A stretch of DNA of 64,000 nt, taken from the IMG/VR virus record IMGVR_UViG_2744054962_000001; one strand, written 5' to 3'. Positions 1 through 64,000 of the stretch are shown piece by piece. The notes under the pieces were generated by a model. That model searched no databases and was not told where the DNA came from. It was given only the letters and a program-made list of their open reading frames with translations. The position numbers and the translations under genes were made by a program. Positions within the stretch are counted from its first letter, which is position 1. Every line of letters starts with the position of its first letter. This stretch comes from a virus (lineage: Duplodnaviria > Heunggongvirae > Uroviricota > Caudoviricetes).

Positions 1-2
1 CG

Positions 3-461
3 AACGAAAATAACACTGACGCCTATATTAATGAGGTGTCCAAAGCAGTTGGTGTAACCGCAGACATGATTATCGATCTGCATGATTACGACATCCTTCG
101 ACCTTTAGTTGAGGCAATCATTCGCCACGAGAATGGCCGAGGCCCGCTAAAAACGCTGAACACCTGGTATGCGGCAGAAGTTATTGAGGAAGGTCTGCGT
201 CGAGCTGGCGTCGTTAAGCCGGTGAAAACGGTGAAGGCTGTTCCTGTAACGAAAGAAACCGCAGGCGCAACTGTTACAGCAGGTATTGGTCTGGCGCAGC
301 TTGCCGATGTTATGCCGCAGATTTCCGCTGCTATGGATAAAGCACAAGGTCATATCTCTAGCGGGGATACAGTACGCATCATCTTCGGTATTGCCACTAT
401 TGTTGTGGCAGGATTCATTGCCTGGTCGCAGGTAAGAAAACACCAGAAAGGGATGGTCTAA
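3..461 (+). CDS. C-terminal fragment of hypothetical protein with C-terminal transmembrane helix; 5-prime end lies outside window; possibly part of the lysis cassette preceding the spanins
   Basis: Frame open from window edge with no stop; hydrophobic stretch IIFGIATIVVAGFIAW near C-terminus; ends 2 bp before the Rz-like gene. Confidence 0.35.
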   Translation, partial: NENNTDAYINEVSKAVGVTADMIIDLHDYDILRPLVEAIIRHENGRGPLKTLNTWYAAEVIEEGLRRAGVVKPVKTVKAVPVTKETAGATVTAGIGLAQLADVMPQISAAMDKAQGHISSGDTVRIIFGIATIVVAGFIAWSQVRKHQKGMV

Positions 462-462
462 T

Positions 463-714
463 ATGCTAGGCAGCCTGATGACAAAGCTAAAAGTTGCTTT
501 GATTACGCTGGCTGCCGTTCTTTTCGTTCTTGTCGGCGCTTACACGATGGGCGGGAATGCGGCGCGACGAGCAATGGAAGAGAAGGCAAAACAGGAAGAC
601 AGAAAACGACTTCAAAACACAGTGAAAGTGGTGAATGAGACGAGCAGTAAAATACGTCAGAAAGATGCTTCTGCCGTTCATCGTGAGTTGTATGATAAGT
701 GGGTGCGTCATTAA
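463..714 (+). CDS. i-spanin (Rz-like)
   Basis: N-terminal TM helix (ALITLAAVLFVLVGAY) followed by charged periplasmic domain; overlaps a +1 frame lipoprotein ORF, the classic Rz/Rz1 arrangement. Confidence 0.55.
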   Translation: MLGSLMTKLKVALITLAAVLFVLVGAYTMGGNAARRAMEEKAKQEDRKRLQNTVKVVNETSSKIRQKDASAVHRELYDKWVRH

Positions 715-850
715 ACCACAAACAGCCAGCGTGTTGTTCTGCGATGGGGCTGAGCCTATCTATATCAGCAATAATGATGTAATGACTGAAGAAACCGAAC
801 GCCAAATCCTTTTTCACAATACGATGGGAGAGAGGGTTTGTGGTTGGTGA
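635..850 (+). CDS. o-spanin (Rz1-like outer membrane lipoprotein); true start probably the internal Met near 665
   Basis: Signal peptide with lipobox-like ISGC overlapping the 3-prime end of the Rz-like ORF in a different frame. Confidence 0.5.
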   Translation: MRRAVKYVRKMLLPFIVSCMISGCVIKPQTASVLFCDGAEPIYISNNDVMTEETERQILFHNTMGERVCGW

Positions 851-857
851 TGTCGAA

Positions 858-879
858 GTTCCCCTCAAATGAGGGGAAC
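858..879. terminator. Bidirectional hairpin between convergent genes
   Basis: Perfect inverted repeat GTTCCCCTC aaat GAGGGGAAC between + strand gene ending 850 and - strand gene ending 883. Confidence 0.55.
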
Positions 880-882
880 ACA

Positions 883-1404
883 TTATTCTTCGAACAATTT
901 TTCGATAGATTTTGTAGGATAGAACAAAGAACGCTCGTTGTTACCAACCAGCTGGATAAAGCCTAAACTTTTATAAAACGCCTTGGCTTTGTCATTTAAC
1001 GCCTCAACGAAAAGTCCATGAATGCCTACAGCAAGAGATGCATTGTACACAACGCGCATTGCATGTGTTACAAGCATTGAGCCAAATCCTTGACCTTGAA
1101 GGGACTTGTCCAAAGCCAGCCTACCCAAAGTAACACTTGGAACATTCCGATAAGGAACCTTCTTTTGTTTGCTTCTTGAAGGTAAGGACTCCTTTTCAAA
1201 ACAACTACCTGACAAAGTGTAATATCCTAACACTTTTGGCCTTTCTTCTTGAGTGCAAAGCACATAAGCACGAAGAATTTTTCCCTCATGCTGCCTTTTT
1301 AAGTGGTTGGCTAAAAAGGCGTTTAGTGACTCTTCGCCGCAATCAAAACCGTTTAGATCATAATCTTTCTCTCCAGAGAAAATCTCTATCGTTGTATTGC
1401 TCAC
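883..1404 (-). CDS. GNAT-family acetyltransferase, probable type II toxin (TacT/AtaT/KacT-like)
   Basis: 173 aa with GNAT-like motif QGQGFGSMLV; immediately downstream of a small RHH/DUF1778-like gene with 7-bp spacing. Confidence 0.6.
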   Translation of the reverse strand: MSNTTIEIFSGEKDYDLNGFDCGEESLNAFLANHLKRQHEGKILRAYVLCTQEERPKVLGYYTLSGSCFEKESLPSRSKQKKVPYRNVPSVTLGRLALDKSLQGQGFGSMLVTHAMRVVYNASLAVGIHGLFVEALNDKAKAFYKSLGFIQLVGNNERSLFYPTKSIEKLFEE

Positions 1405-1411
1405 GAGTAAA

Positions 1412-1720
1412 CTACTCCATGCTTTTCAGACGATCAGCAGCTCGTTTCAGCTTGTCGTTCGGTGCCGGAGGATTGCTTATAGCGTCCATAACCAGATTCC
1501 AGGATTCTTCATTCAGAACTAGTCTACGGTGTTGCTCTATAACTTTCACGGCACGTTCAGATGCACTGCTAACCATAAACTGAGTAATGCTCTGGTTAGA
1601 CATTGCGGCAGCTTCCTCGATGATGCTTTTATCGTCATCGGTTAATCTCAAATCGATGCGCTGCTTTTTTAGTGCTGACATGTATTCCTCCTGATGGCCG
1701 TGATGTAGGAAGGCCATCAA
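1412..1720 (-). CDS. Small antitoxin-like protein (TacA/DUF1778-like), partner of GNAT toxin; true start probably an internal Met
   Basis: About 90 aa, upstream of GNAT gene on the same strand; LKKQRIDLRLTDDDKSIIEEAA resembles ribbon-helix-helix antitoxins of GNAT toxins. Confidence 0.55.
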   Translation of the reverse strand: MMAFLHHGHQEEYMSALKKQRIDLRLTDDDKSIIEEAAAMSNQSITQFMVSSASERAVKVIEQHRRLVLNEESWNLVMDAISNPPAPNDKLKRAADRLKSME

Positions 1721-1999
1721 TCTCCTCTGTTCAAACTGAGTTTTCGACTCAAAAATTACTTTAAAAGGCTATAGCCCATTACGTGTGCATTATCAAATTG
1801 TGTACGGCATATCACCGTACTTGTAATATAGAGGTCATTGTTACTTTTTTCAACAGACAAATACAAGCTATGATTGCCAATTGTTAATCACAACCTACCA
1901 TTTAACCTTTACACCGCAGCCGTAGGCATTTAGGCTATATCACATATAAGAAAACAAGTTGTTTCAGACGATAATTATATACGCAAAGGGAACTCTCCA

Positions 2000-2668
2000 A
2001 TGACCAAGATCTTTGTGGTTGGCGGCACAAAGGGCGGGCCTGGCAAATCCACCGTTGCCCAGCAAATTGCCGTTTGCCTGAAAGTCAAAAAGAAGAAGAA
2101 GGTTTATATTACCGATATAGATATTCAGCGCACGACAACGAGCTGGTGTGAAGACCGTCGACAGAACGAAGACCTTGAGCTGATTCCTTTTGCATACGTT
2201 CAGGATGACATCATTAAGCACCTAAAATCGCTTCAGGGTAGAGCTGAGTTTGTAGTGGTAGATGCTGGTGGCTTCGACTCCGAAATTCAGCGACAAGCGA
2301 TGCTGATGGCTGACGTTATCATTATCCCGCTGCGTCCTAAGCGTCGTGATTTGAAATCTTTACGTGACATCGATCCTATTATCGACAATGTTCGCAATGT
2401 AAACGATAAAGTGAAGGTCCGCGCGGTCATGAACCAGTGCCCGGCTTTGCCATCACAAGTGTCTCGCATTCTGGCGGCTAAAGAGATTGTTGAGACGTTT
2501 GGAATCGAGTCTGCGCCAGTCAATCTATATAACCGCAACGTCTATGATGATGCGGAAGAGTCTGGTCGTTCTATCTTTGAAATGACCGGTAGCGAGCGCG
2601 ACAAAAAGGCGGAAGCCGAGTTTGAAGAATTTGTAGATTATCTGTTGAGTCTGGAGGAAGAAGAATAA
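2000..2668 (+). CDS. parA: ParA-family partition ATPase (type Ib, small ParA)
   Basis: Deviant Walker A GGTKGGPGKST near N-terminus, 222 aa, followed by overlapping small DNA-binding gene. Confidence 0.8.
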   Translation: MTKIFVVGGTKGGPGKSTVAQQIAVCLKVKKKKKVYITDIDIQRTTTSWCEDRRQNEDLELIPFAYVQDDIIKHLKSLQGRAEFVVVDAGGFDSEIQRQAMLMADVIIIPLRPKRRDLKSLRDIDPIIDNVRNVNDKVKVRAVMNQCPALPSQVSRILAAKEIVETFGIESAPVNLYNRNVYDDAEESGRSIFEMTGSERDKKAEAEFEEFVDYLLSLEEEE

Positions 2669-3027
2669 TGTCCATGAAAATGGGTGACCTAGCAAAGCGC
2701 AAAGAGCCTGATGCACCGGCTAAGAACACAACTCCTTTGCGCCAACCAGTCAGACCACAAGGACGCCCGACTCGTGGCAAAGAGAAAATTAAAAGCCGCA
2801 CTATGTCACTGGAAGACGAATACTTCGAGCTTCTGGAAATGATGAAGTTTATCCCTCGTTTCGAGAAGTTCACCCGCTCTGATGTGATTCGTGCTGCTAT
2901 TTTCCATCTGGCAGAGAAGTCACCGCAGGAAATCGAGGACATCGTAAAGCTGAACGAGGCGATCACAGCTGCCGATGTCACGATGCGTACCGATGAAATT
3001 AAACGCGAGTTGATGAAGAAAGGTTAA
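2668..3027 (+). CDS. Partition centromere-binding protein (ParG/ParB-like, probable RHH fold)
   Basis: 119 aa, start overlaps parA stop; basic N-terminus and short helical C-terminal domain. Confidence 0.5.
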   Translation: MSMKMGDLAKRKEPDAPAKNTTPLRQPVRPQGRPTRGKEKIKSRTMSLEDEYFELLEMMKFIPRFEKFTRSDVIRAAIFHLAEKSPQEIEDIVKLNEAITAADVTMRTDEIKRELMKKG

Positions 3028-3028
3028 T

Positions 3029-3052
3029 AATGTGGGCTGTCTAGCCCACATT
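3029..3052. terminator. Hairpin terminator after partition operon
   Basis: Inverted repeat AATGTGGGCT gtct AGCCCACATT followed by ATTTTAATT. Confidence 0.55.
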
Positions 3053-3078
3053 ATTTTAATTAAAGTGGAGTGATAATT

Positions 3079-3831
3079 ATGCATTCGTTAGTATTTGCAT
3101 TTAAAAACATACTCAAGAATGTTATAAACATACTAGGGATGTTAAATATTTTTTTGTCTGTGAGGGTGAGGAGAAAAGATATAAAAGATAAATTAAAGGA
3201 ACTTAACAAAGAAAAAGAACAATTAAAAAGCGAAGAAATTATTATTGATTTATACAAGAAAAAACTCGCATCTAGCAAGGGGAAAGCTAATGATAAAATC
3301 AAAGGAAAAATAATTCACTATATTATTGCTAGAGAGTTGGGGAATGATCCTGATAATGAAGATTTGCGACATAATCTTTTTACAAAGATAAAAGAATCAG
3401 AAGAACAGGTTGAAGTTCTGGTTCATCAAAGAGAAGTAAGTGAGCAGGCGAACAAAAAAGAAACGGTTGTCAATTTGTTTTTATTGTATGAAAAAAATAA
3501 ATTGTTTAAAGCTAAGGGGTTGGCTGTGTTTCTTATAGTTATAAACTTAATTATAGTTGCGACTCTCGATCTTCCAGCTTGGTCATTGATTATAAGTTTT
3601 TTTATTCTCTCTTTGATTATGTTGAAAGATCAGATACTTACTATTCGTGTCTCTAAAGGATATTTTGGCACAAGTGCGTATGAAGCGGTTCAATTGCTTA
3701 AATTCATCAGAGAAAATTCAGACAAATTTGACTCAGATGATAATGACGGTAGCCCACGACGGATATTGAATCCGAAGGGAACAACAAAAAAATCAGACAA
3801 CCTATTCGATAAAGGGTGGCAAAATGTTTGA
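3079..3831 (+). CDS. Predicted multi-pass membrane protein in AT-rich island, unknown function
   Basis: ATG at 3079 preceded by GGAG; hydrophobic segments at N-terminus and mid-protein separated by lysine/glutamate-rich segment; local GC far below surroundings. Confidence 0.5.
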   Translation: MHSLVFAFKNILKNVINILGMLNIFLSVRVRRKDIKDKLKELNKEKEQLKSEEIIIDLYKKKLASSKGKANDKIKGKIIHYIIARELGNDPDNEDLRHNLFTKIKESEEQVEVLVHQREVSEQANKKETVVNLFLLYEKNKLFKAKGLAVFLIVINLIIVATLDLPAWSLIISFFILSLIMLKDQILTIRVSKGYFGTSAYEAVQLLKFIRENSDKFDSDDNDGSPRRILNPKGTTKKSDNLFDKGWQNV

Positions 3832-4246
3832 CCTTGACGCCATCACTAAGTTCTTAAATCAGTGTTTTGATCTACTTTTGCTCAAGCAGCCTTTAAGAAC
3901 TGTTTTCGGAATACTGATTGGTTTCATTATTTTTGTTTTTGTTTACACGTTTAGGTTTGCGATAGCTCAAGATTTTTATGAAATAGATGGTGTGCATTAC
4001 GCTGCATGTTTCGTCATCGGTGTTTTAGTTGTTCACACAAGAACATTTTTTGACGTTATCAAGGGCACCGCAGTTGATGAAGAAATAGATAGTATGATCA
4101 GAGTTATTACGAAGCAGCCACACCTATCTAACCATCAAAAAAACATAATGATTGCTGAAATACTTCAAAAAGAAATTGCAGCCATAAGTCAAAAGAGATT
4201 GGATAAAGTTGCACAAGAAATAACGGAGAAAAAGACAACTGATTAA
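3824..4246 (+). CDS. Predicted membrane protein, unknown function, co-transcribed with preceding gene
   Basis: Start overlaps upstream stop; two hydrophobic helices (ILIGFIIFVFVYTF, ACFVIGVLVV); AT-rich. Confidence 0.5.
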   Translation: MFDLDAITKFLNQCFDLLLLKQPLRTVFGILIGFIIFVFVYTFRFAIAQDFYEIDGVHYAACFVIGVLVVHTRTFFDVIKGTAVDEEIDSMIRVITKQPHLSNHQKNIMIAEILQKEIAAISQKRLDKVAQEITEKKTTD

Positions 4247-4254
4247 TTTAATTA

Positions 4255-4316
4255 CCTGTTTCTGTATATAAATAATAAGTAACTTATTAAATATATATAC
4301 GGAAGCAGGTCTTTTA
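4255..4316. terminator. Long AT-rich hairpin, probable terminator; member of a two-copy repeat family (second copy 53417-53480)
   Basis: Arms CCTGTTTCTGTATATA and TATATACGGAAGCAGG pair with G-U wobbles, followed by TCTTTT. Confidence 0.5.
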
Positions 4317-4417
4317 AAAGACACCCACCAGAACAACTCCCTTCCGTTTCCACTTCCAAAAACTGCCACCAGTCGCTATCATCCGCTCATTGTGATAAGT
4401 AAGTAACTACCTACCAG

Positions 4418-5167
4418 GTGAGCCACATGAGCCAAATCTTTTTCGATACCATCGACAACAACCAGTACGACTTCATGACAGAGTGGAATACCGCTGTTAT
4501 GGACAAGTGGGTTGCTGAAAACATTGGTTTGTCGCGCTGTAAAGACGAGGCTGAACTCTTCGAGACGAAGTGGTTTGATTATCGCGACATGCATCCTCTC
4601 ATGGCCACCTGTCTTTTTACGGAGGCATACAAACGTCAGTACTCAAATATCATGCTGACGCACGGTCGCGAACACTTTGAAACAGCTCCGTTCACCACCG
4701 GGTTAAAACGTCTGCCTTATCAGGAGTTGTCGACTGCCAACAAAACGTCGCTATGGAAAGCACGCCAGTTTGCGGATCGCTATTGCTGCTCATACGACTA
4801 CTTTATCTCCACCGTTCTTTCCGCAGCTGCACGACGGCTGTGGGACAAGCTGCCGCGCCCACAGCATTTGTGGCAGCCAGAACTGATTGAGATATTTGAA
4901 GAGAAATTAGCCAGACGCGCAACAACCCGTCTGGATGACTCTCTGGTTAGCTTTAAGCATATGGGAGACATGCAGTTCAACCCGATTCAGGAAAGCTATT
5001 TTGAGTGGATTCTGGAGCGTTTGCGCACCATCCCTCGCAGTAAGCGCATACGCGCAATTTTCTCCGCTATCTGGCTAATGGAAATCGTTCCAGAGCGCCT
5101 TATTTCCGCCCACTTTCCAGAAGAACTGGAAGAAGCACGGCGGTTTATTGATCCCCTATCTAATTAA
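4418..5167 (+). CDS. Hypothetical protein
   Basis: 249-aa ORF upstream of helicase gene; no recognisable motif. Confidence 0.45.
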   Translation: MSHMSQIFFDTIDNNQYDFMTEWNTAVMDKWVAENIGLSRCKDEAELFETKWFDYRDMHPLMATCLFTEAYKRQYSNIMLTHGREHFETAPFTTGLKRLPYQELSTANKTSLWKARQFADRYCCSYDYFISTVLSAAARRLWDKLPRPQHLWQPELIEIFEEKLARRATTRLDDSLVSFKHMGDMQFNPIQESYFEWILERLRTIPRSKRIRAIFSAIWLMEIVPERLISAHFPEELEEARRFIDPLSN

Positions 5168-5177
5168 CTAATACTAG

Positions 5178-5191
5178 AAAACAATTTGTTT
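5178..5191 (+). promoter_or_regulatory. Conserved palindrome AAACAAnTTGTTT upstream of extended SD (family member)
   Basis: AAACAATTTGTTT 20 bp upstream of ATG 5211; same motif recurs at 17422, 32912, 45666, 55884, 56613. Confidence 0.4.
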
Positions 5192-5210
5192 AAAAAACAA
5201 AGGAAAGCAC

Positions 5211-6551
5211 ATGACCGAACTTTGCCATACAGGACGCGGGCTGTCCGAAGAGTTTGATGAAGATTTCCAGAACAGACTGACGGCATATTTTTGTCGTGAT
5301 CACGAGTTTCTTACTCGTGCGGGAGATCTGGTTGTGCCTAGCCAATTTGCCAATGCGGCCAATGCCATATTGGTTAATATGGTTTCGGGCTATTACCGTA
5401 TGTACAAGAGCGCGCCCTCTTCATCTGCAATTCTGGATATGCTTAAGCGTGCGAAACGCGATAAGACTATCCGTGAGGAACTATTCGCCGATGTTGTTGC
5501 TGCGTTTAAGCGCATCCTTGCAGAAAAATTGTCCGATACCTCGTACATGGTTGACCAGGTATCAACCTTCGCAAAAAGCGTAGCGTTTGATGATGCTCTG
5601 ATTAAGGCTGCTGAACTGAAAGAGAAAGGCGACTTTCAGGGGGCGATGGCAATCATGGCCAAGGTTCAGCAGATTGGATCGAACGAAGCGACCGGAATCT
5701 ATGACTACTACACCTCCGCAAGTGAGCGATTGAAAGCGCGTGAATATGAGGCTTCAGAGGAGTATGTACCAAACAGTATTACAACTGGACTCCCTCTTCT
5801 CGATAGGTTGCTGTACCAAAAAGGCTGGGCAAAGCGCGAAATGGTGCTCTTCATGGGGTTCGCTAAATCCGGTAAATCGACCGCAATGGGTGAGTTTTCC
5901 ATAAACGCAACGCTTGCTGGCTACAATGTTCTGTATCTCTCGCTGGAGGTTCACACCACCATTTTATCCGACCGTTTTGATGCAAGATTGTCGGAGACGG
6001 AAATGTCCAAGCTGGTGGAACGGCGCGATGAGGTTCATCGTAAGTTGGCAGAGTTGGGAGCCACGAAGGGGATTGGTAGTTTGTGGGTTGTTGAGCGTCC
6101 GTCAGGAAGTATGTCACCGGCAGACCTGGATCGTATGCTTAACAGCATGAAAGCCAATGGCATGGTGCCTGACATGGTTGTTGTCGACTACGCAGATTTG
6201 ATGCGTGCCAGTTATGACCTTCGTGATGATCGCGCCAACATTCGTAGTATCTACACCGATTTACGTGCTCTTTATGACAAGCATAACGTTGCTGGTATCA
6301 CGGCGTCGCAAACAAACCGTGAAGGTGGCGCGTCAGAAGTTGCCACAATGATGCACGCTGCCGACAACATCGAAAAAGTACGTATTGCTGACCTGGTAAT
6401 AACGATCAACAAAACCGAAGAAGAAGAAGCGAAAGGAGAGGCTCGTCTCTACTTTGCTGGTTCGCGTAACCAGCAGGGAGGGATCAGCATTCGCGTTAAA
6501 CAAAACCTCGAACAAATGCGCTTCATTGAGCGAATCTTAGACGTTACCTAA
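5211..6551 (+). CDS. Replicative DNA helicase (DnaB-like / RecA-fold)
   Basis: Walker A GFAKSGKST, Walker B-like VVVDYADLM, 446 aa, immediately upstream of primase. Confidence 0.7.
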   Translation: MTELCHTGRGLSEEFDEDFQNRLTAYFCRDHEFLTRAGDLVVPSQFANAANAILVNMVSGYYRMYKSAPSSSAILDMLKRAKRDKTIREELFADVVAAFKRILAEKLSDTSYMVDQVSTFAKSVAFDDALIKAAELKEKGDFQGAMAIMAKVQQIGSNEATGIYDYYTSASERLKAREYEASEEYVPNSITTGLPLLDRLLYQKGWAKREMVLFMGFAKSGKSTAMGEFSINATLAGYNVLYLSLEVHTTILSDRFDARLSETEMSKLVERRDEVHRKLAELGATKGIGSLWVVERPSGSMSPADLDRMLNSMKANGMVPDMVVVDYADLMRASYDLRDDRANIRSIYTDLRALYDKHNVAGITASQTNREGGASEVATMMHAADNIEKVRIADLVITINKTEEEEAKGEARLYFAGSRNQQGGISIRVKQNLEQMRFIERILDVT

Positions 6552-6557
6552 AAAATA

Positions 6558-6580
6558 AGCGTGGAGAACACCTCCACGCT
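6558..6580. terminator. Hairpin after helicase gene
   Basis: AGCGTGGAG aacac CTCCACGCT inverted repeat. Confidence 0.4.
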
Positions 6581-6632
6581 TGATTCATTGGTGAAACAAC
6601 TTTTCTTTTGCCAAACCACAAAAGAAAAACAC

Positions 6633-7814
6633 ATGAGCCTTTATGTTATATCAACATTTAGGTTGGTCACAATATTGCCTGTTAAAAGTGGAATTATCGT
6701 GAGCGAGCTGAAAGAGCTAATTACCGAATTAGATTTTGAACAATGGTTGGATACTGAAGGTATCGTTTATCGACGTGGAGGCGTGAGTACTCGCGGTCGT
6801 GAAGTGAATATCAAGGAGTGTCCGGTATGCGGCAGCTCCAACTGGAAGGTATATTTCAATCTGACCAGTGGCGTCGGTAAATGCTTCGCTGGTGATCATC
6901 CCGAAGAGATTCAGTTCAATAAGCTGGTCTTCCTCAAGCACTACAGCGGTAAATCACGACGACAGTTCGAGGAATATGTGCAGAACGCTCTTCTTTCCCA
7001 GGGGTGGGCACCAAAGAAAGAAGAGATAGTGCTTGCAAGCACAGTCGAGTTAGAGGGACCAGTTGCACTCCCTCGTCATTACGATCTTCCTATAGATGGC
7101 CATCTTCCAGACTATCTGGTTGAACGAAATATATCGCCTGAAATGGCAAAGTATTTTGACCTACGATACTGCGTCGAAGGCAAGCACGCTTATGTAGATC
7201 CGTATACAGATCAGGTTAAAGGACAGATTTTCGATATGCGAATACTGATACCGGTTTACGATCTGGATGGGGTAATGAAGACATTTCAAGGACGAGACAT
7301 TACCGGTACAGCAGAACGCCGCTACCTCTTCCCTATGCAGCTGCCGGCGTCGGGTAAGTTTCTCTACAACGGCCACAACGCAGTCGGGAAACAAACAGTC
7401 GTTGTGTGTGAAGGGGCATTTGACGTAATGGGCGTGAAGCGAGCCATCTTCGACGAAAAGACGCTGAGGGATTATGTAGAGCCAATTGGCACGTTCGGGA
7501 TGCACTTGTCCGGAAATATGAATGAGGACGCTGAAGATCAGTTGGGCGCGTTCCTGACGCTCAAGGCGCGTGGATTACGCAACGTCATCATGATGTGGGA
7601 TAGCGAGAAGCAAGCGATCCGCAACACCATGTCGGCGGCCAAACGCCTCACCAGCATCGGACTAAATGTCAAAGTGGCCTGTCTGGGCGAAGAAGGTCTC
7701 GACCCCGGCGACGCGACGCCAGAGCAGATCCTCAAAGCCTATTATCGTGCCAAGCCTTACTCCAAACAGCTGGAGTTAAAATGCAAAGTGCTCGGTATCA
7801 AGTCACTCGTGTAG
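6633..7814 (+). CDS. DNA primase (DnaG-like zinc-binding domain plus TOPRIM)
   Basis: CPVCGSS...CFAGDH zinc-ribbon-like motif and TOPRIM-like VVVCEGAFDVMG; ATG at 6633 preceded by AAAAGAAAAACAC motif; ORF track start 6561 overlaps the upstream hairpin. Confidence 0.65.
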   Translation: MSLYVISTFRLVTILPVKSGIIVSELKELITELDFEQWLDTEGIVYRRGGVSTRGREVNIKECPVCGSSNWKVYFNLTSGVGKCFAGDHPEEIQFNKLVFLKHYSGKSRRQFEEYVQNALLSQGWAPKKEEIVLASTVELEGPVALPRHYDLPIDGHLPDYLVERNISPEMAKYFDLRYCVEGKHAYVDPYTDQVKGQIFDMRILIPVYDLDGVMKTFQGRDITGTAERRYLFPMQLPASGKFLYNGHNAVGKQTVVVCEGAFDVMGVKRAIFDEKTLRDYVEPIGTFGMHLSGNMNEDAEDQLGAFLTLKARGLRNVIMMWDSEKQAIRNTMSAAKRLTSIGLNVKVACLGEEGLDPGDATPEQILKAYYRAKPYSKQLELKCKVLGIKSLV

Positions 7815-7815
7815 T

Positions 7816-8913
7816 TTAAGTTGTGGGAGACAGACGGTTCAGGACAAACGCTGCGATATTATTTAGTGCTATATTTAGCAAACTTGCATCATATGTTTGG
7901 TCGTTATCCTTAGGTTTAAAATTGCTGATACTGACTGTCTCACTGTGCTCATTTTCATAGAAACGTTTACTGCTTGAATCTAGGCGTTTGAGGACGTAAA
8001 TTTGCCCAAATTCAATCCACTCACCTTCACCATTGAGTCCGCTCCCTGTTTTGACTGAGATGAAGTACTTTGCCAGCTTGGTTGTAATGCAGTCTTCATT
8101 TTTTTCTATGCAAACCTTAATGCCGGCGGCTTTCAAACTACGATAAATGCTGTTTGGATATGCCCCACTATAGATTTCGCTGCTTTCAATGATAATGACG
8201 TCGTATTCTTCCTTTGGCTCAATAGATAAAGCTTCAGGCTCCAAATCATCCTTGTGAAAAATAAATCCTAAAAGACGCTCAAGTTCATCTGTTAATTTGA
8301 ACATGGGGTTCGCTTGGATCTCGCCAGCCCTGTCTTCGTAGACGAGCCCCGAGGTTATGAGCTTATTTAGCGATCTCAGAGCCATTCCACTTTTTTGTGA
8401 TGTGAGGCTAACTTGGGCTAATACAGTTGATTTATAGCCTTTTATTGGCGAGCTTGTTGTGATGTAAAGTTTGCGCGCATATTCAATATCAAAGCAGGTT
8501 AACCCACTCAGTATGTGGATAAAAAATAGTTTTTCATCGTCGTTAAGGCTGCTGCGGGCTAGGCTTACCGTCAAGCGAATGTAGTATTCTGTTTTCTTGT
8601 CTTCATCATCAAGCACGAGCTTTTTGACTAACGCCGAAAAGTGTTCTCTTGAGATATCGACCTCATCGTCGCAAATTTCACCAATGCCCATAATGTAACG
8701 GTTGAATCGATCACGACAAGTCGTCGCATTTATCTCTGAGAACAACGTGAACATTTTTTCCGCTGCCTCAATATGAGGTCCAACAAGCGGTATAGATTTG
8801 GCAAACGCCAAACCAGTTTCTTTCAATACCTTCCTGTGTTGCATCACGTTTTTGGACAACGTTGTCATAGACCTAAGCCTTGTGTGTTTAACGTATGAGT
8901 TAAGTGAAATCAT
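7816..8913 (-). CDS. Hypothetical protein, orphan minus-strand gene within replication cluster
   Basis: 365-aa ORF on opposite strand to both neighbours, lower GC than flanks; no recognisable catalytic motif. Confidence 0.5.
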   Translation of the reverse strand: MISLNSYVKHTRLRSMTTLSKNVMQHRKVLKETGLAFAKSIPLVGPHIEAAEKMFTLFSEINATTCRDRFNRYIMGIGEICDDEVDISREHFSALVKKLVLDDEDKKTEYYIRLTVSLARSSLNDDEKLFFIHILSGLTCFDIEYARKLYITTSSPIKGYKSTVLAQVSLTSQKSGMALRSLNKLITSGLVYEDRAGEIQANPMFKLTDELERLLGFIFHKDDLEPEALSIEPKEEYDVIIIESSEIYSGAYPNSIYRSLKAAGIKVCIEKNEDCITTKLAKYFISVKTGSGLNGEGEWIEFGQIYVLKRLDSSSKRFYENEHSETVSISNFKPKDNDQTYDASLLNIALNNIAAFVLNRLSPTT

Positions 8914-9051
8914 ATAGAAGTGACCTGACAGCTACAACTGGACAAGATTAAGAGCATTTTTTATAAACGAAAATAAACGCCTACATTGATAAGTAGATAC
9001 ATACTTATATTTCTGTAAGAATATGCTCGACGAAGGAATTGAGGAACCTTT

Positions 9052-17453: not shown

Positions 17454-19562
17454 ATGTCTAAAAAACGTTCCATCAAAGAGGTTCAGGACTTCCGTGACAG
17501 TGTAAAACGAGTAGTCGCTCTCCTTTCAGGTAAAAACATCCCTGTTGCAGAACGAGGGGACGACGCTTATGTACGCTATAACGATGATGGAGAGCCAATT
17601 CTCGTAAACATCCCATCAATCCCGGATAACGCAACACCGGCATTGATGAATGCTGTGCGCGGATTTCTCGATCATGAGGTTGCTCACATTTTGTTTACCG
17701 ATATTCGTGTGTCCAACAAAATGAGAGAAAAAGGACGCGTTCCTTCCTGGTCGCTATGGAATGCCTTAGAAGACGTGTTCATCGAGCGAAAAATGGGTCA
17801 GGTCTTTAACGGAACAAGACGTAATCTGATGGCAACTCAGCGCCTTATAATCGAAAAAGTCTTTAAACCAAAGGCTTCAGAGGCTATTGCTTATTGTGGC
17901 AAAGATCAGCGCGCGCTTTTTCTAAACTTCTTTCTCTGTCCGGTTGTAAGAGCCTGGGATGGCCAAGCACCGTTCGTAGATTTCATGGATGAATATTGGC
18001 CTGTCATTGAGAAACCAATTTCATTATTAAAAGAACATGGTATCGATGTGGCCGTGCGTAACATGTCTTGCACCGAGGATTGTGTAAAGGTGGCTGCGAC
18101 CATAGCTAAGATCCTCAAAGACACTGAAAGTGAAAGCAAAGGTAAGGAGTCAGCTCCGGGAAAAACTTCCGATCCTTCAGACGCTGACCAGACGGATGCC
18201 TCTGGAGAAAACAATGAAGATAACGAAGATCATGAGACACCCTCAGCGTTAGATAATCACAAATCTATCAAATCAGAATCACACAGTAAGCACAAACATG
18301 ATAATAATGACAGTGATGATTTAGATAATTCTGAATCATCAGAAACAATATTCGATGATACAGAAAATGATAAAGAGGTATCAGATTCTGATGCTTCTGA
18401 TAACGCGGCGTCAGAATCATTAACCGCTGACCACGAAAAAAGAAAAACGACAGAAGACGGCTCTTCAGATATTCCAACTCCGTCAAAAATGAGTCTGGAA
18501 GAGGCTTTAGAGGAGCTGGATAGCATAGAAGATGAAGTCGGAGGCATGACAGAAGATGCTCTATCCGAAACGATTAAAAGCGAGTTAACAGAAAGCTCGA
18601 AAAGCGAATACAGGCCATACAATCGCTCATACGACTTCATCGGCTCGATTGATCAGGCAGAAGCCCATATCAAACGGCTTATTAAAACATTCTCCGATAT
18701 TGATTTAGGAGGATGTCCAATCAGCCGCTATCGCATCGTTCCTGAAGGCAACCAGCTCTTCGACAAATATATTGAAAAGCATCTTTCGTCAGGTGTTTCG
18801 TCGACGCTGGCAAAAGACCTGGAGCGAGCAATAGCAAGCAGAAACAGAGTTCAGTTTATACCGGGCCAGCGTCGGGGGCGCATTCATGGTTCTAGTATCT
18901 ACAGATTAGCAATGAATGATGATCGCGTGTTTCGTAAAAAAGAAGAATCTAAAGCCGTTAACGCCTGTGTTCAACAAGTGATTGATTTATCAGGTTCAAT
19001 GAGGGGTATAACGATACAATTGGCTCTTGCAAGTGCATATACCATCGCCGATGCCCTTGATCGAATAAATGTTCCCAACATTATCACCGGCTTCACTACA
19101 TTTGGTAGTCATATGGCGGCAGGAGAACTTAAGGCTGTCAAGTATGAGTTCTCTCGCTTTGAATCTTTAATGCTACCTATCATCAAAAATTGGAATGAAA
19201 AGGTAAATTCTCGCGAAGTTCGCTCACGTATGGGGTGCGTAGGCTACACATTCCCACTTCTTAATAACGTGGATGGTGAAAGCATAGCCAGCCTTGCATC
19301 GTTATTTTCCGGTCGCATGGAGGACAGGAAGATCATGCTTGTTCTGAGCGATGGCGAGCCGTGGGCTGTTGGGAGAGGTTTTGACGCTCATTTGCGTTCG
19401 GTTGCGAAGCAAATTGAAACGCAGACTGACATTGATTTGATGGCAATTGGCATCATGACTGACGCACCGGAGAGATTTTACTCAAATCATGCCCTGGTAA
19501 CGAGCGTTGATAGTCTTGGTTCATCTGTAGTTACTGAACTATCTCGTATCATTTTAAAGTGA
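17454..19562 (+). CDS. CobT-like protein with acidic Ser/Asp-rich linker and C-terminal vWA domain
   Basis: MIDAS-like DLSGSM motif in C-terminal third; long acidic low-complexity middle; upstream of AAA+ CobS-like gene. Confidence 0.55.
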   Translation: MSKKRSIKEVQDFRDSVKRVVALLSGKNIPVAERGDDAYVRYNDDGEPILVNIPSIPDNATPALMNAVRGFLDHEVAHILFTDIRVSNKMREKGRVPSWSLWNALEDVFIERKMGQVFNGTRRNLMATQRLIIEKVFKPKASEAIAYCGKDQRALFLNFFLCPVVRAWDGQAPFVDFMDEYWPVIEKPISLLKEHGIDVAVRNMSCTEDCVKVAATIAKILKDTESESKGKESAPGKTSDPSDADQTDASGENNEDNEDHETPSALDNHKSIKSESHSKHKHDNNDSDDLDNSESSETIFDDTENDKEVSDSDASDNAASESLTADHEKRKTTEDGSSDIPTPSKMSLEEALEELDSIEDEVGGMTEDALSETIKSELTESSKSEYRPYNRSYDFIGSIDQAEAHIKRLIKTFSDIDLGGCPISRYRIVPEGNQLFDKYIEKHLSSGVSSTLAKDLERAIASRNRVQFIPGQRRGRIHGSSIYRLAMNDDRVFRKKEESKAVNACVQQVIDLSGSMRGITIQLALASAYTIADALDRINVPNIITGFTTFGSHMAAGELKAVKYEFSRFESLMLPIIKNWNEKVNSREVRSRMGCVGYTFPLLNNVDGESIASLASLFSGRMEDRKIMLVLSDGEPWAVGRGFDAHLRSVAKQIETQTDIDLMAIGIMTDAPERFYSNHALVTSVDSLGSSVVTELSRIILK

Positions 19563-19657
19563 ACAAAACAGCCTTAACGATAAGTAACCACTTACGATAG
19601 ATAATGATATATTTATATAAGAAGTTGAACGCTCATTAGAAAACAAAGGAAAAACGC

Positions 19658-20893
19658 ATGACTACTACTGCACTGCAAAATGAAAAAAATCCTTCTGATT
19701 ACCTTGTTTGCAAATGGTGCGGAAAATCATTTCACTATTTTAAGTCCCATGTAGCCAATGGTAATTGCGAGGGCATTCCTGAGTCAGTAAAAGATGCCGA
19801 TCCTGACACCGTACTGAAAATGTACACAACACAGTTTCCAGATGAGCCAACGCTATCGAAAAAGGCACTTGATGCAATTCAAGCTAAACGTGCCGAGCAA
19901 AAAAGCGAAATGACCAAATCATCTGGCGTGACCAGTAGCCCAGGCTACACAGGCACAGTTGAGTACAAGACAGATCTGGTCGCAGCTCACGAACTGCTAA
20001 ATGTAACGGTGAAAGAACTCGGAACAAAACGTGGGACGCCGCTCATGGTTAGCGTCAACGTCAATACGCCGTTTCCAGAGTTCGTTCCAGAAGTGAAGAA
20101 GGGCTACGTATATGGCGACTTCGAACTGATCAAAGACATTTTCATGATGCTTGAACTTGGCATACCTGGCTATTTGTGGGGTCATGCAGGAACAGGCAAA
20201 TCTTCATTGCCTACACAACTATGTGCTTTGCTCAATCGTCCGTTAATCCGTGCCCAACATACAGCATCAATGGAAGAGGCTCATGTTACGGGACAAATTC
20301 TGGCGCGTGATGGCTCTACGTATTTCGAGCCTGGCTTGCTTGCGCTCGCAATGAAGCATGGCTGGGTTTACCTCGCGGATGAATACGACTTTGCGTTTCC
20401 ACAAATTCTTGGCGTGTATCAGCCAGTGCTGGAAGGTGAAGCGTTAGTCATCAAAGAGGCAACTCCAGAATGGCGTCGCATTACTCCGCATGAACGGTTT
20501 GCTTTCATTGGCACTGGCAACACGAACGGATCTGGTGATGAAACCGGCTTGTACCAGGGTACAAACATCCAGAACGCCGCGAACTTTTCGCGTTTTGGCA
20601 TCGTTTCGAATGTGAAATACATGAGCAAAGAGGCAGAGATCAACATGTTGATAAATGCCGGTATCGTGGATGAATACGCAGAAAAGATGGTTAAGTTTGC
20701 CGGTATCGTTCGCGATGGATACGAAGAACACCTTATCAGTCAGCCAATTGGCCCTCGTGAACTTTTGTTGTCGGCCAAGATTGGAATGATGCGAGGCGAC
20801 TTTGTGACAGGTATTGAGCGTTCTTTCATTAACAAACTCCCTTCAGCTTCTGCACAAGCGGCTCGTGAAGTTGTTCAAAAAATATTTGGTTGA
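19658..20893 (+). CDS. CobS-like AAA+ ATPase (MoxR-type)
   Basis: Walker A GHAGTGKSS, Walker B-like VYLADEYD, 411 aa. Confidence 0.6.
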   Translation: MTTTALQNEKNPSDYLVCKWCGKSFHYFKSHVANGNCEGIPESVKDADPDTVLKMYTTQFPDEPTLSKKALDAIQAKRAEQKSEMTKSSGVTSSPGYTGTVEYKTDLVAAHELLNVTVKELGTKRGTPLMVSVNVNTPFPEFVPEVKKGYVYGDFELIKDIFMMLELGIPGYLWGHAGTGKSSLPTQLCALLNRPLIRAQHTASMEEAHVTGQILARDGSTYFEPGLLALAMKHGWVYLADEYDFAFPQILGVYQPVLEGEALVIKEATPEWRRITPHERFAFIGTGNTNGSGDETGLYQGTNIQNAANFSRFGIVSNVKYMSKEAEINMLINAGIVDEYAEKMVKFAGIVRDGYEEHLISQPIGPRELLLSAKIGMMRGDFVTGIERSFINKLPSASAQAAREVVQKIFG

Positions 20894-21099
20894 TCGTGCG
20901 TAAAGGATGTTTCGGCTCTCTTATCGCTGCTTCTGAAACTGGTAAGGCTTGTCTGGTATGTCCAGACAAGCCCGATTGTCACCAATCAGCAAAAGAAGTT
21001 GCGATTTCGATGTATGGGAAGTTCGTAGGCTTCCCCAATGACAAAATCAAAAAAACCATAAAGGTAAAAACACATGAAAGCACTGATGGTTCGAACTGA
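20890..21099 (+). CDS. Small Cys-rich hypothetical protein
   Basis: CLVCPDKPDC motif; overlaps both neighbours. Confidence 0.3.
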   Translation: MIVRKGCFGSLIAASETGKACLVCPDKPDCHQSAKEVAISMYGKFVGFPNDKIKKTIKVKTHESTDGSN

Positions 21100-24000
21100 C
21101 TTCTCACTTGGGGAGTCGGCTCTAAAAGCAGAAAACGCGGTGAAGATTGCCAGAGAAGCTGGCTACACCGCTGTAATTTCAGCAGATAGCATGAATATTG
21201 CGAGTGTTATTCCACTACAACGTGCCGCTGGTGACGACATGGCGGTTATTTGTGGTGTGAAACTAAATATCGTTGATGATCCTACATACGAGCACCGGGC
21301 TAAACTTGCTAAAGAATCTATGAGATGTATGGAATCATTAGAGCGGGGACGTAACTACTCGTTTACCGCTCTAATTAAAAATGAGCAAGGATATCGCGAC
21401 ATCTGCGAACTAATGACGGTGGCCAACACACGAGAACAGTTCTACTTTGTACCGCGTCTCTCGCTCGAACAGTTGGTTTCTACATATGCCAAAGGCAACA
21501 TCATCCTGCTCACTTCCGACATCGGTAGCGTGTTCCAACGCAACGATTTTGCAAAAATCATAAGCTCACTGATTACAGCGGGCGGGAAAGACAACTTCTA
21601 TAGCGTGGTTTATCCGCACCCTACCCCATTCTACGACCAGATTAACGTCCGAGCGATGAAAGTAGCCAGCGCACTGAAAATAGAGCCAGTAGCGTTCTAT
21701 CCCGCTTATTACGAATCGATCGACGATGCAGACATTAAAGACATTGCGCACATGGTTACGAACAACATAAAAATCGACCAGCCGCATCGTCTGCGTATCC
21801 CCCACCAGCGAGATAACGCCATCAATGGTCGTCGCCATCTCCTTGAGGCGCTTAAAGCCTTCTCCGTTCGCATGGATGTGCCGGTAACAGCTGCAATGGC
21901 CTCAACAACGCAGGACTCCATTATCGATGCCTGCACATGGCGCTGGCATGAATTGCCACCAGCACTGCCCAAGATGGCAGACGACGAACCTGCAACGCTG
22001 ATGAAACTGGCTGTTGCAGGGCTGCGTAAACGTCTTACCACAAAAGAGTTTGGATACACACCACCTGCTTCTGAGAACAGGGTTTATGTTGAGCGGCTAA
22101 AGTACGAAATGAACACGCTGACTCGCCTGGGATTTTGTGGTTACTTCCTGATGGTACGCGATCTGATGAATCACAGCCGTGAAACTGGCATTCCTGTCGG
22201 GCCTGGTCGTGGTTCCTCTGCCGGTTCTCTGGTGGCGTGGTGCATAGGCATAACCAACGTCGACCCAATCCGTCACGGTCTTCTGTTTGAGCGTTTCATC
22301 AACCCTGAGCGTCTCGACTTGCCGGATGCGGACTTGGACTTCAGCCAGGCACGTCGCCATGAGGTGATCGAGTATCTGAATGAACGCTACGGCGAAGATT
22401 ACGTTGCAGGCATTCCGAACTTCACCTACCTGGGCGCAGCCTCTGCACTACGTGACACCGCTCGTATTTATGGTGTGGAGTCCGCAGATATGGCGGTATC
22501 AAAAGAACTGAAGAACGTCGAGGATGATAGCCTTCCATTGGAAGAGCTGCGCGAACAACTGGCAAGTCTCGACAAATACGCAACAAAATATCCTGATGCA
22601 TTCAATGCAGCCTGCAAGTTACAAAGCCTTATGCGTGGCTTTGGTAGACATGCGGCAGGGATGATTGTAGCAGGTGTTCCTCTGACAGAACGTACACCGG
22701 TTGAGCGCCGTGGTGACGCGCGTTGTATCGCATTTGACAAGCGTTACTGCGAGGCTATGGGCCTAATTAAGCTGGACGTGCTTGGCCTGGCAACTCTCGA
22801 TTTGCTCGATAGTGCAAAACGCTACATAAAAGAGAACACAGGTGAAGATATCAATCTTGATGCCATTTCTCTTGAAGATCGCAAGGTGCTGGATGGTTTT
22901 GCTGCAGGGTATACACAGGGCGTATTCCAGCTGGAGTCCGGCCCCATGCGCAAGCTGCTTAAAGATCTAGGCGGTGGCATTGAGCCAATGAGCTTTAAAA
23001 CCGTTGTCGCCACGACCGCACTCTTCCGACCTGGCCCGATCCAATCCGGCATGTTGGACGACTATGTCTCCGTGGCCAAAGGCTTCATGGCTCCACATTC
23101 AATTCATCCGCGTCTTGAGGAAGTCACCCGGGAGACTAATGGTGTTTTGCTCTATCAGGAACAAATCATGCAAAGTTCCCGAGTACTTGCCGGGTTCTCT
23201 ATGGCCGAAGCAGACGCTCTGCGTTCCGCTATCGGTAAAAAGAACATGGATAAGATGAAAGCGATCGGCAGCGATTTTGTAGAACGAGCACAAGCAGGCT
23301 GGGTGACACTGTCACTCAAAAATGGAGGCACTGTAGAGGTTCACAAACACGCAAAACTGGATTGCTCAGACGGTAAGCGTAGAAGCTACAGCGAGGCTAT
23401 TAGTGACGGCATAGACTACGTGGAGATCGTCTCTGAACAAGAAGGTCTCAGTAAGGAAAAAGCCCAAGAAATATGGGACGCCTTTGAGAAGTTCGGTGGA
23501 TATGCCTTCAATAAATCACACTCCGTTGCTTATTCTTTAATCAGTTATCAGTCTATGTGGTTAAAGACACATTACCCTGCTGAGTTCTTCGCTGCTGCGC
23601 TCACCATTCTGGGCGAGGATAAGCACCAGGGGCTGGTTAAGGATGCGCTGACCTATGGCATTCGCGTATTGCCACCAGACGTTAACGTGTCATCTAACCG
23701 AATCGAGATCCGCACGCTTGAAGATGGCAGCCAGGTGCTGTATGCGCCATTCTCTGCTGTGAAAGGCTGTTCTGAAAATGGTTGTCAGGCAATTATGCGT
23801 GCGCGTGAGAAAGTTGGTGGCAAATTCGAGTCAGTGGCACAATTCGATGAAGCGGTCGAGAAGCGTGCATGTAACAGTCGTGTACGCGAGTCGCTTCATA
23901 AAGTAGGGGCTTTTGCGTCAATTGAGCCAGGCAGTCTGCCAGCAACTGATCCTGAACGACTGCGCGACCAGGCTGAGCTGATGGGCAATCTCATCATTGA

Positions 24001-24580
24001 CGCTGTTAAAGCATCACGTCCGTTCGAAATGAATCCTAAGCGTTCTGCCGAAATCAACGTACTCATGACACGTATGGCGGCTGAAATGGGCTTGGGTGAG
24101 GAGTTGATACGCCCGACTATTGGTATTAAACCCAAAATCATGATCATTCTGGACAATGCGAACGGCAATGACGCTCGTACCGGCTACTTCATGGAGAACG
24201 GATACGACGACTTTAAGGCAAAACTACTGACAGTTGGAGATCTGCGCATGGGCGATCTTTATGTCACGGGTGTTTGTAAGAAGGTTAAGGACAAAGAGAA
24301 AGACTATACCAAAGACGAGATAGGCCAGTTCACAGACTTTATGCGGGAAGAAATTAATCTTGTACGACCAACCTACATTTTGACGTGTGGTAGTCGTTCA
24401 ACCGCACTATTTAACAATAAGAGTAAACCATCAGATCTGATTGGTCGTAAGGAGTACTTCCCAGAGCTTGATGCAACCGTCTTCTACGGATTTAACCCGA
24501 ATATCCTGTACTTCCGACCGGAAGAAGGAGAGCGACTGGAGGCCATTCTGGCTGATATCGCGGAGACAATAAATAAGTAA
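21074..24580 (+). CDS. dnaE: DNA polymerase III alpha subunit (DnaE-type, PHP domain)
   Basis: 1168 aa; conserved blocks GYFLMVRDL, PVGPGRGSSAGSLVAW, LFERFINPER, GYAFNKSHSVAYSLISYQ match bacterial DnaE. Confidence 0.8.
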   Translation: MKALMVRTDFSLGESALKAENAVKIAREAGYTAVISADSMNIASVIPLQRAAGDDMAVICGVKLNIVDDPTYEHRAKLAKESMRCMESLERGRNYSFTALIKNEQGYRDICELMTVANTREQFYFVPRLSLEQLVSTYAKGNIILLTSDIGSVFQRNDFAKIISSLITAGGKDNFYSVVYPHPTPFYDQINVRAMKVASALKIEPVAFYPAYYESIDDADIKDIAHMVTNNIKIDQPHRLRIPHQRDNAINGRRHLLEALKAFSVRMDVPVTAAMASTTQDSIIDACTWRWHELPPALPKMADDEPATLMKLAVAGLRKRLTTKEFGYTPPASENRVYVERLKYEMNTLTRLGFCGYFLMVRDLMNHSRETGIPVGPGRGSSAGSLVAWCIGITNVDPIRHGLLFERFINPERLDLPDADLDFSQARRHEVIEYLNERYGEDYVAGIPNFTYLGAASALRDTARIYGVESADMAVSKELKNVEDDSLPLEELREQLASLDKYATKYPDAFNAACKLQSLMRGFGRHAAGMIVAGVPLTERTPVERRGDARCIAFDKRYCEAMGLIKLDVLGLATLDLLDSAKRYIKENTGEDINLDAISLEDRKVLDGFAAGYTQGVFQLESGPMRKLLKDLGGGIEPMSFKTVVATTALFRPGPIQSGMLDDYVSVAKGFMAPHSIHPRLEEVTRETNGVLLYQEQIMQSSRVLAGFSMAEADALRSAIGKKNMDKMKAIGSDFVERAQAGWVTLSLKNGGTVEVHKHAKLDCSDGKRRSYSEAISDGIDYVEIVSEQEGLSKEKAQEIWDAFEKFGGYAFNKSHSVAYSLISYQSMWLKTHYPAEFFAAALTILGEDKHQGLVKDALTYGIRVLPPDVNVSSNRIEIRTLEDGSQVLYAPFSAVKGCSENGCQAIMRAREKVGGKFESVAQFDEAVEKRACNSRVRESLHKVGAFASIEPGSLPATDPERLRDQAELMGNLIIDAVKASRPFEMNPKRSAEINVLMTRMAAEMGLGEELIRPTIGIKPKIMIILDNANGNDARTGYFMENGYDDFKAKLLTVGDLRMGDLYVTGVCKKVKDKEKDYTKDEIGQFTDFMREEINLVRPTYILTCGSRSTALFNNKSKPSDLIGRKEYFPELDATVFYGFNPNILYFRPEEGERLEAILADIAETINK

Positions 24581-24587
24581 TAAAGAA

Positions 24588-24610
24588 AACCCGCCTGTTG
24601 GCGGGTTTAT
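24588..24610 (+). terminator. Intrinsic terminator after dnaE
   Basis: AAACCCGCC tgtt GGCGGGTTT. Confidence 0.6.
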
Positions 24611-24883
24611 AAAGAATTATGGCGCTTGTTGAGGAAGTCACTCCTCTTACGCACTTTGTTTTGCCATGCCGGCAGTTAGCTTCTGCCTTTGACTATTCAT
24701 GCGGCAACCCCGCATTTCGCCACAATGGGCAATTCACTTTTATGGAATAAACTGGCCGTTGTGTCGATTTAATTAGCATGGCCTTACCATGCTAATTTAT
24801 TCAACTTGTACAATCCTACAAATCTATCCACTCAGGCTTACACCGTCTTCGTTATTGTAGAAATGAGGATCATCAGCGTTGAA

Positions 24884-25099
24884 TCAGCTTAGAGCAACGA
24901 CATTTGCTGCTGCTGGGCCTTTAGCACCATTCTCGATAGAGAATTCGACCTGCTGGCCTTCTTCCAAAGTGCGGAAATTATTACTCTGAATTGCCGAAAA
25001 ATGTACAAAAACATCTTTACTGCCATCAGCAGGAGAAATAAAGCCAAAGCCTTTATCAGAGTTAAACCATTTTACTAAACCAGTCATTTTATTAGACAT
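24884..25099 (-). CDS. Cold-shock protein (CspA family)
   Basis: [21 protein letters not shown]...[10 protein letters not shown] cold-shock domain with RNP motifs; ORF-track N-terminal extension is probably 5-prime UTR. Confidence 0.8.
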
Positions 25100-25403
25100 A
25101 GATATTACCTTCTTAATTTTGTGAGCCACATAGTGCGGCGAGAATTTGATCTGTATAGATTGGGACTTACTTAGGCACTTAAGGAGGAGGCTCACGAAGA
25201 AGGGAAATCAGAAGATAACACTGAACTGAGACTGCTTTACTAAAACTGCTTACATAAGGTCTGTCTTGCAAACCAACGATGCTATTAACGCATACCCCTT
25301 CTTTTCATGCAACCTTTATTTTTCAAAGATAACTAATTTTTGTCACCATTGGTTTAGTAAACGTTAACGAACCAGACGATGCCAGACACCTTTACAGAGA
25401 ACA

Positions 25404-25427
25404 GATGCCCGCCAATTGGCGGGCATC
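25404..25427. terminator. Bidirectional hairpin terminator
   Basis: GATGCCCGCC aatt GGCGGGCATC. Confidence 0.55.
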
Positions 25428-25428
25428 A

Positions 25429-25992
25429 TTATGCGCATTTCGCAATATCTTTGCGGCGTTTAATCAGTTTCTCCGCAATTTGCTCTATTTCGTTGAAATC
25501 TTTCGAGACGCTGTTTCGAAGCGCCAGATTCCATTTACTCAAAGTTCGGGCATTTTGGACAATTTGATCGCCCTCTTTAAGTCGTCCGTTATTCATGAGC
25601 CATTCAGCCACATCAGCCCAATCCCAGAGAGGAGACTGGCCTTTTATGCGTTGTACAGGGCTAGGGAAGTCGCCGCTTCCGCGCTTACCGTCTTTGAGCA
25701 ACGCCACTGCCTGGCGAGACAGGTCTGTCAGTTCCGCGATATCGCTTAAGCCCACAAGAGCCGAGTCGACGGATTCAACAATTGCACCGATACCGGCTGA
25801 TTCAATATTGTCGACCGCAGATGCGATAGCTGCATCAAGTGATTGTGCTTCGCGGTCAAATTCTACATAGACGGAGTTTCCATATGCGCAAATTAGCGCA
25901 TCGTCACAGCCGTTTTGGTACAGCGCGTCTTCCAGTCCTTCCGTCTCATACGATACGCCTGAGAGCGTCAGAGTGAAGTTATAAAGCGCCAT
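25429..25992 (-). CDS. Two-domain protein with C-terminal excisionase-like HTH; possible HicB-like antitoxin
   Basis: C-terminal IAELTDLSRQAVALL...GDFPSPV...LWDWADVAEWL resembles HTH_17/excisionase-type motif; sits downstream of a small gene on same strand. Confidence 0.4.
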   Translation of the reverse strand: MALYNFTLTLSGVSYETEGLEDALYQNGCDDALICAYGNSVYVEFDREAQSLDAAIASAVDNIESAGIGAIVESVDSALVGLSDIAELTDLSRQAVALLKDGKRGSGDFPSPVQRIKGQSPLWDWADVAEWLMNNGRLKEGDQIVQNARTLSKWNLALRNSVSKDFNEIEQIAEKLIKRRKDIAKCA

Positions 25993-26052
25993 AGTTTTCC
26001 TTTGAAGATAGTTGGACAGTTTCTGCAAAAGGCGGCTAATGCCGCCTTGAAA

Positions 26053-26277
26053 TCATTTACAACGATCAACCATTCGTTTGATCTGTTTGGCATGGTTTTC
26101 GGGATTACCCGGAGTCGACCATACGCTCATTTGGTGAGTTTTGTGTTCACCTTCTGGATTACCGCATCGCAGTCTGCAAAAACAATGTGCAGCACCACCA
26201 GCAGCTACCCAGATCCAGCCTTTACTTAATGCATAGTCAATGGCTGCTTGAATATGCTTATTCGGATGTTGCTTCAT
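26053..26277 (-). CDS. Small protein, possible HicA-like toxin
   Basis: 74 aa with GW...GGAAH motif loosely resembling HicA GW..GSHH; upstream of the HTH protein in toxin-first order. Confidence 0.3.
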   Translation of the reverse strand: MKQHPNKHIQAAIDYALSKGWIWVAAGGAAHCFCRLRCGNPEGEHKTHQMSVWSTPGNPENHAKQIKRMVDRCK

Positions 26278-26531
26278 TCGCCTCCGATAATAGTATTCTA
26301 TTCACAGTGTTGACATCTGTCAACGGCGACTGAATTTCATCCGTTCATGCCACACCCCCATCCATCTCATGTATGTGACCTAAAGATGGTCAGCACAGCT
26401 TACCAAAATAAGACAACTAATTATCTTCGGTGATCTCAATATCTTCCCCTGAACAAAGTTGACATGACGCCATAAACCCGTTCTCTGTTTGATATAATTG
26501 ATACAGATTTTATAAGTAGGAACCTATTAGA

Positions 26532-26963
26532 GTGAACACTGATATTTTTTCTAAAATCATGGCCGATCTGGAGTTCGACCGCGACAACCTTGAGGAAGTA
26601 TGGCGTAAACAGCCACGGCTTTTAATGGAGTATGGGTCAAAACTAGCGCAGGCAGATCGAGATGTCGCAGAGGCAAAACTTAACCTTGAAGCTGTTGAAG
26701 CAAAGCTATACGACACAGAGCGTAAGAACTTGAGTATGAACGGCATTAAGTTCAACGAGTCTGTACTGGACGCTAAGGTTAAAACAAACCCACAGTATCT
26801 GTCTAAACGGCAGAAGTTGGATGAAGCACGGCACATCGCAGACATATACAAACATGCTGTCGCCGCCTTTTCGCATCGCCGAGACATGATCGTTCAGGCG
26901 TCGAAGATGGCTATCGTTGAATTAGAGCGATTAGGCTCTGAACGCTTTATTACTCCCCGTTGA
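26532..26963 (+). CDS. Hypothetical protein (GTG start)
   Basis: 143-aa ORF upstream of SSB gene. Confidence 0.4.
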   Translation: MNTDIFSKIMADLEFDRDNLEEVWRKQPRLLMEYGSKLAQADRDVAEAKLNLEAVEAKLYDTERKNLSMNGIKFNESVLDAKVKTNPQYLSKRQKLDEARHIADIYKHAVAAFSHRRDMIVQASKMAIVELERLGSERFITPR

Positions 26964-27080
26964 TTTTTGATAGATAATAAGTAAGTACTGATCTATCATT
27001 TAACAGCTCGAAAGAGCCACGAATGAACGAAAGCCCAACGCGCATAGCGCCATCGGCCAAATCACAACAAGGAGAAACAC

Positions 27081-28109
27081 ATGTCTAAGACATTACTTGA
27101 TTTGCTTAACAAAACTCGTGAAGACATTGCCGCCAAACGTGGTAACAACGTTGATCTGACTCGCTTAAAAGACGGCGTCAACTATATCCGCATCTTCCCG
27201 AATAAAGACGACCCAAACGGTAAGTTCTTCCAGACTTTCGGTATGCACTACGTTAAGTATCAGAACGAGGAAGGTAAAGAAGCAACCAACGCTTATATTT
27301 GTGAGCAACATACTCACGGTCGCGCTTGTCAGCTATGCGAAATGGTGATGGAAGGTCGCGCTCGTCACAAGGGTAACAAAGCAATGGAAGAACGCATCGG
27401 TCAAATGCGTGCCACTCCTCGCTACCTGGTCAACGGCATTCTTTCTGCTCGTGAGGATTTCGCAGATGCTGAGAAATGCCAGTTAATCGAGCTGCCGTCT
27501 ACTGTATTCGATGATATCTGCAAAGCAATCACCGAAGACATCGCTGATGATATCGGCAATCCACTGAGCAAAGAGGAAGGCTACGCATTCCTGATTAAAC
27601 GTACTGGCTCTGGTCGCGATACCAAATATGACGTCTCGCCTAAGCGTAAAGTCTACAAAGGCGATATCGAAGATAAATTCTGGAACACCCAGCATGATCT
27701 GATCGCATACGCAAATCAGGCTGATGAAACTCGTCTTCTGTCGACAGTTCGCACTATGGGTCGTCTGATTGGCATCGCTGCACCAACTGCCGCAGCATCT
27801 GCACCAGCAATTTCCTCAACCGCGAAAACATCGGCTGCGGCACTACCTGGATTTGGCTCTGTCACTGGTCATACAGAAGGAGCGACGGCTGTAGCAACCG
27901 CGCACACACCGGCTTCTGAACCAACCAGTCTGGTTGATGAAGAAATCCTCCGTGCCGTTGAAACTGAATTTAAACCAGAGGCAAGTTCCGCTGCCGTTGC
28001 CGTATCAGTCAAAGAGTCTGAAGCAGTCGCAGCGACATCTGTAGCAACCGCATCTGCGACGGAAGATGAAGGTCTGGATGACCTACTGAGAGAGCTGGAC
28101 TCTCTGTAA
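27081..28109 (+). CDS. Single-stranded DNA-binding protein (T4 gp32-like)
   Basis: Zinc-binding His/Cys cluster CEQHTHGRACQLC and acidic Ala/Ser-rich C-terminal tail. Confidence 0.6.
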   Translation: MSKTLLDLLNKTREDIAAKRGNNVDLTRLKDGVNYIRIFPNKDDPNGKFFQTFGMHYVKYQNEEGKEATNAYICEQHTHGRACQLCEMVMEGRARHKGNKAMEERIGQMRATPRYLVNGILSAREDFADAEKCQLIELPSTVFDDICKAITEDIADDIGNPLSKEEGYAFLIKRTGSGRDTKYDVSPKRKVYKGDIEDKFWNTQHDLIAYANQADETRLLSTVRTMGRLIGIAAPTAAASAPAISSTAKTSAAALPGFGSVTGHTEGATAVATAHTPASEPTSLVDEEILRAVETEFKPEASSAAVAVSVKESEAVAATSVATASATEDEGLDDLLRELDSL

Positions 28110-28125
28110 TCCCATTACGTGACCA

Positions 28126-28155
28126 GTAAGGCGTCTACGGACGCCTTACTTTTTG
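28126..28155 (+). terminator. Intrinsic terminator (GGCGTC family)
   Basis: GTAAGGCGTC tacg GACGCCTTAC followed by TTTTT. Confidence 0.55.
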
Positions 28156-28169
28156 GAAGGAATGTACCG

Positions 28170-29114
28170 GTGAATTATCTCTTCGTAGATGGCAATAGCC
28201 TGGGTTATTACCACCAACAATCTGACAAATTGCACAACGGCGAAATGGAAGTACAGGCTGCTTTCGGCTTTGTTAAGAACGTCCGTCGTTATGCCTCCAT
28301 CCTCCATGCCCGACCTATGATTCTTTGGGATGGATTTAGTGACAAGCGTCGCGACTTTTACCCGGACTACAAAGCAAATCGCGACGACGATCCTGATATG
28401 AAAAAGATGAAGGAAGGCTTTGCTATCCAGAAGCCATACATCCTCAAAATGATGACCGCGCTTGGAGTTACCCAACTCATTGCAAAAGATGCAGAAGCGG
28501 ATGATCTGGCCGGGCTGCTGGTATCCCGCATGGCACCGCAGCCAACCGTTGAACACATCTATCTGTTAACAGGCGATAGCGACTGGCTTCAGTTAGTTCG
28601 TGAAAACGTAAGCTGGGTAAGCCTGCGTGAAGACGCCAAAAACAAGCAGGTTAATTTTGAGCAATTTGCGGAGCTGACAGGATTCGCCACGCCTCGCGCA
28701 TTTTTGGAAGCAAAAGCATTACAAGGCGATAACTCGGACAACATTAGCGGTGTTGGTGGCATTGGTGCTGGCGGTGCGAAAGAGCTGCTGCATGAATGGG
28801 GAAGTGTCGCAACGATGGTACGCGGCATCAACGACGGCTCAATCGTGGTTAATAAAGGGCGTCATAAGACCGCCTTCAACAAACTAGCGAAGAATGCCTT
28901 CAACGAGAAAACAGGCTGTCGAATGCTCGAAGCGTTCAAGAGAAACATCACGCTAATGAACCTGATTGAGACGAAGTTTCCGCCTACCGAAATCGAAACA
29001 ATCAAAGGCAATCGTGACGTGAAAGCATTCGAGCAACTGTGCTACGAGCTGAATTTCCGTTCGTTCCTTGAAGACCTTGAAGTGTTTGTTCTTCCATTCG
29101 AAAGGTATTGCTAA
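28170..29114 (+). CDS. 5-prime to 3-prime exonuclease / flap endonuclease
   Basis: N-terminal NYLFVDGNSLGYY, EADDLAG acidic cluster, H3TH motif GDNSDNISGVGGIGAGGAKELL; GTG start at 28170 downstream of the terminator. Confidence 0.7.
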   Translation: MNYLFVDGNSLGYYHQQSDKLHNGEMEVQAAFGFVKNVRRYASILHARPMILWDGFSDKRRDFYPDYKANRDDDPDMKKMKEGFAIQKPYILKMMTALGVTQLIAKDAEADDLAGLLVSRMAPQPTVEHIYLLTGDSDWLQLVRENVSWVSLREDAKNKQVNFEQFAELTGFATPRAFLEAKALQGDNSDNISGVGGIGAGGAKELLHEWGSVATMVRGINDGSIVVNKGRHKTAFNKLAKNAFNEKTGCRMLEAFKRNITLMNLIETKFPPTEIETIKGNRDVKAFEQLCYELNFRSFLEDLEVFVLPFERYC

Positions 29115-29380
29115 TGCTTAAATCGATTATTAATGGCGCTACAACCACCCCTACCCAACTGGCAAAAGAGATTGTCTTTTATCACGGTGAGTACGCTGTC
29201 ATCGCACTGCCGTCAATTCTGGGCGCTGCCGGAATGAAAGCGACAGATCGCGAGTTTGGATTAGTCAGCGAGCAGGTCGTAAAAATCCTCGCTCGTGTAT
29301 CCAGACTCCTTAACCACGATGCGATTGTATTCGACGAATCCGCCGCTTTAAAACGAATCAACGAAACAAAAGGAGCCTGA
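29108..29380 (+). CDS. Hypothetical protein
   Basis: 90-aa ORF between flap endonuclease and recombinase genes. Confidence 0.4.
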   Translation: MLMLKSIINGATTTPTQLAKEIVFYHGEYAVIALPSILGAAGMKATDREFGLVSEQVVKILARVSRLLNHDAIVFDESAALKRINETKGA

Positions 29381-29382
29381 TC

Positions 29383-31722
29383 ATGGCAAAAGGAAAATCC
29401 GCACTGGCACTTGCTCTGAAAAAGAAAATCGGTAGCAACGACGAAATTCAGAAAGTAACTCATTGGATTGATACAGGCTTTCCACCGTTAAACAAAGCTA
29501 TTTCTGGTCGTTACGATGGCGGCTTCCCATGTGGTCGTATCGTCGAAGTATTCGGTCCTCCAAGCGCGGGGAAATGTGTTACCGCAGACACCATGCTGCT
29601 GACGGAGCGTGGAATGGTAACAGTGAAAGAGTTGTTTGAGATTGAAGGGTACAAAGCGACATGCACTACTCGCGATGTAGAGCATAACGTTGGACTCATC
29701 AATGAAAATGGCGTGATAGAGAAGACCTCACACCTGACATGGAACAACCGTCGCAAATTCAAGCGTATTAAGCTGGCATCAGGCGGTTATATCGAGGCTA
29801 CGTTCCGTCACCCAATCCGTGTGGTTGACGACTTAGGTAATGTCGTCTGGCGACATGCTGAAAAAATCAGTGTAGGCGACACGATTCCTTCAATGGTTGG
29901 CACACATCAATTCGGCGATCAGCACCTGGATGCCAATATCGCAAAACTGATGGGCTATTTAATTGCTGACGGATACGTGGCCTCTGAAAATTCAGTGAAT
30001 TTTTCTAACACAGATCCTTTCATCAAGGATGAGTACTACCGCCTCATTTCGCTGGTATCAGACAAGATGCCAGTTACGAGAAAACATAACGGCTCGGAAG
30101 ACCATGTGCTGTTTAGCAAAGAGGTGCGTTCGCTGCTTTTTAAAGAATATGGTCTGGAGTATGAGAAAGCTGCTGGCAAGCAGGTTCCGTTGAGTGTGCG
30201 TCGCGCCAATAGCGAGGCTCAAATTGCATTCCTTCGCGGCTACTTTGAGCTGGAATGCCACGTCAATGATGGTCGCTGCATTGAGGTTGTGAGCGCGAGT
30301 GGGCTGCTGCTACAGCAAATTCGCCTCATGCTCCTGAATCTGGGGATTACGTCAACTATCTCTGAAAAACACGTCGCGGGTTATGAAAATACATATTACC
30401 GGCTGTCATTCAGTGGCTCTAATTACGACCTTTTTCTGTCAACGATTGGTTTCGAATCTCCGGCACGTTTATCAGTGGCAACCAAACGGGACATTGGTTT
30501 TGACCGCACTTACTCAGGCTATGTTCCGCACATCAGCGGCTTAGTGAAATCACTCTACGAGTCGCTCACCAAGACCACCCGTGAAGACTACGCTCTGGTA
30601 GACCACGTTATTGGCCGCGGCGATCGTGTCGGAATAGACAAACTGCGAGAAATCTATGTCTCCTTCATTGGCAGAAAGAATCGTTTTAACGAGCATCTGT
30701 TTGCACAACTGGCAGCGGTAATTGGCTCTAACTTGTTCTACGACGAAGTCGTGGCTATTGAGGAAGGTGAAGCACCAACGTTCGACGTAGCGATGCCGGA
30801 AACACACTCTTTCTGGTCTAACGGGATTATCAGCCACAACACATTCCTTGCAACAGCAGCGATGATCTCCGCTCAAAAACAAGATGGTCTGGCGGTATTC
30901 CTCGATCATGAAAACAGTTTTGACGTTGGCCTGGCTGTAGCCAATGGCCTGAACGCAGATGAGGATGACGGTCAGTGGGTATACAAGCAGCCTGATACCT
31001 TCGAAGACTCTGTAGAGTTGATCGGCACAATACTTAAATTGGTACGTGATGAAGAGCTTATCCCCGAATCAGCACCTATCTGTATCGTGGCTGACTCTCT
31101 TGCGTCTATGGTTCCGAACTCCAAAGCCGAGAAGTTCGAAAAGATGGCTGAAGGCACTGCCAAAGACAAAGATCAGCTAAACATGAACGACAATACGGCA
31201 CTGGCTCGTGCGACGAGTGCGAACTTCCCTACTCTGGCTTTGTGGGCACGCAAATACAACGCCTGCATCATCTTCTTGAATCAGGTTCGCACAAAAATCG
31301 GTGTAATGTTTGGCGACCCTACTACGTCGCCAGGTGGAGATTCACCGAAGTTCTACGCATCTGTACGTATCCGTCTTGGTGCATCGGTGATGAAGGATGG
31401 TAAAGAGAAGATCGGTCAGGACGTAGGCGCAGAATGCATCAAAAACAAAGTTGCACCACCGTATGGCAAATGCACCTGGAAATTCTACTTCGATCCTACT
31501 CGTGGCCTCGACGTTATCGAGTCGCTCGTCGAGTACATGCTGGAAGAAGGATACCTGCCAAAGAACGCCAGCGGTCGAGTAGAAATTGGTGACAAGAAAT
31601 ACACCAAATCACAGATCGTCGAGATGTATCGGGAGAAGCCACTGGCTGAAATCATTGCGGCTTTGCAGGCAATCGACGACCGAAGAGCAAAAGACAACCC
31701 CACCGAGTCAGTAGAAGAGTAA
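29383..31722 (+). CDS. RecA/UvsX-like recombinase interrupted by an intein
   Basis: P-loop GPPSAGK split from TFLATAAMISAQ by 422 aa; extein about 357 aa. Confidence 0.75.
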   Translation: MAKGKSALALALKKKIGSNDEIQKVTHWIDTGFPPLNKAISGRYDGGFPCGRIVEVFGPPSAGKCVTADTMLLTERGMVTVKELFEIEGYKATCTTRDVEHNVGLINENGVIEKTSHLTWNNRRKFKRIKLASGGYIEATFRHPIRVVDDLGNVVWRHAEKISVGDTIPSMVGTHQFGDQHLDANIAKLMGYLIADGYVASENSVNFSNTDPFIKDEYYRLISLVSDKMPVTRKHNGSEDHVLFSKEVRSLLFKEYGLEYEKAAGKQVPLSVRRANSEAQIAFLRGYFELECHVNDGRCIEVVSASGLLLQQIRLMLLNLGITSTISEKHVAGYENTYYRLSFSGSNYDLFLSTIGFESPARLSVATKRDIGFDRTYSGYVPHISGLVKSLYESLTKTTREDYALVDHVIGRGDRVGIDKLREIYVSFIGRKNRFNEHLFAQLAAVIGSNLFYDEVVAIEEGEAPTFDVAMPETHSFWSNGIISHNTFLATAAMISAQKQDGLAVFLDHENSFDVGLAVANGLNADEDDGQWVYKQPDTFEDSVELIGTILKLVRDEELIPESAPICIVADSLASMVPNSKAEKFEKMAEGTAKDKDQLNMNDNTALARATSANFPTLALWARKYNACIIFLNQVRTKIGVMFGDPTTSPGGDSPKFYASVRIRLGASVMKDGKEKIGQDVGAECIKNKVAPPYGKCTWKFYFDPTRGLDVIESLVEYMLEEGYLPKNASGRVEIGDKKYTKSQIVEMYREKPLAEIIAALQAIDDRRAKDNPTESVEE
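29575..30840 (+). mobile_element. Intein with LAGLIDADG homing endonuclease domain inserted in the RecA P-loop
   Basis: Begins with Cys after GPPSAGK, ends SHN followed by Thr; LAGLIDADG-like blocks LMGYLIADGYV and FLRGYFELECHV. Confidence 0.7.
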
Positions 31723-31726
31723 ACAC

Positions 31727-31752
31727 AAGGCGTCCACAGGACGCCTTTTTTA
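31727..31752 (+). terminator. Intrinsic terminator (GGCGTCC family)
   Basis: GGCGTCC aca GGACGCC followed by TTTTTT. Confidence 0.6.
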
Positions 31753-31814
31753 TCTCTTGAAAATATATAAGTGCTTACTTATTATTTTCACATAACAACC
31801 ACATAGGAAAACAC

Positions 31815-32015
31815 ATGATCAAAATCTATCTATTGGCAGTAGCCACAGGCCTTTCAGTGGCTCTCATCTACGGTTTACTGGTTCCGTCGCTGATTTCTAC
31901 CAAGAGTGATTTAGCCGTCATGTTTGGAGTTATCGTTGGTTTTGGTGCTCCTGTAATCGGTCTTATTGCTGGTCGTAAGTTTATCAACTCATTAATCAAA
32001 GCAAAGGGGAAATAA
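31815..32015 (+). CDS. Small two-helix membrane protein
   Basis: 66 aa, two hydrophobic helices; directly upstream of SPFH lipoprotein. Confidence 0.45.
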   Translation: MIKIYLLAVATGLSVALIYGLLVPSLISTKSDLAVMFGVIVGFGAPVIGLIAGRKFINSLIKAKGK

Positions 32016-32018
32016 GTA

Positions 32019-32849
32019 ATGAAGAAAGGTTTACTTGCAGTTGCTCTGGCGGCTATTTGCACAATGGGTCTTACTGGCTGCGATCGCGTGGAGCCTGGAT
32101 ACGTTGGCATCAAAGTAAACAAATTAGGTGAAGACAAAGGGATTGGTGAAGTGGTTGGCGTTGGTCGCCAATGGACAGGTCTTAACACCGAACTTTACGT
32201 ATTCCCGACCTTCAAACAAATGAAGACCTACGACGAGCCGTTCACATTCCAGATGAGTGACGGTACTGCTATTGGTCACAAAATTGGCGTTGCGTATCTG
32301 GTTAATCGTGACAAGGTAACGACGGTGTTCCAGACCTATCGCAAAGGCGTAGACGATATCACCGAATCAGATCTGCGTCAGAAAATTGCCGACTCTCTAA
32401 ACCGTTTGGCCAGCCGTATGACCACTGACTCATTTATCGACGGTGGTAAGGCACAATTGCTGGACAACGCACTGAAAGATATTCAGAAAGAGATGTCTCC
32501 GGTTGGTATTGAGGTACTGAGCCTGTCATGGGTTGGAAAGCCTGATTACCCAAAAACTGTCATTGAATCTATTAACGCCAAAGTAACGGCTAACCAGCGT
32601 ACTCTGCAACGTCAGCAGGAAGTTGAACAACGTAAAGCTGAGGCGAATATGCTACGTGAACAGGCTAATGGTGAAGCTGATGCTATCCGTGCTCGTGCGC
32701 AAGCAGAAGCAGACGCCATTCGTCTGCGCGGTGAAGCTCTGCGTCAAAACCCGAACGTTATGGAACTGGAAGCCATCAATAAATGGAATGGCCAGTTACC
32801 GCAGTACATGACTCAAGGGGCTAACACTCCTTTCATTACAGTGAAATAA
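32019..32849 (+). CDS. SPFH/band-7 domain lipoprotein
   Basis: Signal peptide with lipobox LTGC; coiled-coil Ala/Glu/Arg-rich C-terminal region typical of SPFH proteins. Confidence 0.6.
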   Translation: MKKGLLAVALAAICTMGLTGCDRVEPGYVGIKVNKLGEDKGIGEVVGVGRQWTGLNTELYVFPTFKQMKTYDEPFTFQMSDGTAIGHKIGVAYLVNRDKVTTVFQTYRKGVDDITESDLRQKIADSLNRLASRMTTDSFIDGGKAQLLDNALKDIQKEMSPVGIEVLSLSWVGKPDYPKTVIESINAKVTANQRTLQRQQEVEQRKAEANMLREQANGEADAIRARAQAEADAIRLRGEALRQNPNVMELEAINKWNGQLPQYMTQGANTPFITVK

Positions 32850-32865
32850 CTCCCCTAAAAAGTTC

Positions 32866-32890
32866 AGGCGTCCAGTTGGACGCCTTTTTT
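32866..32890 (+). terminator. Intrinsic terminator (GGCGTCC family)
   Basis: AGGCGTCC agtt GGACGCCT followed by TTTTTT. Confidence 0.6.
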
Positions 32891-32940
32891 ATCGCAATTA
32901 TCTTATTAAGAAAACAATTTGTTTAAAAGGATAAGAAAAC

Positions 32941-33366
32941 ATGACAGCTATTAAGAAACTCTACGATGCCGCAAACGTGGCTCTGGATGTTATTGATGAT
33001 GAAGTAGCAAAAGGCTTTCCTGAACCTGATTGGGCGCATCAGCTACGAAACGCTATCGCAGAAATGACCCCACCAGATCCAACCCCCGACGAGACAGACT
33101 GGCAGCGATTCATCCGTATGTACGCTCAGGAAATAGGTCCAACGCCAACGGCAGAGCAGGCAATGCTGCTGAAATACTTCAAAGAGGCGGGAGAGGATTT
33201 ACCAATTGATGACTCAGCATATTGGTTCCACTGCGCATGGCGTAAGTATGACGTGATATTCACACAAGGCATGGGAAGCAAAGATATGGTTGTGTGGCAT
33301 CTACTCCATATAGACACAGCCGTTGACAGAGTTATTGAACAGTTTTTCCCTAAACAAGAAGATTGA
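32941..33366 (+). CDS. Hypothetical protein
   Basis: 141-aa ORF preceded by AAACAATTTGTTT motif and AGGA-containing RBS. Confidence 0.45.
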   Translation: MTAIKKLYDAANVALDVIDDEVAKGFPEPDWAHQLRNAIAEMTPPDPTPDETDWQRFIRMYAQEIGPTPTAEQAMLLKYFKEAGEDLPIDDSAYWFHCAWRKYDVIFTQGMGSKDMVVWHLLHIDTAVDRVIEQFFPKQED

Positions 33367-33421
33367 TCGCCTATTCATAACTAACAAAATAAGTAAACAC
33401 TAACCACAAAAGGAAAAACAC

Positions 33422-33697
33422 ATGAGAGTTTTAGTTCGAATCGTTACCAGCACTGTCTATGACGTGTTTCCACTTTTTATGATCAAAGTCGATGGCCTTA
33501 ACGACGAAGAAACTGACGCGCTGATCCAGCGTACTCTTGTTGAATATACAGGTCATGACGCTGATTCAGTGATGGTTGATGATGATGGTGTTTGTTGGCA
33601 TAACGGCAACTGTTGGTACGTAGAAGAGACTCAACAAATCAGTGATGAAGATGCCGAACATCTTGAGCGTATTTTAAGCATCAGCACTTTTGAGTGA
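33422..33697 (+). CDS. Hypothetical acidic protein
   Basis: 91-aa ORF preceded by AAAGGAAAAACACATG motif. Confidence 0.45.
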   Translation: MRVLVRIVTSTVYDVFPLFMIKVDGLNDEETDALIQRTLVEYTGHDADSVMVDDDGVCWHNGNCWYVEETQQISDEDAEHLERILSISTFE

Positions 33698-33736
33698 GTT
33701 TACAGTAAAATTTATATAAGTTGGTATCTACCTATC

Positions 33737-33916
33737 ATGAAGATTTTTATTGAATACTTGTTACTCATCGTTTCAATAGCTTTTGTCATCGACTGCATTT
33801 TCACTGGTGTCATTCGTAAAGTCTTTTCCCCGGTGCACGACGTAGTCATAAACGCTTTGGCTATCGTGCTCGTATTTAATTCAGCATTTGATGTAATCAA
33901 AGAGGTGGCAGCATGA
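33737..33916 (+). CDS. Small membrane protein (59 aa)
   Basis: + strand ORF with two hydrophobic helices, stop overlapping next start (ATGA); preferred over the minus-strand ORF 33712-33900. Confidence 0.3.
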   Translation: MKIFIEYLLLIVSIAFVIDCIFTGVIRKVFSPVHDVVINALAIVLVFNSAFDVIKEVAA

Positions 33917-34248
33917 AGGCCATCCCATTCGCGCTGTTGTTCCTTTCTTCGATCGTTGTGGCCGACACCACTGTTTATCAGTGTGAAATGTCTGTAGCCG
34001 ACGTTAAGAATGGCGCTCTTACCGACGTCATAAAAGCACCATATGGAGCGATGGTCGTAGACAGCGGCGACCAGTTCTATGTTGTGCGTGACGATCGAGT
34101 GTTGTCATCCCCATATCTCACAAATCGTAATGGCAAATTAACCGGCGTCGGAGAAGACCACTTCGTATACAACAAATACAAGGGCTTCTATGGCGTTCAC
34201 GCTTCTCAGCAAAGCTACCTTTTCGATGACTGCAAGGAGGTTGGATAA
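33913..34248 (+). CDS. Secreted hypothetical protein
   Basis: N-terminal signal peptide MKAIPFALLFLSSIVVA. Confidence 0.45.
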   Translation: MKAIPFALLFLSSIVVADTTVYQCEMSVADVKNGALTDVIKAPYGAMVVDSGDQFYVVRDDRVLSSPYLTNRNGKLTGVGEDHFVYNKYKGFYGVHASQQSYLFDDCKEVG

Positions 34249-34460
34249 TGGCATTAACACTGGCAGGTCTGGAAATCGAGAAAACAAGCGGCTACTGGCG
34301 TGCTAAGGGTTTCAAGCAGCCTGGCATTCTTGAGCGTCTGGAACGTGAAGATGGGTATATCGTCCACCAGCGGCGTGAATGGCGTATGTACAATCCAGAA
34401 ACAGGAAAACTGACTACAAAAGCCGGAACACTTTGGGGCCTGTTGAAGAAAATACACTAA
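34248..34460 (+). CDS. Hypothetical protein
   Basis: 70-aa ORF translationally coupled to upstream gene. Confidence 0.4.
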   Translation: MALTLAGLEIEKTSGYWRAKGFKQPGILERLEREDGYIVHQRREWRMYNPETGKLTTKAGTLWGLLKKIH

Positions 34461-34465
34461 TAGCA

Positions 34466-34949
34466 CCAACCACTGCGGTGAGTAGCCAGCTCACCGCATT
34501 CGTATCAGCTCATTATCCACCGTGGTCTGCAGTCCTCTCTTCCTACATATCTGCTAACCACTGTAGCGAGTAGACAGCCTTTCATTCGCATCAAACAACC
34601 ACTATGGTGAGTATTGGAGTGAGATGTCCAGCTGGTATCCACTATGGTGAGTAAGCCTTTGCTGTTTTCAGTGGATATCCACTCGCCACAGTGGATACGC
34701 TCAAAGATGAGGGCGACAACAACCACTATAGACAGTGAATTTTCCAAGATACCCAGTGACCACTAACCTCGCAGCCCTTGTTTCATCAGTGTTAGTGATC
34801 ACTAACATTTAATTCAGTATTTGCATTCTACTGCCTACAGTGGTTATCAACAGATAACGATACTCACTATAGTGGATAGCGAATTACAGATATAAGTAAG
34901 GCTCACTACAGTGGATAGTGAGCCTTACTACTAACTACAGTGGTTGGGC
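34466..34949. repeat. Iteron array downstream of rep gene
   Basis: At least 10 copies of a motif around CCACTATGGTGAGT / CACTATAGTGGATAG in both orientations. Confidence 0.6.
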
Positions 34950-36004
34950 TATTTGCGAGTCTTTGCCTTGCGCAACTCTTCGAGAAGCGCCAGTTCTTCT
35001 TTACTCAACATGACCATTTTGCCTTCTTTTTCGTCAGGCACAACGTCGATAATGTCATCTTGATTCTCATCTGGGAGGCTATATTCCGTCTCATCATTAT
35101 CGATTTTTGTTGATATTTGTGCCTGGCGTAACTTTGGCCGCCTATAGTGGATGATGAAGTAGACCGAGTTTCCGCGCTTAACTTCCGTGTAATCGAGATA
35201 TCCTATCTCTCGCAGCTGTTCCATAGCCTTTCTTACCGTCGCATTCTGAGTAATAGTGCGACTTGTCAGATTAAGTCTGGCGCGTAAACGAGCTAGTGAT
35301 ATTGGTGCCGGATCAGGCGGCAAACTTTCAATAAAAGTATAAAGCGCCTGAGCGGATTCTTTTCTTGAGAGTTCGTTTATAGCCCGGAGTTGCAGAAGAA
35401 CCTTTTTGTCGAACTGGTAGAGTTCGAAAATCTTGGGATCTGCTTTCAGTTCGACCGTATCGTGCTTGACACTATATTTTGCCGTTTGCACAAGATGCGT
35501 TACGTAAAACTCATCAGAGCCTTTGCTACGGAACGAGATGGTATTTGTGGCAATACGGCTTAGCGAACTGTCCAGGCGTTTGCGTAACTTCGCTGATGAC
35601 CTGGCGGTCGGAATGCCACACAGCCTTACAAACTCAACGAACGGCAACGTGACAGTATCGCCAACGACCTTGTGTTTGGCAAACGCGTGGATTATTCCCA
35701 CCCACGTTTTAAAGTCGTTATCCATATCAAGCCGAAGGCCAGAGATCCTTATGTCTTCGTACCCTTCGGCTTTTGCCAGAGACAGCTGTTTGAGTTCAGC
35801 AGAGGCATCCATAGAGACCATTTGCCCCTTTCTTCCTCTGGATGTCGATTTCAGCGTCGGAACGAAGAGGCCCAGACGCATCAAAGCAACAGGCTGAACA
35901 GTGTTATTAGTGTTAGGAACCAACGTAACAACTTCGCCTGTCTTTTTATCTGTTTCTGAAAATGCTTCAACGATCGCTATGTTTTTATTGCCGTTTTCGC
36001 TCAT
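34949..36004 (-). CDS. repA: Plasmid replication initiator (RepA-like, iteron-binding)
   Basis: 351-aa minus-strand gene flanked on both sides by iteron arrays; protein motifs themselves not diagnostic without a search. Confidence 0.6.
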
Positions 36005-36047
36005 TCCAAATGTCTCTTGTTATTCGACGGCTTTGGTGGCCTTTGCT

Positions 36048-36172
36048 GATTACAGTGGATAGTAGCACTCATCACAGCGGTTATCCTACCGTCTATAGTG
36101 GTTTTTCTCCTCTCTATAGTGGTTGCTTTGCTCCCTATAGTGGATTATTCGCTCTCTATAGTGGATATCGAT
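36048..36172. repeat. Iteron array (origin-proximal, upstream of rep)
   Basis: Copies of CTCTATAGTGG(A/T)T at about 21-22 bp spacing (36091, 36112, 36133, 36155). Confidence 0.6.
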
Positions 36173-36278
36173 CATGTCTGAAGGCAGATGGCGCAACGGT
36201 TTGAGGTGGGCGGGGATCTTATTGGGTCTTTATGGGTCTCTTTGGTTCTCTTTGTGATCTGAATTACTGGATCGGGCC

Positions 36279-36287
36279 TGTGGATAA
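36279..36287. promoter_or_regulatory. DnaA box (TTATCCACA on minus strand)
   Basis: TGTGGATAA perfect match to reverse complement of DnaA-box consensus; second near-match at 36325-36333. Confidence 0.5.
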
Positions 36288-36439
36288 AATCAGAGGATTT
36301 CAAGAACAGGTAACTCTACTCTTCTGTGGATATTTAAGGACATAAGAATCATGACTAAGAGTAGAGTTTAAAATATATCTATGTATATCAGTATGTTAAT
36401 GAAGAATTAAGTCATTAAGTTATCCATAAAAGACAATGT

Positions 36440-36556
36440 GCTCTACTCTCTACAGTGGATATATACAGCTCTCCAGAGTGGTTGTTTTACTCTTCATAGC
36501 GGTTATTCAGCTCTCTACAGAGGTTTCTTTGCTCTCCATAGTGGATGGCAACACCC
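36440..36556. repeat. Second iteron array
   Basis: Five copies of CTCTACAGTGGATA-like motif at about 21 bp spacing after an AT-rich stretch (36340-36430). Confidence 0.55.
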
Positions 36557-36589
36557 TTTCAGACCAGTAACCGCAACGGCTAGAGGCGA

Positions 36590-36650
36590 TCGGGGATCTC
36601 TTTGGATCTTCTATTTGATCTTACTTGGGATCTCTTATTTGGATCTATCC
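36590..36650. promoter_or_regulatory. GATC (Dam site) cluster in origin region
   Basis: Five GATC in about 60 bp; similar cluster at 36205-36275. Confidence 0.45.
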
Positions 36651-36746
36651 AGTGGATAACTGGGATAAGTAAAACAGGCAAATGCAGATTAAGGTATGCC
36701 TAATGAGTTATCGTAGCATCGGCCAATAACTACTGAAAAAACGATT

Positions 36747-37391
36747 ATGGATCTAAAACGCACGCGCTGGGTTCGTCGTCTTGAGGACGGCTCCTACACT
36801 ATCGAATCAAATTCCAACCTGAATAAGCAGAAGTTGCTTTGTGACATCTGCGGTATAGCGGCGAAGTGCCCGATCTACGAAACCAGAATTAAACTTGATA
36901 AGGCTGGTGTGAATTTTCATTTAAACAGTTGCATCAGGTACGTTCCATTGCTCGCATTTCGTAAACCGATCATCGGATTGGATGCACCCTACTTCAACAC
37001 ACTCCGTTCAGGTGTGACGTGGCAAGATCGTTTATCACCAGACAAGCTGATTTGCCTTGTATCCGCAGACACAGGGAAAATCATCCGTTTTGGGAAAGTA
37101 GACAAGGTTTACTCAGGCCCAGTAGACGAAATGTTGCGGAAACACAGCCGGTTTAATCATCTCTGTATGGGTGGTGAGAAAATCGAGAAGGTAGAAGAAG
37201 TGATCCGCAAATCCTACGGACACTTCCTGACCAAAGATAGCCTGCTCACCGCAATCTACATCAGACATGTAAAACGTGAGTTCGACCTCGAATACCACAG
37301 TGAAGAAGAGCTTAACCTTGTTGACCCACGTCCAAAAGCTGGCGTCATAAGCATAAACGCAGCGCGTAAAAAGCCCACTGAGACGTTTTAA
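36747..37391 (+). CDS. Hypothetical protein
   Basis: 214-aa ORF adjacent to origin. Confidence 0.45.
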   Translation: MDLKRTRWVRRLEDGSYTIESNSNLNKQKLLCDICGIAAKCPIYETRIKLDKAGVNFHLNSCIRYVPLLAFRKPIIGLDAPYFNTLRSGVTWQDRLSPDKLICLVSADTGKIIRFGKVDKVYSGPVDEMLRKHSRFNHLCMGGEKIEKVEEVIRKSYGHFLTKDSLLTAIYIRHVKREFDLEYHSEEELNLVDPRPKAGVISINAARKKPTETF

Positions 37392-37465
37392 ACGTAATCT
37401 CAGGGTTTAACCGAGGCATAAAATATGGTGCATTAGAAAGACACTGAGGGCTTTTAGGATTAATA

Positions 37466-37907
37466 CATGAGTGAATTTTATTCAAGGGCAGCAACTGTGA
37501 CAGACATGCCTTTTATCATGGCTGAGTTCGAGGACGGCGCACGCAAAGGTCACTTCTACGAAGAGATCCTCACATCAAAGGGGGGGTAAAACCTTTGAGC
37601 AGCAGACCAGACTGGCAATCAAGACGAACGAGCGGGGCCAATACTCCGGGCATTTTATCTACATCCTGCTGCATCGTTCTGATGACAAAAAGTAGGACTA
37701 ATCTGGTTCTGTGCCGCACTCGATCCGACTGGCGCACCTTGACTTGAACTCCGTGCCGTCAGTATTGTCAAAGAGCTTCGCGGAAAAGGCTATGGGTCAA
37801 TGCTGGTGTCCGACATGATCGCATCAAACCCTAGTCAGCCGATGATGGCAAAGTGCTACGTCAAATCCTCGCAAATGGCCGACATGCTGTTTCGCGACCC
37901 AAAATAA
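37466..37907 (+). pseudogene. Disrupted GNAT-family acetyltransferase gene
   Basis: N-terminal frame stops after a G7 tract (37582-37588); C-terminal frame encodes GNAT-like ELRGKGYGSMLVSDMIA; at least two frame disruptions. Confidence 0.5.
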
Positions 37908-37938
37908 AAAGCACCCCATACGAGGTGCTCCTGAAGAA

Positions 37939-49072: not shown

Positions 49073-49486
49073 ATGGCAAGAGGTATGTATGTCTTATGCG
49101 AAATTGAAGGTGTGCTGGCAAATGCCAGCCATCGTAAATCAGTATCTGACGCGGATGCAGGCCAGCTCATTGCCGGTGATGAACTCATTTTCCCCACCAG
49201 CCGTATGTTGCGTGGTTTTGCTCGCTCAGGGGCTGAAGTGGTGCTTATCAGTAGCCGCTCTGAAACTCTTGAAGCGCCAACTAAACGATGGCTGAAAGAT
49301 TTTGGCGTTGATTATGACTGGCTTCATCTCGTACCGAATGGCACCAGTTATGAGAAGCATATTAAGCGCACATTAGCGGAGCATAAAGGCGATCTGCTTA
49401 TCGCTGCGCTGGTGCACGATCCTCGACTCCGTGCCGCTTTAGCCGACTCTCACCATCGACCGGTCATCTATGAGGTGAGCAAATGA
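49073..49486 (+). CDS. Hypothetical protein
   Basis: 138-aa ORF translationally coupled between thyA and DHFR. Confidence 0.4.
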   Translation: MARGMYVLCEIEGVLANASHRKSVSDADAGQLIAGDELIFPTSRMLRGFARSGAEVVLISSRSETLEAPTKRWLKDFGVDYDWLHLVPNGTSYEKHIKRTLAEHKGDLLIAALVHDPRLRAALADSHHRPVIYEVSK

Positions 49487-49959
49487 AGATGATCGCTGCT
49501 GTTGGCCGTAACTATGAGATCGGCATAGCGAATGAACTCCCCTGGCGTTGTTCTACCGATCTGAAGCTATTTAAGAGACTCACCAAAAACGCCACTGTCG
49601 TTATGGGGCGTAAAACGATGGAAAGTCTCAAACGCCCTCTTCCAGAGCGTCATAACCTCGTTTTGACGCGCTCTCATGGCTTTGTACCAAATGGATTCTA
49701 TCCTGCTGGTGTGGATGATGTGTTGCGATTACCAGAGCCTGTGTGGGTGATTGGCGGGGAACAAATTTACTCGCTATTCATGCCGCATGTTGAAGAGATT
49801 TGGCTCTCCCACATCGGCGTTGATGTACCAAACGCCGATGCATTCTTCCCGGCAAGCATGATGCGTAACTTAGGCTTTGTGCCTGTTGAAACAGCTTATA
49901 CCCAACGAGCCAGCGAGGAAGAGCCTGGCTTTTCGCAGATCGTATACAGAAGGTCGTAA
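49483..49959 (+). CDS. folA: Dihydrofolate reductase
   Basis: MIAAVGRNYEIG...ELPW...VVMGRKTMESL...VIGGEQIY DHFR signature, 158 aa. Confidence 0.8.
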   Translation: MKMIAAVGRNYEIGIANELPWRCSTDLKLFKRLTKNATVVMGRKTMESLKRPLPERHNLVLTRSHGFVPNGFYPAGVDDVLRLPEPVWVIGGEQIYSLFMPHVEEIWLSHIGVDVPNADAFFPASMMRNLGFVPVETAYTQRASEEEPGFSQIVYRRS

Positions 49960-50603
49960 TGGATTACCGGATTGGGATCACTGGTGCTCAGGGCAGTGGG
50001 AAAACAACCCTGGCTAAATATATCGACAAACATTACGGAATCCCTTACGTGGATGCTGGTGTCGGAAGTTTGATGAGCCGCCTCGGTGTTCGAGTAGGTG
50101 AGTCTATGCCTCTATATGAGCGGCTTCAGATTCAAATGGAAATAGCAAAGCATATAGAGCTACTTACGCGTGGTGTTGAAGGCTTTGTTATCGATCGCAC
50201 ACCTGCTGATGTTATGGCCTACACGTTGGATTTGGTCGGCCATACAAATGAAGATCGGTGTATTGAGTTAGCCCTCGATATCGAAAAGTTTTGCCACAAA
50301 ACTGCTATTTCAAACTTTAACGCCATTGCTGGCTTACGCCCGGGAGTCGCTCTCTCAGAGCGAGATTACTTGCGATCACAACGAGCATCATTAGACCGTC
50401 TGTATGTCGCTCGTATTGATGCGTTGATGTGCGGGGAACTGACAAAAATTCACCTGCATCCGCAAAGGGGAGATCTGCAAACCTTCGTCGTTTCCAACCG
50501 ATATCGCACGGTTGAAGCAAGAGCCAGATCAGTGATGAGAATGCTAGATAACGCTGTAGAAAAGATAGAAAACCGGTTCTGTGGCCGAGTGACCGTTCAT
50601 TAG
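49959..50603 (+). CDS. P-loop nucleotide kinase (dNMP kinase-like)
   Basis: Walker A GAQGSGKTT at N-terminus, 214 aa, within nucleotide-metabolism operon. Confidence 0.45.
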   Translation: MDYRIGITGAQGSGKTTLAKYIDKHYGIPYVDAGVGSLMSRLGVRVGESMPLYERLQIQMEIAKHIELLTRGVEGFVIDRTPADVMAYTLDLVGHTNEDRCIELALDIEKFCHKTAISNFNAIAGLRPGVALSERDYLRSQRASLDRLYVARIDALMCGELTKIHLHPQRGDLQTFVVSNRYRTVEARARSVMRMLDNAVEKIENRFCGRVTVH

Positions 50604-50664
50604 AAATTGTTCGCCTCTTCGACATTGCGACAATAAAACTCTCAAAATGGGTTAAGGATAAAAA

Positions 50665-51084
50665 ATGTTTAGTGAAATGTTGCTTGAAGATGAACTGGAT
50701 CGGAAAACAACAGAGGCTTTGATTCGTGTAGCGGACGAACATTCCCGGTCGCTTATGACCGATCGAGAGGCTCGTCTGGCTATTCGTGCCATATTCGAAA
50801 CTGCGCAGGGGCTTGTTGGCGCACAAGTAGGTGAAGCCATTAACATCGCCATGTCTCAGTTCAGTGAAGACAGTAAAAAGCCTCTGTTTCCTATGCATTT
50901 GATGCTGGCTGGTGGCACGGTGCTTTATATCTCTGTTTGTCTGGATAGCAACCAAATCAATATTCTCAACACTGCGTCAGGTAAGTGGAAAGATCCGATT
51001 GTCTGTGAAACCAGTGAAGAAACTTTGAAAAAAGCGGCTCAATTTGTACGTAGCGCACTACTTAAGGGCGCTAAGAAGTTGTAA
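50665..51084 (+). CDS. Hypothetical protein
   Basis: 139-aa ORF. Confidence 0.4.
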   Translation: MFSEMLLEDELDRKTTEALIRVADEHSRSLMTDREARLAIRAIFETAQGLVGAQVGEAINIAMSQFSEDSKKPLFPMHLMLAGGTVLYISVCLDSNQINILNTASGKWKDPIVCETSEETLKKAAQFVRSALLKGAKKL

Positions 51085-51093
51085 GGAGTTCTG

Positions 51094-51648
51094 ATGACAA
51101 CGATTGTTGCAGGCATCGATATCGAGTCTACGGGACTGGATTTCCTTGCTGGTCATAAAATTATTGAAATCGCAATTACCCGCTATGAACTGGAGACACA
51201 GACAATGGTTGATAGTTTTGTAATGCGGTTCAACCCGCGTCGCAGTATCGATCCGAAAGCGCAAGCGGTACACGGCATCAGTCTTGAAGATTTAGCCGCC
51301 GAGCCGTTACTAGCCGATCACGCTTCATCTGTCGCTTCGTATCTCTCTTCTTCCGATATTTGGATAGCCCACAACGGCGAAGCGTTCGATATTCCGTTTA
51401 TTAGGCATGAGCTGAAAAGTTACGGTTTTTCGCTTCCAGACATCCCATTGATTGACACTCTATTTTCCCTGTGGGCCACAGAAGACGGTAAACGTCCCCG
51501 CCTTGAAGAGTTGGCCTTCTCTCTTGGCTTTATGTACGATCATACTAAAGCACATAGTGCCTTATATGACACAAACTTAATGATGCAATGCTTCTTTAAG
51601 GCACGTAATAAGTACGGATTTTTTAAATTACCCTCTGAAATTGTGTAA
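51094..51648 (+). CDS. DnaQ-like 3-prime to 5-prime exonuclease (DEDDh)
   Basis: Exo I GIDIESTG, Exo II HNGEAFD, Exo III HSALYDT. Confidence 0.7.
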   Translation: MTTIVAGIDIESTGLDFLAGHKIIEIAITRYELETQTMVDSFVMRFNPRRSIDPKAQAVHGISLEDLAAEPLLADHASSVASYLSSSDIWIAHNGEAFDIPFIRHELKSYGFSLPDIPLIDTLFSLWATEDGKRPRLEELAFSLGFMYDHTKAHSALYDTNLMMQCFFKARNKYGFFKLPSEIV

Positions 51649-51652
51649 AACA

Positions 51653-51691
51653 AAAGCCTGCTTTAAAGAGAGTTTAAAGCAGGCTTTCTTT
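51653..51691 (+). terminator. Long hairpin terminator
   Basis: AAAGCCTGCTTTAAA gagag TTTAAAGCAGGCTTT followed by CTTTT. Confidence 0.6.
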
Positions 51692-51808
51692 TAAAGAACA
51701 GCCGCCTTTCAATCATTTCCTGCCTGTATTTAATACTTTTCCGCCTGATAGGTTTAGTCAAAATGTAGCTATCGAAACGCAAATGTAACCAAGCAGAAGG
51801 AGACTTAC

Positions 51809-52618
51809 ATGAGTTCGGTTGAAAATGTAATGGCAAATGATGATCTGGACGAGCTGACAGCCATGTTGCAATCACTTGATGAGCCAGTAAAAAAAGCCGC
51901 ACAGGTTGAAAATACTGATGATATTGACGATCTGCTGCTCGGCCTCGATGCTGGCGTAGCCATGAGTTCTGATGATGTTGCCGAAGAACTGTTCAATGAA
52001 GAAAAAGCAGGTGATTTCAGCTCTGCTTTAAATGAGTTGGAGTTAGCGCATGAGCCTATAAACGTAATTAACGCTGAAAGTGTTGAATCTGCCGAAAACG
52101 AGCCAGAACAATTGGGATTGATTGAGGTTGAAGAGTGTGTTGATGTTAATGATGAATTAAAAGTTCAACAGTCAAATGATAGCAACACAAATAAAAAAGC
52201 GCGTACTGCAAGAGGTCCTCGTTTTACTTTAAGTGATAAAGATGATTCGTTTTTCAATAAAGCAGGCTTAGAAACAGATATTTTCTTAGACGCTTACGAA
52301 AACGCGCCTGTCAAAGCAAAGGATAAGATATTAAACCTTCTTAATTGGTTTAGCGGAGGTCCAGATATTAGTGTTTACACGGTAATTTCCATGAGACACC
52401 TTCTCACAGAAAAGAAGGCTACAAGTAATAGTATTAAGATTGCTTTAATGAGCAATCCAGAAAAACCGTATCCGCTTAACACTGCGTCAACTCAGGCTGG
52501 GCAAATGATGGCTGTATTTCCAGCGACAGGAATTGCCGTTAGAGACGGTGGAAATCTAACATTGAACGAAGAATCACCGATCGTTAAGAAGTTTGTAGCG
52601 GAGTACACTATTGGATGA
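51809..52618 (+). CDS. Hypothetical protein with strongly acidic N-terminal half
   Basis: First 110 aa dominated by Asp/Glu (DDLDELT, DDIDDLLLGLD, DDVAEELFNEE); 269 aa. Confidence 0.45.
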   Translation: MSSVENVMANDDLDELTAMLQSLDEPVKKAAQVENTDDIDDLLLGLDAGVAMSSDDVAEELFNEEKAGDFSSALNELELAHEPINVINAESVESAENEPEQLGLIEVEECVDVNDELKVQQSNDSNTNKKARTARGPRFTLSDKDDSFFNKAGLETDIFLDAYENAPVKAKDKILNLLNWFSGGPDISVYTVISMRHLLTEKKATSNSIKIALMSNPEKPYPLNTASTQAGQMMAVFPATGIAVRDGGNLTLNEESPIVKKFVAEYTIG

Positions 52619-52693
52619 CGTCCCCCTACTGAAAATAAAGCCCATAGAGAGCTTTATAGTGCTGGGTAAGCCAATCACATATCCAGCACCACA

Positions 52694-52740
52694 AAAACGC
52701 GCCAGAGAGCTTCTCGTTTGCATTTCTGGCGCGTTTTATT
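52694..52740 (+). terminator. Hairpin terminator
   Basis: AAAACGCGCCAGA ... TCTGGCGCGTTTT. Confidence 0.5.
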
Positions 52741-52801
52741 TGATTGTCAGACATAAAATCAAATGCAAAAATAGGTAATCACTTACCTATCGAGAAAGAA
52801 G

Positions 52802-53395
52802 ATGATTGCAGCCGAAAAAATCAAACAGCGAAAGCGCGACAACTCTCTTCGTGACCTCTGGAGAACACCTGACTGGCTGTTTTCTGCCATTCAACGTTAT
52901 CTTGGAGTGACATTTGATGTTGACGTTGCCTGCAACAAGGACAATGCGAAGCTGCCTAATTTCATAGGCGTTGAGCGTGATGCTTTGAAATCTGAATGGG
53001 GAAAGCCAGGTACAATTGCCTTCCTCAATCCACCCTACTCCAAAATCTCCCCCTGGATTGATGCGGCTATACGTGAGCAGGCTCGCGGAGTTACAACAGT
53101 GATGCTAATTCCTCAATCCCTCGATACAAAGTGGTATGAGCGTGCAACAGAGTGTGCGAATGAGACGATTATTCTGTCTGGTGGCCGCGTAGCGTTTGTC
53201 GAGCCTGACGTCAATTTGGGTCAGGTAGAAGTAAACATCAACCCCGGTGGCAGTATGCTCGTTGTTTTTCGAGGATTCTGTCAGGACGCTGGGCACTCTA
53301 TAAGCAAGATCCCTTTGGACGTCATGAAAAGTCTGGGAGGGTATGATCCTGCGAATGTGATCAGGAAAAAAAGACCATCAAAGAAGGCTGCTTAG
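52802..53395 (+). CDS. Orphan DNA N6-adenine methyltransferase (phage Dam-like)
   Basis: Catalytic NPPY motif (FLNPPYSK); 197 aa with no adjacent restriction gene. Confidence 0.65.
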   Translation: MIAAEKIKQRKRDNSLRDLWRTPDWLFSAIQRYLGVTFDVDVACNKDNAKLPNFIGVERDALKSEWGKPGTIAFLNPPYSKISPWIDAAIREQARGVTTVMLIPQSLDTKWYERATECANETIILSGGRVAFVEPDVNLGQVEVNINPGGSMLVVFRGFCQDAGHSISKIPLDVMKSLGGYDPANVIRKKRPSKKAA

Positions 53396-53416
53396 TTTGT
53401 TCTGGCGTCTGTAATT

Positions 53417-53480
53417 AGCCTGCTTCTGTATATATAAATAACTACATATTAATTATTAATATACGGAAGCAGGCTGTTTT
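53417..53480. terminator. Long AT-rich hairpin, second copy of the 4255-4316 family
   Basis: AGCCTGCTTCTGTATAT ... ATATACGGAAGCAGGCT with one G-U wobble, followed by GTTTT. Confidence 0.5.
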
Positions 53481-53581
53481 ATATCAGAGACTCCCAGACC
53501 TGAACACCACTACAGAATCCACTAGAACCCCTTCCCAGACGCTTTAAAATCGATTTTATGAACCACTTTAAGGAAACCAAC

Positions 53582-53812
53582 ATGTCATATCCGACTAATG
53601 TCGTTGCGCTCGTAGAGAGCGATTTTCTGGCCCAGGCTCGTGAAATGATGAAAGATCGTGAGCAGGCTTTCAACTTGTACGAATGGGCAATTAAGTGCTT
53701 GCATCTTGGGGAGCATCGCGAACTTGTTGAACAGCTTTTAGGTGAGTTGATCAACGAGGTGTTTGCCTTGAATGTTCAACTACATGGTCGAAAAAATAAT
53801 CAATCGAAATGA
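53582..53812 (+). CDS. Hypothetical protein
   Basis: ATG at 53582 preceded by AAGGAAACCAAC; 76 aa. Confidence 0.4.
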   Translation: MSYPTNVVALVESDFLAQAREMMKDREQAFNLYEWAIKCLHLGEHRELVEQLLGELINEVFALNVQLHGRKNNQSK

Positions 53813-54395
53813 TAGATAAGTACAAACTATTCATAAAGTGAATTGTAAGTGCTAAGATCTGATAGTTTCCAGTCGTAGACTGGAGACTCGACCTGATGGG
53901 TGGGGGTAAGCGTCACTGGCGTCAGGTTTAAAAAAGCTCACTACCAGCGTAGAACCGGTGCCGTTTAGGTGTCGGGGAAGGGGGAACCAAAGTGAGCAGA
54001 GACAAGGGTCACTTTATGATTGTCGAGTCTGGGGTGTTTCGAGAGGTTGAATCCAGTACTCCCCTTCATAAAGTGTGGGAAGATCTCGGTTCTGGGGTGC
54101 TGTCATCCATAACTTCCCAAGTCTAAGCTGGCAGTAGACTTAGACCATAGCTTTTCAGGTTATGAAACGACCAGGTTGGTGAGGAATTTTATACTCACCT
54201 CCCTGGGAGAGTATTACCTGAAAAGACAACCTCTCACTTCGTTCGAGGTGAACTTCACTCACTTCGTTCGTTCAGTTCAGGTTTATAAAAAACCTGTTCT
54301 GGGAAGTAATTTGTTTATTTTAATAATTATTAACACGCACGCGTGTGCGCACGCGCGAGGAAAAAATCGGCGCGGCGCTTGATTCAGGAGTTTAT
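53813..54395. other. ORF-poor structured region (candidate ncRNA or regulatory region) ending in a 25-bp alternating purine-pyrimidine tract
   Basis: No ORF of 60 aa or more on + strand across about 360 bp; multiple local hairpins; direct repeat TCACTTCGTTCG x2; Z-DNA-prone ACACGCACGCGTGTGCGCACGCGCG at 54333-54357. Confidence 0.3.
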
Positions 54396-54989
54396 ATGAC
54401 GACGAAGACACCAGCCCGATCGCAAGCAAAAACTCGCAAAAAAGCCAAAAACAAAAATTCTCCCCGCACCAATCCAACAACGCCTGTCGTAGAGTTCAAT
54501 CCCCAGCTCAAAACCGTGAAAATCTTTAGTGATGGCTCTTGCCTTAAAAATCCGGGTGGCCCGGGCGGTTACGGTATCGTTCTCCAGTATCGTGGTGAGG
54601 AACGCGAGTTCTCAGATGGTTTTCATAGCACCACCAATAACCGCATGGAGATGATGGGCGCACTTATCGGGCTGGAGCGTTTGAAATATCCATGCAACGT
54701 TATTTTGTACTCTGATAGCCAGTATCTGAAAAACGGCATGACACAGTGGATGAAATGGTGGAAACGTAATGGATGGATGACTTCTGATAAAAAACCGGTA
54801 AAGAATGTTGATCTGTGGAAACGTCTGGATGAGGCCGCAAGTCGACATAATGTTCGCTGGAAGTGGGTTAAAGGTCACGCCGGGCATCGTGAAAATGAAA
54901 TATGTGATCGACTCGCGAAGATCGCAGCTTTTTCAGCAGCAGATATGCCTCACAAGAAAGATATTGGTTTTGTTTATAACAAGTGGTAA
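54396..54989 (+). CDS. rnhA: Ribonuclease HI with basic N-terminal extension
   Basis: [49 protein letters not shown] match RNase HI; SD CAGGAG upstream of ATG 54396. Confidence 0.85.
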
Positions 54990-55134
54990 GTAAGTGTTTA
55001 CCTATCATTTTAAATCATGTATCTTATCAGCGTCAGGATGACAATGTGTCGGTAAGACACAGTTCCAGGATGGAACGAGAAAGGCGGCTGGCAATCGCCA
55101 GCCGCAACTCTTTCTGACACTGGATGGAGTCCAC

Positions 55135-55629
55135 ATGGCACGTCAAACCTATTTCACTTCTGCAACTAAACGTCCTCGTTCTTTACGTCAAATTTTGGCC
55201 GAATTGTTTAGCGGTCGTGTTATGTCACGTCTTGATGAACTAGAGACTACCGTTCGGTTGCTGAATGAACGTTTAGATAATCAAGCGTCAGTTGTTGCGA
55301 ACGTGGGGGCGATTGTTGCCTCTGGTTCTTCACGCGAAGCGAAAAGTACACGGCCTTTAGTGAAGGAGAAAAACAACAAGGACAGTTCGAATGGAAAATT
55401 TTCAAAGAAAGAGGCTGAAACCAATGGCCTACGTTCTCATTATAGTTTCACTGGCGACGGTAGCCGTTCCAGCCGGCCAGAGCCTTTTGATGCCGGGTTC
55501 ATCCATCACCACACCTCCGTCGACGACAATTACCACCACTCCAGTAGAGCGTCCTGTCACTCTGGATGGGATGACGGTGGATGCGATACCTCAAGTTCAT
55601 CCGGTTACTCAGGATCATGCTGTGACTAA
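55135..55629 (+). CDS. Hypothetical protein; 3-prime half overlaps an alternative-frame ORF and may not be translated as called
   Basis: Coiled-coil-like N-terminus then low-complexity Ser/His/Cys-rich tail; overlapping ORF 55391-55642 has a hydrophobic N-terminus. Confidence 0.3.
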   Translation: MARQTYFTSATKRPRSLRQILAELFSGRVMSRLDELETTVRLLNERLDNQASVVANVGAIVASGSSREAKSTRPLVKEKNNKDSSNGKFSKKEAETNGLRSHYSFTGDGSRSSRPEPFDAGFIHHHTSVDDNYHHSSRASCHSGWDDGGCDTSSSSGYSGSCCD

Positions 55630-55638
55630 GGCGGTTGT

Positions 55639-55827
55639 ATGAACTGGTTTTCAAATCACTTTGGAAAAATTTGGCTGGCAATTCTTGCCCTCATGGCCGC
55701 CGGTTGGGTATCGAACATTATAAAACTTGTTTGCTCTGGCGATCTCCAGTTTCAGGCTGGCATGACCTTGGCTCGTGTAGTTGGGATTTTTGTTTTTCCA
55801 GTCGGTTCGGTACTTGGTTATTTCTGA
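55639..55827 (+). CDS. Small membrane protein
   Basis: 62 aa with two hydrophobic helices. Confidence 0.35.
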   Translation: MNWFSNHFGKIWLAILALMAAGWVSNIIKLVCSGDLQFQAGMTLARVVGIFVFPVGSVLGYF

Positions 55828-55920
55828 CGGCTGTTAGTGCATATGCATTGACCATCTTTGCGTAAGCAATTTATGAAACTATAAAACAACTTGTTTTGAC
55901 AAATAACAAAAGGAAAACAC

Positions 55921-56346
55921 ATGTTAGGTTTCTTCAAAAAGAAAACTCGTAAAGCAGTTATCGAAGTCAAAAAAATGGAGAACCGTGATGCGGTTGAGGC
56001 CACCGTGTGGGGCGCGTACATGATCTCCTATGCCGACGGCACATGTGACGCAAAAGAAATTGCCATTCTTGAGAAGACAATTGCAGCTCTGCCTGCGTTT
56101 TCTCCGTTTGCTGGTGAAATTGCCCAAATGAGCGCCAATATCCGTGCTCGTTACGAAGCGTCCCCTCGTTCTGCTAATGCACAGGCTATTCGTGAGCTGT
56201 CTGATATTGCGGGTACTCCAGAGGCGGTCGATGTTCTGTGTCTGTGCCTTGATATTGCCGATCAGGATGGCATTGGTGAACAAGAAGAGCAGGCACTGAA
56301 AAAGATCGCCCAGGCGCTTCAGTTGTCACTGGATGCTTATCTCTAA
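55921..56346 (+). CDS. Hypothetical protein, possibly TerB-like
   Basis: 141 aa, all-helical acidic protein; TerB resemblance is by overall pattern only. Confidence 0.35.
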   Translation: MLGFFKKKTRKAVIEVKKMENRDAVEATVWGAYMISYADGTCDAKEIAILEKTIAALPAFSPFAGEIAQMSANIRARYEASPRSANAQAIRELSDIAGTPEAVDVLCLCLDIADQDGIGEQEEQALKKIAQALQLSLDAYL

Positions 56347-56504
56347 TGCTTGAGAGATTCCGGCTTGTGATCGTCATTGCTCTTCTGGTGATGGCGGTGT
56401 TGGTGGATTTTACGGGAAAGATGATGTCTGTCATTTCTGATGGCGTCCTCATTGGTCTGGCGATCTACTTCGCTTATCCGCTAGTCCGTAAAGCAACGTG
56501 TTAA
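56346..56504 (+). CDS. Small membrane protein (52 aa)
   Basis: ATG overlaps upstream stop (TAATG); two hydrophobic helices; followed by hairpin terminator. Confidence 0.3.
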   Translation: MLERFRLVIVIALLVMAVLVDFTGKMMSVISDGVLIGLAIYFAYPLVRKATC

Positions 56505-56506
56505 TA

Positions 56507-56533
56507 ACAAGGGCCAAATGGCCCTTGTGTTTC
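56507..56533 (+). terminator. Hairpin terminator
   Basis: ACAAGGGCC aaat GGCCCTTGT followed by GTTT. Confidence 0.55.
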
Positions 56534-56643
56534 GTTGACCGAAATAGAGAGTTTGCACCTTTACGTTTAGCTTGCTCCCCTTTTATGCCACATCACAATA
56601 AAGCCAATAAGAAAACAACTTGTTTAAGAATTAGGAAAAACAC

Positions 56644-57213
56644 ATGTGCAAGAAATGCAAAGCGATAGCTGATGAACAAAACGCCTTATTCGAAGAAATG
56701 GATGCTAATGAACTGGTCAAAATGTTAGCCATTCTTCGAGGAATAGAAGACGTTTCCATATTTGAGAGAGTGGTTACAGCACTTAATTTTGAGTCCACCT
56801 TTGAAGAGCCAACTCAGGTTGTAGCTTTAGCACATCATTTCGGTGTTCATTATCTTGCTGAAAAAGAGCGCGCTGATAAGTTGCAGGCGACTTTGGATAT
56901 GGTGAGCGAGACTCAACGAACTGATGACACTAACAAGAGTGAGACGATTATTGCCAGCAAAGATCGTGAAATTGCTGGGCTTAAATCCTCTCTAACGATG
57001 TTGATGTCTGCGTTCAATCTTATGTCTTCTCAGGCGGGTTATAAAATGCCATCACTAAACAGCGATGATCCGATGGCCGTTCGTCAGCTTTTGGGAGCAA
57101 TGGCCGACCAACTCGACGACACAAAGAGTCGCCTTGAAGACATGATGCGTGAGTTAAGCCATCGACATAACCTCGCAACACAACCACACAAAGTCTTTCA
57201 AAGCTCTAATTGA
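56644..57213 (+). CDS. Hypothetical protein
   Basis: 189-aa ORF preceded by AAAACAACTTGTTT motif and GGAAAAACACATG. Confidence 0.45.
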   Translation: MCKKCKAIADEQNALFEEMDANELVKMLAILRGIEDVSIFERVVTALNFESTFEEPTQVVALAHHFGVHYLAEKERADKLQATLDMVSETQRTDDTNKSETIIASKDREIAGLKSSLTMLMSAFNLMSSQAGYKMPSLNSDDPMAVRQLLGAMADQLDDTKSRLEDMMRELSHRHNLATQPHKVFQSSN

Positions 57214-57217
57214 TCTG

Positions 57218-57241
57218 ATATGGCCGCATGATCGGCCATAT
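57218..57241 (+). terminator. Hairpin terminator
   Basis: ATATGGCCG catgat CGGCCATAT. Confidence 0.5.
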
Positions 57242-57267
57242 TGTGTTGATAAAAACAAGGGTGAAAA

Positions 57268-57549
57268 ATGGCATACGGTACAGGGATTTACAACAATAAA
57301 GGAATTAACGTTACTGGCTTCCTTACACCTATTTTTTTTCTTGATCGATTTACGGCGTCATCAGGCTCTAAGACGTACTCTAATCCGCCACCGGGTAAAT
57401 CACTACATGCCGTGTGGTCATTAATGCCTCTTAACAACGACAACTACATCAATTTACCTGTTCCAAATGTTACTATTAATGGAAATACGGTTAGTTGGTC
57501 AAATTTATATACGGGGCTTGGTTCTTACATATACACATACTGGGGATAA
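57268..57549 (+). CDS. Hypothetical protein (AT-rich module, gene 1)
   Basis: 93 aa, Asn/Tyr/Gly-rich; lower GC than neighbours. Confidence 0.4.
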   Translation: MAYGTGIYNNKGINVTGFLTPIFFLDRFTASSGSKTYSNPPPGKSLHAVWSLMPLNNDNYINLPVPNVTINGNTVSWSNLYTGLGSYIYTYWG

Positions 57550-57551
57550 TT

Positions 57552-58166
57552 ATGTTCGGGATGTCAATTACTCAATCAGATGGAAGTTTGTGGATGAGTC
57601 CTGAATTTACTCCGCAAAATCTGATTAATAAAGGGACAATGTCTACATCTAAAGGTTCTGTTTTTCAAACATCAATCCCATCAAACAAATCATGTTTTTT
57701 TTTCATAAAAAGCAGTAATAAGGCGAACATGATGTTTATTCATGAACATAGTAACGGATACAATGCTCTCAGATTGCATCAGGTAAATGGTAGCCCCGGA
57801 ACAATAACAGTTTATGCTTTTTCTGATATGGTGTTACCACATTCTGGCTATGGCATTGCCATGTATAACAGCGCAGGCGCAATGGTGTATCACGGTGAGA
57901 TGATGCCCCTTGATGCGAAACTTATCACTATTTCTGACCCTCAATTTACAATAGATATGGGGTATCCATGTGCGGTAATGCCTGCTATGGTTGGAGTATA
58001 TAACTATAGACGAACCGATTACGACAGACCTGTCTATGTAACAATGACAGGTGCAACTGGAAACCAAGTATATAACGGTCAATGGTATTCCGGTAATGTC
58101 ACATGGGATATTAAGAAGATTTATACAAACAAAATTCTGGTGATAAATACCTCCAAGTATGATTAG
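57552..58166 (+). CDS. Hypothetical protein (AT-rich module, gene 2)
   Basis: 204 aa from ATG 57552 two bases after upstream stop; Asn/Tyr/Ser/Met-rich; no known motif. Confidence 0.4.
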   Translation: MFGMSITQSDGSLWMSPEFTPQNLINKGTMSTSKGSVFQTSIPSNKSCFFFIKSSNKANMMFIHEHSNGYNALRLHQVNGSPGTITVYAFSDMVLPHSGYGIAMYNSAGAMVYHGEMMPLDAKLITISDPQFTIDMGYPCAVMPAMVGVYNYRRTDYDRPVYVTMTGATGNQVYNGQWYSGNVTWDIKKIYTNKILVINTSKYD

Positions 58167-58315
58167 CCAATGCCTTTATTTGAAGGATTGCCTGTTTATT
58201 TCTATTTAGTACCTTTTCATTTTTGAAATAATAGCACCATTAAACAAATCACTTCTTAATGGTGCTATTATGAATACAGCCCTTTCCATCATCGACGATC
58301 CCAACTCAAACGCTG

Positions 58316-58343
58316 CTATCGACTATCGACTATCGACTATCGG
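58316..58343. repeat. Heptanucleotide tandem repeat (CTATCGA) x 3 plus a variant copy
   Basis: CTATCGACTATCGACTATCGACTATCGG immediately upstream of start codon at 58350. Confidence 0.6.
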
Positions 58344-58349
58344 CAGGAA

Positions 58350-58691
58350 ATGAATGTCATCCACGAAATCGTGGCCGAGTGCGAGAAAGAGATCGCCTTC
58401 ATGTATCAGGTACACGACTTCGTTTATGGCGACGAACGCCACAACATGATTAATCGCCTGCTGAGACTAAACCATCGACCAGATGAAGATCGCTCACGTT
58501 TAAATCGAGGTTGTTTGGATAAAGTCGATCTGGAATGGGTGAAACAGAATATTTGGGCCGAGTACTGGAGGAAGGTCACGGACATGACTAACGTTTTGCT
58601 GATCATGCCAGCTTCCCGTCGAGATGAGTGGCGCGAGCAGTTTATAGAGGGCAAACAGGAAGTCATCAAAACTGACAGAACCGGCTACTAG
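58350..58691 (+). CDS. Hypothetical protein
   Basis: 113-aa ORF downstream of heptamer repeat. Confidence 0.45.
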   Translation: MNVIHEIVAECEKEIAFMYQVHDFVYGDERHNMINRLLRLNHRPDEDRSRLNRGCLDKVDLEWVKQNIWAEYWRKVTDMTNVLLIMPASRRDEWREQFIEGKQEVIKTDRTGY

Positions 58692-58818
58692 ATGAAGGTT
58701 AAAGAGTTCGTTGGTGTACCTGAGTTCAAAGTGGATACAGACATCCCTACGATGGTTTGATCTGACAGCTATCTGCAATTTGCACAGATATCTGCCAGAT
58801 CTGGTTCAGATTAATACA

Positions 58819-61800
58819 CTATATCTGCCCACCTACTCCTTTGAACTTTTCAATAAACGTGACGATTTTCTGGAAAACGGTCTGTTTTTTCGTTTTATAT
58901 TGCGGGTTTAACGGACTAAGTTTTGGTAATGTCTCGTTTAATTCTGTGCCATTTTCGGTGGCGTATTCGCGTTTTAAAGACGTGCGAATATAGCGTTTCG
59001 CCGCCTCTTCATTGAGATTTTCTTCTTTTATCAATGCTTCTGCTTCACGTTGCTGTTCGCGTTGAGCAAACGTAAAGAATGCCTCAATGATACTGGCTTT
59101 GTCTGGTAAATCATCCAGGTTCGTTTGCTGAATAAAATCGACCACCAGGCCCTCTTTCGCCCGGTTCCCCAGGCTTGAACGAATTAAGCGTTTGACCTCT
59201 TCGATCATTTCGCCCTTGCCTTTATTTTGTCTGTTGTGTTCGAAAATCAGTCCAAGGATATAATCCAGGTTTATTTCCTGAGACTTCAGCAAATCGACCT
59301 CAAAAACTACGTCATCCCAGTCAGTGGTTGATTTCTCTTTTTTCTCAGCTTCTTTCTCACGGCGTTGCCAGTCGCGAATATCGTTATAGGCAGAACGATA
59401 ATCCTGAATCTTGCGTTCAGCAGGGAGACGAATCGTTTGCAATTCAGCGAACTTTTCATCATCCACATAATGTTCTTCTTTGAATTTTTCTACCGCAACA
59501 GGATCGCTAAGATCGATTTGTTGCAGGGCTTTCAGCGTGGCAAATTCATCATAGTTTTGCAGGATGTTCTCGGCACGCAGGTATTCACCAAACAGTTTAA
59601 CGAAGTCTTTCTTCTCTTTTTCACTTTCAATACTGGTAGGGTCAGGGAACCGTTGTTCCAATTCTGAAACTACTGCCATAAAGCCGCGCTTAGCTTCACC
59701 AGTGGCAGCATCAGTAAAGCCTTCCATATACTCTGCATAACTCTTTTCTAAAACCACATTTTTGGTGTTTTTGCCACCAAACAGCGTTATGGCATCAATA
59801 GTTGAGCGTTCCAGATCCCGGAAAGTGACGATATTACCGAAGGTTTTAGTTGCATCATAAATACGGTTGGTGCGGGAAAATGCCTGCATCAAGCCGTGAA
59901 AACGCAGGTTTTTATCGACGAATAGCGTGTTCAATGTTGGAGCATCGAAGCCAGTTAAAAACATCCCCACGACAATTAACAGATCGATATCCTGATTTTT
60001 AACCCGCTGGGCTAAATCACGATAGTAGTTCTGAAAACCGTTACTGTCGGTGCTGAAGTTAGTTTTAAAATAGCTGTTATACTCACGAATTGCAGCATCA
60101 AGAAACTCTTTAGCACTGCTGTCCATTGCGCTGGTATCAAAAGTTTCATCGGATATTTCACCAATGGCATTTTGTTCTTCATTAGCGGCAAAGGAGAAGA
60201 TTGTCGCAACACGCAGTGGGTTATAGGTGGCAGATTTATTAGCGGCTTCCTCTTGTAACCGTTTAAACGTCGCGTAATAGGCTTTCGCGGCATCCACGCT
60301 GCTTACTGCCAGCATGGCATTAAAACCTTTGGAACCAGGGAAAGTACGGTGGGTCTTCTGACGGAAATTATTCAGAATATATTGCGTGATTTCCTGAATA
60401 CGCATGGGATGAAGAAACGCCTGCTGATTTTCAGCCGCACTCAGTTTTTTCTCGTCAGTTTCTGTCTCTAAAGACTTAAACTGTGGCCGCACATCGTTGT
60501 AGTCCACCTTGAATTTGAGCACTTTTTCGTCACGAATCGCATCGGTAATTACATACGAATGCAATTCACGACCAAATACGCTGGCGGTTATTTCTGAGCC
60601 TAAGGCATTTTCCGGGAAAATAGGTGTGCCGGTAAAACCAAACTGATAATAGCGTTTGAATTTCTTCTTCAGGTTTTTCTGCGCTTCTCCAAACTGGCTG
60701 CGGTGACATTCATCAAATATAAACACCACTTGCTGATTGTATACAGGCAGGTCGCTTTCTGCTTTCATCAGGTTATTAAGTTTCTGAATAGTGGTGACGA
60801 TAATTTTGTTATCGTCCTTATCCAGATTTCGTTTAAGACCTGCTGTATTTTCCGAGCCGTTAACACTATCTGGCGAAAAACGCTGATATTCCTTCATGGT
60901 CTGGTAATCGAGGTCTTTCCTGTCGACCACGAAGAAGACTTTATCAATAAAGTCCAGTTCTGTTGCCAGACGCGCGGCTTTAAAGCTGGTCAGTGTTTTA
61001 CCAGAACCGGTGGTGTGCCAGATAAAGCCACCGCTTTCGGGGTTAGACCAGTTTTTCGCTTTATAGGAGCTGTTGATTTTCCATAAGATTCGTTCGGTGG
61101 CGGCAATCTGGTACGGTCGCATCACCAGTAGTGTCTGACTACTGTCAAACACGCTGTAGTTCACCAGAACATTCAGCAGAGTATGTTTCTGGAAAAAGGT
61201 AGCGGTAAAATCTTTGAGGTCTTTAATCAGCGTGTTGTCTGATTTCGCCCAGTTCATGGTGAAGTCAAAACTATTTTTATCGCGCTTTGTGGTGTTGGCA
61301 AAGTAACGGGTATCGGTGCCGTTAGAAATGACAAACAGTTGCAGATACTTAAACAGGGAATTTTCGCTGTTAAAACTCTCTTTACTGTAACGATGTATCT
61401 GGTTGAAAGCCTCACGAATCGCCACGCCGCGCTTTTTCAGTTCGATTTGCACCAGAGGCAAGCCATTAACCAGGATAGTTACGTCATAACGGTTAGCGTG
61501 AGAACCTGCCTGTTCAAACTGCTGGATAATCTGCACTTTGTTGCGCATGAGATTCTTTTTATCGATCAAATAGATGTTCTCAAGACGCCCGTCATCAAAA
61601 ATAAAGTCGCAAATATAGTCGATATGGATTTTACGGGTCTTATCCAGAATGCCATCACTCGGGTTGTCCAGATACTGCTCCGTGAAACGCCGCCACTCGC
61701 TGTCATTAAATACCACACCATTGAGGCTCTGAAGCTGTTCCCGAACATTGGACAGCATCGCCAACTGTGATTTTACCGAAATAAATTCATAGCCCTGATT

Positions 61801-61935
61801 CCGCAGGTCCTGAATCAGTTCCCGTTCCAGGTCCGATTCGCTCTGGTAGCTGTCGCCTGTTTGCTCAGCTTTGATGTACTTATCAAGGACGATAAAGTTA
61901 TTGGATTCAGCAATGGTGTGTGTTTGATGAGTCAT
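58819..61935 (-). CDS. hsdR: Type I restriction enzyme R subunit (Type IC, EcoR124I-like)
   Basis: 1038 aa; N-terminus [24 protein letters not shown] matches my recollection of EcoR124I HsdR; helicase motifs TGSGKT and DECHRS. Confidence 0.8.
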
Positions 61936-62056
61936 AGCGCATCCTTTGTGCCGCCTGGCAAGGGCCGGAAGGGCGTTAAGAGTGACTTCCGGCGCGTAAA
62001 AAATAGTCTATATACAGACCGGGTGTTAAGGAGGCCCGGTCGGTAGCAATGGTCAA

Positions 62057-63394
62057 TTATTTACTGACAGTTTCAGGTTTTGGGAAACTGAACAGTAAAT
62101 CACGATAGTACTCGTATTGTTTCTGGCGCAACTCGATTTCACGCGGAAGGCCTTCGGTGATGGAGTTAGTCAGGGTGTCGAATTTATCCAGAATCCGAAC
62201 GATTTCAGACTGGATGGCAAGGGATTTTTCCGGATTGCCCGGGCAGGGGATGGGGATGAGTAGTTTTGACATCAATGCATTTGAGCTTAGATTCGGCTGT
62301 GCTCCGCCCCCTGCAAGGATATAAATAGTCTCTGTATTTAACAATAAAAAATGGTATAAATAATTATTGTTTAGAATATTTTCTTTGGGTATAAATTTTC
62401 CAACCCGTTGATTAAGATAACATTTTATTTCTTTTTTATAAATCCCCACTTTTCCTGTAGTGGCACCTGACATTGCAATCAATATATTTCCCATAGATAC
62501 CTCAAAGGAGGATAAATCTTCCTTGTAATCATTTAGTGAAAAGTATTTCACCTCATCTAAGTTAACATTAAACCCATCTATATTTGTGATTCTAACTATC
62601 GGTAACCCAGTTTCTTTAAATAAGCTGCTTTTAAATGCAAATCCATTTTTAAAATCACAAACATCCTTCAGGGTTTTCCACTCAACCTCAACCCCATCCA
62701 GCAATTTTTCCAGATAAATAGGTTTTTCCTGCTCCTCATCAAAACTCAACAACTGGTCGCGATAGTAGTTGTATTGTTTTTTACGCATGCTAAGCTCTGC
62801 TGTAAGCTCTGCTGTAAGGGCGCTGAATTTGTCCAGAATTCGCACGATTTCAGACTGGATAGTAAGGGATTTTTCTGGATCATTAGGACAAATGATAGGA
62901 ACCAGTATTTTTTTAAATCTTGATTTTGAAATATTAAAGCGTGTTACACCACTAGCTGTTTTTGCTATTTCAGAGCGCATGAAATGGGTTCGAAAAAGGT
63001 ATTTTGCGAACTCCGGTTTGATTTTTATGCTGTTACTGAATCTGATACCAAAAGAAAAGCTGTTTAAATACACTGATTCTTCGAAGTGTACTGTAACGGC
63101 GGAGGACATGCCTGCTTCATCAGCAATTTCAGATGAGCCAGTAAATAAAACATCCCCATATCTTACTTTATTTTGTCTTTCTCCCTCACTAATATATACA
63201 TAATCAGTAGGGTAATCATTCACATCTAAATAACCAAATATTTTTTTGTATGAAACATATCTGGCATTACCGTTCTCAAAATCAGATTTACTCTTTCCTG
63301 TTAGGCCACCATAAATTTCAGCGACGTTCCCCAATGGCAACCACTTAACTTCAACCCCATCCAGCAATTTTTCCAGATAACTTAACTCGCTCAT
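62057..63394 (-). CDS. hsdS: Type I restriction-modification specificity subunit (Type IC) with two TAEL repeats
   Basis: Conserved N-terminal, central and C-terminal blocks ([20 protein letters not shown]...[23 protein letters not shown]) with two AT-rich variable target-recognition domains. Confidence 0.8.
62793..62816 (-). repeat. 12-bp tandem repeat encoding TAEL-TAEL in the hsdS central conserved region
   Basis: AGCTCTGCTGTA x2 on + strand, equivalent to ACAGCAGAGCTT x2 on coding strand. Confidence 0.7.
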
Positions 63395-64000
63395 TTCTGT
63401 ACCTCGCAGCCTTCAATTTCAGCCACAATCGCATCAATATCTTTACGCAACTGGTCGATTTTGCTGACCGTGGTTTTCAGCTCTGCATTCAGTTCAGCAA
63501 TATTGATTATTTCGCGGTTATCTTTCGCTTCCACATAGCTGCTTACCGACAGGTTATAGTCATTCGCGACAACGGTCTCAAACGTGACAGATTTCGCCAG
63601 ATGAGCAACATCTTCCTTGCTGGCAAATACCTGCATAATCTGTTCGATATGGGCATCGGTCAGGATATTGTTGTTAGTCTCTTTTTTGAACAGTTCGCTG
63701 GCGTCAATAAACTGAACTTTGGTATCCGTTTTATGTTTAGACAGCACCAGAATGTTTACGGCAATGGTGGTGCCAAAGAACAGGTTCGGTGCCAGTGAAA
63801 TCACGGTTTCGACATAGTTATTATCGACCAGATACTGACGGATTTTCTGCTCCGCGCCGCCACGGTAAAAAATACCCGGGAAGCAGACAATCGCAGCACG
63901 ACCTTTGGCAGAAAGATAGTTCAGTGCATGTAATACAAACGCAAAGTCAGCTTTGGATTTGGGGGCCAGAACGCCAGCCGGGGCAAAACGCTCATCGTTA
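63391..64000 (-). CDS. hsdM: Type I restriction-modification methyltransferase subunit, C-terminal part (5-prime end beyond window)
   Basis: Frame open to window edge on minus strand; overlaps hsdS start by 4 bp. Confidence 0.7.

What the first reader, a model, noticed from the sequence alone, without database searches (positions are those of the whole stretch)
7816..8913. Orphan minus-strand 365-aa gene embedded in the + strand replication gene cluster
This is the only minus-strand gene between primase and ligase. It has lower GC than its neighbours and its own upstream intergenic region (8914-9051) carrying an ATAAGTA...TACTTAT palindrome. No motif is recognisable. Strand-switched cargo genes in phage replication modules are frequently moron-type defence or anti-defence genes.
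Basis: partly seen in the sequence, partly recalled or inferred. Interest (0 to 1): 0.5.

Follow-up and report, generated by a model that had tools for sequence, protein, structure and literature searches.

The report
Mobile Abi-alpha-like cargo gene in phage-plasmid
The lone reverse-strand gene between primase and ligase of this SSU5/pHCM2-type phage-plasmid is an optional, self-promoted cargo gene in an insertion hotspot, distantly related to the Abi-alpha abortive-infection family and so probably an unrecognised anti-phage gene, though nobody has tested it.

Summary
The ORF is real. It is the only minus-strand gene between primase and ligase, it has lower GC, and it is under purifying selection (dN/dS 0.1-0.2).

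Two details need correcting:
- The true start is Met16 (window 8868; 350 aa).
- The ATAAGTA-N6-TACTTAT palindrome belongs to the backbone. It is present in relatives with an empty site and occurs 11 times in the window.

The window is an E. coli SSU5/pHCM2-like phage-plasmid. The site after primase is a cargo hotspot with four observed states: empty, this gene, a TPR gene, or an unrelated 388-aa gene.

The same cassette, promoter plus CDS, also occurs in lambdoid prophages, other plasmids and chromosomal islands. In most of the non-SSU5 contexts examined it lies near R-M, AbiU-like or OLD-family ATPase genes.

The protein itself hits no Pfam, PADLOC or PDB entry. Its family (phrog_22938; 91 clusters at 50% identity) links at profile level to Pfam Abi_alpha. 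It has a MarR-like winged helix and an extra C-terminal alpha/beta domain.

Best reading: a divergent single-gene abortive-infection or exclusion module. Cargo status is near certain. The defence function is inferred (about 0.5-0.6). A replication accessory role is refuted by its absence from most relatives.

The parts
7816..8868 (-). It is 100% identical in protein to the pHCM2 orthologue WP_000209842.
   Evidence: dN/dS is 0.11-0.18. It matches phrog_22938 at E = 6.6e-218.
8869..8913 (-). It is probably 5' UTR and promoter, not coding.
   Evidence: Homologues have indels here and start at the Met16 equivalent.
8909..8937 (-). Putative sigma-70-type promoter of the cassette: -35 TTGTAG (8937-8932), a 17-nt spacer, and -10 TATGAT (8914-8909).
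   Evidence: GTTGTAGC and TATATGATTTC are invariant in 7 homologous loci from phage-plasmid, prophage, plasmid and chromosomal contexts. The site is below the threshold of the consensus scan, so it is inferred.
8878..8881 (-). Shine-Dalgarno-like AAGG, 10 nt upstream of ATG 8868.
   Evidence: The CAAGGC block is invariant in the 7-locus alignment.
8269..8733 (-). Conserved core (residues about 46-200): a helical bundle plus winged helix. This region is remotely homologous to nearly the whole Pfam Abi_alpha domain.
   Evidence: Members of the family hit PF14337 in one register. The consensus of the distant clade scores 32.9 bits against a gathering score of 29, covering profile positions 2-175 of 196. 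hhalign of the window clade against the distant clade gives 99.8% probability.
8581..8613 (-). Family signature LDDEDKKTEYY (residues 86-96). K92 and Y96 are invariant and D87 nearly invariant across 68 divergent members.
8284..8496 (-). MarR/SlyA-like winged helix-turn-helix (residues about 125-195).
7819..8217 (-). Variable C-terminal alpha/beta domain (residues about 218-350). It is the most divergent part between alleles.
7815..8977 (.). Cargo segment relative to an empty site, about 1.16 kb. It runs from directly after the primase stop codon to about 10 nt before the backbone palindrome.
   Evidence: Alignments with Cyrano (empty site), SSU5 and pJN2-26.
7311..10610 (.). Block of about 3.3 kb that is 97-100% identical to Salmonella Typhi pHCM2, set in a backbone that is only about 80% identical. 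This is the recombination tract that carries the gene.
   Evidence: Sliding identity profile.
8989..9008 (.). ATAAGTA-N6-TACTTAT palindrome. It is a flanking backbone element (a promoter or operator motif of the + strand genes), not part of the cassette.

Best explanation
The gene is an optional single-gene cargo cassette (its own promoter, a short leader, and a 350-aa CDS). It sits in an insertion hotspot immediately downstream of the primase gene of an SSU5/pHCM2-type phage-plasmid.

The protein belongs to a family of moderate size (phrog_22938). Its conserved core, a helical bundle plus a MarR-like winged helix carrying a DDExxKxxxY signature, is a remote homologue of the Abi_alpha (Abi-alpha) abortive-infection domain. 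That core is fused to a variable C-terminal alpha/beta domain.

Proposed mechanism (inferred, not shown):
- The lysogen expresses the protein from the cassette promoter, transcribed against the replication operon.
- The protein protects the host and the phage-plasmid from unrelated phages by abortive infection or exclusion.
- The conserved Abi_alpha-like core acts as the effector or nucleic-acid-binding part.
- The divergent C-terminal domain sets which invader is recognised.

Shown here: the gene is real and under purifying selection. It is dispensable for replication. It is exchanged by recombination. It moves between unrelated genetic contexts. It lies next to known defence genes. It is linked to Abi_alpha at profile level.
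For: 1. Cargo status and hotspot.
   - Cyrano/pLF82 and an E. hormaechei plasmid have about 76-81 bp between primase and the next gene.
   - pB20 has a 381-aa TPR gene there and pJN2-26 an unrelated 388-aa gene, both on the minus strand.
   - In an evenly spaced sample of the matches, the 24 rows whose coordinates span the whole query read as 16 same-length, 6 TPR-type, 1 this gene and 1 other. The site was inspected directly in four relatives.
2. Mobility.
   - The gene lies in a 3.3-kb tract 97-100% identical to pHCM2 within a backbone about 80% identical.
   - Only the gene plus about 95 nt upstream is shared with a Lelliottia chromosome, a lambdoid prophage and a Cedecea plasmid.
3. Functional constraint. 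dN/dS is 0.11-0.18.
4. Homology.
   - The profile search found 91 cluster representatives, and all 68 aligned members hit phrog_22938.
   - Members give sub-threshold PF14337 hits in a single register.
   - The distant-clade consensus scores 32.9 bits (E = 8.5e-8) against the 29-bit gathering score.
   - The window clade and the distant clade align at hhalign probability 99.8%, E = 4.4e-29.
   - Abi-alpha itself is a prophage-borne single-gene Abi (PMC6356687).
5. Neighbourhoods of homologues.
   - AbiU-like AIPR protein (PADLOC 6.6e-25) and a NACHT protein.
   - OLD-family ATPase-Toprim (2.8e-41) and RelE/ParE.
   - DNA methylase with a HATPase_c_3/HEF_HK protein and a receiver protein.
   - XhoI R-M and DUF3800.
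   - TerB_N, BrxC-like ATPase and DEAD helicase, plus FRG, on an island next to an integrase gene.
   - DNA methylase with DUF4928 in a prophage, and an N6_N4 methyltransferase.
   - A position after the tail-spike gene of a prophage.
6. Structure. The AF2 model is confident (pLDDT 88.9, pTM 0.83) and shows two domains.
Against: - There are no functional data for any member of the family.
- The window protein and its close-clade consensus give no PF14337 hit, even at E <= 10. The link is transitive.
- PADLOC finds nothing for the protein or for 68 relatives.
- DefenseFinder reportedly finds no defence system in pHCM2-like phage-plasmids (10.1101/2025.09.12.675607).
- The mechanism of Abi-alpha itself is unknown (premature lysis only; PMC6356687). 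Homology therefore does not supply a mechanism.
- The divergence of the C-terminal part reflects old alleles shuffled by recombination (dS 0.6-1.9 with low dN/dS), not demonstrable positive selection.
- Being near defence genes is only circumstantial evidence, and it comes from about 10 contexts.
Confidence: 0.55

Rival explanations
1. It is a MarR-like transcription factor carried as cargo. It would reprogramme host or phage-plasmid gene expression (lysogenic conversion, or control of the neighbouring replication operon) rather than kill or protect cells.
For: - The gene faces the backbone promoter/operator motif in the shared 183-bp intergenic region.
- Short inverted repeats overlap its own -10 box in several alleles.
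Against: - No Pfam MarR or HTH family hit for the protein or its relatives.
- At 350 aa with two extra domains, it is unlike the 140-150-aa MarR dimers.
- The gene is inserted in unrelated contexts that share no common target operon.
- The backbone palindrome exists without the gene.
Confidence: 0.15
2. It is an anti-defence or inter-element competition factor that helps the phage-plasmid establish or persist. For example, it might neutralise a host immune system or exclude competing plasmids, without abortive infection.
For: - It is a strand-switched, low-GC accessory gene in a mobile element.
- Alleles are variable and exchanged by recombination.
- Phage-plasmids are known to carry anti-defence genes (10.1101/2025.09.12.675607).
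Against: - Close homologues sit in chromosomal islands and non-phage plasmids beside R-M and Abi-type genes. That is typical of defence genes rather than anti-defence genes.
- The only family link is to an abortive-infection protein.
- The protein is large for an anti-defence inhibitor (own knowledge).
Confidence: 0.15
3. It is a toxin-like addiction or stability factor that promotes maintenance of the phage-plasmid.
For: Some homologues lie next to ParE/RelE toxin-antitoxin and partition genes on plasmids.
Against: - It is a single gene with no conserved small partner in the window or in most contexts.
- It also occurs on chromosomes and in integrated prophages, where plasmid addiction is irrelevant.
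Confidence: 0.07
4. It is a replication accessory factor of the helicase-primase-ligase module.
For: Its position between primase and ligase.
Against: - It is absent from most SSU5-like relatives, which keep helicase, primase and ligase.
- It is replaced by unrelated genes at the same site.
- It is found outside any replication module.
Confidence: 0.02

Closest known systems
Abi-alpha (Abi_alpha, Pfam PF14337, formerly DUF4393; EF2833 of Enterococcus faecalis V583 prophage 6; PMC6356687)
   Same: - It is a single-gene module carried by temperate elements and found in defence islands.
- The family's conserved core aligns to positions 2-175 of the 196-position Abi_alpha profile. The distant-clade consensus scores 32.9 bits against a gathering score of 29.
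- That clade is 99.8% hhalign-related to the window clade.
   Different: - The window protein itself does not score against PF14337.
- It is 350 aa against 272 aa, with an additional C-terminal alpha/beta domain of about 135 aa.
- The closest relatives of the window protein are all enterobacterial; the hosts of the wider family were not determined. Abi-alpha was described mostly in prophages of Gram-positive bacteria.
- No phenotype is known here.
- It is not detected by PADLOC or, reportedly, by DefenseFinder (10.1101/2025.09.12.675607).
PHROG family phrog_22938 (unknown function), including SSU5_041 and the pHCM2 orthologue WP_000209842
   Same: It is a full-length member, E = 6.6e-218. It is identical in protein to the pHCM2 copy and 57% identical to the SSU5 copy at the same site.
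   Different: Nothing differs. The family has no annotated function, so membership says nothing about what the protein does.
MarR/SlyA winged-helix regulators
   Same: The central region of about 70 residues has the winged helix-turn-helix fold and gives a weak profile match.
   Different: There is no MarR dimerisation scaffold and no Pfam MarR hit. The winged helix is embedded between two other domains.
Phage morons (autonomous promoter-gene units inserted between conserved phage genes, as in lambdoid phages)
   Same: - It is inserted between conserved genes, on the opposite strand, with lower GC.
- It has its own conserved promoter-like element.
- It is present or absent among close relatives.
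   Different: - No intrinsic terminator was detected. The stop codon lies 1 nt from the primase stop codon.
- It lies in the replication module of a phage-plasmid rather than in the late region.

Membership tests
Abi_alpha (Pfam PF14337) | The protein itself scores at or above the Pfam gathering score (29 bits). | tested here: not met
   There is no PF14337 hit for the window protein or its close-clade consensus, even at E <= 10. The best single family member scores 27.3 bits.
Abi_alpha (Pfam PF14337) | Profile-level homology of the protein's family to the Abi_alpha domain. | tested here: met
   - Distant-clade consensus: 32.9 bits, E = 8.5e-8, profile positions 2-175 of 196.
- A second distant-clade consensus scores 30.0 bits and the whole-family consensus 24.7 bits.
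- Eight of 68 members, plus tail hits, match in the same register.
- Window clade against distant clade: hhalign 99.8%, E = 4.4e-29.
Abi_alpha (Pfam PF14337) | Abortive-infection phenotype: infected cells die, infective centres drop, and lysis is premature (PMC6356687). | not testable with these tools
   This needs phage challenge experiments.
Abi_alpha (Pfam PF14337) | A single gene carried on prophages or mobile elements, or located in defence islands. | tested here: met
Abi_alpha (Pfam PF14337) | Same domain architecture as EF2833 (272 aa). | tested here: inconclusive
   The window protein has an extra C-terminal domain of about 135 aa. No EF2833 sequence or structure was available for comparison.
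phrog_22938 | A significant full-length match to the family profile. | tested here: met
   E = 6.6e-218 over profile positions 1-336 of 336.
MarR/SlyA regulators | Winged helix-turn-helix fold. | tested here: met
MarR/SlyA regulators | MarR family sequence signature and the compact architecture of a dimer of about 150 aa. | tested here: not met
   There is no Pfam MarR hit. The protein is 350 aa with three regions.
Phage moron / accessory cargo | Present or absent at a fixed site among otherwise syntenic relatives. | tested here: met
Phage moron / accessory cargo | Its own promoter and terminator. | tested here: inconclusive
   A conserved -35/-10-like pair with a 17-nt spacer is present in all contexts, but it falls below the scan threshold, and no terminator was found.
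Class II aaRS anticodon-binding domain (HGTP_anticodon) for the C-terminal domain | Significant similarity in sequence or fold. | tested here: inconclusive
- ThrRS at E = 0.78.
- Pfam HGTP_anticodon at E = 0.06-0.13 for family consensus sequences.
- All are below accepted thresholds.
Conserved replication accessory factor | Present in all relatives that share the helicase-primase-ligase module. | tested here: not met
   It is absent from Cyrano/pLF82, E. hormaechei pFJMB80003_1, pB20, pJN2-26 and most of the 756 matching plasmids.

The most novel reading that the evidence does not exclude
phrog_22938 would be an unrecognised two-domain branch of the Abi-alpha superfamily that current defence-finding tools miss. 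Its variable C-terminal domain, which resembles an aaRS anticodon-binding domain, would bind a nucleic acid (for example a tRNA) or a phage protein as the trigger. This would give the first mechanistic handle on Abi-alpha-type immunity. It would also show that the slot after primase in SSU5/pHCM2 phage-plasmids, including the S. Typhi plasmid pHCM2, is a dedicated exchange site for defence genes.
Probability: 0.12. Interest if true: 0.7.

Novelty: new variant of a known kind. Interest (0 to 1): 0.45.

Why it matters
- SSU5/pHCM2-type phage-plasmids are common in S. Typhi, Shigella sonnei, E. coli and Klebsiella. pHCM2 has long been called cryptic.
- A DefenseFinder screen reports no defence system in pHCM2-like elements (10.1101/2025.09.12.675607). 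If this gene is an Abi-alpha-like immunity gene, that report is a false negative.
- It would also give pHCM2 carriage a selectable function.
- It would extend the poorly understood Abi-alpha family with a new architecture.
- It would define a recombination-driven cargo slot useful for mining further defence genes, such as the TPR gene of pB20 and the 388-aa gene of pJN2-26.
- The family comes with a confident structural model and a sharply conserved DDExxKxxxY site that can be mutated directly.

Tried and rejected
- Single-sequence searches gave nothing useful: Pfam (only DUF6086 at E = 0.1), NCBIfam, PADLOC and PDB phmmer.
- PADLOC on 68 relatives gave only scattered single hits at E > 1e-3.
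- Foldseek against PDB and BFVD found nothing at E <= 1e-3 (LptE, PelC, HisRS-like; two unnamed viral proteins).
- The AFDB50 library was unavailable.
- The search for homologous proteins with the 68-sequence profile returned only close relatives because of the candidate cap.
- The search for related loci failed with the divergent alignments A3 and A6. With the close alignment it returned only 3 loci.
- The sigma-70 consensus scan found no promoter in the 8869-9051 region. The promoter proposal rests on conservation instead.
- The pJN2-26 cargo protein was tested as a distant homologue and rejected (BLASTP E = 2.0).
- A replication accessory role was rejected on presence/absence.
- Positive selection on the C-terminal domain was considered and rejected. 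dN/dS is about 0.12 there, and the divergence is old synonymous-saturated variation with an intragenic recombination breakpoint.
- The 12-bp palindrome at the start codon was judged compatible with chance.
- The paper searches run here found no functional study of the pHCM2 or SSU5 orthologue.
Full report
**1. Observation**

The ORF listing confirms an ORF at 7816-8913 on the minus strand, 365 aa from the first ATG. It is flanked by + strand genes:
- helicase, 5211-6551
- primase, 6561-7814 (Pfam DNAG_N/Toprim hits just under the gathering cut-offs; annotated as DNA primase in close relatives)
- two ORFs, 9052-9846 and 9850-10392
- ligase, 10427-11749

The RefSeq annotation of an identical plasmid shows the same layout, with this gene the only one on the opposite strand in the module.

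GC content is 41.5%. That compares with 48.4% (primase), 54.7% and 50.6% (the next two genes), 47.9% (ligase) and 45.4% (whole window). GC3 is 44% against 53-60%. The palindrome ATAAGTA-N6-TACTTAT is at 8989-9008.

Two corrections follow.

(a) Start codon.
- All twelve 90%-identity cluster representatives and RefSeq begin at the equivalent of Met16.
- The CDS is therefore 7816-8868, 350 aa.

(b) The palindrome belongs to the backbone.
- It is conserved, together with the following TTTCTGTAAGAATA, in phage Cyrano, whose site is empty.
- It is also conserved in Klebsiella phage pJN2-26, which carries a different gene there.
- With up to 2 mismatches the motif occurs 11 times in the window, against 0.21 expected.
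- All copies fall in gaps between ORFs, 15-150 nt upstream of + strand ORFs.

**2. What the element is**

The window is 100% identical over the tested 4 kb to E. coli plasmids pDETEC87 and an FDAARGOS_1287 plasmid. It is related to Salmonella phage SSU5, S. Typhi pHCM2 and E. coli phage-plasmid Cyrano/pLF82. It is therefore an SSU5-type phage-plasmid.

**3. Cargo status and hotspot**

In the plasmid collection, 756 records match the 4-kb region. Only 58 contain it end to end. tblastn finds the protein in 138 records.

Among 5,426 complete E. coli genomes the cassette is in 10. All copies are on plasmids and all are at least 99.7% identical.

The slot directly after the primase stop codon has several states:
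- Empty: 76 bp in Cyrano and 81 bp in E. hormaechei pFJMB80003_1.
- A 381-aa TPR protein on the minus strand plus a 137-aa ORF, in pB20 and relatives.
- An unrelated 388-aa minus-strand protein in pJN2-26.
- A 345-bp gap followed by different + strand genes in pLR-46_1.
- The present family in the window, pHCM2, SSU5, and Citrobacter and K. oxytoca plasmids.

One search lists matches taken at even steps down the ranking. In the 24 rows whose coordinates span the whole query, the matched length reads as 16 same-length, 6 TPR-type, 1 this family and 1 other. The site itself was inspected in only four relatives.

Relative to the empty site, the insert is about 7815-8977.

**4. How it got here**

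Against pHCM2 the window is about 80% identical across helicase, the 5' part of primase and the 3' part of ligase. It is 97-100% identical from about 7311 to 10610. The gene therefore lies in a 3.3-kb recombination tract.

Against the Citrobacter and K. oxytoca alleles:
- The flanks and the first 110 codons or so are 91-100% identical (dS 0.11).
- The rest of the gene has dS of 0.6-1.9.
- dN/dS stays at 0.11-0.18 throughout.

These are old, functional alleles shuffled by recombination, with a breakpoint inside the gene. This is not evidence of positive selection.

**5. An autonomous unit**

tblastx shows that only this gene is shared between the window and three other contexts: a Lelliottia chromosome, a lambdoid prophage and a Cedecea plasmid.

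About 95 nt upstream of the ATG are conserved in all of these contexts. The conserved elements are:
- GTTGTAGC (-35-like TTGTAG, 8937-8932)
- a 17-nt spacer
- TATGAT (8914-8909)
- CAAGGC (Shine-Dalgarno AAGG, 8881-8878)
- ATG at 8868

The consensus scan does not call this promoter, and no terminator is seen. The promoter is an inference from conservation.

**6. The protein**

Searches with the single sequence gave the following:
- Pfam, NCBIfam and PDB phmmer return only chance-level matches or none, and PADLOC returns nothing.
- PHROGs gives phrog_22938, function unknown, E = 6.6e-218.

A profile of the close family, searched against 1.84 billion cluster representatives, found 91 proteins. 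Most are 340-390 aa and collinear with the query. All 68 aligned members hit only phrog_22938.

Evidence linking the family to Pfam Abi_alpha (PF14337):
- Eight of 68 members give hits to PF14337 at E <= 0.01; the members and weaker-scoring relatives examined one by one score below the gathering cut-off.
- In the members examined one by one, the hits fall in the same register: member residues about 75-200 against profile positions about 22-150 of 196.
- Consensus sequences from hmmemit sharpen the signal. The distant clade scores 32.9 bits (E = 8.5e-8) and 30.0 bits, above the 29-bit gathering score, covering profile positions 2-175.
- The whole-family consensus scores 24.7 bits.
- The window protein and its close-clade consensus score nothing.
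- hhalign of the window clade (A2) against the distant clade (A8) gives 99.8% probability, E = 4.4e-29, over 248 columns.

The window protein is therefore a remote, transitive relative of Abi_alpha. It is not a member by Pfam's own criterion.

Other features of the protein:
- The family profile hits a SlyA-like/MarR regulator (PDB 4mnu, E = 8.2e-5) over positions 126-214.
- AF2 with the 68-sequence alignment gives pLDDT 88.9 and pTM 0.83.
- The model has a flexible N-terminus, a helical bundle, a winged helix (residues about 125-195) and a C-terminal alpha/beta domain (about 218-350).
- Foldseek against PDB and BFVD gives nothing at E <= 1e-3.
- K92 and Y96 are invariant and D87 nearly so across 68 members, defining a DDExxKxxxY signature.

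**7. Neighbourhoods of homologues outside SSU5 elements**

- K. pneumoniae IncFIA/IncR plasmids: a 40%-identical homologue in an apparent two-gene operon with a 'DNA-binding protein'. It lies next to an AIPR protein that matches PADLOC AbiU (6.6e-25) and a NACHT protein.
- E. coli p67_100: next to RelE/ParE and an OLD-family ATPase-Toprim (2.8e-41).
- Lelliottia chromosome: beside a DNA methylase, a HATPase_c_3/HEF_HK protein and a Response_reg_2 protein.
- A metagenomic contig: XhoI R-M, a second methyltransferase, DUF3800, a Ser/Thr kinase and an ORC-CDC6-like protein.
- An island next to an integrase gene: TerB_N, a BrxC/BrxD-like ATPase and a DEAD helicase, plus FRG and a large AAA_11/12 helicase.
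- A lambdoid prophage: next to a DNA methylase and DUF4928.
- A methyltransferase pair.
- A prophage end, after the tail-spike gene.
- A Rep3 plasmid near ParE/Phd and umuDC.
- One uninformative contig.

Truncated copies also exist (Buttiauxella; a Citrobacter plasmid; P0103). This fits a dispensable gene.

**8. Interpretation**

Three points are established:
- The gene is real, constrained and dispensable for replication.
- It is moved by recombination.
- It is an autonomous cassette in a cargo hotspot.

The gene is probably a single-gene defence module of the Abi-alpha type. Three observations support this:
- the profile-level homology;
- the neighbourhoods rich in defence genes;
- the presence of homologues in chromosomal islands, which argues against an anti-defence role.

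The proposed division of labour is speculation: a conserved core as effector or nucleic-acid binder, and a variable C-terminal domain as specificity determinant. The mechanism of Abi-alpha itself is unknown beyond premature lysis (PMC6356687).

Against the defence reading, PADLOC finds nothing. A DefenseFinder survey reports no defence systems in pHCM2-like phage-plasmids (10.1101/2025.09.12.675607). That means either this gene is missed by current models or it is not a defence gene.

Rivals are a cargo transcription factor, an anti-defence or competition factor, and an addiction factor. A replication factor is effectively excluded.

**9. Verdict**

The start codon and the ownership of the palindrome are corrected.
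- 'Defence or anti-defence' is plausible, leaning towards defence, but untested.
- Novelty: a new variant of a known kind, namely an Abi_alpha-like core with an added domain, below the detection thresholds of current tools.
- Interest is moderate.

Noticed in passing
window 4268-4294, 4395-4414, 8989-9008, 12571-12590, 31763-31782, 33716-33735, 38536-38555, 47933-47952, 52771-52790, 54986-55005: The palindromic motif ATAAGTA-N6-TAC(T/C)TAT occurs 11 times with up to 2 mismatches, against 0.21 expected. Every copy lies in a gap between ORFs, 15-150 nt upstream of a + strand ORF or operon. The copy at 8989 is conserved in Cyrano, SSU5 and pJN2-26. It looks like a genome-wide promoter or operator element of SSU5-type phage-plasmids, possibly the binding site of a phage regulator.
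   Followed up: partly
window 7311-10610: A tract of about 3.3 kb (3' end of primase, the cargo gene, two ORFs, 5' end of ligase) is 97-100% identical to S. Typhi pHCM2, while the adjacent backbone is only about 80% identical. This indicates recent recombination between E. coli-type and Salmonella-type phage-plasmids.
   Followed up: partly
window 8855-8866: A perfect 12-bp palindrome, GACAACGTTGTC, covers codons 1-5 of the cargo gene (MTTLS). It is largely conserved in homologues. About 0.3 such palindromes are expected by chance in the region, so its significance is unclear.
   Followed up: no
L007 2596-4387 (E. coli pB20) and L003 7254-8420 (Klebsiella phage pJN2-26): Alternative cargo sits at the same post-primase slot. 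pB20 has a 381-aa TPR protein on the minus strand (only a weak, short PtuA-like PADLOC hit) plus a 137-aa ORF. pJN2-26 has an unrelated 388-aa minus-strand protein with no family hit. Both are candidates for further unknown accessory or defence functions.
   Followed up: partly
L005 6297-7978 (K. pneumoniae plasmid NZ_CP009116): The 40%-identical subfamily on Klebsiella plasmids is preceded by an overlapping 206-aa gene annotated 'DNA-binding protein'. That subfamily may therefore work as a two-gene system, unlike the solitary gene in the window.
   Followed up: no
window 3001-4500: This is the lowest-GC stretch of the first 20 kb (30-37%). It covers the + strand ORFs 3070-3831 and 3824-4246. 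The gene in the corresponding position is annotated as DUF2971-containing in pDETEC87 and SSU5, although Pfam gave no hit here. PADLOC hits were only weak. It may be another accessory insert.
   Followed up: no
window 883-1720 (- strand ORFs 883-1404 and 1412-1720): Two minus-strand ORFs have the position and size of the gene pair annotated in Cyrano as a KacT-type acetyltransferase toxin and its antitoxin. They were not aligned or verified here.
   Followed up: no
window 13339-13586: A tRNA cluster (Asn-GTT, Thr-TGT, Ser-TGA) lies downstream of the ligase region, as in Cyrano and SSU5.
   Followed up: no
L022 8001-8534 (Buttiauxella gaviniae SSU5-like contig); plasmid NZ_CP114804; protein P0103: There are truncated or partial copies of the cargo gene, some at the same slot. 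This indicates occasional decay of the gene.
   Followed up: no

What the first reader, a model, noticed from the sequence alone, without database searches (positions are those of the whole stretch)
17454..20893. CobT-like vWA protein with long acidic linker paired with a CobS-like AAA+ ATPase inside a replication cluster
This is a MoxR-type AAA+ ATPase plus vWA/MIDAS pair. The vWA protein carries a Ser/Asp/Glu-rich low-complexity middle region of about 150 aa. Such pairs recur in large phages but their role there is unresolved; AAA+/vWA pairs act as chaperone or remodelling machines.
Basis: partly seen in the sequence, partly recalled or inferred. Interest (0 to 1): 0.4.

Follow-up and report, generated by a model that had tools for sequence, protein, structure and literature searches.

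The report
Phage "CobS/CobT" motor-protease pair
Two genes of an E. coli phage-plasmid annotated as vitamin B12 (cobalt chelatase) genes most likely encode an ATP-driven motor and an adaptor with an apparently intact zinc-protease motif, co-transcribed with the phage DNA polymerase; the cellular target is still unknown.

Summary
Window 17454-19562 encodes a 702-aa CobT-like protein. It has an N-domain, a 164-aa Ser/Asp/Glu-rich linker of net charge -36, and a VWA domain with a DxSxS MIDAS motif. Window 19658-20893 encodes a 411-aa CobS-like AAA+ ATPase of the AAA_5 type. The window is an SSU5-like phage-plasmid, 99.6% identical to E. coli phage Cyrano/pLF82.

It is present in 149 of the 150 best homologues. 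True cobaltochelatase CobT, including the solved structure, has DSMAL(R/K) at that position in 120 of 120 sequences.

Several results argue against B12 chelation. Both proteins score far below the CobS and CobT equivalog cut-offs. No CobN was found in the window, and the element's ribonucleotide reductase is class I.

The order repressor | CobT-CobS-DnaE is conserved in 55 of 55 DnaE-selected viral loci and across Proteobacteria. Homologues of both proteins flank ssb-bet-exo in IncC plasmids. There the ATPase (Vcrx089), with Vcrx090, is an experimentally shown anti-restriction factor.

Best reading: an early-expressed, ATP-driven protein-remodelling and proteolytic machine. I favour a counter-defence role, with a replication role close behind. 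This is a known kind of gene pair whose function is unresolved.

The parts
16505..16891 (-). HTH repressor (CYRAN_45 in phage Cyrano), transcribed divergently from the CobT-CobS-DnaE operon
   Evidence: Pfam HTH_19, E 7.8e-4. Annotated 'putative repressor' in OV696614. Listed as lysogeny-expressed, 10x over local background, in PMC9928086. A homologue lies directly upstream of CobT in 18 of 24 distant viral loci.
16892..17142 (.). Intergenic control region between the repressor and the early operon
   Evidence: Sequence read. GGTAAG/CTTACC palindromes at 16923-16936 and further half-sites at 17043 and 17109. Function inferred, not tested.
17143..17355 (+). Small 70-aa ORF, first gene of the operon (CYRAN_46)
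   Evidence: phrog_2627, E 2.2e-40. Homologue present upstream of CobT in close relatives L083-L085 and L087. No Pfam or NCBIfam hit.
17454..18116 (+). CobT-like N-domain (aa 1-221): zincin-like fold with HEVAH at aa 74-78 (nt 17673-17687) and E106, D107, E111
18117..18608 (+). Acidic Ser/Asp/Glu-rich disordered linker (aa 222-385)
   Evidence: 51 D+E, 15 K+R, 43 S+T and 18 hydrophobic residues in 164 aa. It is the most variable part: megablast and tblastn matches to SSU5-type relatives skip it. Homologue lengths range from 627 to 864 aa.
18609..19562 (+). CobT-like C-terminal part (aa 386-702): shaft segment plus VWA domain with MIDAS D511-x-S513-x-S515 (nt 18984-18998)
   Evidence: Pfam CobT_C, E 3.7e-82. 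The family profile aligns to solved CobT 9uka_G residues 226-618, E 3e-61, including the shaft region and MIDAS. D511, S513, S515 and D607 are invariant.
19658..20893 (+). CobS-like AAA+ ATPase. N-terminal 140-aa extension with a Cys/His motif; AAA_5 core with Walker A (nt 20180-20203) and Walker B (nt 20366-20383)
   Evidence: Pfam AAA_5. phmmer to solved CobS 9ujv_A, E 1.7e-25, then Midasin, CbbQ and NorQ. phrog_249, E 2e-106. Catalytic residues conserved in 44 relatives. No CobS_N or CbbQ_C domain found.
20890..21099 (+). Small 69-aa Cys-rich ORF overlapping the CobS stop codon and the DnaE start
   Evidence: phrog_6337, E 2.2e-44. Its coordinates overlap both neighbours. A weak match (E 3.4e-4) to a 234-aa ORF directly upstream of DnaE in L096.
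21074..24580 (+). DnaE-type DNA polymerase III alpha, last gene of the conserved trio
   Evidence: Pfam PHP, DNA_pol3_alpha, finger and HHH_6 domains. CobT-CobS-DnaE order found in 55 of 55 DnaE-selected viral loci with enough upstream sequence, and in about 19 of 23 bacterial genome loci with enough flank.
24587..24608 (.). G+C-rich hairpin just after the dnaE stop codon; likely end of the operon
   Evidence: 9-bp stem with 6 GC pairs, reported on the - strand. Only one weak terminator-like site (23893, inside dnaE) lies on the + strand between 17143 and 24580. Consensus match only.

Best explanation
The pair is a mobile-element version of the CobS/CobT motor-adaptor machine and has nothing to do with cobalt insertion.

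Proposed mechanism, by analogy with the solved CobST complex. The CobS-like protein forms a MoxR-class AAA+ ring. This ring grips the conserved 'shaft' segment that precedes the VWA domain of the CobT-like protein. The CobT-like protein is an adaptor with three working parts: a MIDAS/VWA domain that binds a client protein, a long acidic flexible tether, and an N-terminal zincin domain. Unlike true CobT, this zincin domain keeps a complete HExxH...ED..IE metal and catalytic signature, so it probably cleaves protein.

The genes are the first large genes of the early operon that faces the lysogeny repressor, and they are co-transcribed with dnaE. The machine would therefore be made when the element enters the lytic cycle or a new cell.

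I commit to this reading: ATP-driven remodelling coupled to zinc-dependent cleavage of a protein client that would otherwise block the element's DNA. The most likely client class is host defence nucleases such as type I restriction enzymes, as for the homologous Vcrx089 ATPase of IncC plasmids. A host or phage replisome component is nearly as likely.

Shown: domain architecture, motif conservation, divergence from true CobT, synteny, and operon position.
Inferred: ring and shaft coupling, protease activity, timing of expression, and the client.

Sub-probabilities: not a cobalt chelatase, about 0.9. Remodelling/protease machine, about 0.6. Client is a defence system, about 0.3. Client is replication-related, about 0.25.
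For: 1. Architecture and catalytic motifs are intact.

2. The zincin signature is under strong selection.
- HExxH is present in 149 of the 150 best hits of an exhaustive search of 1.84 billion representatives. The one exception is a fragment.
- H74, E75, H78, E106, D107 and E111 are invariant in 125 full-length homologues that share 27-61% identity with the window protein.
- The signature is also present in very distant viral loci and in the IncC plasmid homologue.

3. True CobT has lost the signature.
- The solved CobT (9uka_G) reads D-S-M-A-L-R at the aligned position.
- 120 of 120 cellular CobT N-domains carry S/A, M/I and R/K in place of H, E and H, and none has an HExxH anywhere.
- The solved CobT N-domain is described as M48C-peptidase-like (bioRxiv 10.64898/2026.07.21.739949).

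4. The shaft and VWA region aligns to solved CobT at E 3e-61, so the motor-adaptor coupling is plausibly retained.

5. Several results argue against a chelatase.
- NCBIfam equivalog scores are 68 against a cut-off of 759 (CobT) and 85 against 559 (CobS).
- None of the 20 window ORFs of at least 180 aa scanned against Pfam matches a CobN family. The only ORFs above 1000 aa in the window are DnaE and HsdR, and CobN is about 137 kDa.
- The element's RNR is class I, with R1 and R2 subunits.

6. Early-operon position. The repressor CYRAN_45 is divergent from CYRAN_46-49. The repressor, but not CobT or CobS, is listed among lysogeny-expressed genes.

7. The trio CobT-CobS-DnaE is conserved in 23 of 25 CobT-selected viral loci, 55 of 55 DnaE-selected viral loci and about 19 of 23 bacterial loci.

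8. There is an independent link to DNA-entry functions. In IncC plasmids a Vcrx089-type ATPase (29-30% identical to the window protein) and a zincin-VWA protein flank ssb-bet-exo. vcrx089-090 gives 25-fold protection against a V. cholerae type I R-M system, acting in the recipient cell (PMC7498323). It gives 400-900-fold protection against EcoKI and EcoBI (PMC11602122).
Against: - No experiment exists on this protein pair or on any close relative.
- In true CobT the helix corresponding to the HExxH helix contacts the CobS lid domain through R76 and D80. The conserved motif could therefore serve as an interface or a structural metal site rather than a catalytic one.
- The anti-restriction homologue works with Vcrx090, which has no counterpart in the window. 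The IncC zincin-VWA protein itself has not been tested.
- The window ATPase is equally distant from Vcrx089 (28.9% identity) and true CobS (27.6%), so function cannot be transferred by homology from either.
- Strict linkage to dnaE can be read as favouring a replication role. It can also be simple vertical inheritance of a whole module: helicase, primase, ligase and SSB are syntenic too.
- Early timing is inferred from gene position and from absence in one published table.
Confidence: 0.55

Rival explanations
1. Replication accessory. The AAA+/VWA/zincin machine remodels or processes a replisome component, so that the phage-encoded DnaE, helicase and primase can take over DNA synthesis. Possible clients are a host clamp, clamp loader, DnaB or SSB, or the phage DnaE itself.
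For: - CobT-CobS-DnaE are in one operon with overlapping or closely spaced genes and no convincing internal terminator.
- The trio is invariant in 55 of 55 DnaE-selected viral loci down to 35% DnaE identity, and in Proteobacteria, a cyanobacterium and Desulfosarcina.
- The surrounding genes are all replication or recombination genes.
- In IncC plasmids the homologous pair flanks ssb-bet-exo.
- The pair is intact in the Y. pestis pMT1-type plasmid.
Against: - The same pair occurs in viral loci with no DnaE within 8 kb and in the opposite gene order, and in conjugative plasmids. The function therefore cannot be specific to DnaE.
- The whole module is syntenic, so linkage may reflect descent rather than function.
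- No MoxR/VWA system is known to act in bacterial replication (own knowledge).
Confidence: 0.25
2. Virion-assembly chaperone and protease. This was proposed for the MoxR plus metallopeptidase-vWA pair of T4-like jumbo phages, by analogy with the MoxR/vWA tail-development proteins of Acidianus two-tailed virus (PMC7824862).
For: - The same domain architecture was described for jumbo phages.
- MoxR/VWA pairs are classic assembly chaperones (Discussion of the CobSTN preprint).
Against: - Here the genes lie in the repressor-proximal replication operon, not among the structural genes.
- Homologues of both proteins are carried by IncC conjugative plasmids, which make no virions.
Confidence: 0.08
3. 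Genuine auxiliary metabolic genes. The viral CobS/CobT would join a host CobN to raise cobalamin synthesis (proposal of PMC8651126).
For: - The closest solved structures and Pfam families are cobaltochelatase CobS and CobT.
- The shaft, VWA and MIDAS elements are conserved.
- Some hosts of related elements are alphaproteobacteria that use the aerobic CobN pathway (Paracoccus, Phyllobacterium, Ancylobacter; host list, pathway from own knowledge).
Against: - Scores are far below the equivalog cut-offs.
- The N-domain keeps the HExxH motif that every sampled true CobT has lost.
- No CobN was found in the window, and the RNR is class I, which does not depend on B12.
- The hosts of this element and its closest relatives are Escherichia, Klebsiella, Salmonella and Yersinia. 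These have no CobN-dependent pathway (established knowledge, not tested here).
- The genomic context is replication, not cob genes.
Confidence: 0.03
4. A defence or exclusion cargo system of the element, of the vWA-MoxR conflict-system type, which protects the lysogen against other phages.
For: - vWA-MoxR systems are described as conflict systems (PMC7159879, listed).
- The element carries other defence and addiction cargo: a type I R-M system and HicAB.
Against: - No PADLOC model matches either protein. The only hit is a DrmE match at E 0.0026, consistent with noise.
- The genes are part of the conserved core next to dnaE, not of the variable cargo.
- They are not listed among lysogeny-expressed genes.
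Confidence: 0.05

Closest known systems
Aerobic cobaltochelatase motor-adaptor CobS/CobT (EC 6.6.1.2; PDB 9uka and related entries; bioRxiv 10.64898/2026.07.21.739949)
   Same: - A two-gene AAA_5 ATPase plus adaptor pair.
- The adaptor has the same three-part layout: an M48-like N-domain, a disordered acidic linker, and a shaft plus VWA/MIDAS C-domain.
- It is the best sequence match among solved structures for both proteins.
- Walker motifs, sensor-1 and D73 (equivalent to the CobS-contacting D80 of CobT) are conserved.
   Different: - Sequence identity is only about 28% (ATPase core).
- Scores are far below the equivalog cut-offs.
- The N-domain has an intact HExxH where true CobT has DSMAL(R/K).
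- The linker is 164 aa against about 90 aa.
- CobS has a 140-aa N-terminal extension with a Cys/His motif and no CobS_N domain.
- There is no CobN partner in the window.
- The gene order is CobT then CobS, inside a replication operon.
Vcrx089/Vcrx090 anti-restriction module of the hde operon of IncC plasmids and SXT/R391 elements (PMC7498323, PMC11602122)
   Same: - Vcrx089 is an AAA_5 ATPase, 29-30% identical to the window's CobS-like protein over about 290 residues.
- The same IncC gene cluster also encodes a zincin-linker-VWA protein with HEAAH, NVLEDCRIER and a DMSSS MIDAS motif.
- Both are carried by mobile elements of enterobacteria and sit next to DNA-metabolism genes.
   Different: - Vcrx090 has no homologue in the window.
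- Vcrx089 has a CbbQ_C domain that is not detected in the window protein.
- In IncC plasmids the ATPase and the VWA gene are separated by five genes.
- The anti-restriction role of the VWA protein is untested.
MoxR AAA+ plus metallopeptidase-vWA pair of T4-like (group 2.2) jumbo phages (PMC7824862), and the 'cobS' plus 'peptidase' genes of T4-like cyanophages (PMC8651126)
   Same: - The same domain architecture: a metallopeptidase N-domain fused to vWA, paired with a MoxR-class ATPase.
- Distant viral loci of this kind retain the HExxH, ED.RIE and MIDAS motifs.
- The fold of the N-domain is shared with many viral VWA proteins.
   Different: - The gene order is CobS then CobT, and no DnaE is nearby.
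- The role proposed there is virion assembly or cobalamin synthesis.
- Identity to the window proteins is only 22-28%.
Midasin/Rea1 and other MoxR-VWA remodellers (CbbQO, NorQD, RavA-ViaA)
   Same: - An AAA_5 ring works together with a D/E-rich linker and a MIDAS domain that docks a client.
- Midasin, CbbQ and NorQ are the next-best solved matches of the ATPase.
- NorD is a weak match of the VWA profile.
   Different: - None of these carries a zincin domain.
- Their clients (pre-ribosome, Rubisco, NO reductase) are unrelated.
- Midasin has all parts in one polypeptide.

Membership tests
Aerobic cobaltochelatase CobS (NCBIfam TIGR01650 equivalog) | Whole-protein score at or above the curated equivalog cut-off (558.55 bits) | tested here: not met
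   84.8 bits.
Aerobic cobaltochelatase CobS | AAA_5 core with Walker A/B, sensor-1 and arginine residues | tested here: met
   Pfam AAA_5, E 2.1e-15. G175, G178, G180, K181, D241, E242, N288, R312, R352 and R367 are conserved with true CobS.
Aerobic cobaltochelatase CobS | CobS_N N-terminal domain (PF12556), as in the Brucellaceae CobS | tested here: not met
   Present in the true CobS of L082. No hit in the window protein at E up to 10 for the N-terminus and up to 1 for the whole protein.
Aerobic cobaltochelatase CobT (NCBIfam TIGR01651 equivalog) | Whole-protein score at or above the curated cut-off (759.05 bits) | tested here: not met
   68 bits, C-terminal part only.
Aerobic cobaltochelatase CobT | C-terminal shaft plus VWA domain with MIDAS | tested here: met
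   Pfam CobT_C 275.7 bits. The profile aligns to 9uka_G residues 226-618, E 3e-61. DxSxS is invariant.
Aerobic cobaltochelatase CobT | N-domain of the inactivated (pseudo-peptidase) type: D-S/A-M/I-x-x-R/K and E-Q-A-R-V/C-E | tested here: not met
   The window has D-H-E-V-A-H and E-D-V-F-I-E. 120 of 120 cellular CobT sequences have the inactivated form.
Aerobic cobaltochelatase holoenzyme | A CobN subunit available in the element or in the host | tested here: not met
   Window: the only ORFs above 1000 aa are DnaE and HsdR, and none of the 20 ORFs of at least 180 aa scanned against Pfam matches a CobN family; the other ORFs were not scanned. Host: not testable with these tools. That E. coli lacks CobN is established knowledge, not a result obtained here.
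MoxR-class AAA+ / VWA-MIDAS remodelling pairs | AAA_5/MoxR-related ATPase encoded next to a VWA protein with an intact MIDAS motif | tested here: met
   Adjacent genes 96 bp apart. Domains; solved relatives are Midasin, CbbQ and NorQ.
Phage MoxR + metallopeptidase-vWA pair (Iyer et al. 2021) | vWA protein fused to an N-terminal HExxH metallopeptidase domain, paired with a MoxR ATPase | tested here: met
   HEVAH at aa 74-78 plus E106, D107 and E111, invariant across the family. Pairing seen.
Phage MoxR + metallopeptidase-vWA pair (Iyer et al. 2021) | Proposed association with virion morphogenesis | tested here: not met
   The pair is located in the repressor-proximal replication operon.
Vcrx089/Vcrx090 anti-restriction system | Vcrx089-type ATPase (AAA_5 + CbbQ_C) | tested here: inconclusive
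   AAA_5 is present and CbbQ_C was not detected. Identity is 28.9-30%, E 7e-27, about the same distance as to true CobS.
Vcrx089/Vcrx090 anti-restriction system | Vcrx090 partner protein | tested here: not met
   No window ORF matches at E up to 1.
Zincin metallopeptidases (M48-like) | HExxH plus a downstream acidic third ligand on a neighbouring helix | tested here: met
   Sequence motif invariant. In the model, helices 62-81 and 98-117 carry the two motifs.
Zincin metallopeptidases (M48-like) | Significant fold or profile match to a peptidase family | tested here: inconclusive
Zincin metallopeptidases (M48-like) | Zinc binding and peptide-bond hydrolysis | not testable with these tools
   Needs biochemistry.

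The most novel reading that the evidence does not exclude
The 'cobS/cobT' genes of phages, phage-plasmids, IncC plasmids and SXT elements, including the cyanophage core genes counted as B12 auxiliary metabolic genes, form one family of ATP-driven anti-defence proteases. In this reading the acidic linker acts as a DNA-mimicking bait and the MIDAS domain captures DNA-bound host nucleases such as type I restriction enzymes. The AAA+ ring extracts these clients and the zincin domain cuts them. Cellular cobaltochelatase CobT would then be a derived, protease-dead offshoot of this family.
Probability: 0.15. Interest if true: 0.75.

Novelty: new member of a known kind. Interest (0 to 1): 0.45.

Why it matters
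'cobS' and 'cobT' are among the most widely annotated auxiliary metabolic genes of phages. In this window's family alone the CobT-like protein is found on 1722 plasmid records, including the plague plasmid pMT1 type.

If the pair is a protease-motor machine rather than a chelatase, several things follow:
- Viral B12 'metabolic potential' in metagenome surveys is over-counted.
- The record annotations are wrong. Examples are 'porphyrin biosynthesis protein', 'cobalamin synthetase' and 'dimethylbenzimidazole phosphoribosyltransferase'.
- A conserved early function of a very large group of roughly 100-kb phage-plasmids remains to be identified.

The HExxH versus DSMAL(R/K) difference gives a simple sequence rule to separate the two kinds. 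The IncC anti-restriction data give a concrete phenotype to test.

Tried and rejected
- A single-protein search of viral contigs with CobS returned only near-identical SSU5-type loci.
- The first word-indexed protein search was saturated by relatives of at least 59% identity. The exhaustive representative search and alignment-based locus searches were needed.
- Searching with the C-terminal part of true CobT returned only N-terminally truncated fragments. I recovered the true CobT N-domain from a frameshifted gene in a Brucellaceae genome and confirmed it against the solved chain.
- Foldseek of the N-domain model against the PDB found nothing.
- The afdb50 library was not available.
- The profile of the phage family did not reach the N-domain of solved CobT by hmmsearch. 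Only hhalign (E 3e-4, probability 40%) and the shared Pfam family link the two N-domains.
- PADLOC gave no defence-system match.
- A neighbour-joining tree of the ATPases is star-like. It cannot say whether the window protein is closer to Vcrx089 or to true CobS.
- The supplementary TnSeq table of PMC7498323 is not held, so the effect of insertions in the IncC zincin-VWA gene could not be read.
- Literature searches for SSU5/pHCM2/pMT1 together with cobS/cobT found no functional study.
- I considered a role in supplying B12 to a class II RNR and rejected it, because the element's RNR is class I.

Full report
**What the window is.** The 4.1 kb around the finding is 99.6% identical to Escherichia phage Cyrano (OV696614), which is plasmid pLF82 of E. 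coli LF82. It is 74% identical over its more conserved part to Salmonella phage SSU5. By megablast, 770 plasmid records carry the region, in Klebsiella, Escherichia, Enterobacter, Yersinia, Salmonella and others. The window is therefore part of an SSU5-like phage-plasmid.

- The first ORF matches Pfam CobT at aa 9-294 (E 4.5e-27) and CobT_C, the CobT VWA domain, at aa 492-701 (E 3.7e-82).
- The second ORF matches AAA_5 (E 2.1e-15).
- The MIDAS motif DLSGS is at aa 511-515. Walker A GHAGTGKS is at 175-182 and Walker B D241-E242.
- The middle region, aa 222-385, has 31% Asp+Glu, 26% Ser+Thr, 11% hydrophobic residues and net charge -36. The other 538 residues have a net charge of +8.
- The neighbours are a DnaB-like helicase, primase, ligase, glutaredoxin, integrase, an HTH regulator, DnaE, gp32-like SSB, 5'-3' exonuclease, RecA, Mre11/Rad50-like proteins, class I ribonucleotide reductase and thymidylate synthase.

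**Closest solved relatives.** The ATPase is most similar to cobaltochelatase CobS (9ujv_A, E 1.7e-25), then to Midasin, CbbQ and NorQ. The VWA half of the other protein is most similar to cobaltochelatase CobT (9uka_G, 21vt_A). A profile of 125 homologues aligns to CobT residues 226-618 at E 3e-61. That span includes the 'shaft' segment, which the authors of the structure saw inserted into the CobS ring pore. The motor-adaptor design is thus the CobS/CobT design.

Both proteins nevertheless miss NCBI's curated equivalog cut-offs by a wide margin: 85 against 559 bits, and 68 against 759 bits.

**The N-terminal domain.** The N-terminal 220 residues contain HEVAH at aa 74-78.

- An exhaustive search of 1.84 billion representative proteins with this domain found 1125 cluster representatives at E up to 0.001.
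- Of the best 150, 149 carry HExxH. The exception is a fragment that lacks the region.
- In an alignment of 125 full-length homologues sharing 27-61% identity with the window protein, the invariant columns of the N-domain include H74, E75, H78, E106, D107 and E111. Those of the C-domain include the MIDAS residues D511, S513 and S515.
- The consensus is GF(L/I/V)DHE(V)(A/G)H...N..ED..(I/V)E(R/K).M, a complete zincin signature.

I then recovered the N-domain of true CobT from a Brucellaceae genome and confirmed that it is the solved chain 9uka_G.

- Profile alignment places D-S-M-A-L-R of true CobT on D-H-E-V-A-H of the phage protein, and E-Q-A-R-V-E on E-D-V-F-I-E.
- In 120 of 120 cellular CobT N-domains (50-100% identical to the solved one), the three catalytic and metal positions are S/A, M/I and R/K. 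None has an HExxH anywhere.
- The authors of the CobSTN structure describe CobT_N as resembling an M48C peptidase domain.
- My AlphaFold model of the phage N-domain (pLDDT 92.9) has the same topology: one helix, a three-stranded sheet, then helices.

In short, true CobT is a protease-dead relative, and the phage clade keeps what looks like a live active site. Whether it cleaves anything is inferred, not shown.

**Arguments against cobalt chelation.**

- The motif difference and the equivalog scores described above.
- None of the 20 window ORFs of at least 180 aa scanned against Pfam matches a CobN family. CobN is about 137 kDa, and the only ORFs above 1000 aa in the window are DnaE and HsdR.
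- The element's ribonucleotide reductase is class I, with R1 and R2 subunits. The suggested link to B12-dependent nucleotide reduction (PMC8651126) therefore does not apply.
- The hosts of this element and its close relatives are enterobacteria. By established knowledge they either lack de novo B12 synthesis or use the CobN-independent anaerobic route. I could not test this with the tools.

**Genomic context.** The gene upstream and divergent (16505-16891, - strand) is CYRAN_45, annotated as the putative repressor. It is listed among lysogeny-expressed genes of LF82, whereas CYRAN_47 to CYRAN_49 are not (PMC9928086). The operon reads:

- a small ORF (17143-17355),
- CobT-like,
- CobS-like,
- a 69-aa ORF that overlaps both neighbours (20890-21099),
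- DnaE (21074-24580),
- a G+C-rich hairpin at 24587-24608.

Only one weak terminator-like site, inside dnaE, lies on the + strand in between.

The order CobT, CobS, DnaE was checked in three independent sets of loci:

| Set of loci | Loci with the trio |
|---|---|
| Viral loci found through CobT (identity down to 27%) | 23 of 25; the other two are truncated |
| Viral loci found through DnaE, with at least 6 kb upstream (DnaE identity down to 35%) | 55 of 55 |
| Loci from one-genome-per-species bacterial assemblies, with enough flank | about 19 of 23 |

Many of the bacterial contigs are 100-118 kb. They come from Xenorhabdus, Morganella, Massilia, Paracoccus, Magnetospirillum, a cyanobacterium and others.

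The helicase, primase, ligase, the HTH regulator and the SSB are syntenic too. The linkage may therefore be inherited as a module.

More distant viral loci have the order CobS then CobT and no DnaE nearby, yet still carry HExxH, ED.RIE and MIDAS. These loci were found with motif-based patterns, so the motif count there is biased.

**An experimentally anchored relative.** A protein search of plasmids found the N-domain in several hundred conjugative plasmids. In the IncC plasmid pNDM-US-2 the gene order is as follows:

- an AAA_5+CbbQ_C ATPase,
- a hypothetical protein,
- ssb,
- bet,
- exo,
- a DUF3150 protein,
- a 598-aa zincin-linker-VWA protein with HEAAH, NVLEDCRIER and a DMSSS MIDAS motif.

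By gene order and domain content the ATPase is Vcrx089.

- Roy et al. showed that vcrx089-090 protects an incoming IncC plasmid 25-fold against a V. cholerae type I restriction system. It acts in the recipient cell (PMC7498323).
- Dimitriu et al. found 400-900-fold effects against EcoKI and EcoBI (PMC11602122).

Three caveats apply. The window ATPase is 28.9% identical to Vcrx089 and 27.6% to true CobS, so it is equidistant from both. Vcrx090 has no counterpart in the window. The IncC VWA protein has not been tested.

**Other proposals.** Iyer et al. noticed a MoxR ATPase plus metallopeptidase-vWA pair in T4-like jumbo phages and proposed a role in virion assembly (PMC7824862). The replication-operon position here and the presence in conjugative plasmids argue against that role for this family. 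PADLOC models of defence systems do not match.

**Verdict.** What is there is a member of the phage and mobile-element branch of the CobS/CobT family: a MoxR-class AAA+ motor with a zincin-acidic linker-VWA adaptor.

- It is very unlikely to be a cobalt chelatase (about 0.9 against).
- It most likely works as an ATP-driven remodelling and proteolytic machine made early, together with the phage polymerase (about 0.6).
- The client is unknown. I favour host defence nucleases (about 0.3) slightly over a replication component (about 0.25).

The architecture and the gene pair are already described in the literature, so this is a new member of a known kind. The useful additions are the sharp sequence rule that separates it from true CobT, the strict repressor-CobT-CobS-DnaE unit, and the link to the IncC anti-restriction operon. 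That link makes the function directly testable.

Noticed in passing
window 21074-24580 (C-terminal part, about 24100-24580): The phage DnaE carries a C-terminal extension of about 250 aa beyond the HHH_6 domain. It is conserved in all 17 aligned phage DnaEs (invariant M1023, L1057, Y1063, T1065, K1069, E1093, P1099, G1106, G1124, D1133). It gives a weak, sub-threshold Pfam hint to the uracil-DNA glycosylase superfamily (E 0.062).
   Followed up: partly
window 29383-31722 (+): The RecA gene is interrupted by an intein with a LAGLIDADG homing endonuclease domain. RefSeq annotates the whole ORF only as a 'LAGLIDADG family homing endonuclease'.
   Followed up: no
window 13339-13586 (+): A cluster of three tRNA genes: Asn-GTT, Thr-TGT and Ser-TGA.
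   Followed up: yes
window 14585-15139 (-): A 184-aa ORF (CYRAN_43) with no Pfam hit. It is reported as expressed 723-fold above the local background in the LF82 lysogen, by far the highest value for this element (PMC9928086).
   Followed up: no
window 58819-63394 (-): The element carries its own type I restriction-modification genes: hsdR at 58819-61935 and hsdS at 62057-63394. This is of interest if the CobS/CobT-like pair turns out to act on type I enzymes.
   Followed up: no
window 17454-20893; record OV696614: The Cyrano record names the CobT-like protein 'dimethylbenzimidazole phosphoribosyltransferase' and the CobS-like protein 'cobalamin synthetase'. These are the unrelated enzymes that bear the names CobT and CobS in Salmonella nomenclature, so this is a gene-name collision and not homology.
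   Followed up: yes
window 19658-20080 (CobS-like aa 1-140): The N-terminal extension of the ATPase begins with a Cys/His motif, CKWCGKSFHYFKSH. C18 and H26 are at least 96% conserved in the DnaE-linked clade, while the second Cys is replaced in several members. It may be a zinc knuckle. No Pfam match.
   Followed up: partly
window 16892-17453: A GGTAAGTGCTTACC palindrome at 16923-16936, with further GGTAAG/CTTACC half-sites at 17043 and 17109, lies in the repressor/operon intergenic region. A 9-bp-stem hairpin (CTGCGCGAA...TTCGCGCAG, about 17368-17402) lies between the 70-aa ORF and cobT. These are candidate operators and an RNA element.
   Followed up: no
L141 (IncC plasmid pNDM-US-2) 2804-10797: In IncC plasmids a Vcrx089-type ATPase and a zincin-linker-VWA protein bracket vcrx090, ssb, bet, exo and a DUF3150 gene. 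The VWA partner has apparently never been tested for the anti-restriction phenotype.
   Followed up: partly
L220-L247 (bacterial genome contigs): The CobT-CobS-DnaE trio sits on contigs of 100-118 kb in Xenorhabdus, Morganella, Massilia, Roseospira, Paracoccus, Ancylobacter, Faunimonas, Phyllobacterium and Magnetospirillum. This suggests that SSU5-like phage-plasmids extend far beyond enterobacteria. Copies in Halomonas (L236) and Lichenihabitans (L245) look decayed.
   Followed up: partly
L217 (Yersinia pestis plasmid, pMT1 type) 4905-10672: The integrase, HTH, small ORF, CobT-like (788 aa) and CobS-like (411 aa) module is intact right next to the caf1 F1-capsule operon of the plague plasmid.
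   Followed up: no

What the first reader, a model, noticed from the sequence alone, without database searches (positions are those of the whole stretch)
25429..26277. Small protein plus HTH protein pair on the minus strand, possible HicA/HicB-like toxin-antitoxin
A 74-aa protein with a GW...GGAAH pattern sits directly upstream of a 187-aa protein whose C-terminus carries an excisionase-like HTH. The toxin-first order and sizes fit hicAB-type modules, but the sequence resemblance is weak and from memory only.
Basis: inference. Interest (0 to 1): 0.45.

Follow-up and report, generated by a model that had tools for sequence, protein, structure and literature searches.

The report
Uncharacterised toxin-antitoxin-like pair on phage-plasmid
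The two genes are real and form a self-regulated, mobile two-gene cassette that behaves like a toxin-antitoxin or phage-defence module, but it is not a true HicA/HicB pair: it belongs to an untested candidate family (PADLOC PDC-M06).

Summary
A 74-aa gene (26053-26277, minus strand) lies 60 nt upstream of a 187-aa gene (25429-25992, minus strand). Together they form one operon with a strong sigma-70 promoter and a terminator. The window is an SSU5-like E. coli phage-plasmid, 99.8% identical to phage Cyrano/pLF82, where the pair is already labelled HicA/HicB.

Comparative evidence favours a type II toxin-antitoxin-like module:
- The pairing is kept in 117 of 118 loci across several phyla.
- In distant phyla the partner is only the 80-aa N-domain.
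- A GTTGAC-N4-GTCAAC operator over the -35 is perfect in 44 of 53 HTH-bearing loci and in 0 of 15 HTH-less loci.
- The small gene is disrupted about 11 times with its partner intact; the reverse occurs once.

Toxicity is untested.

The parts
26295..26323 (-). Sigma-70-type promoter of the operon: TTGACA (26323-26318), 17-nt spacer, TAGAAT (26300-26295)
   Evidence: 11 of 12 consensus matches. It lies ~18 nt upstream of the A start codon. The genes are transcribed in lysogens (PMC9928086).
26309..26324 (.). Palindromic operator GTTGAC-N4-GTCAAC overlapping the -35 hexamer; predicted binding site of the B dimer
   Evidence: It occurs only once in the 64-kb window. A perfect GTNNAC-N4-GTNNAC palindrome lies 43-67 nt upstream of A in 44 of 53 loci whose B has the HTH and in 0 of 15 loci whose B lacks it; 3% of shuffles give any such palindrome. 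Both half-sites change symmetrically: GTTTAC/GTAAAC in Pasteurellaceae, GTAGAC/GTCTAC in an Alteromonadaceae locus.
26281..26285 (-). Shine-Dalgarno GGAGG of gene A
   Evidence: Read directly from the sequence; conserved as CGGAGG in related loci.
26053..26277 (-). Gene A, 74 aa: putative toxin/effector (PADLOC PDC-M06A, phrog_5923). Small a-b-b-(a)-b-a protein with conserved H4, K7, W21, H31, C38, C/H48, T55-P56, H62, C73
26029..26048 (-). Intergenic G+C-rich hairpin AAGGCGGC-AUUA-GCCGCCUU followed by UUUG; candidate partial terminator or attenuator between A and B
   Evidence: stem about -15 kcal/mol. A hairpin of different sequence sits at the same place in about 20 related loci, while 8 other loci have overlapping or abutting genes. 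In LF82 the fold-above-background value of A is about twice that of B.
25765..25992 (-). Gene B, residues 1-76: ferredoxin-like b-a-b-b-a-b domain, predicted A-binding (neutralising) domain
25588..25758 (-). Gene B, residues ~79-135: AlpA/excisionase-type winged helix-turn-helix
25435..25566 (-). Gene B, residues ~143-186: two long C-terminal helices, found only in the enterobacterial long form; possible dimerisation element
   Evidence: Absent from the ~150-aa Pasteurellaceae/Neisseria forms.
25404..25427 (-). Intrinsic terminator ending the operon
   Evidence: 10-bp stem with 8 G-C pairs, then a T-rich tail. The next gene (csp) has its own promoter and leader.

Best explanation
This is a self-contained, autoregulated, toxin-first two-gene cassette of the uncharacterised family that PADLOC lists as candidate PDC-M06. 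It most likely works as a type II toxin-antitoxin-like addiction or defence module of the phage-plasmid.

Shown by sequence and comparison: one promoter drives A then B, and a terminator closes the operon. The pairing A then B is almost universal. B's winged HTH co-occurs with a palindromic operator over the -35. The cassette occurs in unrelated mobile elements and at bare chromosomal sites.

Inferred: a B dimer binds GTTGAC-N4-GTCAAC and represses the operon. B's ferredoxin-like N-domain binds and neutralises A. A is a small, probably zinc-stabilised protein with HicA-like a-b-b-b-a topology that is harmful when free, possibly by binding or cutting RNA through the invariant His31. The intergenic hairpin lowers B transcript relative to A. 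When the element is lost, or expression is perturbed, free A arrests growth.
For: - Family: both proteins match PADLOC PDC-M06A/B, at 1.2e-19 and 8.7e-33.
- Operon signals.
- Pairing: 63 of 64 genome loci from at least five phyla, and 54 of 54 viral contigs, have a B homologue directly downstream on the same strand.
- Core interaction: in distant phyla B is reduced to the 70-100-aa N-domain. The conserved core is therefore A plus the B N-domain, as expected for a protein-protein pair.
- Operator: perfect in 44 of 53 HTH-bearing loci and 0 of 15 HTH-less loci, with symmetric half-site changes. It is unique in the window.
- Asymmetric decay: A is broken by in-frame stops, frameshifts or deletions while B stays intact in about 10 genome loci and 1 viral locus. 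One locus has lost both genes (L055), and one shows the reverse pattern.
- Mobility: the cassette is found in an SSU5-type phage-plasmid, an ICE, an integrase islet, a P2/HP1-like prophage next to a Phd/YoeB pair, and bare chromosomal sites.
- Divergence: the pair differs more from SSU5 than its flanks do. A is 57% identical and B 67%, against 83-92% for the flanking genes.
- Expression: both genes are transcribed in lysogeny, with A's fold-above-background about twice B's (PMC9928086).
- Metal site: the Cys/His pattern C38, C/H48 (69 Cys, 13 His) and C73 suggests metal binding.
Against: - No toxicity, neutralisation, binding or anti-phage data exist for this family. No paper mentions PDC-M06.
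- B is a well-folded 187-aa protein with no obviously labile segment.
- One metagenomic contig has A intact with B lacking its first 16 codons.
- Some 'broken A' cases come from MAGs or draft assemblies and could be sequencing errors.
- The zinc site and the A-B contact are inferred from conservation only; no complex was modelled.
Confidence: 0.55

Rival explanations
1. It is a genuine, very divergent HicA/HicB toxin-antitoxin system, as annotated in phage Cyrano: A is an RNase of the HicA family and B is a HicB antitoxin.
Confidence: 0.12
2. It is chiefly an anti-phage defence (abortive infection) system, as its PADLOC candidate status implies: A is an effector released or activated on infection by another phage, protecting lysogens of the phage-plasmid. 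Plasmid addiction would not be the main role.
For: It matches the PADLOC candidate PDC-M06. It sits on prophages, phage-plasmids and an ICE and is expressed as a lysogeny 'moron'. It diverges faster than flanking core genes. In one prophage it lies beside another toxin-antitoxin pair.
Against: PDC systems are unvalidated predictions. Two other PDC candidates that were tested showed no defence (PMC12409345). Several copies sit alone among housekeeping genes. No phage-sensing domain is evident. This role is compatible with the toxin-antitoxin mechanism rather than an alternative to it.
Confidence: 0.2
3. It is a non-toxic regulatory pair: B is an AlpA-type transcription factor of the mobile element, and A is a small modulator (co-repressor or anti-repressor) of B.
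For: B has an AlpA/excisionase-type HTH and a conserved operator. PGAP names B only 'helix-turn-helix transcriptional regulator'. There is no direct evidence that A is toxic.
Against: The operator occurs only at the pair's own promoter in the 64-kb window. In many phyla B has no DNA-binding domain at all, yet stays paired with A. The cassette also occurs outside mobile elements. Preferential loss of A with retention of B is not expected for a regulator and its cofactor.
Confidence: 0.1
4. Reverse polarity: B is the toxin and A the antitoxin.
For: Only that A is the smaller protein and comes first, as in antitoxin-first operons.
Against: About 11 loci keep an intact B with A destroyed, which would be lethal if B were the toxin. 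B carries the DNA-binding domain, which in type II systems usually belongs to the antitoxin.
Confidence: 0.03

Closest known systems
PADLOC phage-defence candidate PDC-M06 (A+B)
   Same: Both proteins match its HMMs (1.2e-19 and 8.7e-33) and are adjacent. This is the family the locus belongs to.
   Different: No difference in sequence terms. The entry is only a computational candidate, and no function, mechanism or publication was found.
HicAB type II toxin-antitoxin systems (Pfam PF07927 HicA; HicB)
   Same: Toxin-first order; a small a-b-b-b-a first protein with an invariant His after a Gly-rich turn; a second protein made of a neutralising N-domain plus an optional DNA-binding domain. Short DBD-less partners also exist, like Gerdes's class 1 (PMC10865869).
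   Different: No sequence or profile match to HicA, and only marginal fold similarity. A has a conserved Cys/His (probable zinc) cluster and an HPNK motif. The partner's N-domain is ferredoxin-like, not a partial RNase H fold, and its HTH is AlpA/MerR-type rather than Xre or RHH.
hicA(T)B of IncI2 plasmids, with an internal terminator between toxin and antitoxin genes (PMC11878559)
   Same: The regulatory layout is the same: a G+C-rich hairpin with a short U tract between the toxin-first gene and the antitoxin gene. Relatives also fall into hairpin-type and overlapping-gene types.
   Different: The proteins are unrelated. Termination at the hairpin here is inferred only from structure and from the roughly 2:1 ratio of fold-above-background values in LF82.
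AlpA/excisionase-type winged-HTH regulators (e.g. PDB 8c3t; phrog_2620)
   Different: B has an extra N-terminal ferredoxin-like domain and a C-terminal helical hairpin. No integrase partner or attachment site is involved. The phmmer E-value is only 0.5.

Membership tests
HicA toxin (Pfam PF07927) | Significant match to the HicA_toxin profile | tested here: not met
   No PF07927 hit for the window protein at E<=10, nor for any of 88 diverse family members at E<=1. NCBIfam also gave none.
HicA toxin (Pfam PF07927) | Profile-profile similarity to experimentally solved HicAs | tested here: not met
   hhalign of the A family against solved HicAs gives Prob 13-15% over 23-25 columns. The control, E. 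coli-type HicA against the same solved HicAs, gives Prob 94.4% over 59 columns.
HicA toxin (Pfam PF07927) | dsRBD-like a-b-b-b-a fold | tested here: inconclusive
HicA toxin (Pfam PF07927) | Catalytic His in the G-S-H turn before strand 2 | tested here: inconclusive
   His31 is kept in 84 of 88 members and preceded by G-x-S-x. The weak hhalign register places it one residue from B. pseudomallei His24. No structural superposition was possible.
HicA toxin (Pfam PF07927) | RNase activity and toxicity neutralised by the partner | not testable with these tools
   Requires experiments.
HicB antitoxin | N-terminal partial RNase H fold (b-b-b-a-b) and a HicB Pfam match | tested here: not met
HicB antitoxin | C-terminal DNA-binding domain (Xre-HTH or RHH) | tested here: not met
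   A DNA-binding domain is present, but it is of AlpA/excisionase winged-HTH type.
PADLOC PDC-M06 | Adjacent genes matching the PDC-M06A and PDC-M06B HMMs | tested here: met
   1.2e-19 and 8.7e-33; the genes are 60 nt apart on the same strand.
PADLOC PDC-M06 | Anti-phage activity | not testable with these tools
   No publication was found. Other PDC candidates that were tested were inactive.
Type II toxin-antitoxin module (generic) | Conserved adjacent pair of small co-oriented genes | tested here: met
   63 of 64 genome loci and 54 of 54 viral loci.
Type II toxin-antitoxin module (generic) | Autoregulation through the antitoxin's DNA-binding domain at a palindrome in the promoter | tested here: met
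   Sequence evidence only. The operator overlaps the -35, is perfect in 44 of 53 loci with the HTH and in 0 of 15 without, and shows symmetric half-site changes. Binding was not tested.
Type II toxin-antitoxin module (generic) | Toxin tolerated only with antitoxin (genetic asymmetry) | tested here: inconclusive
   A is disrupted with B intact in about 11 loci, and the reverse occurs in 1. This is suggestive. Some cases may be assembly errors.
Type II toxin-antitoxin module (generic) | Direct toxicity and neutralisation by protein-protein binding | not testable with these tools
Experiments are needed.

The most novel reading that the evidence does not exclude
PDC-M06 is a new, widespread toxin-antitoxin/defence family. 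Its toxin is a zinc-clamped small protein with only a HicA-like topology, or an independently evolved fold, possibly with a new target. It is neutralised by a ferredoxin-fold domain not previously known as an antitoxin, and DNA-binding modules were added to that domain only in some lineages.
Probability: 0.4. Interest if true: 0.55.

Novelty: new variant of a known kind. Interest (0 to 1): 0.4.

Why it matters
SSU5-like phage-plasmids are common in Enterobacteriaceae. The pair is in 110 of 5,426 complete E. coli genomes, always on ~95-115-kb plasmids, and in 263 PLSDB plasmids including Yersinia and Enterobacter. Their maintenance and exclusion functions affect plasmid persistence. The current 'HicA/HicB' label in Cyrano/pLF82 is probably a misassignment that could spread through annotation transfer. 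If confirmed, the family would add a new toxin fold variant and a new antitoxin fold to the type II repertoire. It would also give the PADLOC candidate PDC-M06 a mechanism. The operator and hairpin offer ready experimental handles.

Tried and rejected
- hhalign against a narrow E. coli-type HicA profile gave only a spurious 16-column match between A's N-terminal HPNK helix and HicA's C-terminal PRHP helix. It was rejected as out of register.
- Foldseek against the PDB gave no significant hit. The afdb50 library was unavailable.
- The search for related loci with the broad alignment A3 failed because the alignment was too diverse; A1 was used instead.
- No internal promoter for B was found.
- The Rfam search of the locus found no RNA element within the operon, only the neighbouring cspA leader.
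- The literature search for PDC-M06 returned nothing.
- The 199-aa TTG-start version of B was rejected in favour of the 187-aa ATG start supported by homologues.

Full report
**What is there**

On the minus strand, a 74-aa ORF (A, 26053-26277) is followed after 60 nt by a 187-aa ORF (B, 25429-25992). B's true start is the ATG at 25992, preceded by AAGGA. Homologues all begin MALYNF, so the 199-aa TTG-start ORF from the mechanical list is an over-extension.

The operon signals are:
- Promoter: TTGACA, 17 nt, TAGAAT at 26323-26295, matching 11 of 12 consensus positions.
- A's ribosome-binding site: GGAGG.
- Intergenic hairpin: an 8-bp G+C-rich stem at 26048-26029, followed by UUUG.
- Terminator: a 10-bp stem at 25427-25404.

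The next gene downstream is a cold-shock gene with its own promoter and a full cspA thermoregulator leader (Rfam RF01766, 187 bits). The A-B unit is therefore delimited on both sides.

**Where the window comes from**

The region is 99.8% identical to Escherichia phage Cyrano, which is plasmid pLF82 of the Crohn's-associated strain LF82. Cyrano is an SSU5-like phage-plasmid (PMC9928086).

There the two genes are annotated 'HicA toxin protein' and 'putative antitoxin HicB'. That label came from BLASTP and Pfam annotation transfer, not from experiment.

The same paper reports both genes as lysogeny-expressed 'morons', 30-fold (A) and 14-fold (B) above the local prophage background.

RefSeq calls them 'hypothetical protein' and 'helix-turn-helix transcriptional regulator'.

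The pair is in 263 PLSDB plasmids from Escherichia, Enterobacter, Yersinia, Citrobacter and others. It is also in 110 of 5,426 complete E. coli genomes, always on plasmids.

SSU5 itself carries a diverged copy at the same position. A is 57.5% identical and B 67%, while the flanking DnaE, UvsY-like, SSB and exonuclease genes are 83-92% identical.

**Is it HicA/HicB?**

Most tests say no.

| Test | Result |
|---|---|
| Pfam and NCBIfam on A and B | no hit |
| Pfam HicA_toxin on 88 diverse A-family members, E<=1 | no hit |
| hhalign, A family vs solved HicAs (1whz, 5yrz, 4c26/6g26 and 6hpb, checked) | Prob 13-15%, 23-25 columns |
| hhalign control, E. coli-type HicA profile vs three solved HicAs (1whz, 5yrz, 4c26/6g26) | Prob 94.4%, 59 columns |
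| Foldseek of A model vs PDB | nothing below E 0.86, no HicA |

The short hhalign match covers helix 1, GW, strand 1, the Gly-rich turn, His and strand 2. It puts His31 one residue out of register with the catalytic His24 of B. pseudomallei HicA.

The AF2 model of A (pLDDT 87.5) has the order a-b-b-(short a)-b-a.

The HicA resemblance is therefore topological and marginal. Distant homology cannot be excluded, because E. coli HicA itself finds no other solved HicA by phmmer. Membership, however, is not supported.

For B, the AF2 model (pLDDT 90.3) has three parts:
- Two long C-terminal helices.

This is not the HicB architecture.

**What family is it?**

Both proteins match the PADLOC phage-defence candidate PDC-M06: A at 1.2e-19 and B at 8.7e-33. 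They also match PHROGs 5923 (unknown function) and 2620 ('excisionase and transcriptional regulator'). No paper mentions PDC-M06.

An exhaustive profile search finds 675 A-family clusters at 50% identity. Across 88 diverse members the near-invariant positions are:
- His4 and Lys7, within an HPNK motif;
- Trp21;
- His31;
- Cys38;
- position 48, which is Cys in 69 members and His in 13;
- Thr55-Pro56;
- His62;
- Cys73.

The Cys-to-His exchange at position 48, and the extra Cys pairs in the variable 38-48 loop of many members, point to a structural metal site, probably zinc. Canonical HicA has no such site. This is an inference from conservation only.

**Comparative evidence for how it works**

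*Pairing.* In 63 of 64 species-representative genome loci, a B homologue lies directly downstream of A on the same strand. These loci come from Enterobacterales, Pasteurellaceae, Neisseria, Alteromonadaceae, Planctomycetota, Verrucomicrobiota, Nitrospinota and Rhodothermales. The same holds in 54 of 54 viral contigs.

*Core interaction.* In the distant phyla the partner is only 70-100 aa and matches only B's N-domain (profile positions 1-76). Pasteurellaceae and Neisseria forms of ~150 aa have the N-domain plus the HTH. Enterobacterales add the C-terminal helices. The conserved core is thus A plus the ferredoxin-like domain, with DNA binding as an accessory. This is the pattern expected if the N-domain binds A.

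*Autoregulation.* A perfect GTNNAC-N4-GTNNAC palindrome lies 43-67 nt upstream of A's start in 44 of 53 loci whose B carries the HTH. Most of the other nine have one-mismatch versions. None of the 15 loci with HTH-less B has it, and only 3% of shuffles give any such palindrome. The half-sites change symmetrically: GTTGAC/GTCAAC in Enterobacterales, GTTTAC/GTAAAC in Pasteurellaceae, GTAGAC/GTCTAC in an Alteromonadaceae locus. In the window the palindrome (26309-26324) overlaps the -35 hexamer and occurs nowhere else in 64 kb. B most likely represses only its own operon.

*Asymmetric decay.* A is inactivated while B stays intact in about 10 genome loci and one viral locus:
- in-frame stops: L023, L062, L122;
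- frameshifts: L049, L053, L066, L067, L070, and L050 near the C-terminus;
- deletions: L068, L071.

One locus (L055) has lost both genes. Only one locus, the metagenomic contig L097, keeps A intact while B lacks its first 16 codons. B is 2.5 times longer than A, so random hits would fall mainly in B. The bias is what a toxin (A) and antitoxin (B) pair predicts. Some frameshifts could be assembly errors.

*Mobility.* The cassette is found in:
- the phage-plasmid studied here;
- an ICE, between type IV secretion genes;
- a small integrase islet;
- a P2/HP1-like prophage, next to a Phd/YoeB pair;
- chromosomal sites among housekeeping genes.

*Intergenic hairpin.* About 20 enterobacterial loci have a G+C-rich hairpin of differing sequence right after A's stop codon. 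Eight other loci have overlapping or abutting genes. This parallels the terminator-type and overlap-type hicAB operons of IncI2 and IncX4 plasmids, where the hairpin raises the toxin:antitoxin ratio (PMC11878559). The roughly 2:1 ratio of A to B fold-above-background values in LF82 fits partial termination, but this was not tested.

**Most likely mechanism (confidence about 0.55)**

The locus is an autoregulated, toxin-first, type II toxin-antitoxin-like cassette.
- A B dimer binds the operator and represses transcription. This step is inferred, with strong sequence support.
- B's ferredoxin-like N-domain sequesters A. This is inferred from the co-conservation pattern.
- Free A is harmful. This is inferred from the asymmetric decay. 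A may act on RNA through His31 by analogy with HicA, but that analogy is weak.
- The biological role is either post-segregational stabilisation or competition of the phage-plasmid, or abortive-infection defence. The data cannot separate these.

Rivals, in order of weight, are a defence-first role (0.2), true but very divergent HicAB (0.12), a non-toxic regulator-plus-modulator pair (0.1) and reversed polarity (0.03).

**Novelty and score**

The locus is already catalogued as PDC-M06 and already labelled HicAB in one phage record, so the existence of a toxin-antitoxin-like pair here is not new.

New points from this analysis are:
- the HicAB label fails membership tests;
- the partner has a ferredoxin-like fold;
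- A carries a probable metal site;
- the operator, the hairpin and the decay asymmetry together give a testable model.

I rate it a new variant of a known kind, with moderate interest (0.4).

Noticed in passing
window 24859-25277 (-): A complete cspA thermoregulator leader (Rfam RF01766, 187 bits) precedes a cold-shock protein gene on the phage-plasmid (CDS ~24884-25100; 'cspG' in CP057127). It has its own promoter-like site at 25346-25318 and lies directly downstream of the A-B terminator.
   Followed up: partly
P0039 (Shewanella homologue of A); A3 alignment: NCBI names one A-family homologue 'ribulose bisphosphate carboxylase small subunit'. 14 of 88 family members give sub-threshold Pfam RuBisCO_small hits. 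This is probably an annotation artefact from local similarity, though the helix/strand order of the aligned part is alike.
   Followed up: partly
L097 3273-3352 region (IMG/VR UViG_3300013741_000046): An 80-bp deletion relative to L098 removes B's ribosome-binding site and first 16 codons while A stays intact. It is the only counter-example to 'A decays first'. It could be an assembly artefact or a tolerated truncated B.
   Followed up: partly
L042 8499-8738 (Mannheimia indoligenes): A stand-alone 79-aa ORF matches only the winged-HTH part of B (profile 81-147). It lies 1.8 kb downstream of the A-B pair.
   Followed up: no
window 21074-24580 and 26532-29114 versus SSU5 (L072): The A-B pair sits at a fixed position between the DnaE-like polymerase and a UvsY-like/gp32-like SSB/exonuclease recombination module. 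The pair is much more diverged from SSU5 (57-67% aa identity) than these flanks (83-92%). SSU5 has a different 141-aa gene where this element has the csp gene.
   Followed up: partly
L076 7641-8152 (Histophilus somni prophage): In a P2/HP1-like prophage the A-B cassette lies within 1 kb of a Phd/YoeB toxin-antitoxin pair. This is an example of toxin-antitoxin clustering in a prophage accessory region.
   Followed up: no

What the first reader, a model, noticed from the sequence alone, without database searches (positions are those of the whole stretch)
29575..30840. 422-aa LAGLIDADG intein inserted in the P-loop of the RecA-like recombinase
The Walker A motif reads GPPSAGK then Cys, and resumes as TFLATAAM after a segment ending SHN. 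This matches canonical intein boundaries (Cys1, terminal His-Asn, +1 Thr), and two LAGLIDADG-like blocks are present. P-loop insertion sites are intein hotspots; this marks a selfish element inside an essential recombination gene.
Basis: partly seen in the sequence, partly recalled or inferred. Interest (0 to 1): 0.55.

Follow-up and report, generated by a model that had tools for sequence, protein, structure and literature searches.

The report
Known intein in phage-plasmid RecA
The 1,266-base segment is a self-splicing, self-spreading protein insert (an intein with a LAGLIDADG homing endonuclease) in the ATP-binding loop of the RecA/UvsX-like recombinase of an SSU5-like phage-plasmid of E. 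coli; the call is correct, but this intein was catalogued in 2015 and sits in hundreds of sequenced plasmids.

Summary
ORF 29383-31722 (+, 779 aa) is a RecA/UvsX-like recombinase whose Walker A motif GPPSAGK|T is split by a 422-aa insert (nt 29575-30840; protein aa 65-486). The insert has Cys1, a TxxH block B, two LAGLIDADG motifs (D132, E227), block F, a terminal His-Asn and Thr+1. Pfam, NCBIfam, an AlphaFold model and Foldseek all identify a bifunctional intein/homing endonuclease.

Intein-less alleles in sister phage-plasmids (Escherichia phage CMS-2020a, SSU5) give a 357-aa protein identical to the predicted ligated exteins.

Population data argue for ongoing homing:
- Intein dS is 0.09 where extein dS is 1.2-1.9.
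- All 19 intein-bearing alleles share the flanks GCGGGGAAA|ACATTCCT, with donor-type changes confined to about 20 nt around the junction.
- Intein dN/dS is about 0.16, and 0.18-0.23 in the endonuclease region.

It is not new. Topilina et al. 2015 (PMC4513877) list this "RecA insertion point c2 (65-486)" intein in E. coli (including strain MS 145-7, recovered here at 99.3%), Enterobacter and Salmonella. RefSeq names some copies "intein-containing recombinase RecA". What I add is context: every E. coli copy is on a plasmid, and about 45% of E. coli carriers of this recA have the intein.

The parts
29383..29574 (+). N-extein of the RecA/UvsX-like recombinase (aa 1-64), ending in the Walker A residues GPPSAGK. 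An AAGGAG ribosome-binding site lies 8 nt upstream of the ATG.
   Evidence: It is contiguous with the C-extein in the intein-less alleles L001 and L003.
29575..30840 (+). Complete intein, 422 aa, 47.5 kDa (protein aa 65-486).
   Evidence: Pfam Intein_splicing and LAGLIDADG_3. NCBIfam intein N- and C-terminal models. AlphaFold model with pLDDT 81 and pTM 0.85. Best Foldseek hits are the TliVMA intein 7qss (E 7.8e-20), PI-PfuI and PI-PkoII. The segment is exactly absent from CMS-2020a and SSU5.
29575..29919 (+). N-terminal half of the Hint splicing domain (intein aa 1-115). It contains block A (C1, nt 29575-29613) and block B (GGYIEATFRHPIRV with T76 and H79, nt 29782-29823).
29920..30699 (+). 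Nested LAGLIDADG homing-endonuclease region (intein aa about 116-375). Motif 1 is LMGYLIADG (D132, nt 29947-29973). Motif 2 is LRGYFELEC (E227, nt 30232-30258). A conserved block LLLQQIRLMLLNLGI lies at nt 30304-30348.
   Evidence: Pfam LAGLIDADG_3. PDB sequence hits to the endonuclease domains of PI-PkoII and the VMA inteins. Foldseek hits to I-DmoI. pN/pS is 0.18-0.23, binomial P=5e-5.
30700..30840 (+). C-terminal part of the Hint domain (intein aa 376-422). Block F is PTFDVAMPETHSFWSNG (D404, H411; nt 30775-30825). Block G is IISHN (H421, N422; nt 30826-30840).
   Evidence: PDB sequence hit to the DnaB mini-intein 4o1r over aa 379-422.
30841..31722 (+). C-extein (aa 487-779 plus stop). It starts with Thr+1, the Walker A Thr, followed by FLATAAM, and carries the rest of the RecA ATPase core.
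   Evidence: Pfam RecA best stretch 484-703. PHROG 97 UvsX-like recombinase, 1.4e-83..

Best explanation
The segment is a mobile class-1 intein with a nested LAGLIDADG homing endonuclease, sitting in the P-loop of the RecA/UvsX-like recombinase of an SSU5-like phage-plasmid.

Splicing (inferred from intein chemistry). The gene is translated as an 86.5-kDa precursor. That precursor cannot bind ATP, because the Walker A Lys64 and Thr487 are 422 residues apart. The steps are:
1. Cys65 makes an N-to-S acyl shift.
2. The hydroxyl of Thr487, the P-loop Thr itself, attacks the thioester.
3. Asn486 cyclises, assisted by His485 and by the block B (T140, H143) and block F (D468, H475) residues.
4. An O-to-N shift restores GPPSAGKT.
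The products are a 39.0-kDa active recombinase and a free 47.5-kDa intein.

Homing (mechanism inferred, population signature shown). The free intein acts as a monomeric LAGLIDADG endonuclease with catalytic D196 and E291 (protein numbering). It cuts intein-less recA alleles at or near the GK|T codons when two phage-plasmids meet in one cell. Repair from the intein-bearing copy copies the intein in, together with about 10-20 nt of flanking synonymous sites.

Shown here: the anatomy, the fold, precise empty-site alleles, horizontal spread, short co-conversion tracts and purifying selection. Inferred: the splicing chemistry and the cleavage activity.
For: Anatomy and family:
- Exact boundaries and motifs.
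- Pfam and NCBIfam intein, LAGLIDADG and RecA hits above their cutoffs.
- AlphaFold model with pTM 0.85, matching the TliVMA, PI-PfuI, PI-PkoII and PI-SceI inteins, mini-inteins including Pho RadA and Mtu RecA, and I-DmoI.
- C1, T76, H79, D404 and P401-F413 are conserved at 90% or more among relatives that are only 29-44% identical.

Empty sites:
- CMS-2020a recA is 1074 nt. It differs from the window's joined exteins at 14 nt positions and encodes an identical 357-aa protein. Three of the 14 differences lie within 10 nt of the junction.
- SSU5 is also intein-less.

Homing signature:
- Window versus L073 and L075-L082: extein dS is 1.2-1.9 and intein dS is 0.09.
- Five alleles carry identical inteins while their extein dS is 0.05-0.2.
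- Intein-bearing and intein-less alleles are mixed within extein clusters of under 2% divergence.
- All 19 intein-bearing alleles share GCGGGGAAA|ACATTCCT. None of 64 intein-less alleles has it.
- L077+ versus its nearest intein-less relative: 8 differences within 21 nt of the junction, against 7 in the rest of the first 1030 nt compared.

Selection:
- Intein dN/dS is 0.16-0.18.
- pN/pS is 0.15 in the Hint parts and 0.18-0.23 in the endonuclease region. Binomial P values are 6e-8, 4e-4 and 5e-5.
- No stop codon or frameshift occurs in any of the 19 copies.

Spread:
- The intein is in 248 PLSDB plasmids across Escherichia, Klebsiella, Enterobacter, Citrobacter and other genera.
- 114 of 251 E. 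coli genomes carrying this recA have it.

Literature:
- The same intein is listed as RecA insertion point c2 (65-486).
Against: - No experiment shows splicing or DNA cleavage for this intein. The only paper found identified it computationally and modelled the precursor.
- The AlphaFold model is weak (pLDDT below 50) over the last residues, 409-412 and 416-422, which contain block G.
- The extein divergence used in the dS contrast predates invasion, so it does not by itself prove that the spliced recombinase is needed.
- The shared flanks could partly reflect target-site requirements rather than co-conversion.
- Intein-bearing and intein-less alleles coexist at roughly equal frequency. That means homing is either infrequent or many empty sites are resistant.
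Confidence: 0.87

Rival explanations
1. The intein still splices, but its endonuclease is no longer active. The element is inherited vertically with the phage-plasmid and moves only by ordinary recombination.
For: No cleavage assay exists. Roughly half of the alleles remain intein-less. Related inteins with decayed endonuclease regions do exist: P0007, P0012 and P0013.
Against: Intein dS is more than tenfold lower than extein dS across lineages. Donor-type tracts are confined to about 20 nt around the junction. The endonuclease region has pN/pS of 0.18-0.23, and both catalytic acidic residues are retained in all 19 copies. General recombination would be expected to drag in long flanking tracts, not about 20 nt.
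Confidence: 0.08
2. The insert is a dead in-frame insertion. The recombinase is a pseudogene product that never matures.
For: The phage-plasmid tolerates loss of the gene: IS1 sits in the intein in CP059946, L083 lacks the N-extein, and L089 has a TGA stop in block F.
Against: All catalytic splicing residues are intact. The Hint parts have pN/pS of 0.15, P=4e-4. The ORF is intact in all 19 copies examined. The exact protein was seen on at least 1000 contigs, in a cluster of 1496 members.
Confidence: 0.02
3. Besides being selfish, the intein works as a conditional post-translational switch. Splicing, and so recombinase activity, would be gated by a signal such as ssDNA or DNA damage, redox state through Cys1/Cys30, or temperature. 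This would parallel the P. horikoshii RadA intein at the same P-loop point. It does not exclude the best explanation.
For: The insertion point is the same as the conditionally splicing Pho RadA intein. The unspliced precursor necessarily lacks a Walker A motif. The intein has four Cys residues, at positions 1, 30, 228 and 235.
Against: There are no data on this intein's splicing behaviour. Intein-less alleles encode the identical mature protein in sister plasmids, so the element does well without any such switch. The authors of PMC4513877 report that Pho-RadA-like intein-extein packing is sterically infeasible for the E. coli RecA precursor.
Confidence: 0.12

Closest known systems
RecA 'insertion point c2' intein of E. 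coli, Enterobacter and Salmonella (Topilina, Novikova, Stanger, Banavali & Belfort 2015, NAR; PMC4513877, Table 1)
   Same: It is the same element. The protein coordinates are identical (65-486) and the insertion point is the same P-loop point. E. coli MS 145-7, listed there as E1IXC8, carries the gene at 99.3% nucleotide identity to the window (H47).
   Different: [quoted passage not shown] The word 'phage' does not occur in its text. Here every E. coli copy is on an SSU5-like phage-plasmid, inside a T4-like UvsY, gp32, exonuclease and recombinase module. No splicing or homing data were published.
Pyrococcus horikoshii RadA intein (insertion point c1; PDB 4e2t)
   Same: It has the same insertion point, between the Walker A Lys and Thr of a RecA-superfamily ATPase. 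It shares the Hint fold (ranks 21-22).
   Different: Pho RadA carries a mini-intein of about 170 aa with no endonuclease. The paper reports little sequence similarity between c1 and c2 inteins and infers independent invasions. Conditional splicing is shown for Pho RadA and untested here.
P-loop inteins of Herelleviridae phages: Twort-like UvsW helicase inteins (annotated in Staphylococcus phage Twillingate) and the Bacillus phage fHSPT3 RecA intein
   Same: They are 31-34% identical over the full 422 aa. They are also bifunctional LAGLIDADG inteins and are also inserted at GK|[T/S] of a Walker A motif: GGGK|C...HN|S in fHSPT3 RecA and NGGK|C...HN|T in the helicase.
   Different: Their hosts are Firmicutes phages. 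The host protein of the helicase copies is SF2 UvsW-like rather than RecA. Sequence identity is only about one third.
Structurally characterised bifunctional inteins: TliVMA (7qss), PI-PfuI (1dq3), PI-PkoII (2cw7), PI-SceI (1vde)
   Same: The overall architecture matches: a Hint domain split by a double-motif LAGLIDADG domain. Foldseek E values run from 7.8e-20 to 1.5e-8, with query-normalised TM-scores up to 0.68. Sequence hits fall over the endonuclease domain.
   Different: Identity is 10-21%. These are archaeal or yeast inteins in other host proteins (V-ATPase, RNR, PolB).
Mycobacterium tuberculosis RecA intein (PI-MtuI; PDB 2in0 splicing domain)
   Same: It is an intein with a LAGLIDADG endonuclease in a RecA protein. 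Its Hint domain is recovered by fold search (ranks 38, 44 and 47).
   Different: It sits at a different insertion point, site a (for example residues 252-691 in M. africanum), not in the P-loop. Its sequence is unrelated.

Membership tests
Intein (class 1, Hint-domain protein-splicing element) | An in-frame insertion within a host ORF, with host homology continuing on both sides and precise empty-site alleles. | tested here: met
   A single 779-aa ORF. RecA homology lies on both sides. The CMS-2020a and SSU5 alleles lack exactly nt 29575-30840.
Intein (class 1, Hint-domain protein-splicing element) | Block A N-terminal nucleophile (Cys or Ser at position 1). | tested here: met
   Cys65 is intein C1, and it is conserved in every aligned relative that covers the site.
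Intein (class 1, Hint-domain protein-splicing element) | Block B TxxH motif. | tested here: met
   T76-F-R-H79. Both residues are at least 90% conserved in the alignment.
Intein (class 1, Hint-domain protein-splicing element) | Blocks F and G with a terminal His-Asn, and a +1 Cys, Ser or Thr. | tested here: met
   PTFDVAMPETHSFWSNG followed by IISHN|T (D404, H411, H421, N422, Thr+1). TIGR01443 intein_Cterm scores 17.8 bits against a cutoff of 15.6.
Intein (class 1, Hint-domain protein-splicing element) | Hint fold. | tested here: met
   PF14890 scores 44.3 bits against a cutoff of 35.8. The AlphaFold model matches solved inteins and mini-inteins. Block G itself is modelled with low confidence.
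Intein (class 1, Hint-domain protein-splicing element) | Autocatalytic excision with ligation of the exteins. | not testable with these tools
   This needs expression with a western blot or mass spectrometry. Indirect support only: pN/pS of 0.15 on the Hint parts.
LAGLIDADG homing endonuclease (monomeric, double-motif) | Two LAGLIDADG motifs, each with an acidic residue at motif position 8. | tested here: met
   LMGYLIADG (D132) and LRGYFELEC (E227). PF14528 scores 63.4 bits against a cutoff of 22.5, with two matched stretches. The acidic residues are conserved in most relatives.
LAGLIDADG homing endonuclease (monomeric, double-motif) | Two alpha-beta-beta-alpha-beta-beta-alpha half-domains. 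| tested here: met
   Model helices 120-131 and 213-227 end at the catalytic residues. Foldseek hits to I-DmoI have target-normalised TM-scores of 0.54-0.60.
LAGLIDADG homing endonuclease (monomeric, double-motif) | Site-specific cleavage of the intein-less allele, leading to homing. | not testable with these tools
   Indirect evidence only: the intein-versus-extein dS contrast, shared flanks, short co-conversion tracts and a patchy distribution.
RecA/RadA insertion point c (c2) intein allele of PMC4513877 | The same insertion point and coordinates (65-486) in the same host-protein family from the same organisms. | tested here: met
   Coordinates 65-486 match Table 1. The strain MS 145-7 plasmid matches at 99.3% over 100% of the gene (H47).
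Bacterial RecA (equivalog TIGR02012) as host protein | A score above the equivalog cutoff for bona fide RecA. | tested here: not met
   TIGR02012 scores 132.6 bits against a cutoff of 325.3. NF007072 'intein-containing recombinase RecA' scores 100.8 against 1024. The host is a RecA-superfamily protein (Pfam RecA 125.5 bits, cutoff 27). It is best described as a phage UvsX-like recombinase (PHROG 97, 1.4e-83).

The most novel reading that the evidence does not exclude
The intein may currently be sweeping through SSU5-like phage-plasmids of clinical Enterobacteriaceae, and it may also gate the plasmid's recombinase post-translationally. In that reading, splicing would respond to DNA damage, ssDNA or redox state, so that recombination activity switches on only at induction or lytic replication. 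This would be a mesophilic, phage-borne counterpart of the Pho RadA switch at the identical P-loop point.
Probability: 0.1. Interest if true: 0.5.

Novelty: already known. Interest (0 to 1): 0.18.

Why it matters
As a discovery it matters little. The intein was catalogued in 2015, and annotation pipelines label it as a Hint, LAGLIDADG or intein-containing RecA protein.

Three modest points remain useful:
1. The "first E. coli intein" belongs to a phage-plasmid, not to E. coli itself. About 2% of complete E. coli genomes carry it (114 of 5426).
2. Hundreds of near-identical intein-bearing and intein-less alleles occur in defined extein backgrounds. This gives a clean natural system for measuring homing rates, co-conversion tract length and target-site resistance in mesophilic, genetically tractable hosts.
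3. Gene annotations are inconsistent. The whole recombinase is often named "LAGLIDADG family homing endonuclease", and PHROG 9666 is "unknown function". These should be corrected to intein-containing recombinase.

Tried and rejected
- Literature searches for 'intein' with 'SSU5' found nothing. 'Intein' with 'phage-plasmid' gave only irrelevant hits. The phrase 'coli RecA intein' occurs in a single paper, PMC4513877.
- A single-sequence search of the large protein collection returned only 14 hits because of its word index. That was enough to show related inteins at the same P-loop point, so I ran no profile search.
- I considered a group I intron or a free-standing endonuclease gene. I rejected this because the reading frame is continuous and Hint blocks flank the endonuclease.
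- I considered a second intein elsewhere in the window. tblastn of the intein against the window found only itself.
- I considered invasion of the chromosomal recA. None of the 253 E. coli matches is on a chromosome.
- I looked at L083, where a rearrangement breakpoint falls at the homing site, as possible evidence of mis-repaired endonuclease cuts. I could not exclude an assembly chimera.
- I checked base composition for a foreign signature. Intein GC is 0.482 and extein GC is 0.487, so this is uninformative.
Full report
**Observation**

ORF 29383..31722 on the + strand encodes 779 aa. The Walker A motif reads VFGPPSAGK. It is followed by Cys65, 422 residues ending ...IISHN486, and then T487-FLATAAM. 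Removing it leaves a 357-aa protein with an intact GPPSAGKT P-loop.

Family searches on the whole protein agree:
- Pfam: RecA 3.3e-36, LAGLIDADG_3 2.4e-17 and Intein_splicing 2.1e-11 over residues 73-486. All are above their gathering scores.
- NCBIfam: the intein N- and C-terminal domain models both pass their cutoffs.
- PHROGs: a full-length match to phrog_9666 ("unknown function", 779/779 positions), and phrog_97, UvsX-like recombinase, 1.4e-83.

**Anatomy**

I aligned the intein with relatives that are 29-44% identical and located the motifs.

| Feature | Sequence | Key residues (intein numbering) |
|---|---|---|
| Block A | CVTADTMLLTERG | C1 |
| Block B | GGYIEATFRHPIRV | T76, H79 |
| LAGLIDADG motif 1 | LMGYLIADG | D132 |
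| LAGLIDADG motif 2 | LRGYFELEC | E227 |
| Conserved block | LLLQQIRLMLLNLGI | |
| Block F | PTFDVAMPETHSFWSNG | D404, H411 |
| Block G | IISHN | H421, N422 |
| C-extein start | TFLATAAM | Thr+1 |

An AlphaFold2 model built from an 11-sequence alignment has mean pLDDT 81 and pTM 0.85. Confidence is low only at residues 309-313, 409-412 and 416-422. Foldseek against the PDB gives three groups of hits:
- Bifunctional inteins come first: TliVMA 7qss (E 7.8e-20, TM 0.68), PI-PfuI, PI-PkoII and PI-SceI.
- Mini-inteins match the Hint part, including Pho RadA and Mtu RecA.
- I-DmoI matches the endonuclease part.

Sequence search of the PDB agrees.

**Genomic context**

The window is an SSU5-like phage-plasmid. 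The gene is 98.4% identical to Escherichia phages PhiR41_1 and Cyrano and 90% identical to Klebsiella phage vB_KpnS_p4727. It is 99.9% identical to E. coli plasmid NZ_CP124469.

In Cyrano the neighbouring genes, in order, are DNA polymerase III alpha, HicAB, a UvsY-like mediator, a gp32-like SSB, an exonuclease, this "RecA", an SPFH protein and RepA. The host protein is therefore the recombinase of a T4-like recombination module, not the cellular RecA. It scores far below the RecA equivalog cutoff: TIGR02012 gives 132.6 bits against 325.3. All 253 matches in 5,426 complete E. coli genomes lie on plasmids.

**Empty sites**

Escherichia phage CMS-2020a carries a 1074-nt allele. It differs from the window's joined exteins at 14 nt positions and encodes an identical 357-aa protein. 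The junction reads ...GGGAAA|ACGTTC..., exactly where the intein sits. Three of the 14 differences lie at -10, -7 and +3 relative to the junction. SSU5 itself is also intein-less.

**Evidence for homing**

A scan of IMG/VR with the extein protein returned 80 loci: 62 intein-less, 17 intein-bearing and one rearranged.

- **Divergence contrast.** Between the window and L073 or L075-L082, synonymous divergence is 1.2-1.9 in the exteins but 0.09 in the intein. Five alleles carry identical inteins on exteins that differ at dS 0.05-0.2.
- **Patchy distribution.** Intein-bearing and intein-less alleles are interleaved within extein clusters of under 2% divergence.
- **Shared flanks.** All 19 intein-bearing alleles, whatever their background, share the flanks GCGGGGAAA|ACATTCCT. 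None of 64 intein-less alleles has this 17-mer.
- **Short co-conversion tract.** L077+ differs from its closest intein-less relative at 8 positions within 21 nt of the junction, but at only 7 in the rest of the first 1030 nt compared.
- **Purifying selection.** Intein dN/dS is 0.16-0.18. pN/pS is 0.15 in the Hint parts and 0.18-0.23 in the endonuclease region. Binomial P values are 6e-8 for the whole intein, 4e-4 for the Hint parts and 5e-5 for the endonuclease region. No copy has a stop codon or frameshift.

Taken together, this is the classical signature of an endonuclease-driven element that is still active. Cleavage itself is inferred, not shown.

**Prevalence**

- 114 of the 251 E. coli complete genomes that carry this recA have the full-length, intein-bearing gene.
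- In PLSDB the intein is in 248 plasmids: Escherichia 123, Klebsiella 71, Enterobacter 41, Citrobacter 6, Shigella 2, Cronobacter 2, Kluyvera 1, Salmonella 1 and one uncultured bacterium. 731 plasmids match the gene in total. These include 63 Yersinia plasmids, none with the intein, and 40 Salmonella plasmids.
- The exact 779-aa protein was seen on at least 1000 contigs and belongs to a cluster of 1496 members.

**Relatives**

- Metagenomic inteins 41-45% identical occupy the same GK|C...HN|T point. Some are in a syntenic phage recombinase: L089 has polIII-alpha, gp32, exonuclease and recA in the same order. Others are in bacterial-type RecA with the motif GPESSGK|...|TTLTLQ (P0007, P0009). 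Several of these have decayed endonuclease regions.
- Inteins 31-34% identical sit at GK|[ST] in Bacillus phage fHSPT3 RecA and in Twort-like UvsW helicases, where they are annotated as inteins.
- A related mini-intein sits in a RuvB P-loop (P0014).

**Prior knowledge**

Topilina et al. 2015 (PMC4513877) list "c2 (65-486)" RecA inteins in eight E. coli strains, two Enterobacter strains and one Salmonella strain. [quoted passage not shown]

Strain MS 145-7 from that table is hit H47 here, at 99.3% identity over the whole gene. RefSeq names copies "LAGLIDADG family homing endonuclease", "hint domain-containing protein" or "intein-containing recombinase RecA". The paper does not mention phage. 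I found no later paper on this intein.

**Verdict**

The novelty class is "already known". The residual value lies in three things: the phage-plasmid context, the population evidence for ongoing homing with very short co-conversion tracts, and inconsistent database naming. Splicing and cleavage remain experimentally untested.

Noticed in passing
window 24859-25277 (-) and the ORF just downstream on the - strand: There is a full-length match to the Rfam cspA thermoregulator (RF01766, 187 bits). It is followed by a 71-aa CspA-like ORF ([20 protein letters not shown]...). The region lies between the DNA polymerase III alpha gene and hicAB and is left unannotated in phage Cyrano. So the phage-plasmid carries a cold-shock protein gene with its RNA thermometer.
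   Followed up: partly
window 13339-13586 (+): A cluster of three tRNA genes: Asn(gtt), Thr(tgt) and Ser(tga). They are also annotated in phage Cyrano.
   Followed up: no
L083 (IMGVR_UViG_2724678972_000008), about 2940-3060: The recA C-extein is fused, out of frame, to a PhoH-like P-loop fragment (...ATGEAGCW*; Pfam PhoH E=0.028). The fusion falls within about 10 nt of the intein insertion point. About 17 kb, equivalent to window 13763-30838, is replaced by about 2 kb of unrelated DNA. This could be mis-repair of an endonuclease cut between two P-loop-coding sequences, or an assembly chimera.
   Followed up: partly
L087 (E. coli plasmid CP059946.1), locus 1632-2402: IS1 (771 nt, with an 8-nt target duplication AATTTTTC and InsA/InsB-type ORFs) is inserted in the intein at about codon 144. 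This knocks out the recombinase in a plasmid that is otherwise maintained.
   Followed up: yes
L089 (ENA ERZ27257820 k141_7541), about 7430-7440: A syntenic polIII-alpha, gp32, exonuclease and recA module carries a 44%-identical intein at the same site. An in-frame TGA replaces the conserved Trp of block F (HSF*SNG), so the gene was called as two ORFs. This is either a nonsense mutation or a sequencing error.
   Followed up: partly
L088 (GCA_027484465.1, 550-kb contig), 4001-6166; also P0014: A chromosomal-type RecA (GPESSGK|C...SHN|TTLTLQ) carries a related intein whose LAGLIDADG motif 1 region is deleted. A RuvB homologue carries a related mini-intein at GLGK|C...HN|TTL. The Hint lineage therefore recurs in the P-loops of different ATPases.
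   Followed up: partly
L023, L024 and L074 (IMG/VR): These recA alleles are mosaic. The N-extein is 96-99% identical to the window, while the C-extein is only 84-87% identical. This points to recombination breakpoints inside the gene near the P-loop, independent of intein presence.
   Followed up: no

Follow-up and report, generated by a model that had tools for sequence, protein, structure and literature searches.

A conserved two-gene unit in phages that pairs a small membrane hairpin protein with an SPFH lipoprotein

Gene order, co-divergence and gene fusions show that, at the sequence level, the phage SPFH gene is one member of a two-gene unit rather than a lone gene. The unit, new to this work, is conserved; its genes are inherited together and in some cases fused, and the partner of the SPFH gene encodes a predicted helical hairpin of the inner membrane. 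SPFH proteins build membrane cages, yet the role of most bacterial ones remains unclear (PMC12005517), and the reason for a phage to carry an SPFH gene was called unclear as late as 2026 (PMC13239085). A literature search on the phage SPFH family found no functional study, only genome notes that guess at lysogeny or adsorption.

The window, a 64,000-nt stretch of DNA, contains the pair as carried by an SSU5-like phage-plasmid: a 66-aa and a 276-aa ORF on the + strand, 3 bp apart (stop TAA at 32013-32015, ATG at 32019). Both ORFs are real genes. Their coordinates, the size of the first product and the 3-bp gap are exactly those given in the preliminary description.

Linkage of the two genes was surveyed in 80 diverse IMG/VR contigs and 80 bacterial genome loci. 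A hairpin match lies near the SPFH gene in 77/80 of the former and 56/80 of the latter, one in each and always on the SPFH strand, and the hairpin gene is directly upstream of the SPFH gene or overlaps it in 72/80 viral contigs and 52/80 genome loci. Elsewhere in those loci the search returned no hairpin match among 6,347 viral and 18,940 bacterial ORFs. In 7 of 11 phages the coding sequences share 4-17 nt, and the two proteins have diverged together (Mantel r = 0.77; maximum 0.12 over 999 permutations). An in-frame N-terminal hairpin-SPFH fusion is found in at least 14 of the best 150 50%-identity representatives (E < 1e-3), with weaker fusion matches in three further representatives and the reverse module order in one. 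Every fusion retains its signal peptide and its lipobox, in keeping with the topology proposed below. These data argue that the hairpin is a conserved, near-constant SPFH partner across phyla, a relationship that the preliminary description had missed.

The linkage has exceptions. Some relatives (TL, phiCbK, phiEa104 and one Bacillus phage) have no detectable hairpin gene, nor does one Bacteroidota clade, in which a different gene lies upstream. Clustering of the neighbouring ORFs of 73 loci gave no recurrent third neighbour and no informative one, only antisense shadow ORFs. One 347-aa protein, P0053, resembles a natural fusion but was discounted as evidence, being one base off the usual ATGA overlap in an A-run (A6 vs A7); the 14 fused representatives come from an exhaustive search and are independent of it. 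The two sources of P0053 may be the same isolate.

An insulated promoter-to-terminator unit

The pair is shown to be its own insulated unit. A sequence scan gave the layout terminator, sigma-70-like promoter, two genes, terminator (Table 1), and the promoter-like site and both flanking hairpins are kept in SSU5-like relatives, so the label "operon" used in the preliminary description is supported. The upstream hairpin probably ends the preceding RecA/UvsX-like gene and insulates the unit at its 5' side; in the relatives its stem carries compensatory changes (for example GGCGCCC...GGGCGCC in L182). Retention of the downstream hairpin in the same relatives is a weaker argument because its stem sequence barely varies. 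The scan for promoters returned sites at the chance rate in this region (3 vs 3.3 expected), so support for the promoter comes from conservation rather than from the scan: across 9 relatives the -35 hexamer is constant and the -10 element is TATTAT, TATCAT or TATAAT. The Shine-Dalgarno sequence of the SPFH gene lies inside the hairpin gene, which suggests translational coupling. Recombination and replication genes flank the pair in the SSU5-like phage-plasmid.

Table 1 Features of the two-gene unit, in window coordinates.
Feature	Position	Strand	Basis
Intrinsic terminator-like hairpin, upstream	31727..31747	+	9-bp stem, 6 GC pairs, T-run
Sigma-70-type promoter-like site, TTGAAA-17 nt-TATTAT	31757..31785	+	10/12 consensus matches; predicted
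Shine-Dalgarno-like AGGAAA, 5' of hairpin gene	31805..31810	+	read from sequence
Gene for 66-aa predicted inner-membrane helical hairpin protein	31815..32015	+	PHROG 1130, hydrophobicity, AlphaFold
Codons for conserved, predicted periplasmic turn and TM2 start, P24-S-L-I-S28-T-K-S-D...V35...G38	31884..31928	+	family motif
Shine-Dalgarno AAGGGG for SPFH gene, within end of hairpin gene	32004..32009	+	read from sequence
Gene for 276-aa SPFH/Band 7 lipoprotein	32019..32849	+	Pfam, PHROG 200, AlphaFold/Foldseek
Lipoprotein signal peptide (residues 1-20), lipobox L18-T-G-C21, Asp22 at +2	32019..32084	+	read from sequence
SPFH (Band 7) domain, residues 23-209	32085..32645	+	Pfam PF01145
Long helix 179-243 and helix 245-255	32553..32783	+	AlphaFold model
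Start of conserved C-terminal tail, K255-W-N-G-Q-L-P261	32781..32801	+	family motif KW[ND]GxLP
Intrinsic terminator-like hairpin closing the unit	32866..32885	+	8-bp stem, 6 GC pairs, T-run

The SPFH lipoprotein and its hairpin partner

The second gene product is shown to carry a lipoprotein signal and to belong to the HflK/C-prohibitin-erlin type of SPFH proteins. It scores 106.2 bits against PF01145 (cut-off 23.6, E 2.6e-30) and matches PHROG 200, "lipoprotein", over residues 1-275 (E 3e-108). These matches, the lipobox and the two predicted helices listed in Table 1 bear out its earlier description as a lipoprotein with an SPFH-like coiled-coil region. In the AlphaFold model (pLDDT 78.5), a beta-sheet with helices occupies residues 20-176 and a long helix follows. 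The best Foldseek matches of this model in the PDB are prohibitin (8rrh), HflK/HflC (7vhq) and erlin (9vvj), all with probability 1.0; lower-ranked matches with the same probability include stomatin, flotillin and QmcA-YbbJ (8z5g).

The N-terminus reads MKKGLLAVALAAICTMGLTG followed by the cysteine of the lipobox L-T-G-C. As MKK-GLLAVALAAICTMG-LTGC, it fits the lipoprotein rule of a basic n-region, a hydrophobic h-region and a lipobox of the form [LVI][ASTVI][GAS]C. The lipobox cysteine is invariant in family alignment A5 and present in at least 90% of A3, and a lipobox-like motif was found in 112 of the best 150 SPFH family representatives. Asp at +2 is the inner-membrane retention (Lol avoidance) signal of E. 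coli lipoproteins. It occurs in the enterobacterial, Burkholderia and phiM6 members, and S, T or G replaces it in many relatives, so membrane location could differ between lineages.

The long helix probably is a wall-forming coiled-coil segment that serves oligomerisation, a role predicted because solved SPFH cages use the equivalent segment. A weak match to Flotillin (PF15975) covers residues 208-266. In the conserved tail, alignment A5 shows no variation at K, W, G or P, and alignment A3 little or none at W, G and P; the tail is disordered in the monomer model, with pLDDT < 50 for residues 263-276.

The 66-aa protein matches PHROG 1130, "membrane protein", over residues 1-65 (E 2.1e-25) and no Pfam family at E <= 0.01. 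It has two hydrophobic segments, and its AlphaFold model (pLDDT 86) is a hairpin of helix 2-27, turn 28-31 and helix 32-65; the preliminary description had likewise called it a two-helix membrane protein. Across the family, K+R residues average 4.8 in the tails vs 0.39 in the loop (n=112), and 99% of members follow the positive-inside rule. Because this rule fits the K+R distribution, both ends are placed in the cytoplasm; we infer that the hairpin spans the inner membrane and exposes its conserved turn on the periplasmic side.

That turn and the start of the second helix carry the family motif P-x-[LM]-[IV]-S-[AS]-x-[SDN]-[TD]-x-x-V-x-x-G. Among 110 unique members the key positions are conserved at 100% (P), 98% (L/M), 97% (S) and 97% (G), percentages that are partly circular because members were chosen by HMM. 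P24 and S28 are nearly invariant in family alignments A1 and A6. An HMM built from five enterobacterial phage hairpin proteins ranked the SPFH-adjacent ORFs as its top matches among the 742 ORFs of 11 distant phage loci. A word-indexed homology search with the 66-aa protein, as a single sequence or as a profile, returned close relatives only, with no names and no fusions. As judged from this conservation, the 66-aa protein is a conserved family that is new here, and a chance hydrophobic ORF is excluded.

A possible membrane cage and its alternatives

About 400 sequenced phages and about 5% of complete E. coli genomes carry the SPFH gene, and the pair occurs jointly in hundreds of phages unrelated to one another. 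Enterobacterial phages share 25-45% identity in this family with phages as distant as crAss and Lak. In the SSU5-like lineage the pair is near-core: complete E. coli genomes have it at 198 plasmid places, against 221 for a backbone gene. Strictly virulent phages have the pair among early/middle DNA-metabolism genes, beside a DNA polymerase, dUTPase or exonuclease gene. Neither protein matched any of the defence-protein models of PADLOC-DB v2 (0 families at E <= 0.1). This spread in strictly virulent phages and the lack of a PADLOC match argue for a function of the phage's own, rather than element-borne defence or purely lysogenic conversion, and the link to phage defence hinted at in the preliminary description points in the wrong direction. 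Its broader suggestion, that the pair may modify the host envelope, is reasonable and too vague.

We judge the chances to be about even that the two gene products are the subunits of a self-contained membrane module, an HflK/C-like ring or cage that sits on the inner membrane at its periplasmic face and has FtsH as a candidate target. A physical complex between the hairpin and the SPFH lipoprotein is probable, and assembly of the pair into a ring or cage, of which only monomers were modelled here, is somewhat favoured. Held on the outer leaflet of the inner membrane by its lipid, as Asp at +2 suggests, the lipoprotein would project its SPFH body into the periplasm, where the bodies of HflK/C also lie. 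Made in similar amounts, the hairpin and lipoprotein would assemble into a ring or dome enclosing a small area of inner membrane. Within it, the hairpin would supply the transmembrane element that HflK/C and stomatin have in-chain and that YbbJ gives QmcA. The module would be active whenever the phage genome is active, in the plasmid prophage through its own sigma-70-like promoter.

The target of such a cage should be a universal inner-membrane feature, since the pair is conserved from phages of Proteobacteria to crAss and Lak phages. FtsH is the leading candidate by analogy with HflK/C and prohibitin, tentatively and at a low probability; the partner of prohibitin is an FtsH-type protease. 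FtsH would be either caged or kept from phage proteins. The gene neighbourhoods of 73 loci contain no pointer to FtsH. Generic stabilisation of the energised membrane until lysis would be the next candidate. In a wider form, which we consider quite unlikely, the pair would be a universal phage host-takeover device, a periplasmic cage with which phages of many phyla capture or exclude a conserved host machine (FtsH, or MotAB-like envelope-spanning motors including those of Zorya-type defence). If true, no earlier phage-encoded SPFH cage would have had a defined target, and counter-defence or proteostasis control at the membrane would gain a new class. At ~340 residues in total, the pair also offers a small, tractable system for studying how SPFH cages are anchored and what they contain, with P24, S28 and G38 of the hairpin and C21, D22 and the KWNGxLP tail of the lipoprotein as mutational targets.

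Several other functions were weighed against the cage. Superinfection exclusion, in which the pair is made early in infection, or constitutively in the plasmid prophage, and blocks the entry of other phages' genomes at the inner membrane or in the periplasm, is unlikely. T4 Imm is a two-TM protein and T4 Sp is periplasmic and membrane-anchored; both are early gene products that block genome entry (superinfection exclusion), and the architecture of the pair recalls them. A predicted promoter of its own in the plasmid prophage, a place in the early regions of virulent phages and, in phage SH19, an SPFH gene adjoining a gene annotated "superinfection exclusion protein" are in line with such a role. 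However, known exclusion proteins are narrow and fast-evolving, and the breadth over which the pair is conserved argues for a universal target over one phage's entry route. No exclusion family was matched in Pfam or PHROGs.

A cage might also act without FtsH, keeping the inner membrane intact and energised during infection or shielding it from abortive-infection effectors and envelope-spanning defences. SPFH proteins are tied to membrane-stress handling, and the broad conservation with no specific neighbour would suit this function; a Tad2-like gene ~700 bp downstream of the pair in one prophage locus (L097) is a weak hint in the same direction. One example is YdjI of B. subtilis, which uses small membrane proteins to connect PspA with the membrane (PMC8581546). 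Against this, no known anti-defence family was matched, and we regard such a stabiliser as rather improbable.

The prophage protein PM0222 (OAZ06802.1) raises the possibility that the lipoprotein serves lysogenic conversion or virulence and is directed at the animal host. Encoded by a lambda-like prophage of Pasteurella multocida, PM0222 is HflK/C-like, measures ~300 aa, is expressed in the lysogen and is reported as a TLR1/2 agonist (PMC9872710). The ends of PM0222 derived from cloning primers (MMIKGVV... and ...QLPQK) resemble those of family members, a putative relationship, and the 21-nt start sequence from the same primers had no exact match in IMG/VR. The unit's own predicted promoter would also suit conversion. 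However, TLR1/2 stimulation is a property of every triacylated lipoprotein. The family is also common in virulent phages whose hosts are bacteria of soil, water and plants, where an animal role would be senseless, and the conserved hairpin partner is left unexplained. An animal-directed role is very improbable. PM0222 was found in outer-membrane vesicles (PMC9872710), which, if it is a relative, is a misfit with strict inner-membrane retention.

Element-borne anti-phage defence by abortive infection is scarcely credible. It would account for a two-gene membrane cassette that has its own promoter and is carried by a mobile element, and the PHROG category of the hairpin protein is "moron, auxiliary metabolic gene and host takeover". 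Besides the negative PADLOC result for both proteins, the family occurs in hundreds of virulent phages within replication modules, and neither an enzymatic nor a sensor domain is present in the pair. In Dyella a syntenic copy on the chromosome lies outside any defence island, among housekeeping genes (BlaI/BlaR1-like, hemerythrin, nrdAB) that are uninformative as to function.

A lysis-related pair, spanin-like or regulating holin timing, deserves just as little credence. An inner-membrane protein together with a long-helix lipoprotein recalls the i-spanin/o-spanin layout, and in crAss phage cr106_1 the next annotated gene after the pair encodes a peptidoglycan hydrolase. However, the pair lies outside lysis cassettes in all 16 phage loci, with no adjacent lysis genes in 15/16, and here it sits between recombination and replication genes; Asp at +2 speaks against outer-membrane targeting, and no spanin resembles the SPFH fold. 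A virion or morphogenesis component is effectively refuted, since the 3 peptide retrievals for the SPFH lipoprotein in a Vi01-like phage preparation are at trace level vs hundreds for structural proteins, the check for morphogenesis homology proposed in the preliminary description came out negative (no structural PHROG or Pfam match, no structural-module location in the phage loci inspected), and a lipoprotein signal is unexpected for tailed-phage virion proteins.

Comparison with known systems

The periplasmic cage proposed here has its closest bacterial counterpart in HflK/HflC, the best curated sequence relatives and among the top structural matches of the 276-aa protein. Both have an SPFH fold followed by a long helix, and in both an N-terminal membrane anchor would leave the body in the periplasm, as inferred for the phage protein. 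The phage has one SPFH gene and no K/C pair, and its anchor is a lipid (lipobox) rather than a TM helix, the transmembrane part being the separate 66-aa hairpin. Identity is only 16-19%, and FtsH binding is a feature of HflK/C. The NCBIfam equivalog models failed clearly, with 30.2 bits vs a cut-off of 134.4 for HflC (TIGR01932) and 18.7 vs 159.4 for HflK (TIGR01933). The prohibitin and erlin cages, of the mitochondrial inner membrane and the ER, are the closest structural matches and likewise lie on a non-cytoplasmic side, but they are eukaryotic, hetero-oligomeric and TM-anchored and have no hairpin partner.

The rule that an SPFH gene shares an operon with a membrane-partner gene is established for NfeD (PMC2636767). 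As in QmcA-YbbJ, YqiK-YqiJ and YuaG-YuaF, the phage SPFH gene is adjacent to and co-oriented with the gene of a small membrane protein, and in QmcA-YbbJ the partner YbbJ is part of the cage complex (PDB 8z5g). Unlike these partners, the phage hairpin has no NfeD OB-fold domain (no Pfam match, a two-helix model and, at 66 aa, too short), and whereas QmcA and YqiK face the cytoplasm, the phage lipoprotein is predicted to be exported.

FliL, an SPFH-like protein anchored in the membrane and facing the periplasm, encircles the flagellar stators, an inner-membrane machine, with rings (PMC8794807). The phage lipoprotein would resemble it in being membrane-anchored, in compartment and in fold, but the anchor of FliL is a TM segment, the long helix and the tail are missing from it, and it is encoded in a flagellar gene context; it was not among the best 50 structural matches of the 276-aa model in Foldseek. 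T4 Imm and Sp offer a similar combination, Imm being the small two-TM protein of the inner membrane and Sp the membrane-anchored one in the periplasm. They differ from the pair in lacking any Pfam or PHROG similarity to it, in being non-adjacent and in being narrowly distributed.

Records in PHROGs 200 and 1130 carry descriptive or wrong names ("lipoprotein", "transposase", "serine protease"), and the hairpin gene is unannotated in several; the present analysis allows the partner genes to be added and the misnomers "transposase" and "serine protease" to be corrected. The members themselves, among them P88 gp12/gp11, phiP27 L05, PVP-SE1 gp118, phiCbK gp180 and the KpCHEMY26 "SPFH serine protease", belong to the same families as the pair described here. 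At 26-79% identity, with the same gene order and with genes that are close or overlapping, they show no difference in kind from it.

The two proteins and their predicted transcription unit

Both ORFs were confirmed on the window sequence, 3 bp apart, and the genes are real. The first product, called a 66-aa two-helix membrane protein in the preliminary description, indeed has two hydrophobic segments, matches PHROG 1130 ("membrane protein", E 2e-25) and is modeled by AlphaFold (pLDDT 86) as a hairpin of helix 2-27, a four-residue turn and helix 32-65; a Pfam search gave no family match. Its 276-aa neighbor is likewise a predicted lipoprotein with an SPFH region. At the N-terminus, two lysines and a hydrophobic stretch lead into the lipobox L-T-G-C21, with Asp22 next. 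Profile matches were obtained to Pfam Band_7/SPFH (E 2.6e-30, residues 23-209) and PHROG 200 ("lipoprotein", E 3e-108), with a weak one to Flotillin. In the AlphaFold model (pLDDT 78.5), the SPFH body of sheet and helices spans 20-176; an unbroken helix (179-243) and a short one (245-255) come next, before a tail of low confidence. Foldseek comparison with the PDB ranks prohibitin, HflK, HflC and erlin best (probability 1.0), above stomatin, flotillin, QmcA-YbbJ and major vault protein, with identities of 12-19% throughout. The closest curated sequence models are HflC and HflK, both far under their cut-offs.

By sequence, the window is an SSU5-like phage-plasmid. Nucleotides 31700-32900 share 98.9% identity with Escherichia phage CMS-2020a and 95% with phages PhiR41_1 and Cyrano, each with a genome of ~108 kb. 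The equivalent Cyrano stretch is annotated, in order, as UvsY, gp32-like SSB, exonuclease, RecA, "membrane protein", "Stomatin-like integral membrane protein", four hypothetical genes, Cra and RepA.

Features in and around the hairpin-SPFH gene pair of the window
Feature	Coordinates	Strand	Basis or remark
5'-3' exonuclease gene	28119-29114		5' of pair
RecA/UvsX-like gene, intein-interrupted, 779 aa	29383-31722	+	Pfam RecA, Intein_splicing, LAGLIDADG_3
Terminator-like hairpin	31727-31747		sequence scan; 3' of RecA-like gene
Promoter-like site TTGAAA-17-TATTAT	31757-31785		sequence scan and conservation
Hairpin gene, 66 aa	31815-32015	+	PHROG 1130
SPFH lipoprotein gene, 276 aa	32019-32849	+	Pfam Band_7/SPFH, PHROG 200
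Terminator-like hairpin	32866-32885		sequence scan; 3' of SPFH gene
DUF7238 / PHROG 1451 gene	32941-33366	+	profile matches; directly 3' of pair
Iteron-like direct repeats, roughly 20 nt, core CTCTCTATAGTGGAT	34659-35157 and 36046-36567		flank repA
Rep3-type repA	34949-36004	minus	3' of pair

Promoter-like sites are no more frequent in this region than expected by chance, and it is conservation that supports the promoter call: the site and both terminator-like hairpins are kept in nine SSU5-like relatives, including Kluyvera and Yersinia pestis contigs. The upstream terminator stem shows compensatory changes among these nine; the downstream one is retained with scarcely any variation. The Shine-Dalgarno sequence of the SPFH gene sits within the 3' end of the hairpin gene. 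Taken together, these conserved signals and the embedded Shine-Dalgarno mark the pair as an insulated two-gene unit in the SSU5-like lineage, one that host RNA polymerase could read while the element exists as a plasmid prophage. The iteron-like arrays presumably constitute the plasmid-prophage origin. Upstream, the intein of the RecA/UvsX-like gene carries a LAGLIDADG homing-endonuclease domain, and the gene product matches PHROG 9666 along its full length. In one metagenomic protein (P0050), the first ~226 SPFH-protein residues are fused to a C-terminal portion of the DUF7238 protein, apparently through a deletion or an assembly artefact.

The hairpin protein as an obligate partner

In the P2-like phage P88, a pair of 67 and 276 aa lies in the early operon between cox and replication gene A. 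We scanned the DNA upstream of the SPFH gene in 14 further diverse phage loci. As in the window and P88, an ORF of 49-83 aa with two transmembrane (TM) segments lies directly 5' in KpCHEMY26, phiP27, Vibrio CKB-S1, Desulfovibrio ProddE, Burkholderia vB_SR1, Lak-B5, crAss cr106_1 and Stenotrophomonas Paxi, and 7 of 11 pairs overlap by 4-17 nt; in 4MG one gene intervenes. These two-TM proteins can be aligned and have a turn motif in common. Public records leave the hairpin gene unannotated in phiP27 (3816-4004 of locus L088), vB_SR1 (2355-2504 of L091) and cr106_1 (2298-2483 of L093).

A profile HMM trained on only five enterobacterial hairpin members was run against 742 six-frame ORFs of distant phages, and its top seven hits were the SPFH-adjacent ORFs (ProddE 2e-11, phiM6 4e-10, CKB-S1 7e-8, Paxi 1e-5, Lak 6e-4 and two weaker). 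Eighty diverse viral contigs were then drawn from IMG/VR with patterns from the SPFH part only. Exactly one hairpin match (E < 0.01) was found in 77 of the 80, always on the SPFH strand: 72 directly upstream or overlapping, three directly downstream (contigs L102, L103 and L106) and two slightly further upstream. No other ORF of the 6,347 matched. Of 80 loci taken from genomes of bacterial and archaeal species, 56 held one match (52 adjacent, two fused in a single ORF, two split by an IS1 insertion) and no other ORF of 18,940 matched; several loci without a hit contain an ORF that has diverged yet has two TM segments and a P-x-L-x-S-like turn. The split loci are chromosomal prophages of Shigella flexneri and E. 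coli (L183, L184; about 5230-6000), in which a ~770-bp insert, with ORFs we take to be IS1 InsA-like, changes the C-terminus of the hairpin protein and probably uncouples the pair.

Fusions join the same two parts. Among the best 150 SPFH representatives at 50% identity, 14 carry an N-terminal in-frame hairpin module (E < 1e-3) and another three show weak matches to it; each fused representative retains a signal peptide and lipobox between module and SPFH domain. Cleavage by signal peptidase II at that lipobox, if it still takes place, would yield the same two products 1:1. A single case among the 150, the metagenomic P0199 (344 aa), has the order reversed, with the module at residues 287-338 (E 3.5e-10). 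Pairwise distances of the two proteins correlate over 112 distinct pairs (r = 0.77; maximum of 999 permutations 0.12), and clustering of neighboring ORFs from 73 loci found no third recurrent gene. The two genes are therefore a unit that is inherited and exchanged.

Across 110 unique sequences the turn consensus is P (100%)-x-L/M (98%)-I/V (89%)-S (97%)-A/S-x-S/D/N-T/D-x-x-V (77%)-x-x-G (97%), percentages that are partly circular because the sequences were chosen with the same HMM. Lys+Arg averages 4.8 in the hairpin tails vs 0.39 in the turn, a pattern seen in 99% of sequences; under the positive-inside rule, both ends are predicted to be cytoplasmic and the conserved turn to face the periplasm. 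The fusions fit this topology, since a hairpin ending in the cytoplasm followed by a signal-anchor puts the SPFH domain outside the cytoplasm. In E. coli, Asp at +2 classically retains a lipoprotein in the inner membrane. This Asp occurs in the window, P88, KpCHEMY26, phiP27, vB_SR1 and phiM6; in other lineages the residue is S, T, G or E, and sorting rules vary among bacteria, so an inner-membrane location is predicted for the window's element only. What this analysis adds is the recognition of the hairpin protein as an obligate SPFH partner, co-evolving and in some cases fused, with a defined topology and motif.

Distribution and genomic setting

The phage family that includes the pair is large and already catalogued, yet functionally blank. 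By tblastn, the SPFH protein matched 413 of 50,697 phage records, 405 near full length. Carriers are temperate (P88, phiP27, Stx2a-converting phages) and virulent (N4-like/G7C-like phages, Vequintavirinae such as PVP-SE1 and 4MG, Bruynoghevirus TL, Felix-O1-like Erwinia phages, phiCbK, a T7-like Desulfovibrio phage, crAss-like phages and Lak megaphages), and the gene is recorded as "lipoprotein", "band 7" or "SPFH" and, wrongly, as "transposase" or "serine protease". An exhaustive profile-free search of 1.84 billion representatives gave 195 clusters below 1e-30 and 902 below 1e-10. The window's unit, annotated "SPFH domain-containing protein | hypothetical protein", occurs in 283 of 5,426 complete E. 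coli genomes, at 101 chromosomal and 198 plasmid places; a backbone gene from this type of plasmid has 221 plasmid places, which puts the pair close to a core gene of the lineage.

Dyella and other Rhodanobacteraceae (L192-L219, e.g. L196 5800-6850) hold a chromosomal, syntenic copy, with 92-95% SPFH identity among the closest loci and flanking genes recurring in 17-18 of 21. Set between BlaI/BlaR1-like genes on one side and hemerythrin and nrdAB on the other, this copy is no prophage and appears to be a cellular version, either domesticated or ancestral.

Some SPFH genes lack a detectable hairpin homologue, as in TL (L085), phiCbK (L086), phiEa104 (L087) and Bacillus phage Atlee (L096). TL gp11 and Atlee gp141 are small proteins with a single TM segment, phiCbK gp181 contains three such segments, and in phiEa104 no TM protein lies 5' of the SPFH gene; the Atlee SPFH protein has a TM anchor in place of the lipobox. 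The hairpin gene is also absent from Bacteroidota/Cytophagales MAG loci (L239, L242-L244, L247-L251), whose SPFH lipoproteins form a divergent clade (30-33% identity). Most of these have an upstream ~100-aa ORF, with a hydrophobic segment at its N-terminus and a conserved end reading ...PFYLQIRNLRI at its C-terminus, which may be a different partner.

In virulent phages the pair adjoins DNA polymerase in CKB-S1, ProddE, phiEa104 and a Bacillus phage, dUTPase in KpCHEMY26, and in 4MG an exonuclease and genes of nucleotide metabolism. Its place in the temperate phiP27 is the leftward region, on the upstream side of xis and int. A lysis-type gene is nearby in one crAss phage only, and context and domains rule out a spanin pair. 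A virion role is rejected on the same two grounds, and with it the morphogenesis homology named earlier as a refuting outcome: the pair lay in a structural module in none of the phage loci inspected, and neither protein gave a structural PHROG or Pfam hit. The proteome of a Vi01-like phage contains 3 SPFH-lipoprotein peptides vs hundreds for structural proteins. The suggested link to phage defence found no backing, as neither protein matched a known defence system in PADLOC. In one E. coli prophage contig (L097), a Tad2-like (PF11195) gene at 5729-6304, ~700 bp 3' of the SPFH gene, may hint at an anti-defence neighborhood, as a single case.

Proposed function and relation to known SPFH systems

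Our literature search found no functional study of the phage SPFH family. According to a phage genome paper of 2026, why the phage has an SPFH gene "remains unclear" (PMC13239085); others speculate on a role in lysogeny from the HflC analogy (PMC10269572, PMC8540360). A prophage-encoded HflK/C-like protein of P. multocida is found in outer-membrane vesicles and stimulates TLR1/2, and virulence is attenuated when it is deleted (PMC9872710); its primer-derived ends resemble SPFH family members, making it a candidate relative.

The solved SPFH proteins covered by PMC12624060 and PDB descriptions (HflK/C, prohibitin, erlin, stomatin, flotillin, QmcA) all build membrane rings or cages. The phage SPFH protein has a complete set of predicted cage elements (SPFH body, ~65-residue helix, second helix and a conserved tail disordered in the monomer) and no transmembrane segment of its own. 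The hairpin protein is scarcely more than a TM hairpin, whose sole strongly conserved part would lie at the periplasmic surface. The simplest reading is a two-subunit assembly, in which the SPFH lipoprotein would form a periplasmic cage and the hairpin would be its transmembrane element. The vague annotation "SPFH lipoprotein" thereby becomes a testable two-subunit model.

HflK/C and prohibitin pair with FtsH-type proteases, and FtsH is, to our knowledge, universal in bacteria. As these are the nearest relatives in sequence and topology, and as universality would fit the breadth of the family, FtsH is the leading candidate target of the pair. Prokaryotic SPFH genes usually have NfeD as their membrane partner gene (PMC2636767); the present pair is not of the SPFH-NfeD type, since the hairpin partner has no OB-fold domain by Pfam or in its AlphaFold model. 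Identity with HflK or HflC is likewise rejected: the equivalog models fail, and the pair differs from HflK/C in having only one SPFH gene, whose product has a predicted lipid anchor.

Follow-up and report, generated by a model that had tools for sequence, protein, structure and literature searches.

A predicted P1-type maintenance replicon with a tandemly duplicated origin unit in an SSU5-supergroup phage-plasmid

Among the closest known systems to the replicon considered here are those of phage P1 and of the RepFIB plasmids. In the annotation of P1, nine incA iterons adjoin repA, and the origin side comprises five incC iterons with PrepA inside them, five GATC sites, and two DnaA boxes. DnaA and RepA act together to open the origin of P1, whose unwinding element is located between the sites of the two proteins (PMC5043065). 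RepFIB replicons have iterons on both sides of rep, those upstream associated with the origin and those downstream with control, plus a DnaA site; the classical form has one upstream block (BCDD'D''), the downstream block controls by handcuffing and is the effective part for incompatibility and curing, and rep has an unusual CTG start codon (PMC11983097). Phage-plasmids of the SSU5 supergroup are themselves typed as IncFIB (PMC7969092).

The locus analyzed here lies in a window of 64,000 nucleotides (the whole stretch of viral DNA that was examined), which shares about 99% identity with phage Cyrano and with some 180 plasmids typed as IncFIB. Colinearity with Cyrano extends over about 58 kb, in blocks that are 96 to 99.6% identical, and the replicon region is 99.1% identical to Cyrano and 83% identical to SSU5. 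The element is an SSU5-supergroup phage-plasmid of the SSU5_pHCM2 group. Its annotated genes include those for a holin, an endolysin, spanins, a helicase, a primase, Pol III alpha, and ParA, so the phage-like replisome, the lysis genes, and the ParA-like ATPase do share one window, as the first-pass annotation of this DNA had stated. The plasmid nature it proposed is borne out as well: the region is present in 91 of 5,426 complete E. coli genomes, at 93 places on plasmids and none on chromosomes. Matching PLSDB records are typed as IncFIB and are non-mobilizable plasmids in 431 of 454 cases. The same replicon is the IncFIB marker of Yersinia pestis pMT1 and the sole typed replicon of a 206-kb nonphage Pantoea plasmid. 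In the public records that we examined, repA is annotated and none of the iteron, GATC, or DnaA sites is. Comparison at the sequence level makes it very probable that the region is a P1-type R replicon (oriR-repA-incA) serving as the plasmid-prophage maintenance replicon of SSU5/pHCM2/Cyrano-type phage-plasmids. Its features, in window coordinates, are as follows.

34465 to 34948, both strands: downstream iteron array (11 strong sites and 1 weak), an incA-like control region
34888 to 34936, minus strand: hairpin directly after the repA stop codon, an inverted repeat with an iteron in the stem-loop
34949 to 36004, minus strand: repA, encoding a 351-aa Rep3-family initiator of the P1 RepA/RepFIB clade (Pfam matches and P1 RepA homology)
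35136 to 35155, plus strand: iteron-like site inside repA (codons FIIHYRRP; exact 11-mer core CTATAGTGGAT)
36044 to 36169, plus strand: six phased iterons of unit A, directly upstream of repA
36170 to 36275, no strand assigned: unit A linker and T-rich repeats with a 10- to 12-bp period, paralogous to 36588 to 36647
36279 to 36287, minus strand: perfect DnaA box of unit A, an exact match to TTATCCACA; relatives have TTATACACA there
36291 to 36443, no strand assigned: spacer between the origin units, AT-rich in this lineage only
36444 to 36549, plus strand: five phased iterons of unit B, spaced as in the single-unit Klebsiella relative
36588 to 36647, no strand assigned: unit B T-rich repeats with six GATC sites and a period of about 12 bp, a P1-type origin core
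36651 to 36668, minus strand: DnaA-box pair of unit B, TTATCCACT (36651 to 36659) and a degenerate second box

The gene between the arrays had been called rep from the DNA alone, and the protein evidence agrees. Its product exceeds the Pfam gathering thresholds for both Rep3_N (42.2 bits; cutoff, 22.4) and Rep3_C (22.8 bits; cutoff, 21.1), and it aligns with the experimentally characterized RepA of P1 at 47.8% identity over residues 40 to 293 (E = 8e-72, tblastn). The reading frame starts with ATG and ends in an acidic C-terminal extension of about 60 aa. RepA had no matches in NCBIfam, and a phmmer comparison with PDB sequences (E ≤ 1) matched no solved Rep, RepE included. Arrays of short repeats beside a gene for a DNA-binding protein occur at par loci too, and the resemblance could suggest that the arrays are partition (centromere) sites or operators for a non-Rep DNA-binding protein. 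We give this reading hardly any credence: the gene that the arrays flank encodes a Rep3 initiator with homology to P1 RepA, the ParA-like ATPase is encoded 32 kb from the replicon (2000 to 2668), and the locus has origin features (21-bp phasing, a GATC core, and DnaA boxes) that it shares with P1 at the level of nucleotides.

The repeats themselves are far more numerous than chance would provide. A 20-bp weight matrix, trained solely on the 11 upstream copies and scanned across the 64-kb window at a threshold of at least 14 bits, found 23 sites, every one of them inside 34465 to 36549; first-order Markov simulations gave an expectation of 0.67 per 64 kb, and the top score elsewhere in the window was 12.2 bits. 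Eleven strong sites lie downstream of rep, one inside it, and six plus five upstream. The iteron is an 18-bp asymmetric consensus, TRCTCNCYAYAGTGGWTR, with the conserved core YTAYAGTGGWT. The earlier claim of more than 20 copies on both sides of rep therefore stands, but the palindromic core attributed to them does not, as CACTATAGTG is present in only 1 of the 23; the impression of a palindrome comes from one iteron that is embedded in the hairpin at 34888 to 34936. The periodicity of 21 to 22 bp claimed for the upstream arrays is seen in start-to-start spacings of 22/21/21/21/21 in the first array and 23/21/21/21 in the second. The site inside repA scores 14.4 bits, where about 0.01 such matches would be expected by chance per 1-kb gene, and its core is identical in SSU5, pMT1, pHCM2, and p1919D62-2 and missing from the Pantoea repA, which is no more than suggestive of a genuine iteron.

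The downstream copies are independent of the training set and nevertheless score 15 to 25 bits with the upstream-trained matrix; a further weak site lies at 34512 to 34531, and half-sites lie at 34757 to 34806. The four rep-proximal iterons are on the plus strand, in the same direction as the origin iterons, the five to six distal ones are inverted on the minus strand, and the middle of the array is mixed. The array adjoins the repA stop codon, its last site ending 1 bp before the stop. Two deletions have left the window with 11 to 12 copies, versus 13 to 16 in relatives. The hairpin within this array folds as RNA with −37.1 kcal/mol (z = −5.9), and its stem is kept in SSU5, pMT1, and pHCM2, where UUUUGUUUAU then follows; it is probably the repA transcription terminator. 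At the other end of the gene, the repA promoter/operator is expected in the unit A iterons. The promoter search in unit A returned only a weak consensus match (TCGATA-16-AATAAT at 36171 to 36144), with no confident sigma-70 match and no candidate conserved in both hexamers across relatives; inspection of the sequence found a conserved candidate −10, TGTAAT, that overlaps the first unit A iteron.

This is, then, a known kind of replicon, and by sequence comparison its less expected feature is a tandem duplication of the origin. The two upstream arrays and their GATC clusters are paralogous copies, a feature absent from the first-pass annotation: the whole origin unit (iterons, linker, GATC repeats, and DnaA box) is found in two tandem copies with a repeat period of about 378 bp. 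Units A and B are 71% identical over about 240 bp, with a score of 140 versus 24.9 ± 3.6 for shuffled sequences. Both units are found in p1919D62-2 and, strongly conserved, in SSU5, pMT1, pHCM2, and the Pantoea plasmid. The 746 bp upstream of repA are matched over at least 80% of their length in 335 PLSDB records, which should therefore carry both units as well, and in the 91 complete E. coli genomes with the region no natural variant without one of the units was seen. A single origin unit is present in P1, in the Klebsiella type, in the pSLy3 type, and in a RepFIB-type P1 variant. Both Pantoea units retain four to five GATC sites and a DnaA box. Every comparison of a Pantoea module with one of the window gives about 60% identity, and the two Pantoea units show weak grouping with each other, a pattern that may reflect one ancient duplication shared with Pantoea or, alternatively, independent duplication or gene conversion.

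The two units differ in how they have been preserved. In unit B, the iterons are 84 to 87% identical to those of relatives, and the position-specific variant iterons CAGAGTGG, ATAGCGG, and ACAGAGG are kept in all of them. Its T-rich repeats, 77 to 78% identical to those of relatives, hold the densest GATC cluster of the window (6 in 58 bp from 36588, equaled by 1 of 1,000 random placements) and align with P1 oriR and with the single origin of the Klebsiella-type relatives; a 21-nt stretch of unit B, TTGGATCTATCCAGTGGATAA, is identical between P1 and the window. Unwinding and the action of Dam and SeqA likely take place in this GATC core. It also contains the sole match in the whole window to the oriC 13-mer consensus within one mismatch, at 36629 to 36641; with up to two mismatches, oriC-type 13-mers number 39 in the window versus 35 expected, which is not significant. 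In unit A, the iterons are 85 to 90% identical to those of relatives, and the repeats at 36210 to 36275, at 85 to 95% identity, are among the best-conserved noncoding segments. Four of the unit A T-rich repeats keep GATC, while three read GGGTCT or GGTTCT, variants common to all phage-plasmid relatives. The second of the two GATC clusters noted earlier is the one found here (4 in 110 bp from 36170); alone it is not significant, but it lies at the paralogous position. The perfect DnaA box assigned to 36279 to 36287 is also where it was said to be. Exact DnaA boxes number 4 in the window versus 2.4 expected, so a single box is not beyond chance, and the weight of this one comes from its conserved position, which corresponds to the DnaA boxes of P1 oriR, and not from the count.

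Across both units, the iterons and GATC repeats are 78 to 95% identical to those of SSU5, pMT1, and pHCM2. The synonymous sites of repA have diverged by 47 to 49% from these relatives, and an identity so far above neutral indicates strong purifying selection on the replicon parts. These data also bear on whether the replicon works at all. A complete set of phage replication genes is present in the window, and one could imagine that this phage-type replisome (helicase, primase, and Pol III alpha) maintains the element from another origin and that the replicon is an inactive relic. We regard this as very improbable, with repA intact and at a dN/dS of 0.06 against SSU5 and pMT1, with the iterons, GATC repeats, and DnaA boxes conserved far above neutral across E. 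coli, Salmonella, and Yersinia, and with the same replicon being the one by which the nonphage Pantoea plasmid and pMT1 are typed.

The spacer between the units has fared differently. Origins of the F type depend on an AT-rich element for unwinding, and DnaA box, AT-rich DNA, and iterons is the classical order in many iteron plasmids. The spacer at 36291 to 36443 stands between the unit A DnaA box and the unit B iterons in just this order, so it could be the unwinding element of an F/pSC101/RK2-type origin. The AT-rich segment reported at 36340 to 36430 is real as composition (GC of 0.22 to 0.26 at 36320 to 36440), and the least stable 30-mer falls in the spacer, and not in the GATC repeats, in four of five double-unit sequences, with the spacer ranking second in the fifth, which is why we keep this reading as a minority alternative. 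The spacer also contains a small conserved island (ATGAATATCAG, GAGTTATCCA) and an IHF-consensus match (36386 to 36398). As a conserved origin element, however, the segment does not hold up. No part of the region is less conserved than the spacer, whose identity to relatives, 61 to 65%, is near the neutral (synonymous-site) rate and whose GC content of 0.30 compares with 0.41 to 0.45 in relatives. A spacer of this kind is missing from P1 and from the single-unit relatives, in which the DNA of lowest stability is that of the GATC-repeat core. The IHF match, though real, is one of 8 in the window versus 7.1 expected, and its TTR half is not conserved; we rejected it, along with a strong promoter-like match (TTAACA-16-TATATT, 36399 to 36372) that is likewise not conserved in relatives and is probably a by-product of AT-richness. 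We therefore consider unwinding in the spacer unlikely. Of the P1/F-like origin proposed in the first-pass annotation, the P1 part is upheld by the RepA alignment and the oriR nucleotide homology, and the F part is not, there being no RepE similarity and the AT-rich spacer being lineage-specific and near neutral.

By analogy with P1 and RepFIB biology, the P1-type replicon would work as follows. RepA monomers would fill the origin iterons and, with host DnaA bound at the distal box(es), open the adjacent GATC-repeat core; methylation of the GATC sites by Dam and their sequestration by SeqA would limit reinitiation. RepA on the rep-proximal iterons would repress its own promoter, and the downstream array would titrate RepA and handcuff the origin iterons, giving a low copy number. 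We think that the ancestral firing origin is unit B, the distal one, because it occupies the ancestral position beside the ASCH-domain gene, has kept all its GATC sites, and is the closer to P1, and that unit A may serve mainly as promoter/operator and as a source of extra cis-pairing or titration sites. The case for unit B is circumstantial, and the roles might be reversed or shared, with unit A firing, like P1 incC, and unit B acting as an auxiliary control or incompatibility locus, or with both firing. We rate this possibility not far short of even. Unit A is the one that adjoins repA on its upstream side, the arrangement of P1; it has the sole perfect DnaA box of the two units; and, outside the iterons, nothing is better conserved than its T-rich repeats, which surpass those of unit B. 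The same possibility is favored by the Pantoea plasmid, where GATC sites and a DnaA box persist in both units, and by the E. coli genomes with the region, in which neither unit was seen to be missing. Set against it are the loss of GATC from three of its repeats throughout the phage-plasmid clade and the 6 to 7 GATC sites of unit B, its greater closeness to the P1 and Klebsiella origins, and its ancestral position.

We suggest tentatively, and with a good deal less than even confidence, that the double unit is an old, selectively maintained design, common to the phage-plasmids pMT1, pHCM2, SSU5, and Cyrano and to Pantoea megaplasmids, and that its units have functionally diverged and could provide two-tier control. 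One unit would have a GATC-rich, Dam/SeqA-sensitive core, and the other would combine conserved, GATC-poor repeats with the rep promoter; control might involve, for example, cis-pairing between the units or the use of alternative origins according to methylation or growth state. A literature search returned no iteron or double-origin description for SSU5, pHCM2, or pMT1, although the original pMT1 and pHCM2 papers of 1998 to 2002 were outside the search and may contain one.

These results identify the maintenance replicon of a widespread set of phage-plasmids that includes SSU5, pHCM2, pMT1, and many E. coli plasmids and some of whose members carry resistance genes. Exact iteron, GATC, and DnaA coordinates should be useful for the design of curing or incompatibility cassettes, for mini-replicons, and for the interpretation of copy-number mutants. 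The duplicated origin, furthermore, provides a natural setting in which to test how a P1-type control circuit is tuned by additional origin iterons and Dam sites.

Mini-F oriS/RepE, R6K pi, and pPS10 RepA share its general logic, namely, a Rep3 two-winged-helix initiator, iterons, DnaA, and handcuffing, but no sequence similarity to RepA was detected in these systems, and no conserved inverted-repeat operator was seen in the window. The RepFIB replicons (P307, F, and pO157) are nearer: the window's replicon is also IncFIB-typed, and its RepA is about 45% identical to the RepFIB-annotated RepA of P1-like phages. It differs from them in its ATG start, as opposed to CTG, in its iteron specificity, and in having two origin units where the RepFIB-type locus that we examined has a single block of five iterons.

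The resemblance to P1 extends to the order of parts in oriR-repA-incA (control array, rep, phased 21-bp iterons, GATC repeats, and DnaA boxes). Origin iterons in P1 are spaced 22/21/21/21, so that the 21-bp phasing is common to both, and P1 incA has three proximal iterons oriented like those of the origin and six distal inverted ones, a pattern like that of the window. Nucleotide-level homology to P1 oriR is seen in the GATC/DnaA segment, and the DnaA boxes TTATCCACA and TTATCCACT both lie at positions corresponding to the P1 box pair. In contrast, the P1 iteron, GATGTGTGCTGGAGGGAAA, is unrelated to TRCTCNCYAYAGTGGWTR; origin iterons number 6 + 5 here versus 5 in P1, and downstream iterons 11 to 12 versus 9; the window's RepA has the C-terminal extension and its gene the internal iteron-like site; and par adjoins incA in P1 but not in the window.

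The same genomic position is taken by the replicons of the Klebsiella (pKpn) and pSLy3/PhiR41_1 types of the SSU5 supergroup, which lie, as here, between cra-like and ASCH-domain genes. Their RepA proteins are 46 to 47% identical to that of the window over the full length (49 to 52% in local tblastn alignments) and have a similar C-terminal extension, and in the GATC/DnaA segment these replicons match unit B at about 78% identity. They have one origin unit (five iterons, six GATC sites, and two DnaA boxes, in tandem as in P1) and eight to nine downstream iterons, and their iteron, ACCGCTGACAGCATA, differs from the window's. The direct orthologues of the window's replicon are those of SSU5, pHCM2 (Salmonella Typhi), pMT1/pFra (Y. 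pestis), and Cyrano (E. coli LF82), with which it has in common the double origin, the downstream array, and the intragenic site. Relative to the SSU5-type replicons, that of the window is distinguished by a more AT-rich spacer, a shorter downstream array, and TTATCCACA in place of TTATACACA.

All 23 sites that reached at least 14 bits in a scan of both strands of the 64-kb window, using a 20-bp weight matrix built from the 11 upstream iterons only, fall within 34465-36549; first-order Markov simulations predict 0.67 such sites per window, and the top score elsewhere is 12.2 bits. Eleven strong sites (15-25 bits), independent of the matrix training set, lie in the array downstream of the rep gene (34465-34948). 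The first-pass annotation had described more than 20 repeat copies on both sides of that gene with a 21-22 bp upstream periodicity, and both points are upheld, the measured spacing being 21-23 bp (22/21/21/21/21 at 36044-36169 and 23/21/21/21 at 36444-36549). Its motif of about 14 bp with a palindromic core has to be abandoned: CACTATAGTG occurs in 1 of the 23 copies, and the consensus, TRCTCNCYAYAGTGGWTR, is asymmetric and about 18 bp long.

The rep gene, correctly recognized at the outset, is a minus-strand ORF (34949-36004; 351 amino acids). Its product, RepA, scores above the Pfam thresholds for both Rep3_N (WH1) and Rep3_C (WH2); identity is 47.8% with P1 RepA (E = 8e-72) and about 45% with the RepFIB-annotated RepA proteins of P1-like phages. 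Sequence searches gave no NCBIfam or PDB match, and RepE, pi, and pPS10 RepA therefore have no detectable sequence link to it. Against phage SSU5, Yersinia pestis pMT1, and Escherichia coli p1919D62-2, repA has a dN/dS of 0.06, with differences at 47-49% of synonymous sites. Relative to P1 RepA, the protein has an acidic extension, some 60 residues long, at its C terminus (~291-351; 34949-35135), shared with Klebsiella, pSLy3-type, and Pantoea RepAs and lacking in P1 and RepFIB-type RepA; it gives a weak, sub-threshold Pfam match to T4_y05I_C. An iteron-like site with an exact 11-mer core lies within repA (35136-35155, codons FIIHYRRP, with a rare AGG codon). Its core is unchanged in SSU5, pMT1, Salmonella Typhi pHCM2, and p1919D62-2 and missing from Pantoea repA; one RepFIB-type repA also has an internal iteron, at another position (2067-2082 of its locus). 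Neither consensus matches nor conservation in relatives placed the repA promoter with confidence.

Judged by alignment, the two upstream arrays are more than two iteron clusters and represent a tandem-duplicated origin unit. The rep-proximal copy (unit A) and the rep-distal copy (unit B) are 71% identical over about 240 bp (36067-36313 versus 36445-36681; score of 140 versus 24.9 ± 3.6 for shuffles) through the iterons, a linker (CGCAACGG...), the GATC repeats, the DnaA box, and then AACAGG(T/C)AA. The units repeat with a period of about 378 bp and are separated by a unique spacer of about 130 bp. SSU5, pMT1, pHCM2, and p1919D62-2 carry the two units with the same iteron counts as the window, and 335 PLSDB records include 80% or more of the 746-bp region upstream of repA. 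A distant search matched this region in 88 Pantoea records. In Pantoea agglomerans Pa58 plasmid p2 (NZ_CP091098.1 11020-16246; 206 kb, non-phage), whose RepA is 69% identical to that of the window, the same iteron type and two-unit layout recur with 14 downstream iterons, one unit having five iterons, four GATC sites, and a DnaA box and the next having five iterons, five GATC sites, and a perfect DnaA box. The replicon design is therefore not confined to phage-plasmids.

Only one unit, of five iterons, is present in each of P1, the Klebsiella (pKpn) type, the pSLy3/PhiR41_1 type, and a RepFIB-type P1 variant. Because the Klebsiella unit shares about 78% identity with the GATC/DnaA segment of unit B and likewise adjoins an ASCH-domain gene, unit B is the one in the ancestral position. 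Across the phage-plasmid clade, A units group with A units and B units with B units, so the duplication is older than the clade. The replicon as such is already known: the public records examined annotate it as repA, and it is the group's IncFIB marker. None of these records annotates the iterons, cores, or boxes. Its fine structure is undescribed in the searchable literature, although the 1998 pMT1 or 2002 pHCM2 papers may describe repeats; the tandem origin is thus possibly new.

Identity to the relatives varies among the origin segments as follows.

Origin segments and their identity to relatives
36044-36169, unit-A iterons: 85-90%
T-rich repeats of unit A, beyond these iterons: 85-95%
36444-36549, unit-B iterons: 84-87%
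36588-36647, unit-B GATC repeats: 77-78%
36291-36443, spacer between the units: 61-65%

With the 47-49% synonymous difference in repA as the neutral yardstick, these values place both units under purifying selection and the spacer close to neutrality. Three unit-A repeats have GGGTCT or GGTTCT instead of GGATCT in every relative, a conserved GATC-poor version rather than decay.

Several elements of the original description need qualifying. The perfect DnaA box at 36279-36287 is there (exact TTATCCACA, minus strand), but a single box is not beyond chance, with four exact boxes in the window versus 2.4 expected. Of the two GATC clusters reported, that at 36588-36645 (six in 58 bp) is the window's densest and was matched by 1 in 1,000 random placements, while that at 36170-36273 (four in 110 bp) falls short of significance by itself. 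The AT-rich segment does have a GC content of 0.22-0.26; the spacer containing it, however, has 0.30 here versus 0.41-0.45 in relatives, so its AT-richness is specific to this lineage. A third view of the origin makes this spacer an F-type unwinding element, and its duplex stability is indeed the lowest in four of five double-unit sequences and second lowest in the fifth, but its nearly neutral evolution argues against such a role. Elsewhere, the element has at 52802-53395 a gene for an N6-adenine methyltransferase of phage type (Pfam match to Dam, PF05869, E = 1e-38); should the enzyme methylate GATC, the GATC-rich origin cores could be its targets.

The P1 literature at large is a further source for the working proposed here. 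To the parts, P1 homology, conservation, and plasmid location observed directly, P1 and FIB biology (PMC5043065, PMC11983097, PMC6090056) would add the following mechanism. RepA monomers would fill the phased iterons, and RepA together with DnaA at the distal box(es) would open the GATC-repeat core, itself a predicted target of Dam methylation and SeqA. RepA bound at the rep-proximal iterons would repress repA, and the downstream array would titrate RepA and handcuff the origin. In the reading we favor, the ancestral firing origin is unit B, and unit A is an operator with extra pairing sites. The opposite roles, with unit A firing, or the use of both units, is a serious contender that we place somewhat below even: unit A holds the perfect DnaA box, has the better-conserved repeats, and sits in the P1-like position, against which stands the Klebsiella-like character of unit B.

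The downstream array (34461-34951) has 11-12 iterons here versus 13-16 in SSU5, pMT1, and pHCM2, owing to two deletions relative to these, and this shortening could alter copy-number control. Its four proximal iterons are oriented like those of the origin, the distal five to six run the other way, and the final one stops 1 bp short of the repA stop codon. Just past that codon lies the probable terminator of repA, a conserved hairpin (34888-34936; -37 kcal/mol, z = -5.9) that encloses an iteron and, in relatives, precedes a U-run. Mid-array, a conserved non-iteron island (34757-34806) includes two half-iterons (ACCACTAAC) spaced by about 37 bp, the second being here a perfect 16-bp palindrome, GTTAGTGATCACTAAC (34791-34806), with GATC inside, which relatives do not conserve. 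An 8-bp-stem hairpin, GCGGTGAG-N7-CTCACCGC (34470-34497), overlaps the outermost iteron just past a cra-like ORF (34248-34460); it is unchanged in five of five relatives.

At 34400-36750 (2.35 kb), the window shares 99.1% identity with Escherichia phage Cyrano and 83% with Salmonella phage SSU5. This region matches 179 plasmid records, mostly Escherichia, at 95% identity or more and another 270, including Yersinia, Salmonella, Enterobacter, and Citrobacter, at 80-90%; almost all are non-mobilizable, and those examined type as IncFIB. Colinearity with Cyrano extends over about 58 kb of the window, and the annotation of that phage supplies the lysis genes (holin, endolysin, spanins) and phage-like replisome noted earlier (helicase, primase, Pol III alpha), besides ParA, ligase, SSB, UvsY, RecA, SbcCD, and ribonucleotide reductase. 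This colinearity, gene set, and IncFIB typing identify the element as an SSU5-supergroup phage-plasmid; IncFIB typing of this supergroup is already established (PMC7969092; bioRxiv 10.1101/2025.09.12.675607). In 91 complete E. coli genomes carrying the replicon region, all 93 places are on plasmids and neither unit is lost, in keeping with the plasmid replication proposed originally.

Colinearity ends at about 58754, just after three tandem copies of CGATAGT (58318-58342), and a type I restriction-modification system at 58819-63804 and beyond is therefore accessory cargo absent from Cyrano.

58819-61935, minus strand: hsdR
62057-63394, minus strand: hsdS
From 63391, minus strand: 3' end of hsdM

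A 2.3-kb gene at ~29380-31720 is annotated as RecA in Cyrano and as a LAGLIDADG homing endonuclease in RefSeq plasmids, which suggests recA with an intein. At 2000-3027, a small ParA-like ATPase (222 amino acids; Pfam MipZ, AAA_31, CbiA) precedes a 119-amino-acid ORF with no Pfam match, RelE/ParE in the Cyrano annotation; the two are presumably a partition pair, the parAB of the first-pass annotation.

That annotation called the origin P1/F-like. The P1 half stands on part order and oriR homology, and the F half falls for lack of a detectable sequence link to RepE: the replicon is of the P1 type, not the F type. In the annotated P1 record, taken in the same orientation, nine incA iterons run up to the stop codon of repA; beyond this gene come five incC iterons, which enclose PrepA, then five Dam sites and a DnaA site of 18 bp. 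The window has 11-12 iterons, repA, six iterons, GATC-containing repeats, and a DnaA box. The orientation pattern of its downstream array recurs in P1 incA, where the three rep-proximal iterons are oriented like those of the origin and the six distal ones are reversed. Between iterons and DnaA boxes, nucleotide homology links the window to P1 oriR, with TTGGATCTATCCAGTGGATAA identical in both. The iteron sequences are unrelated, as expected from differing specificities, and whereas par adjoins incA in P1, the ParA-like ATPase of the window lies 32 kb from the replicon.
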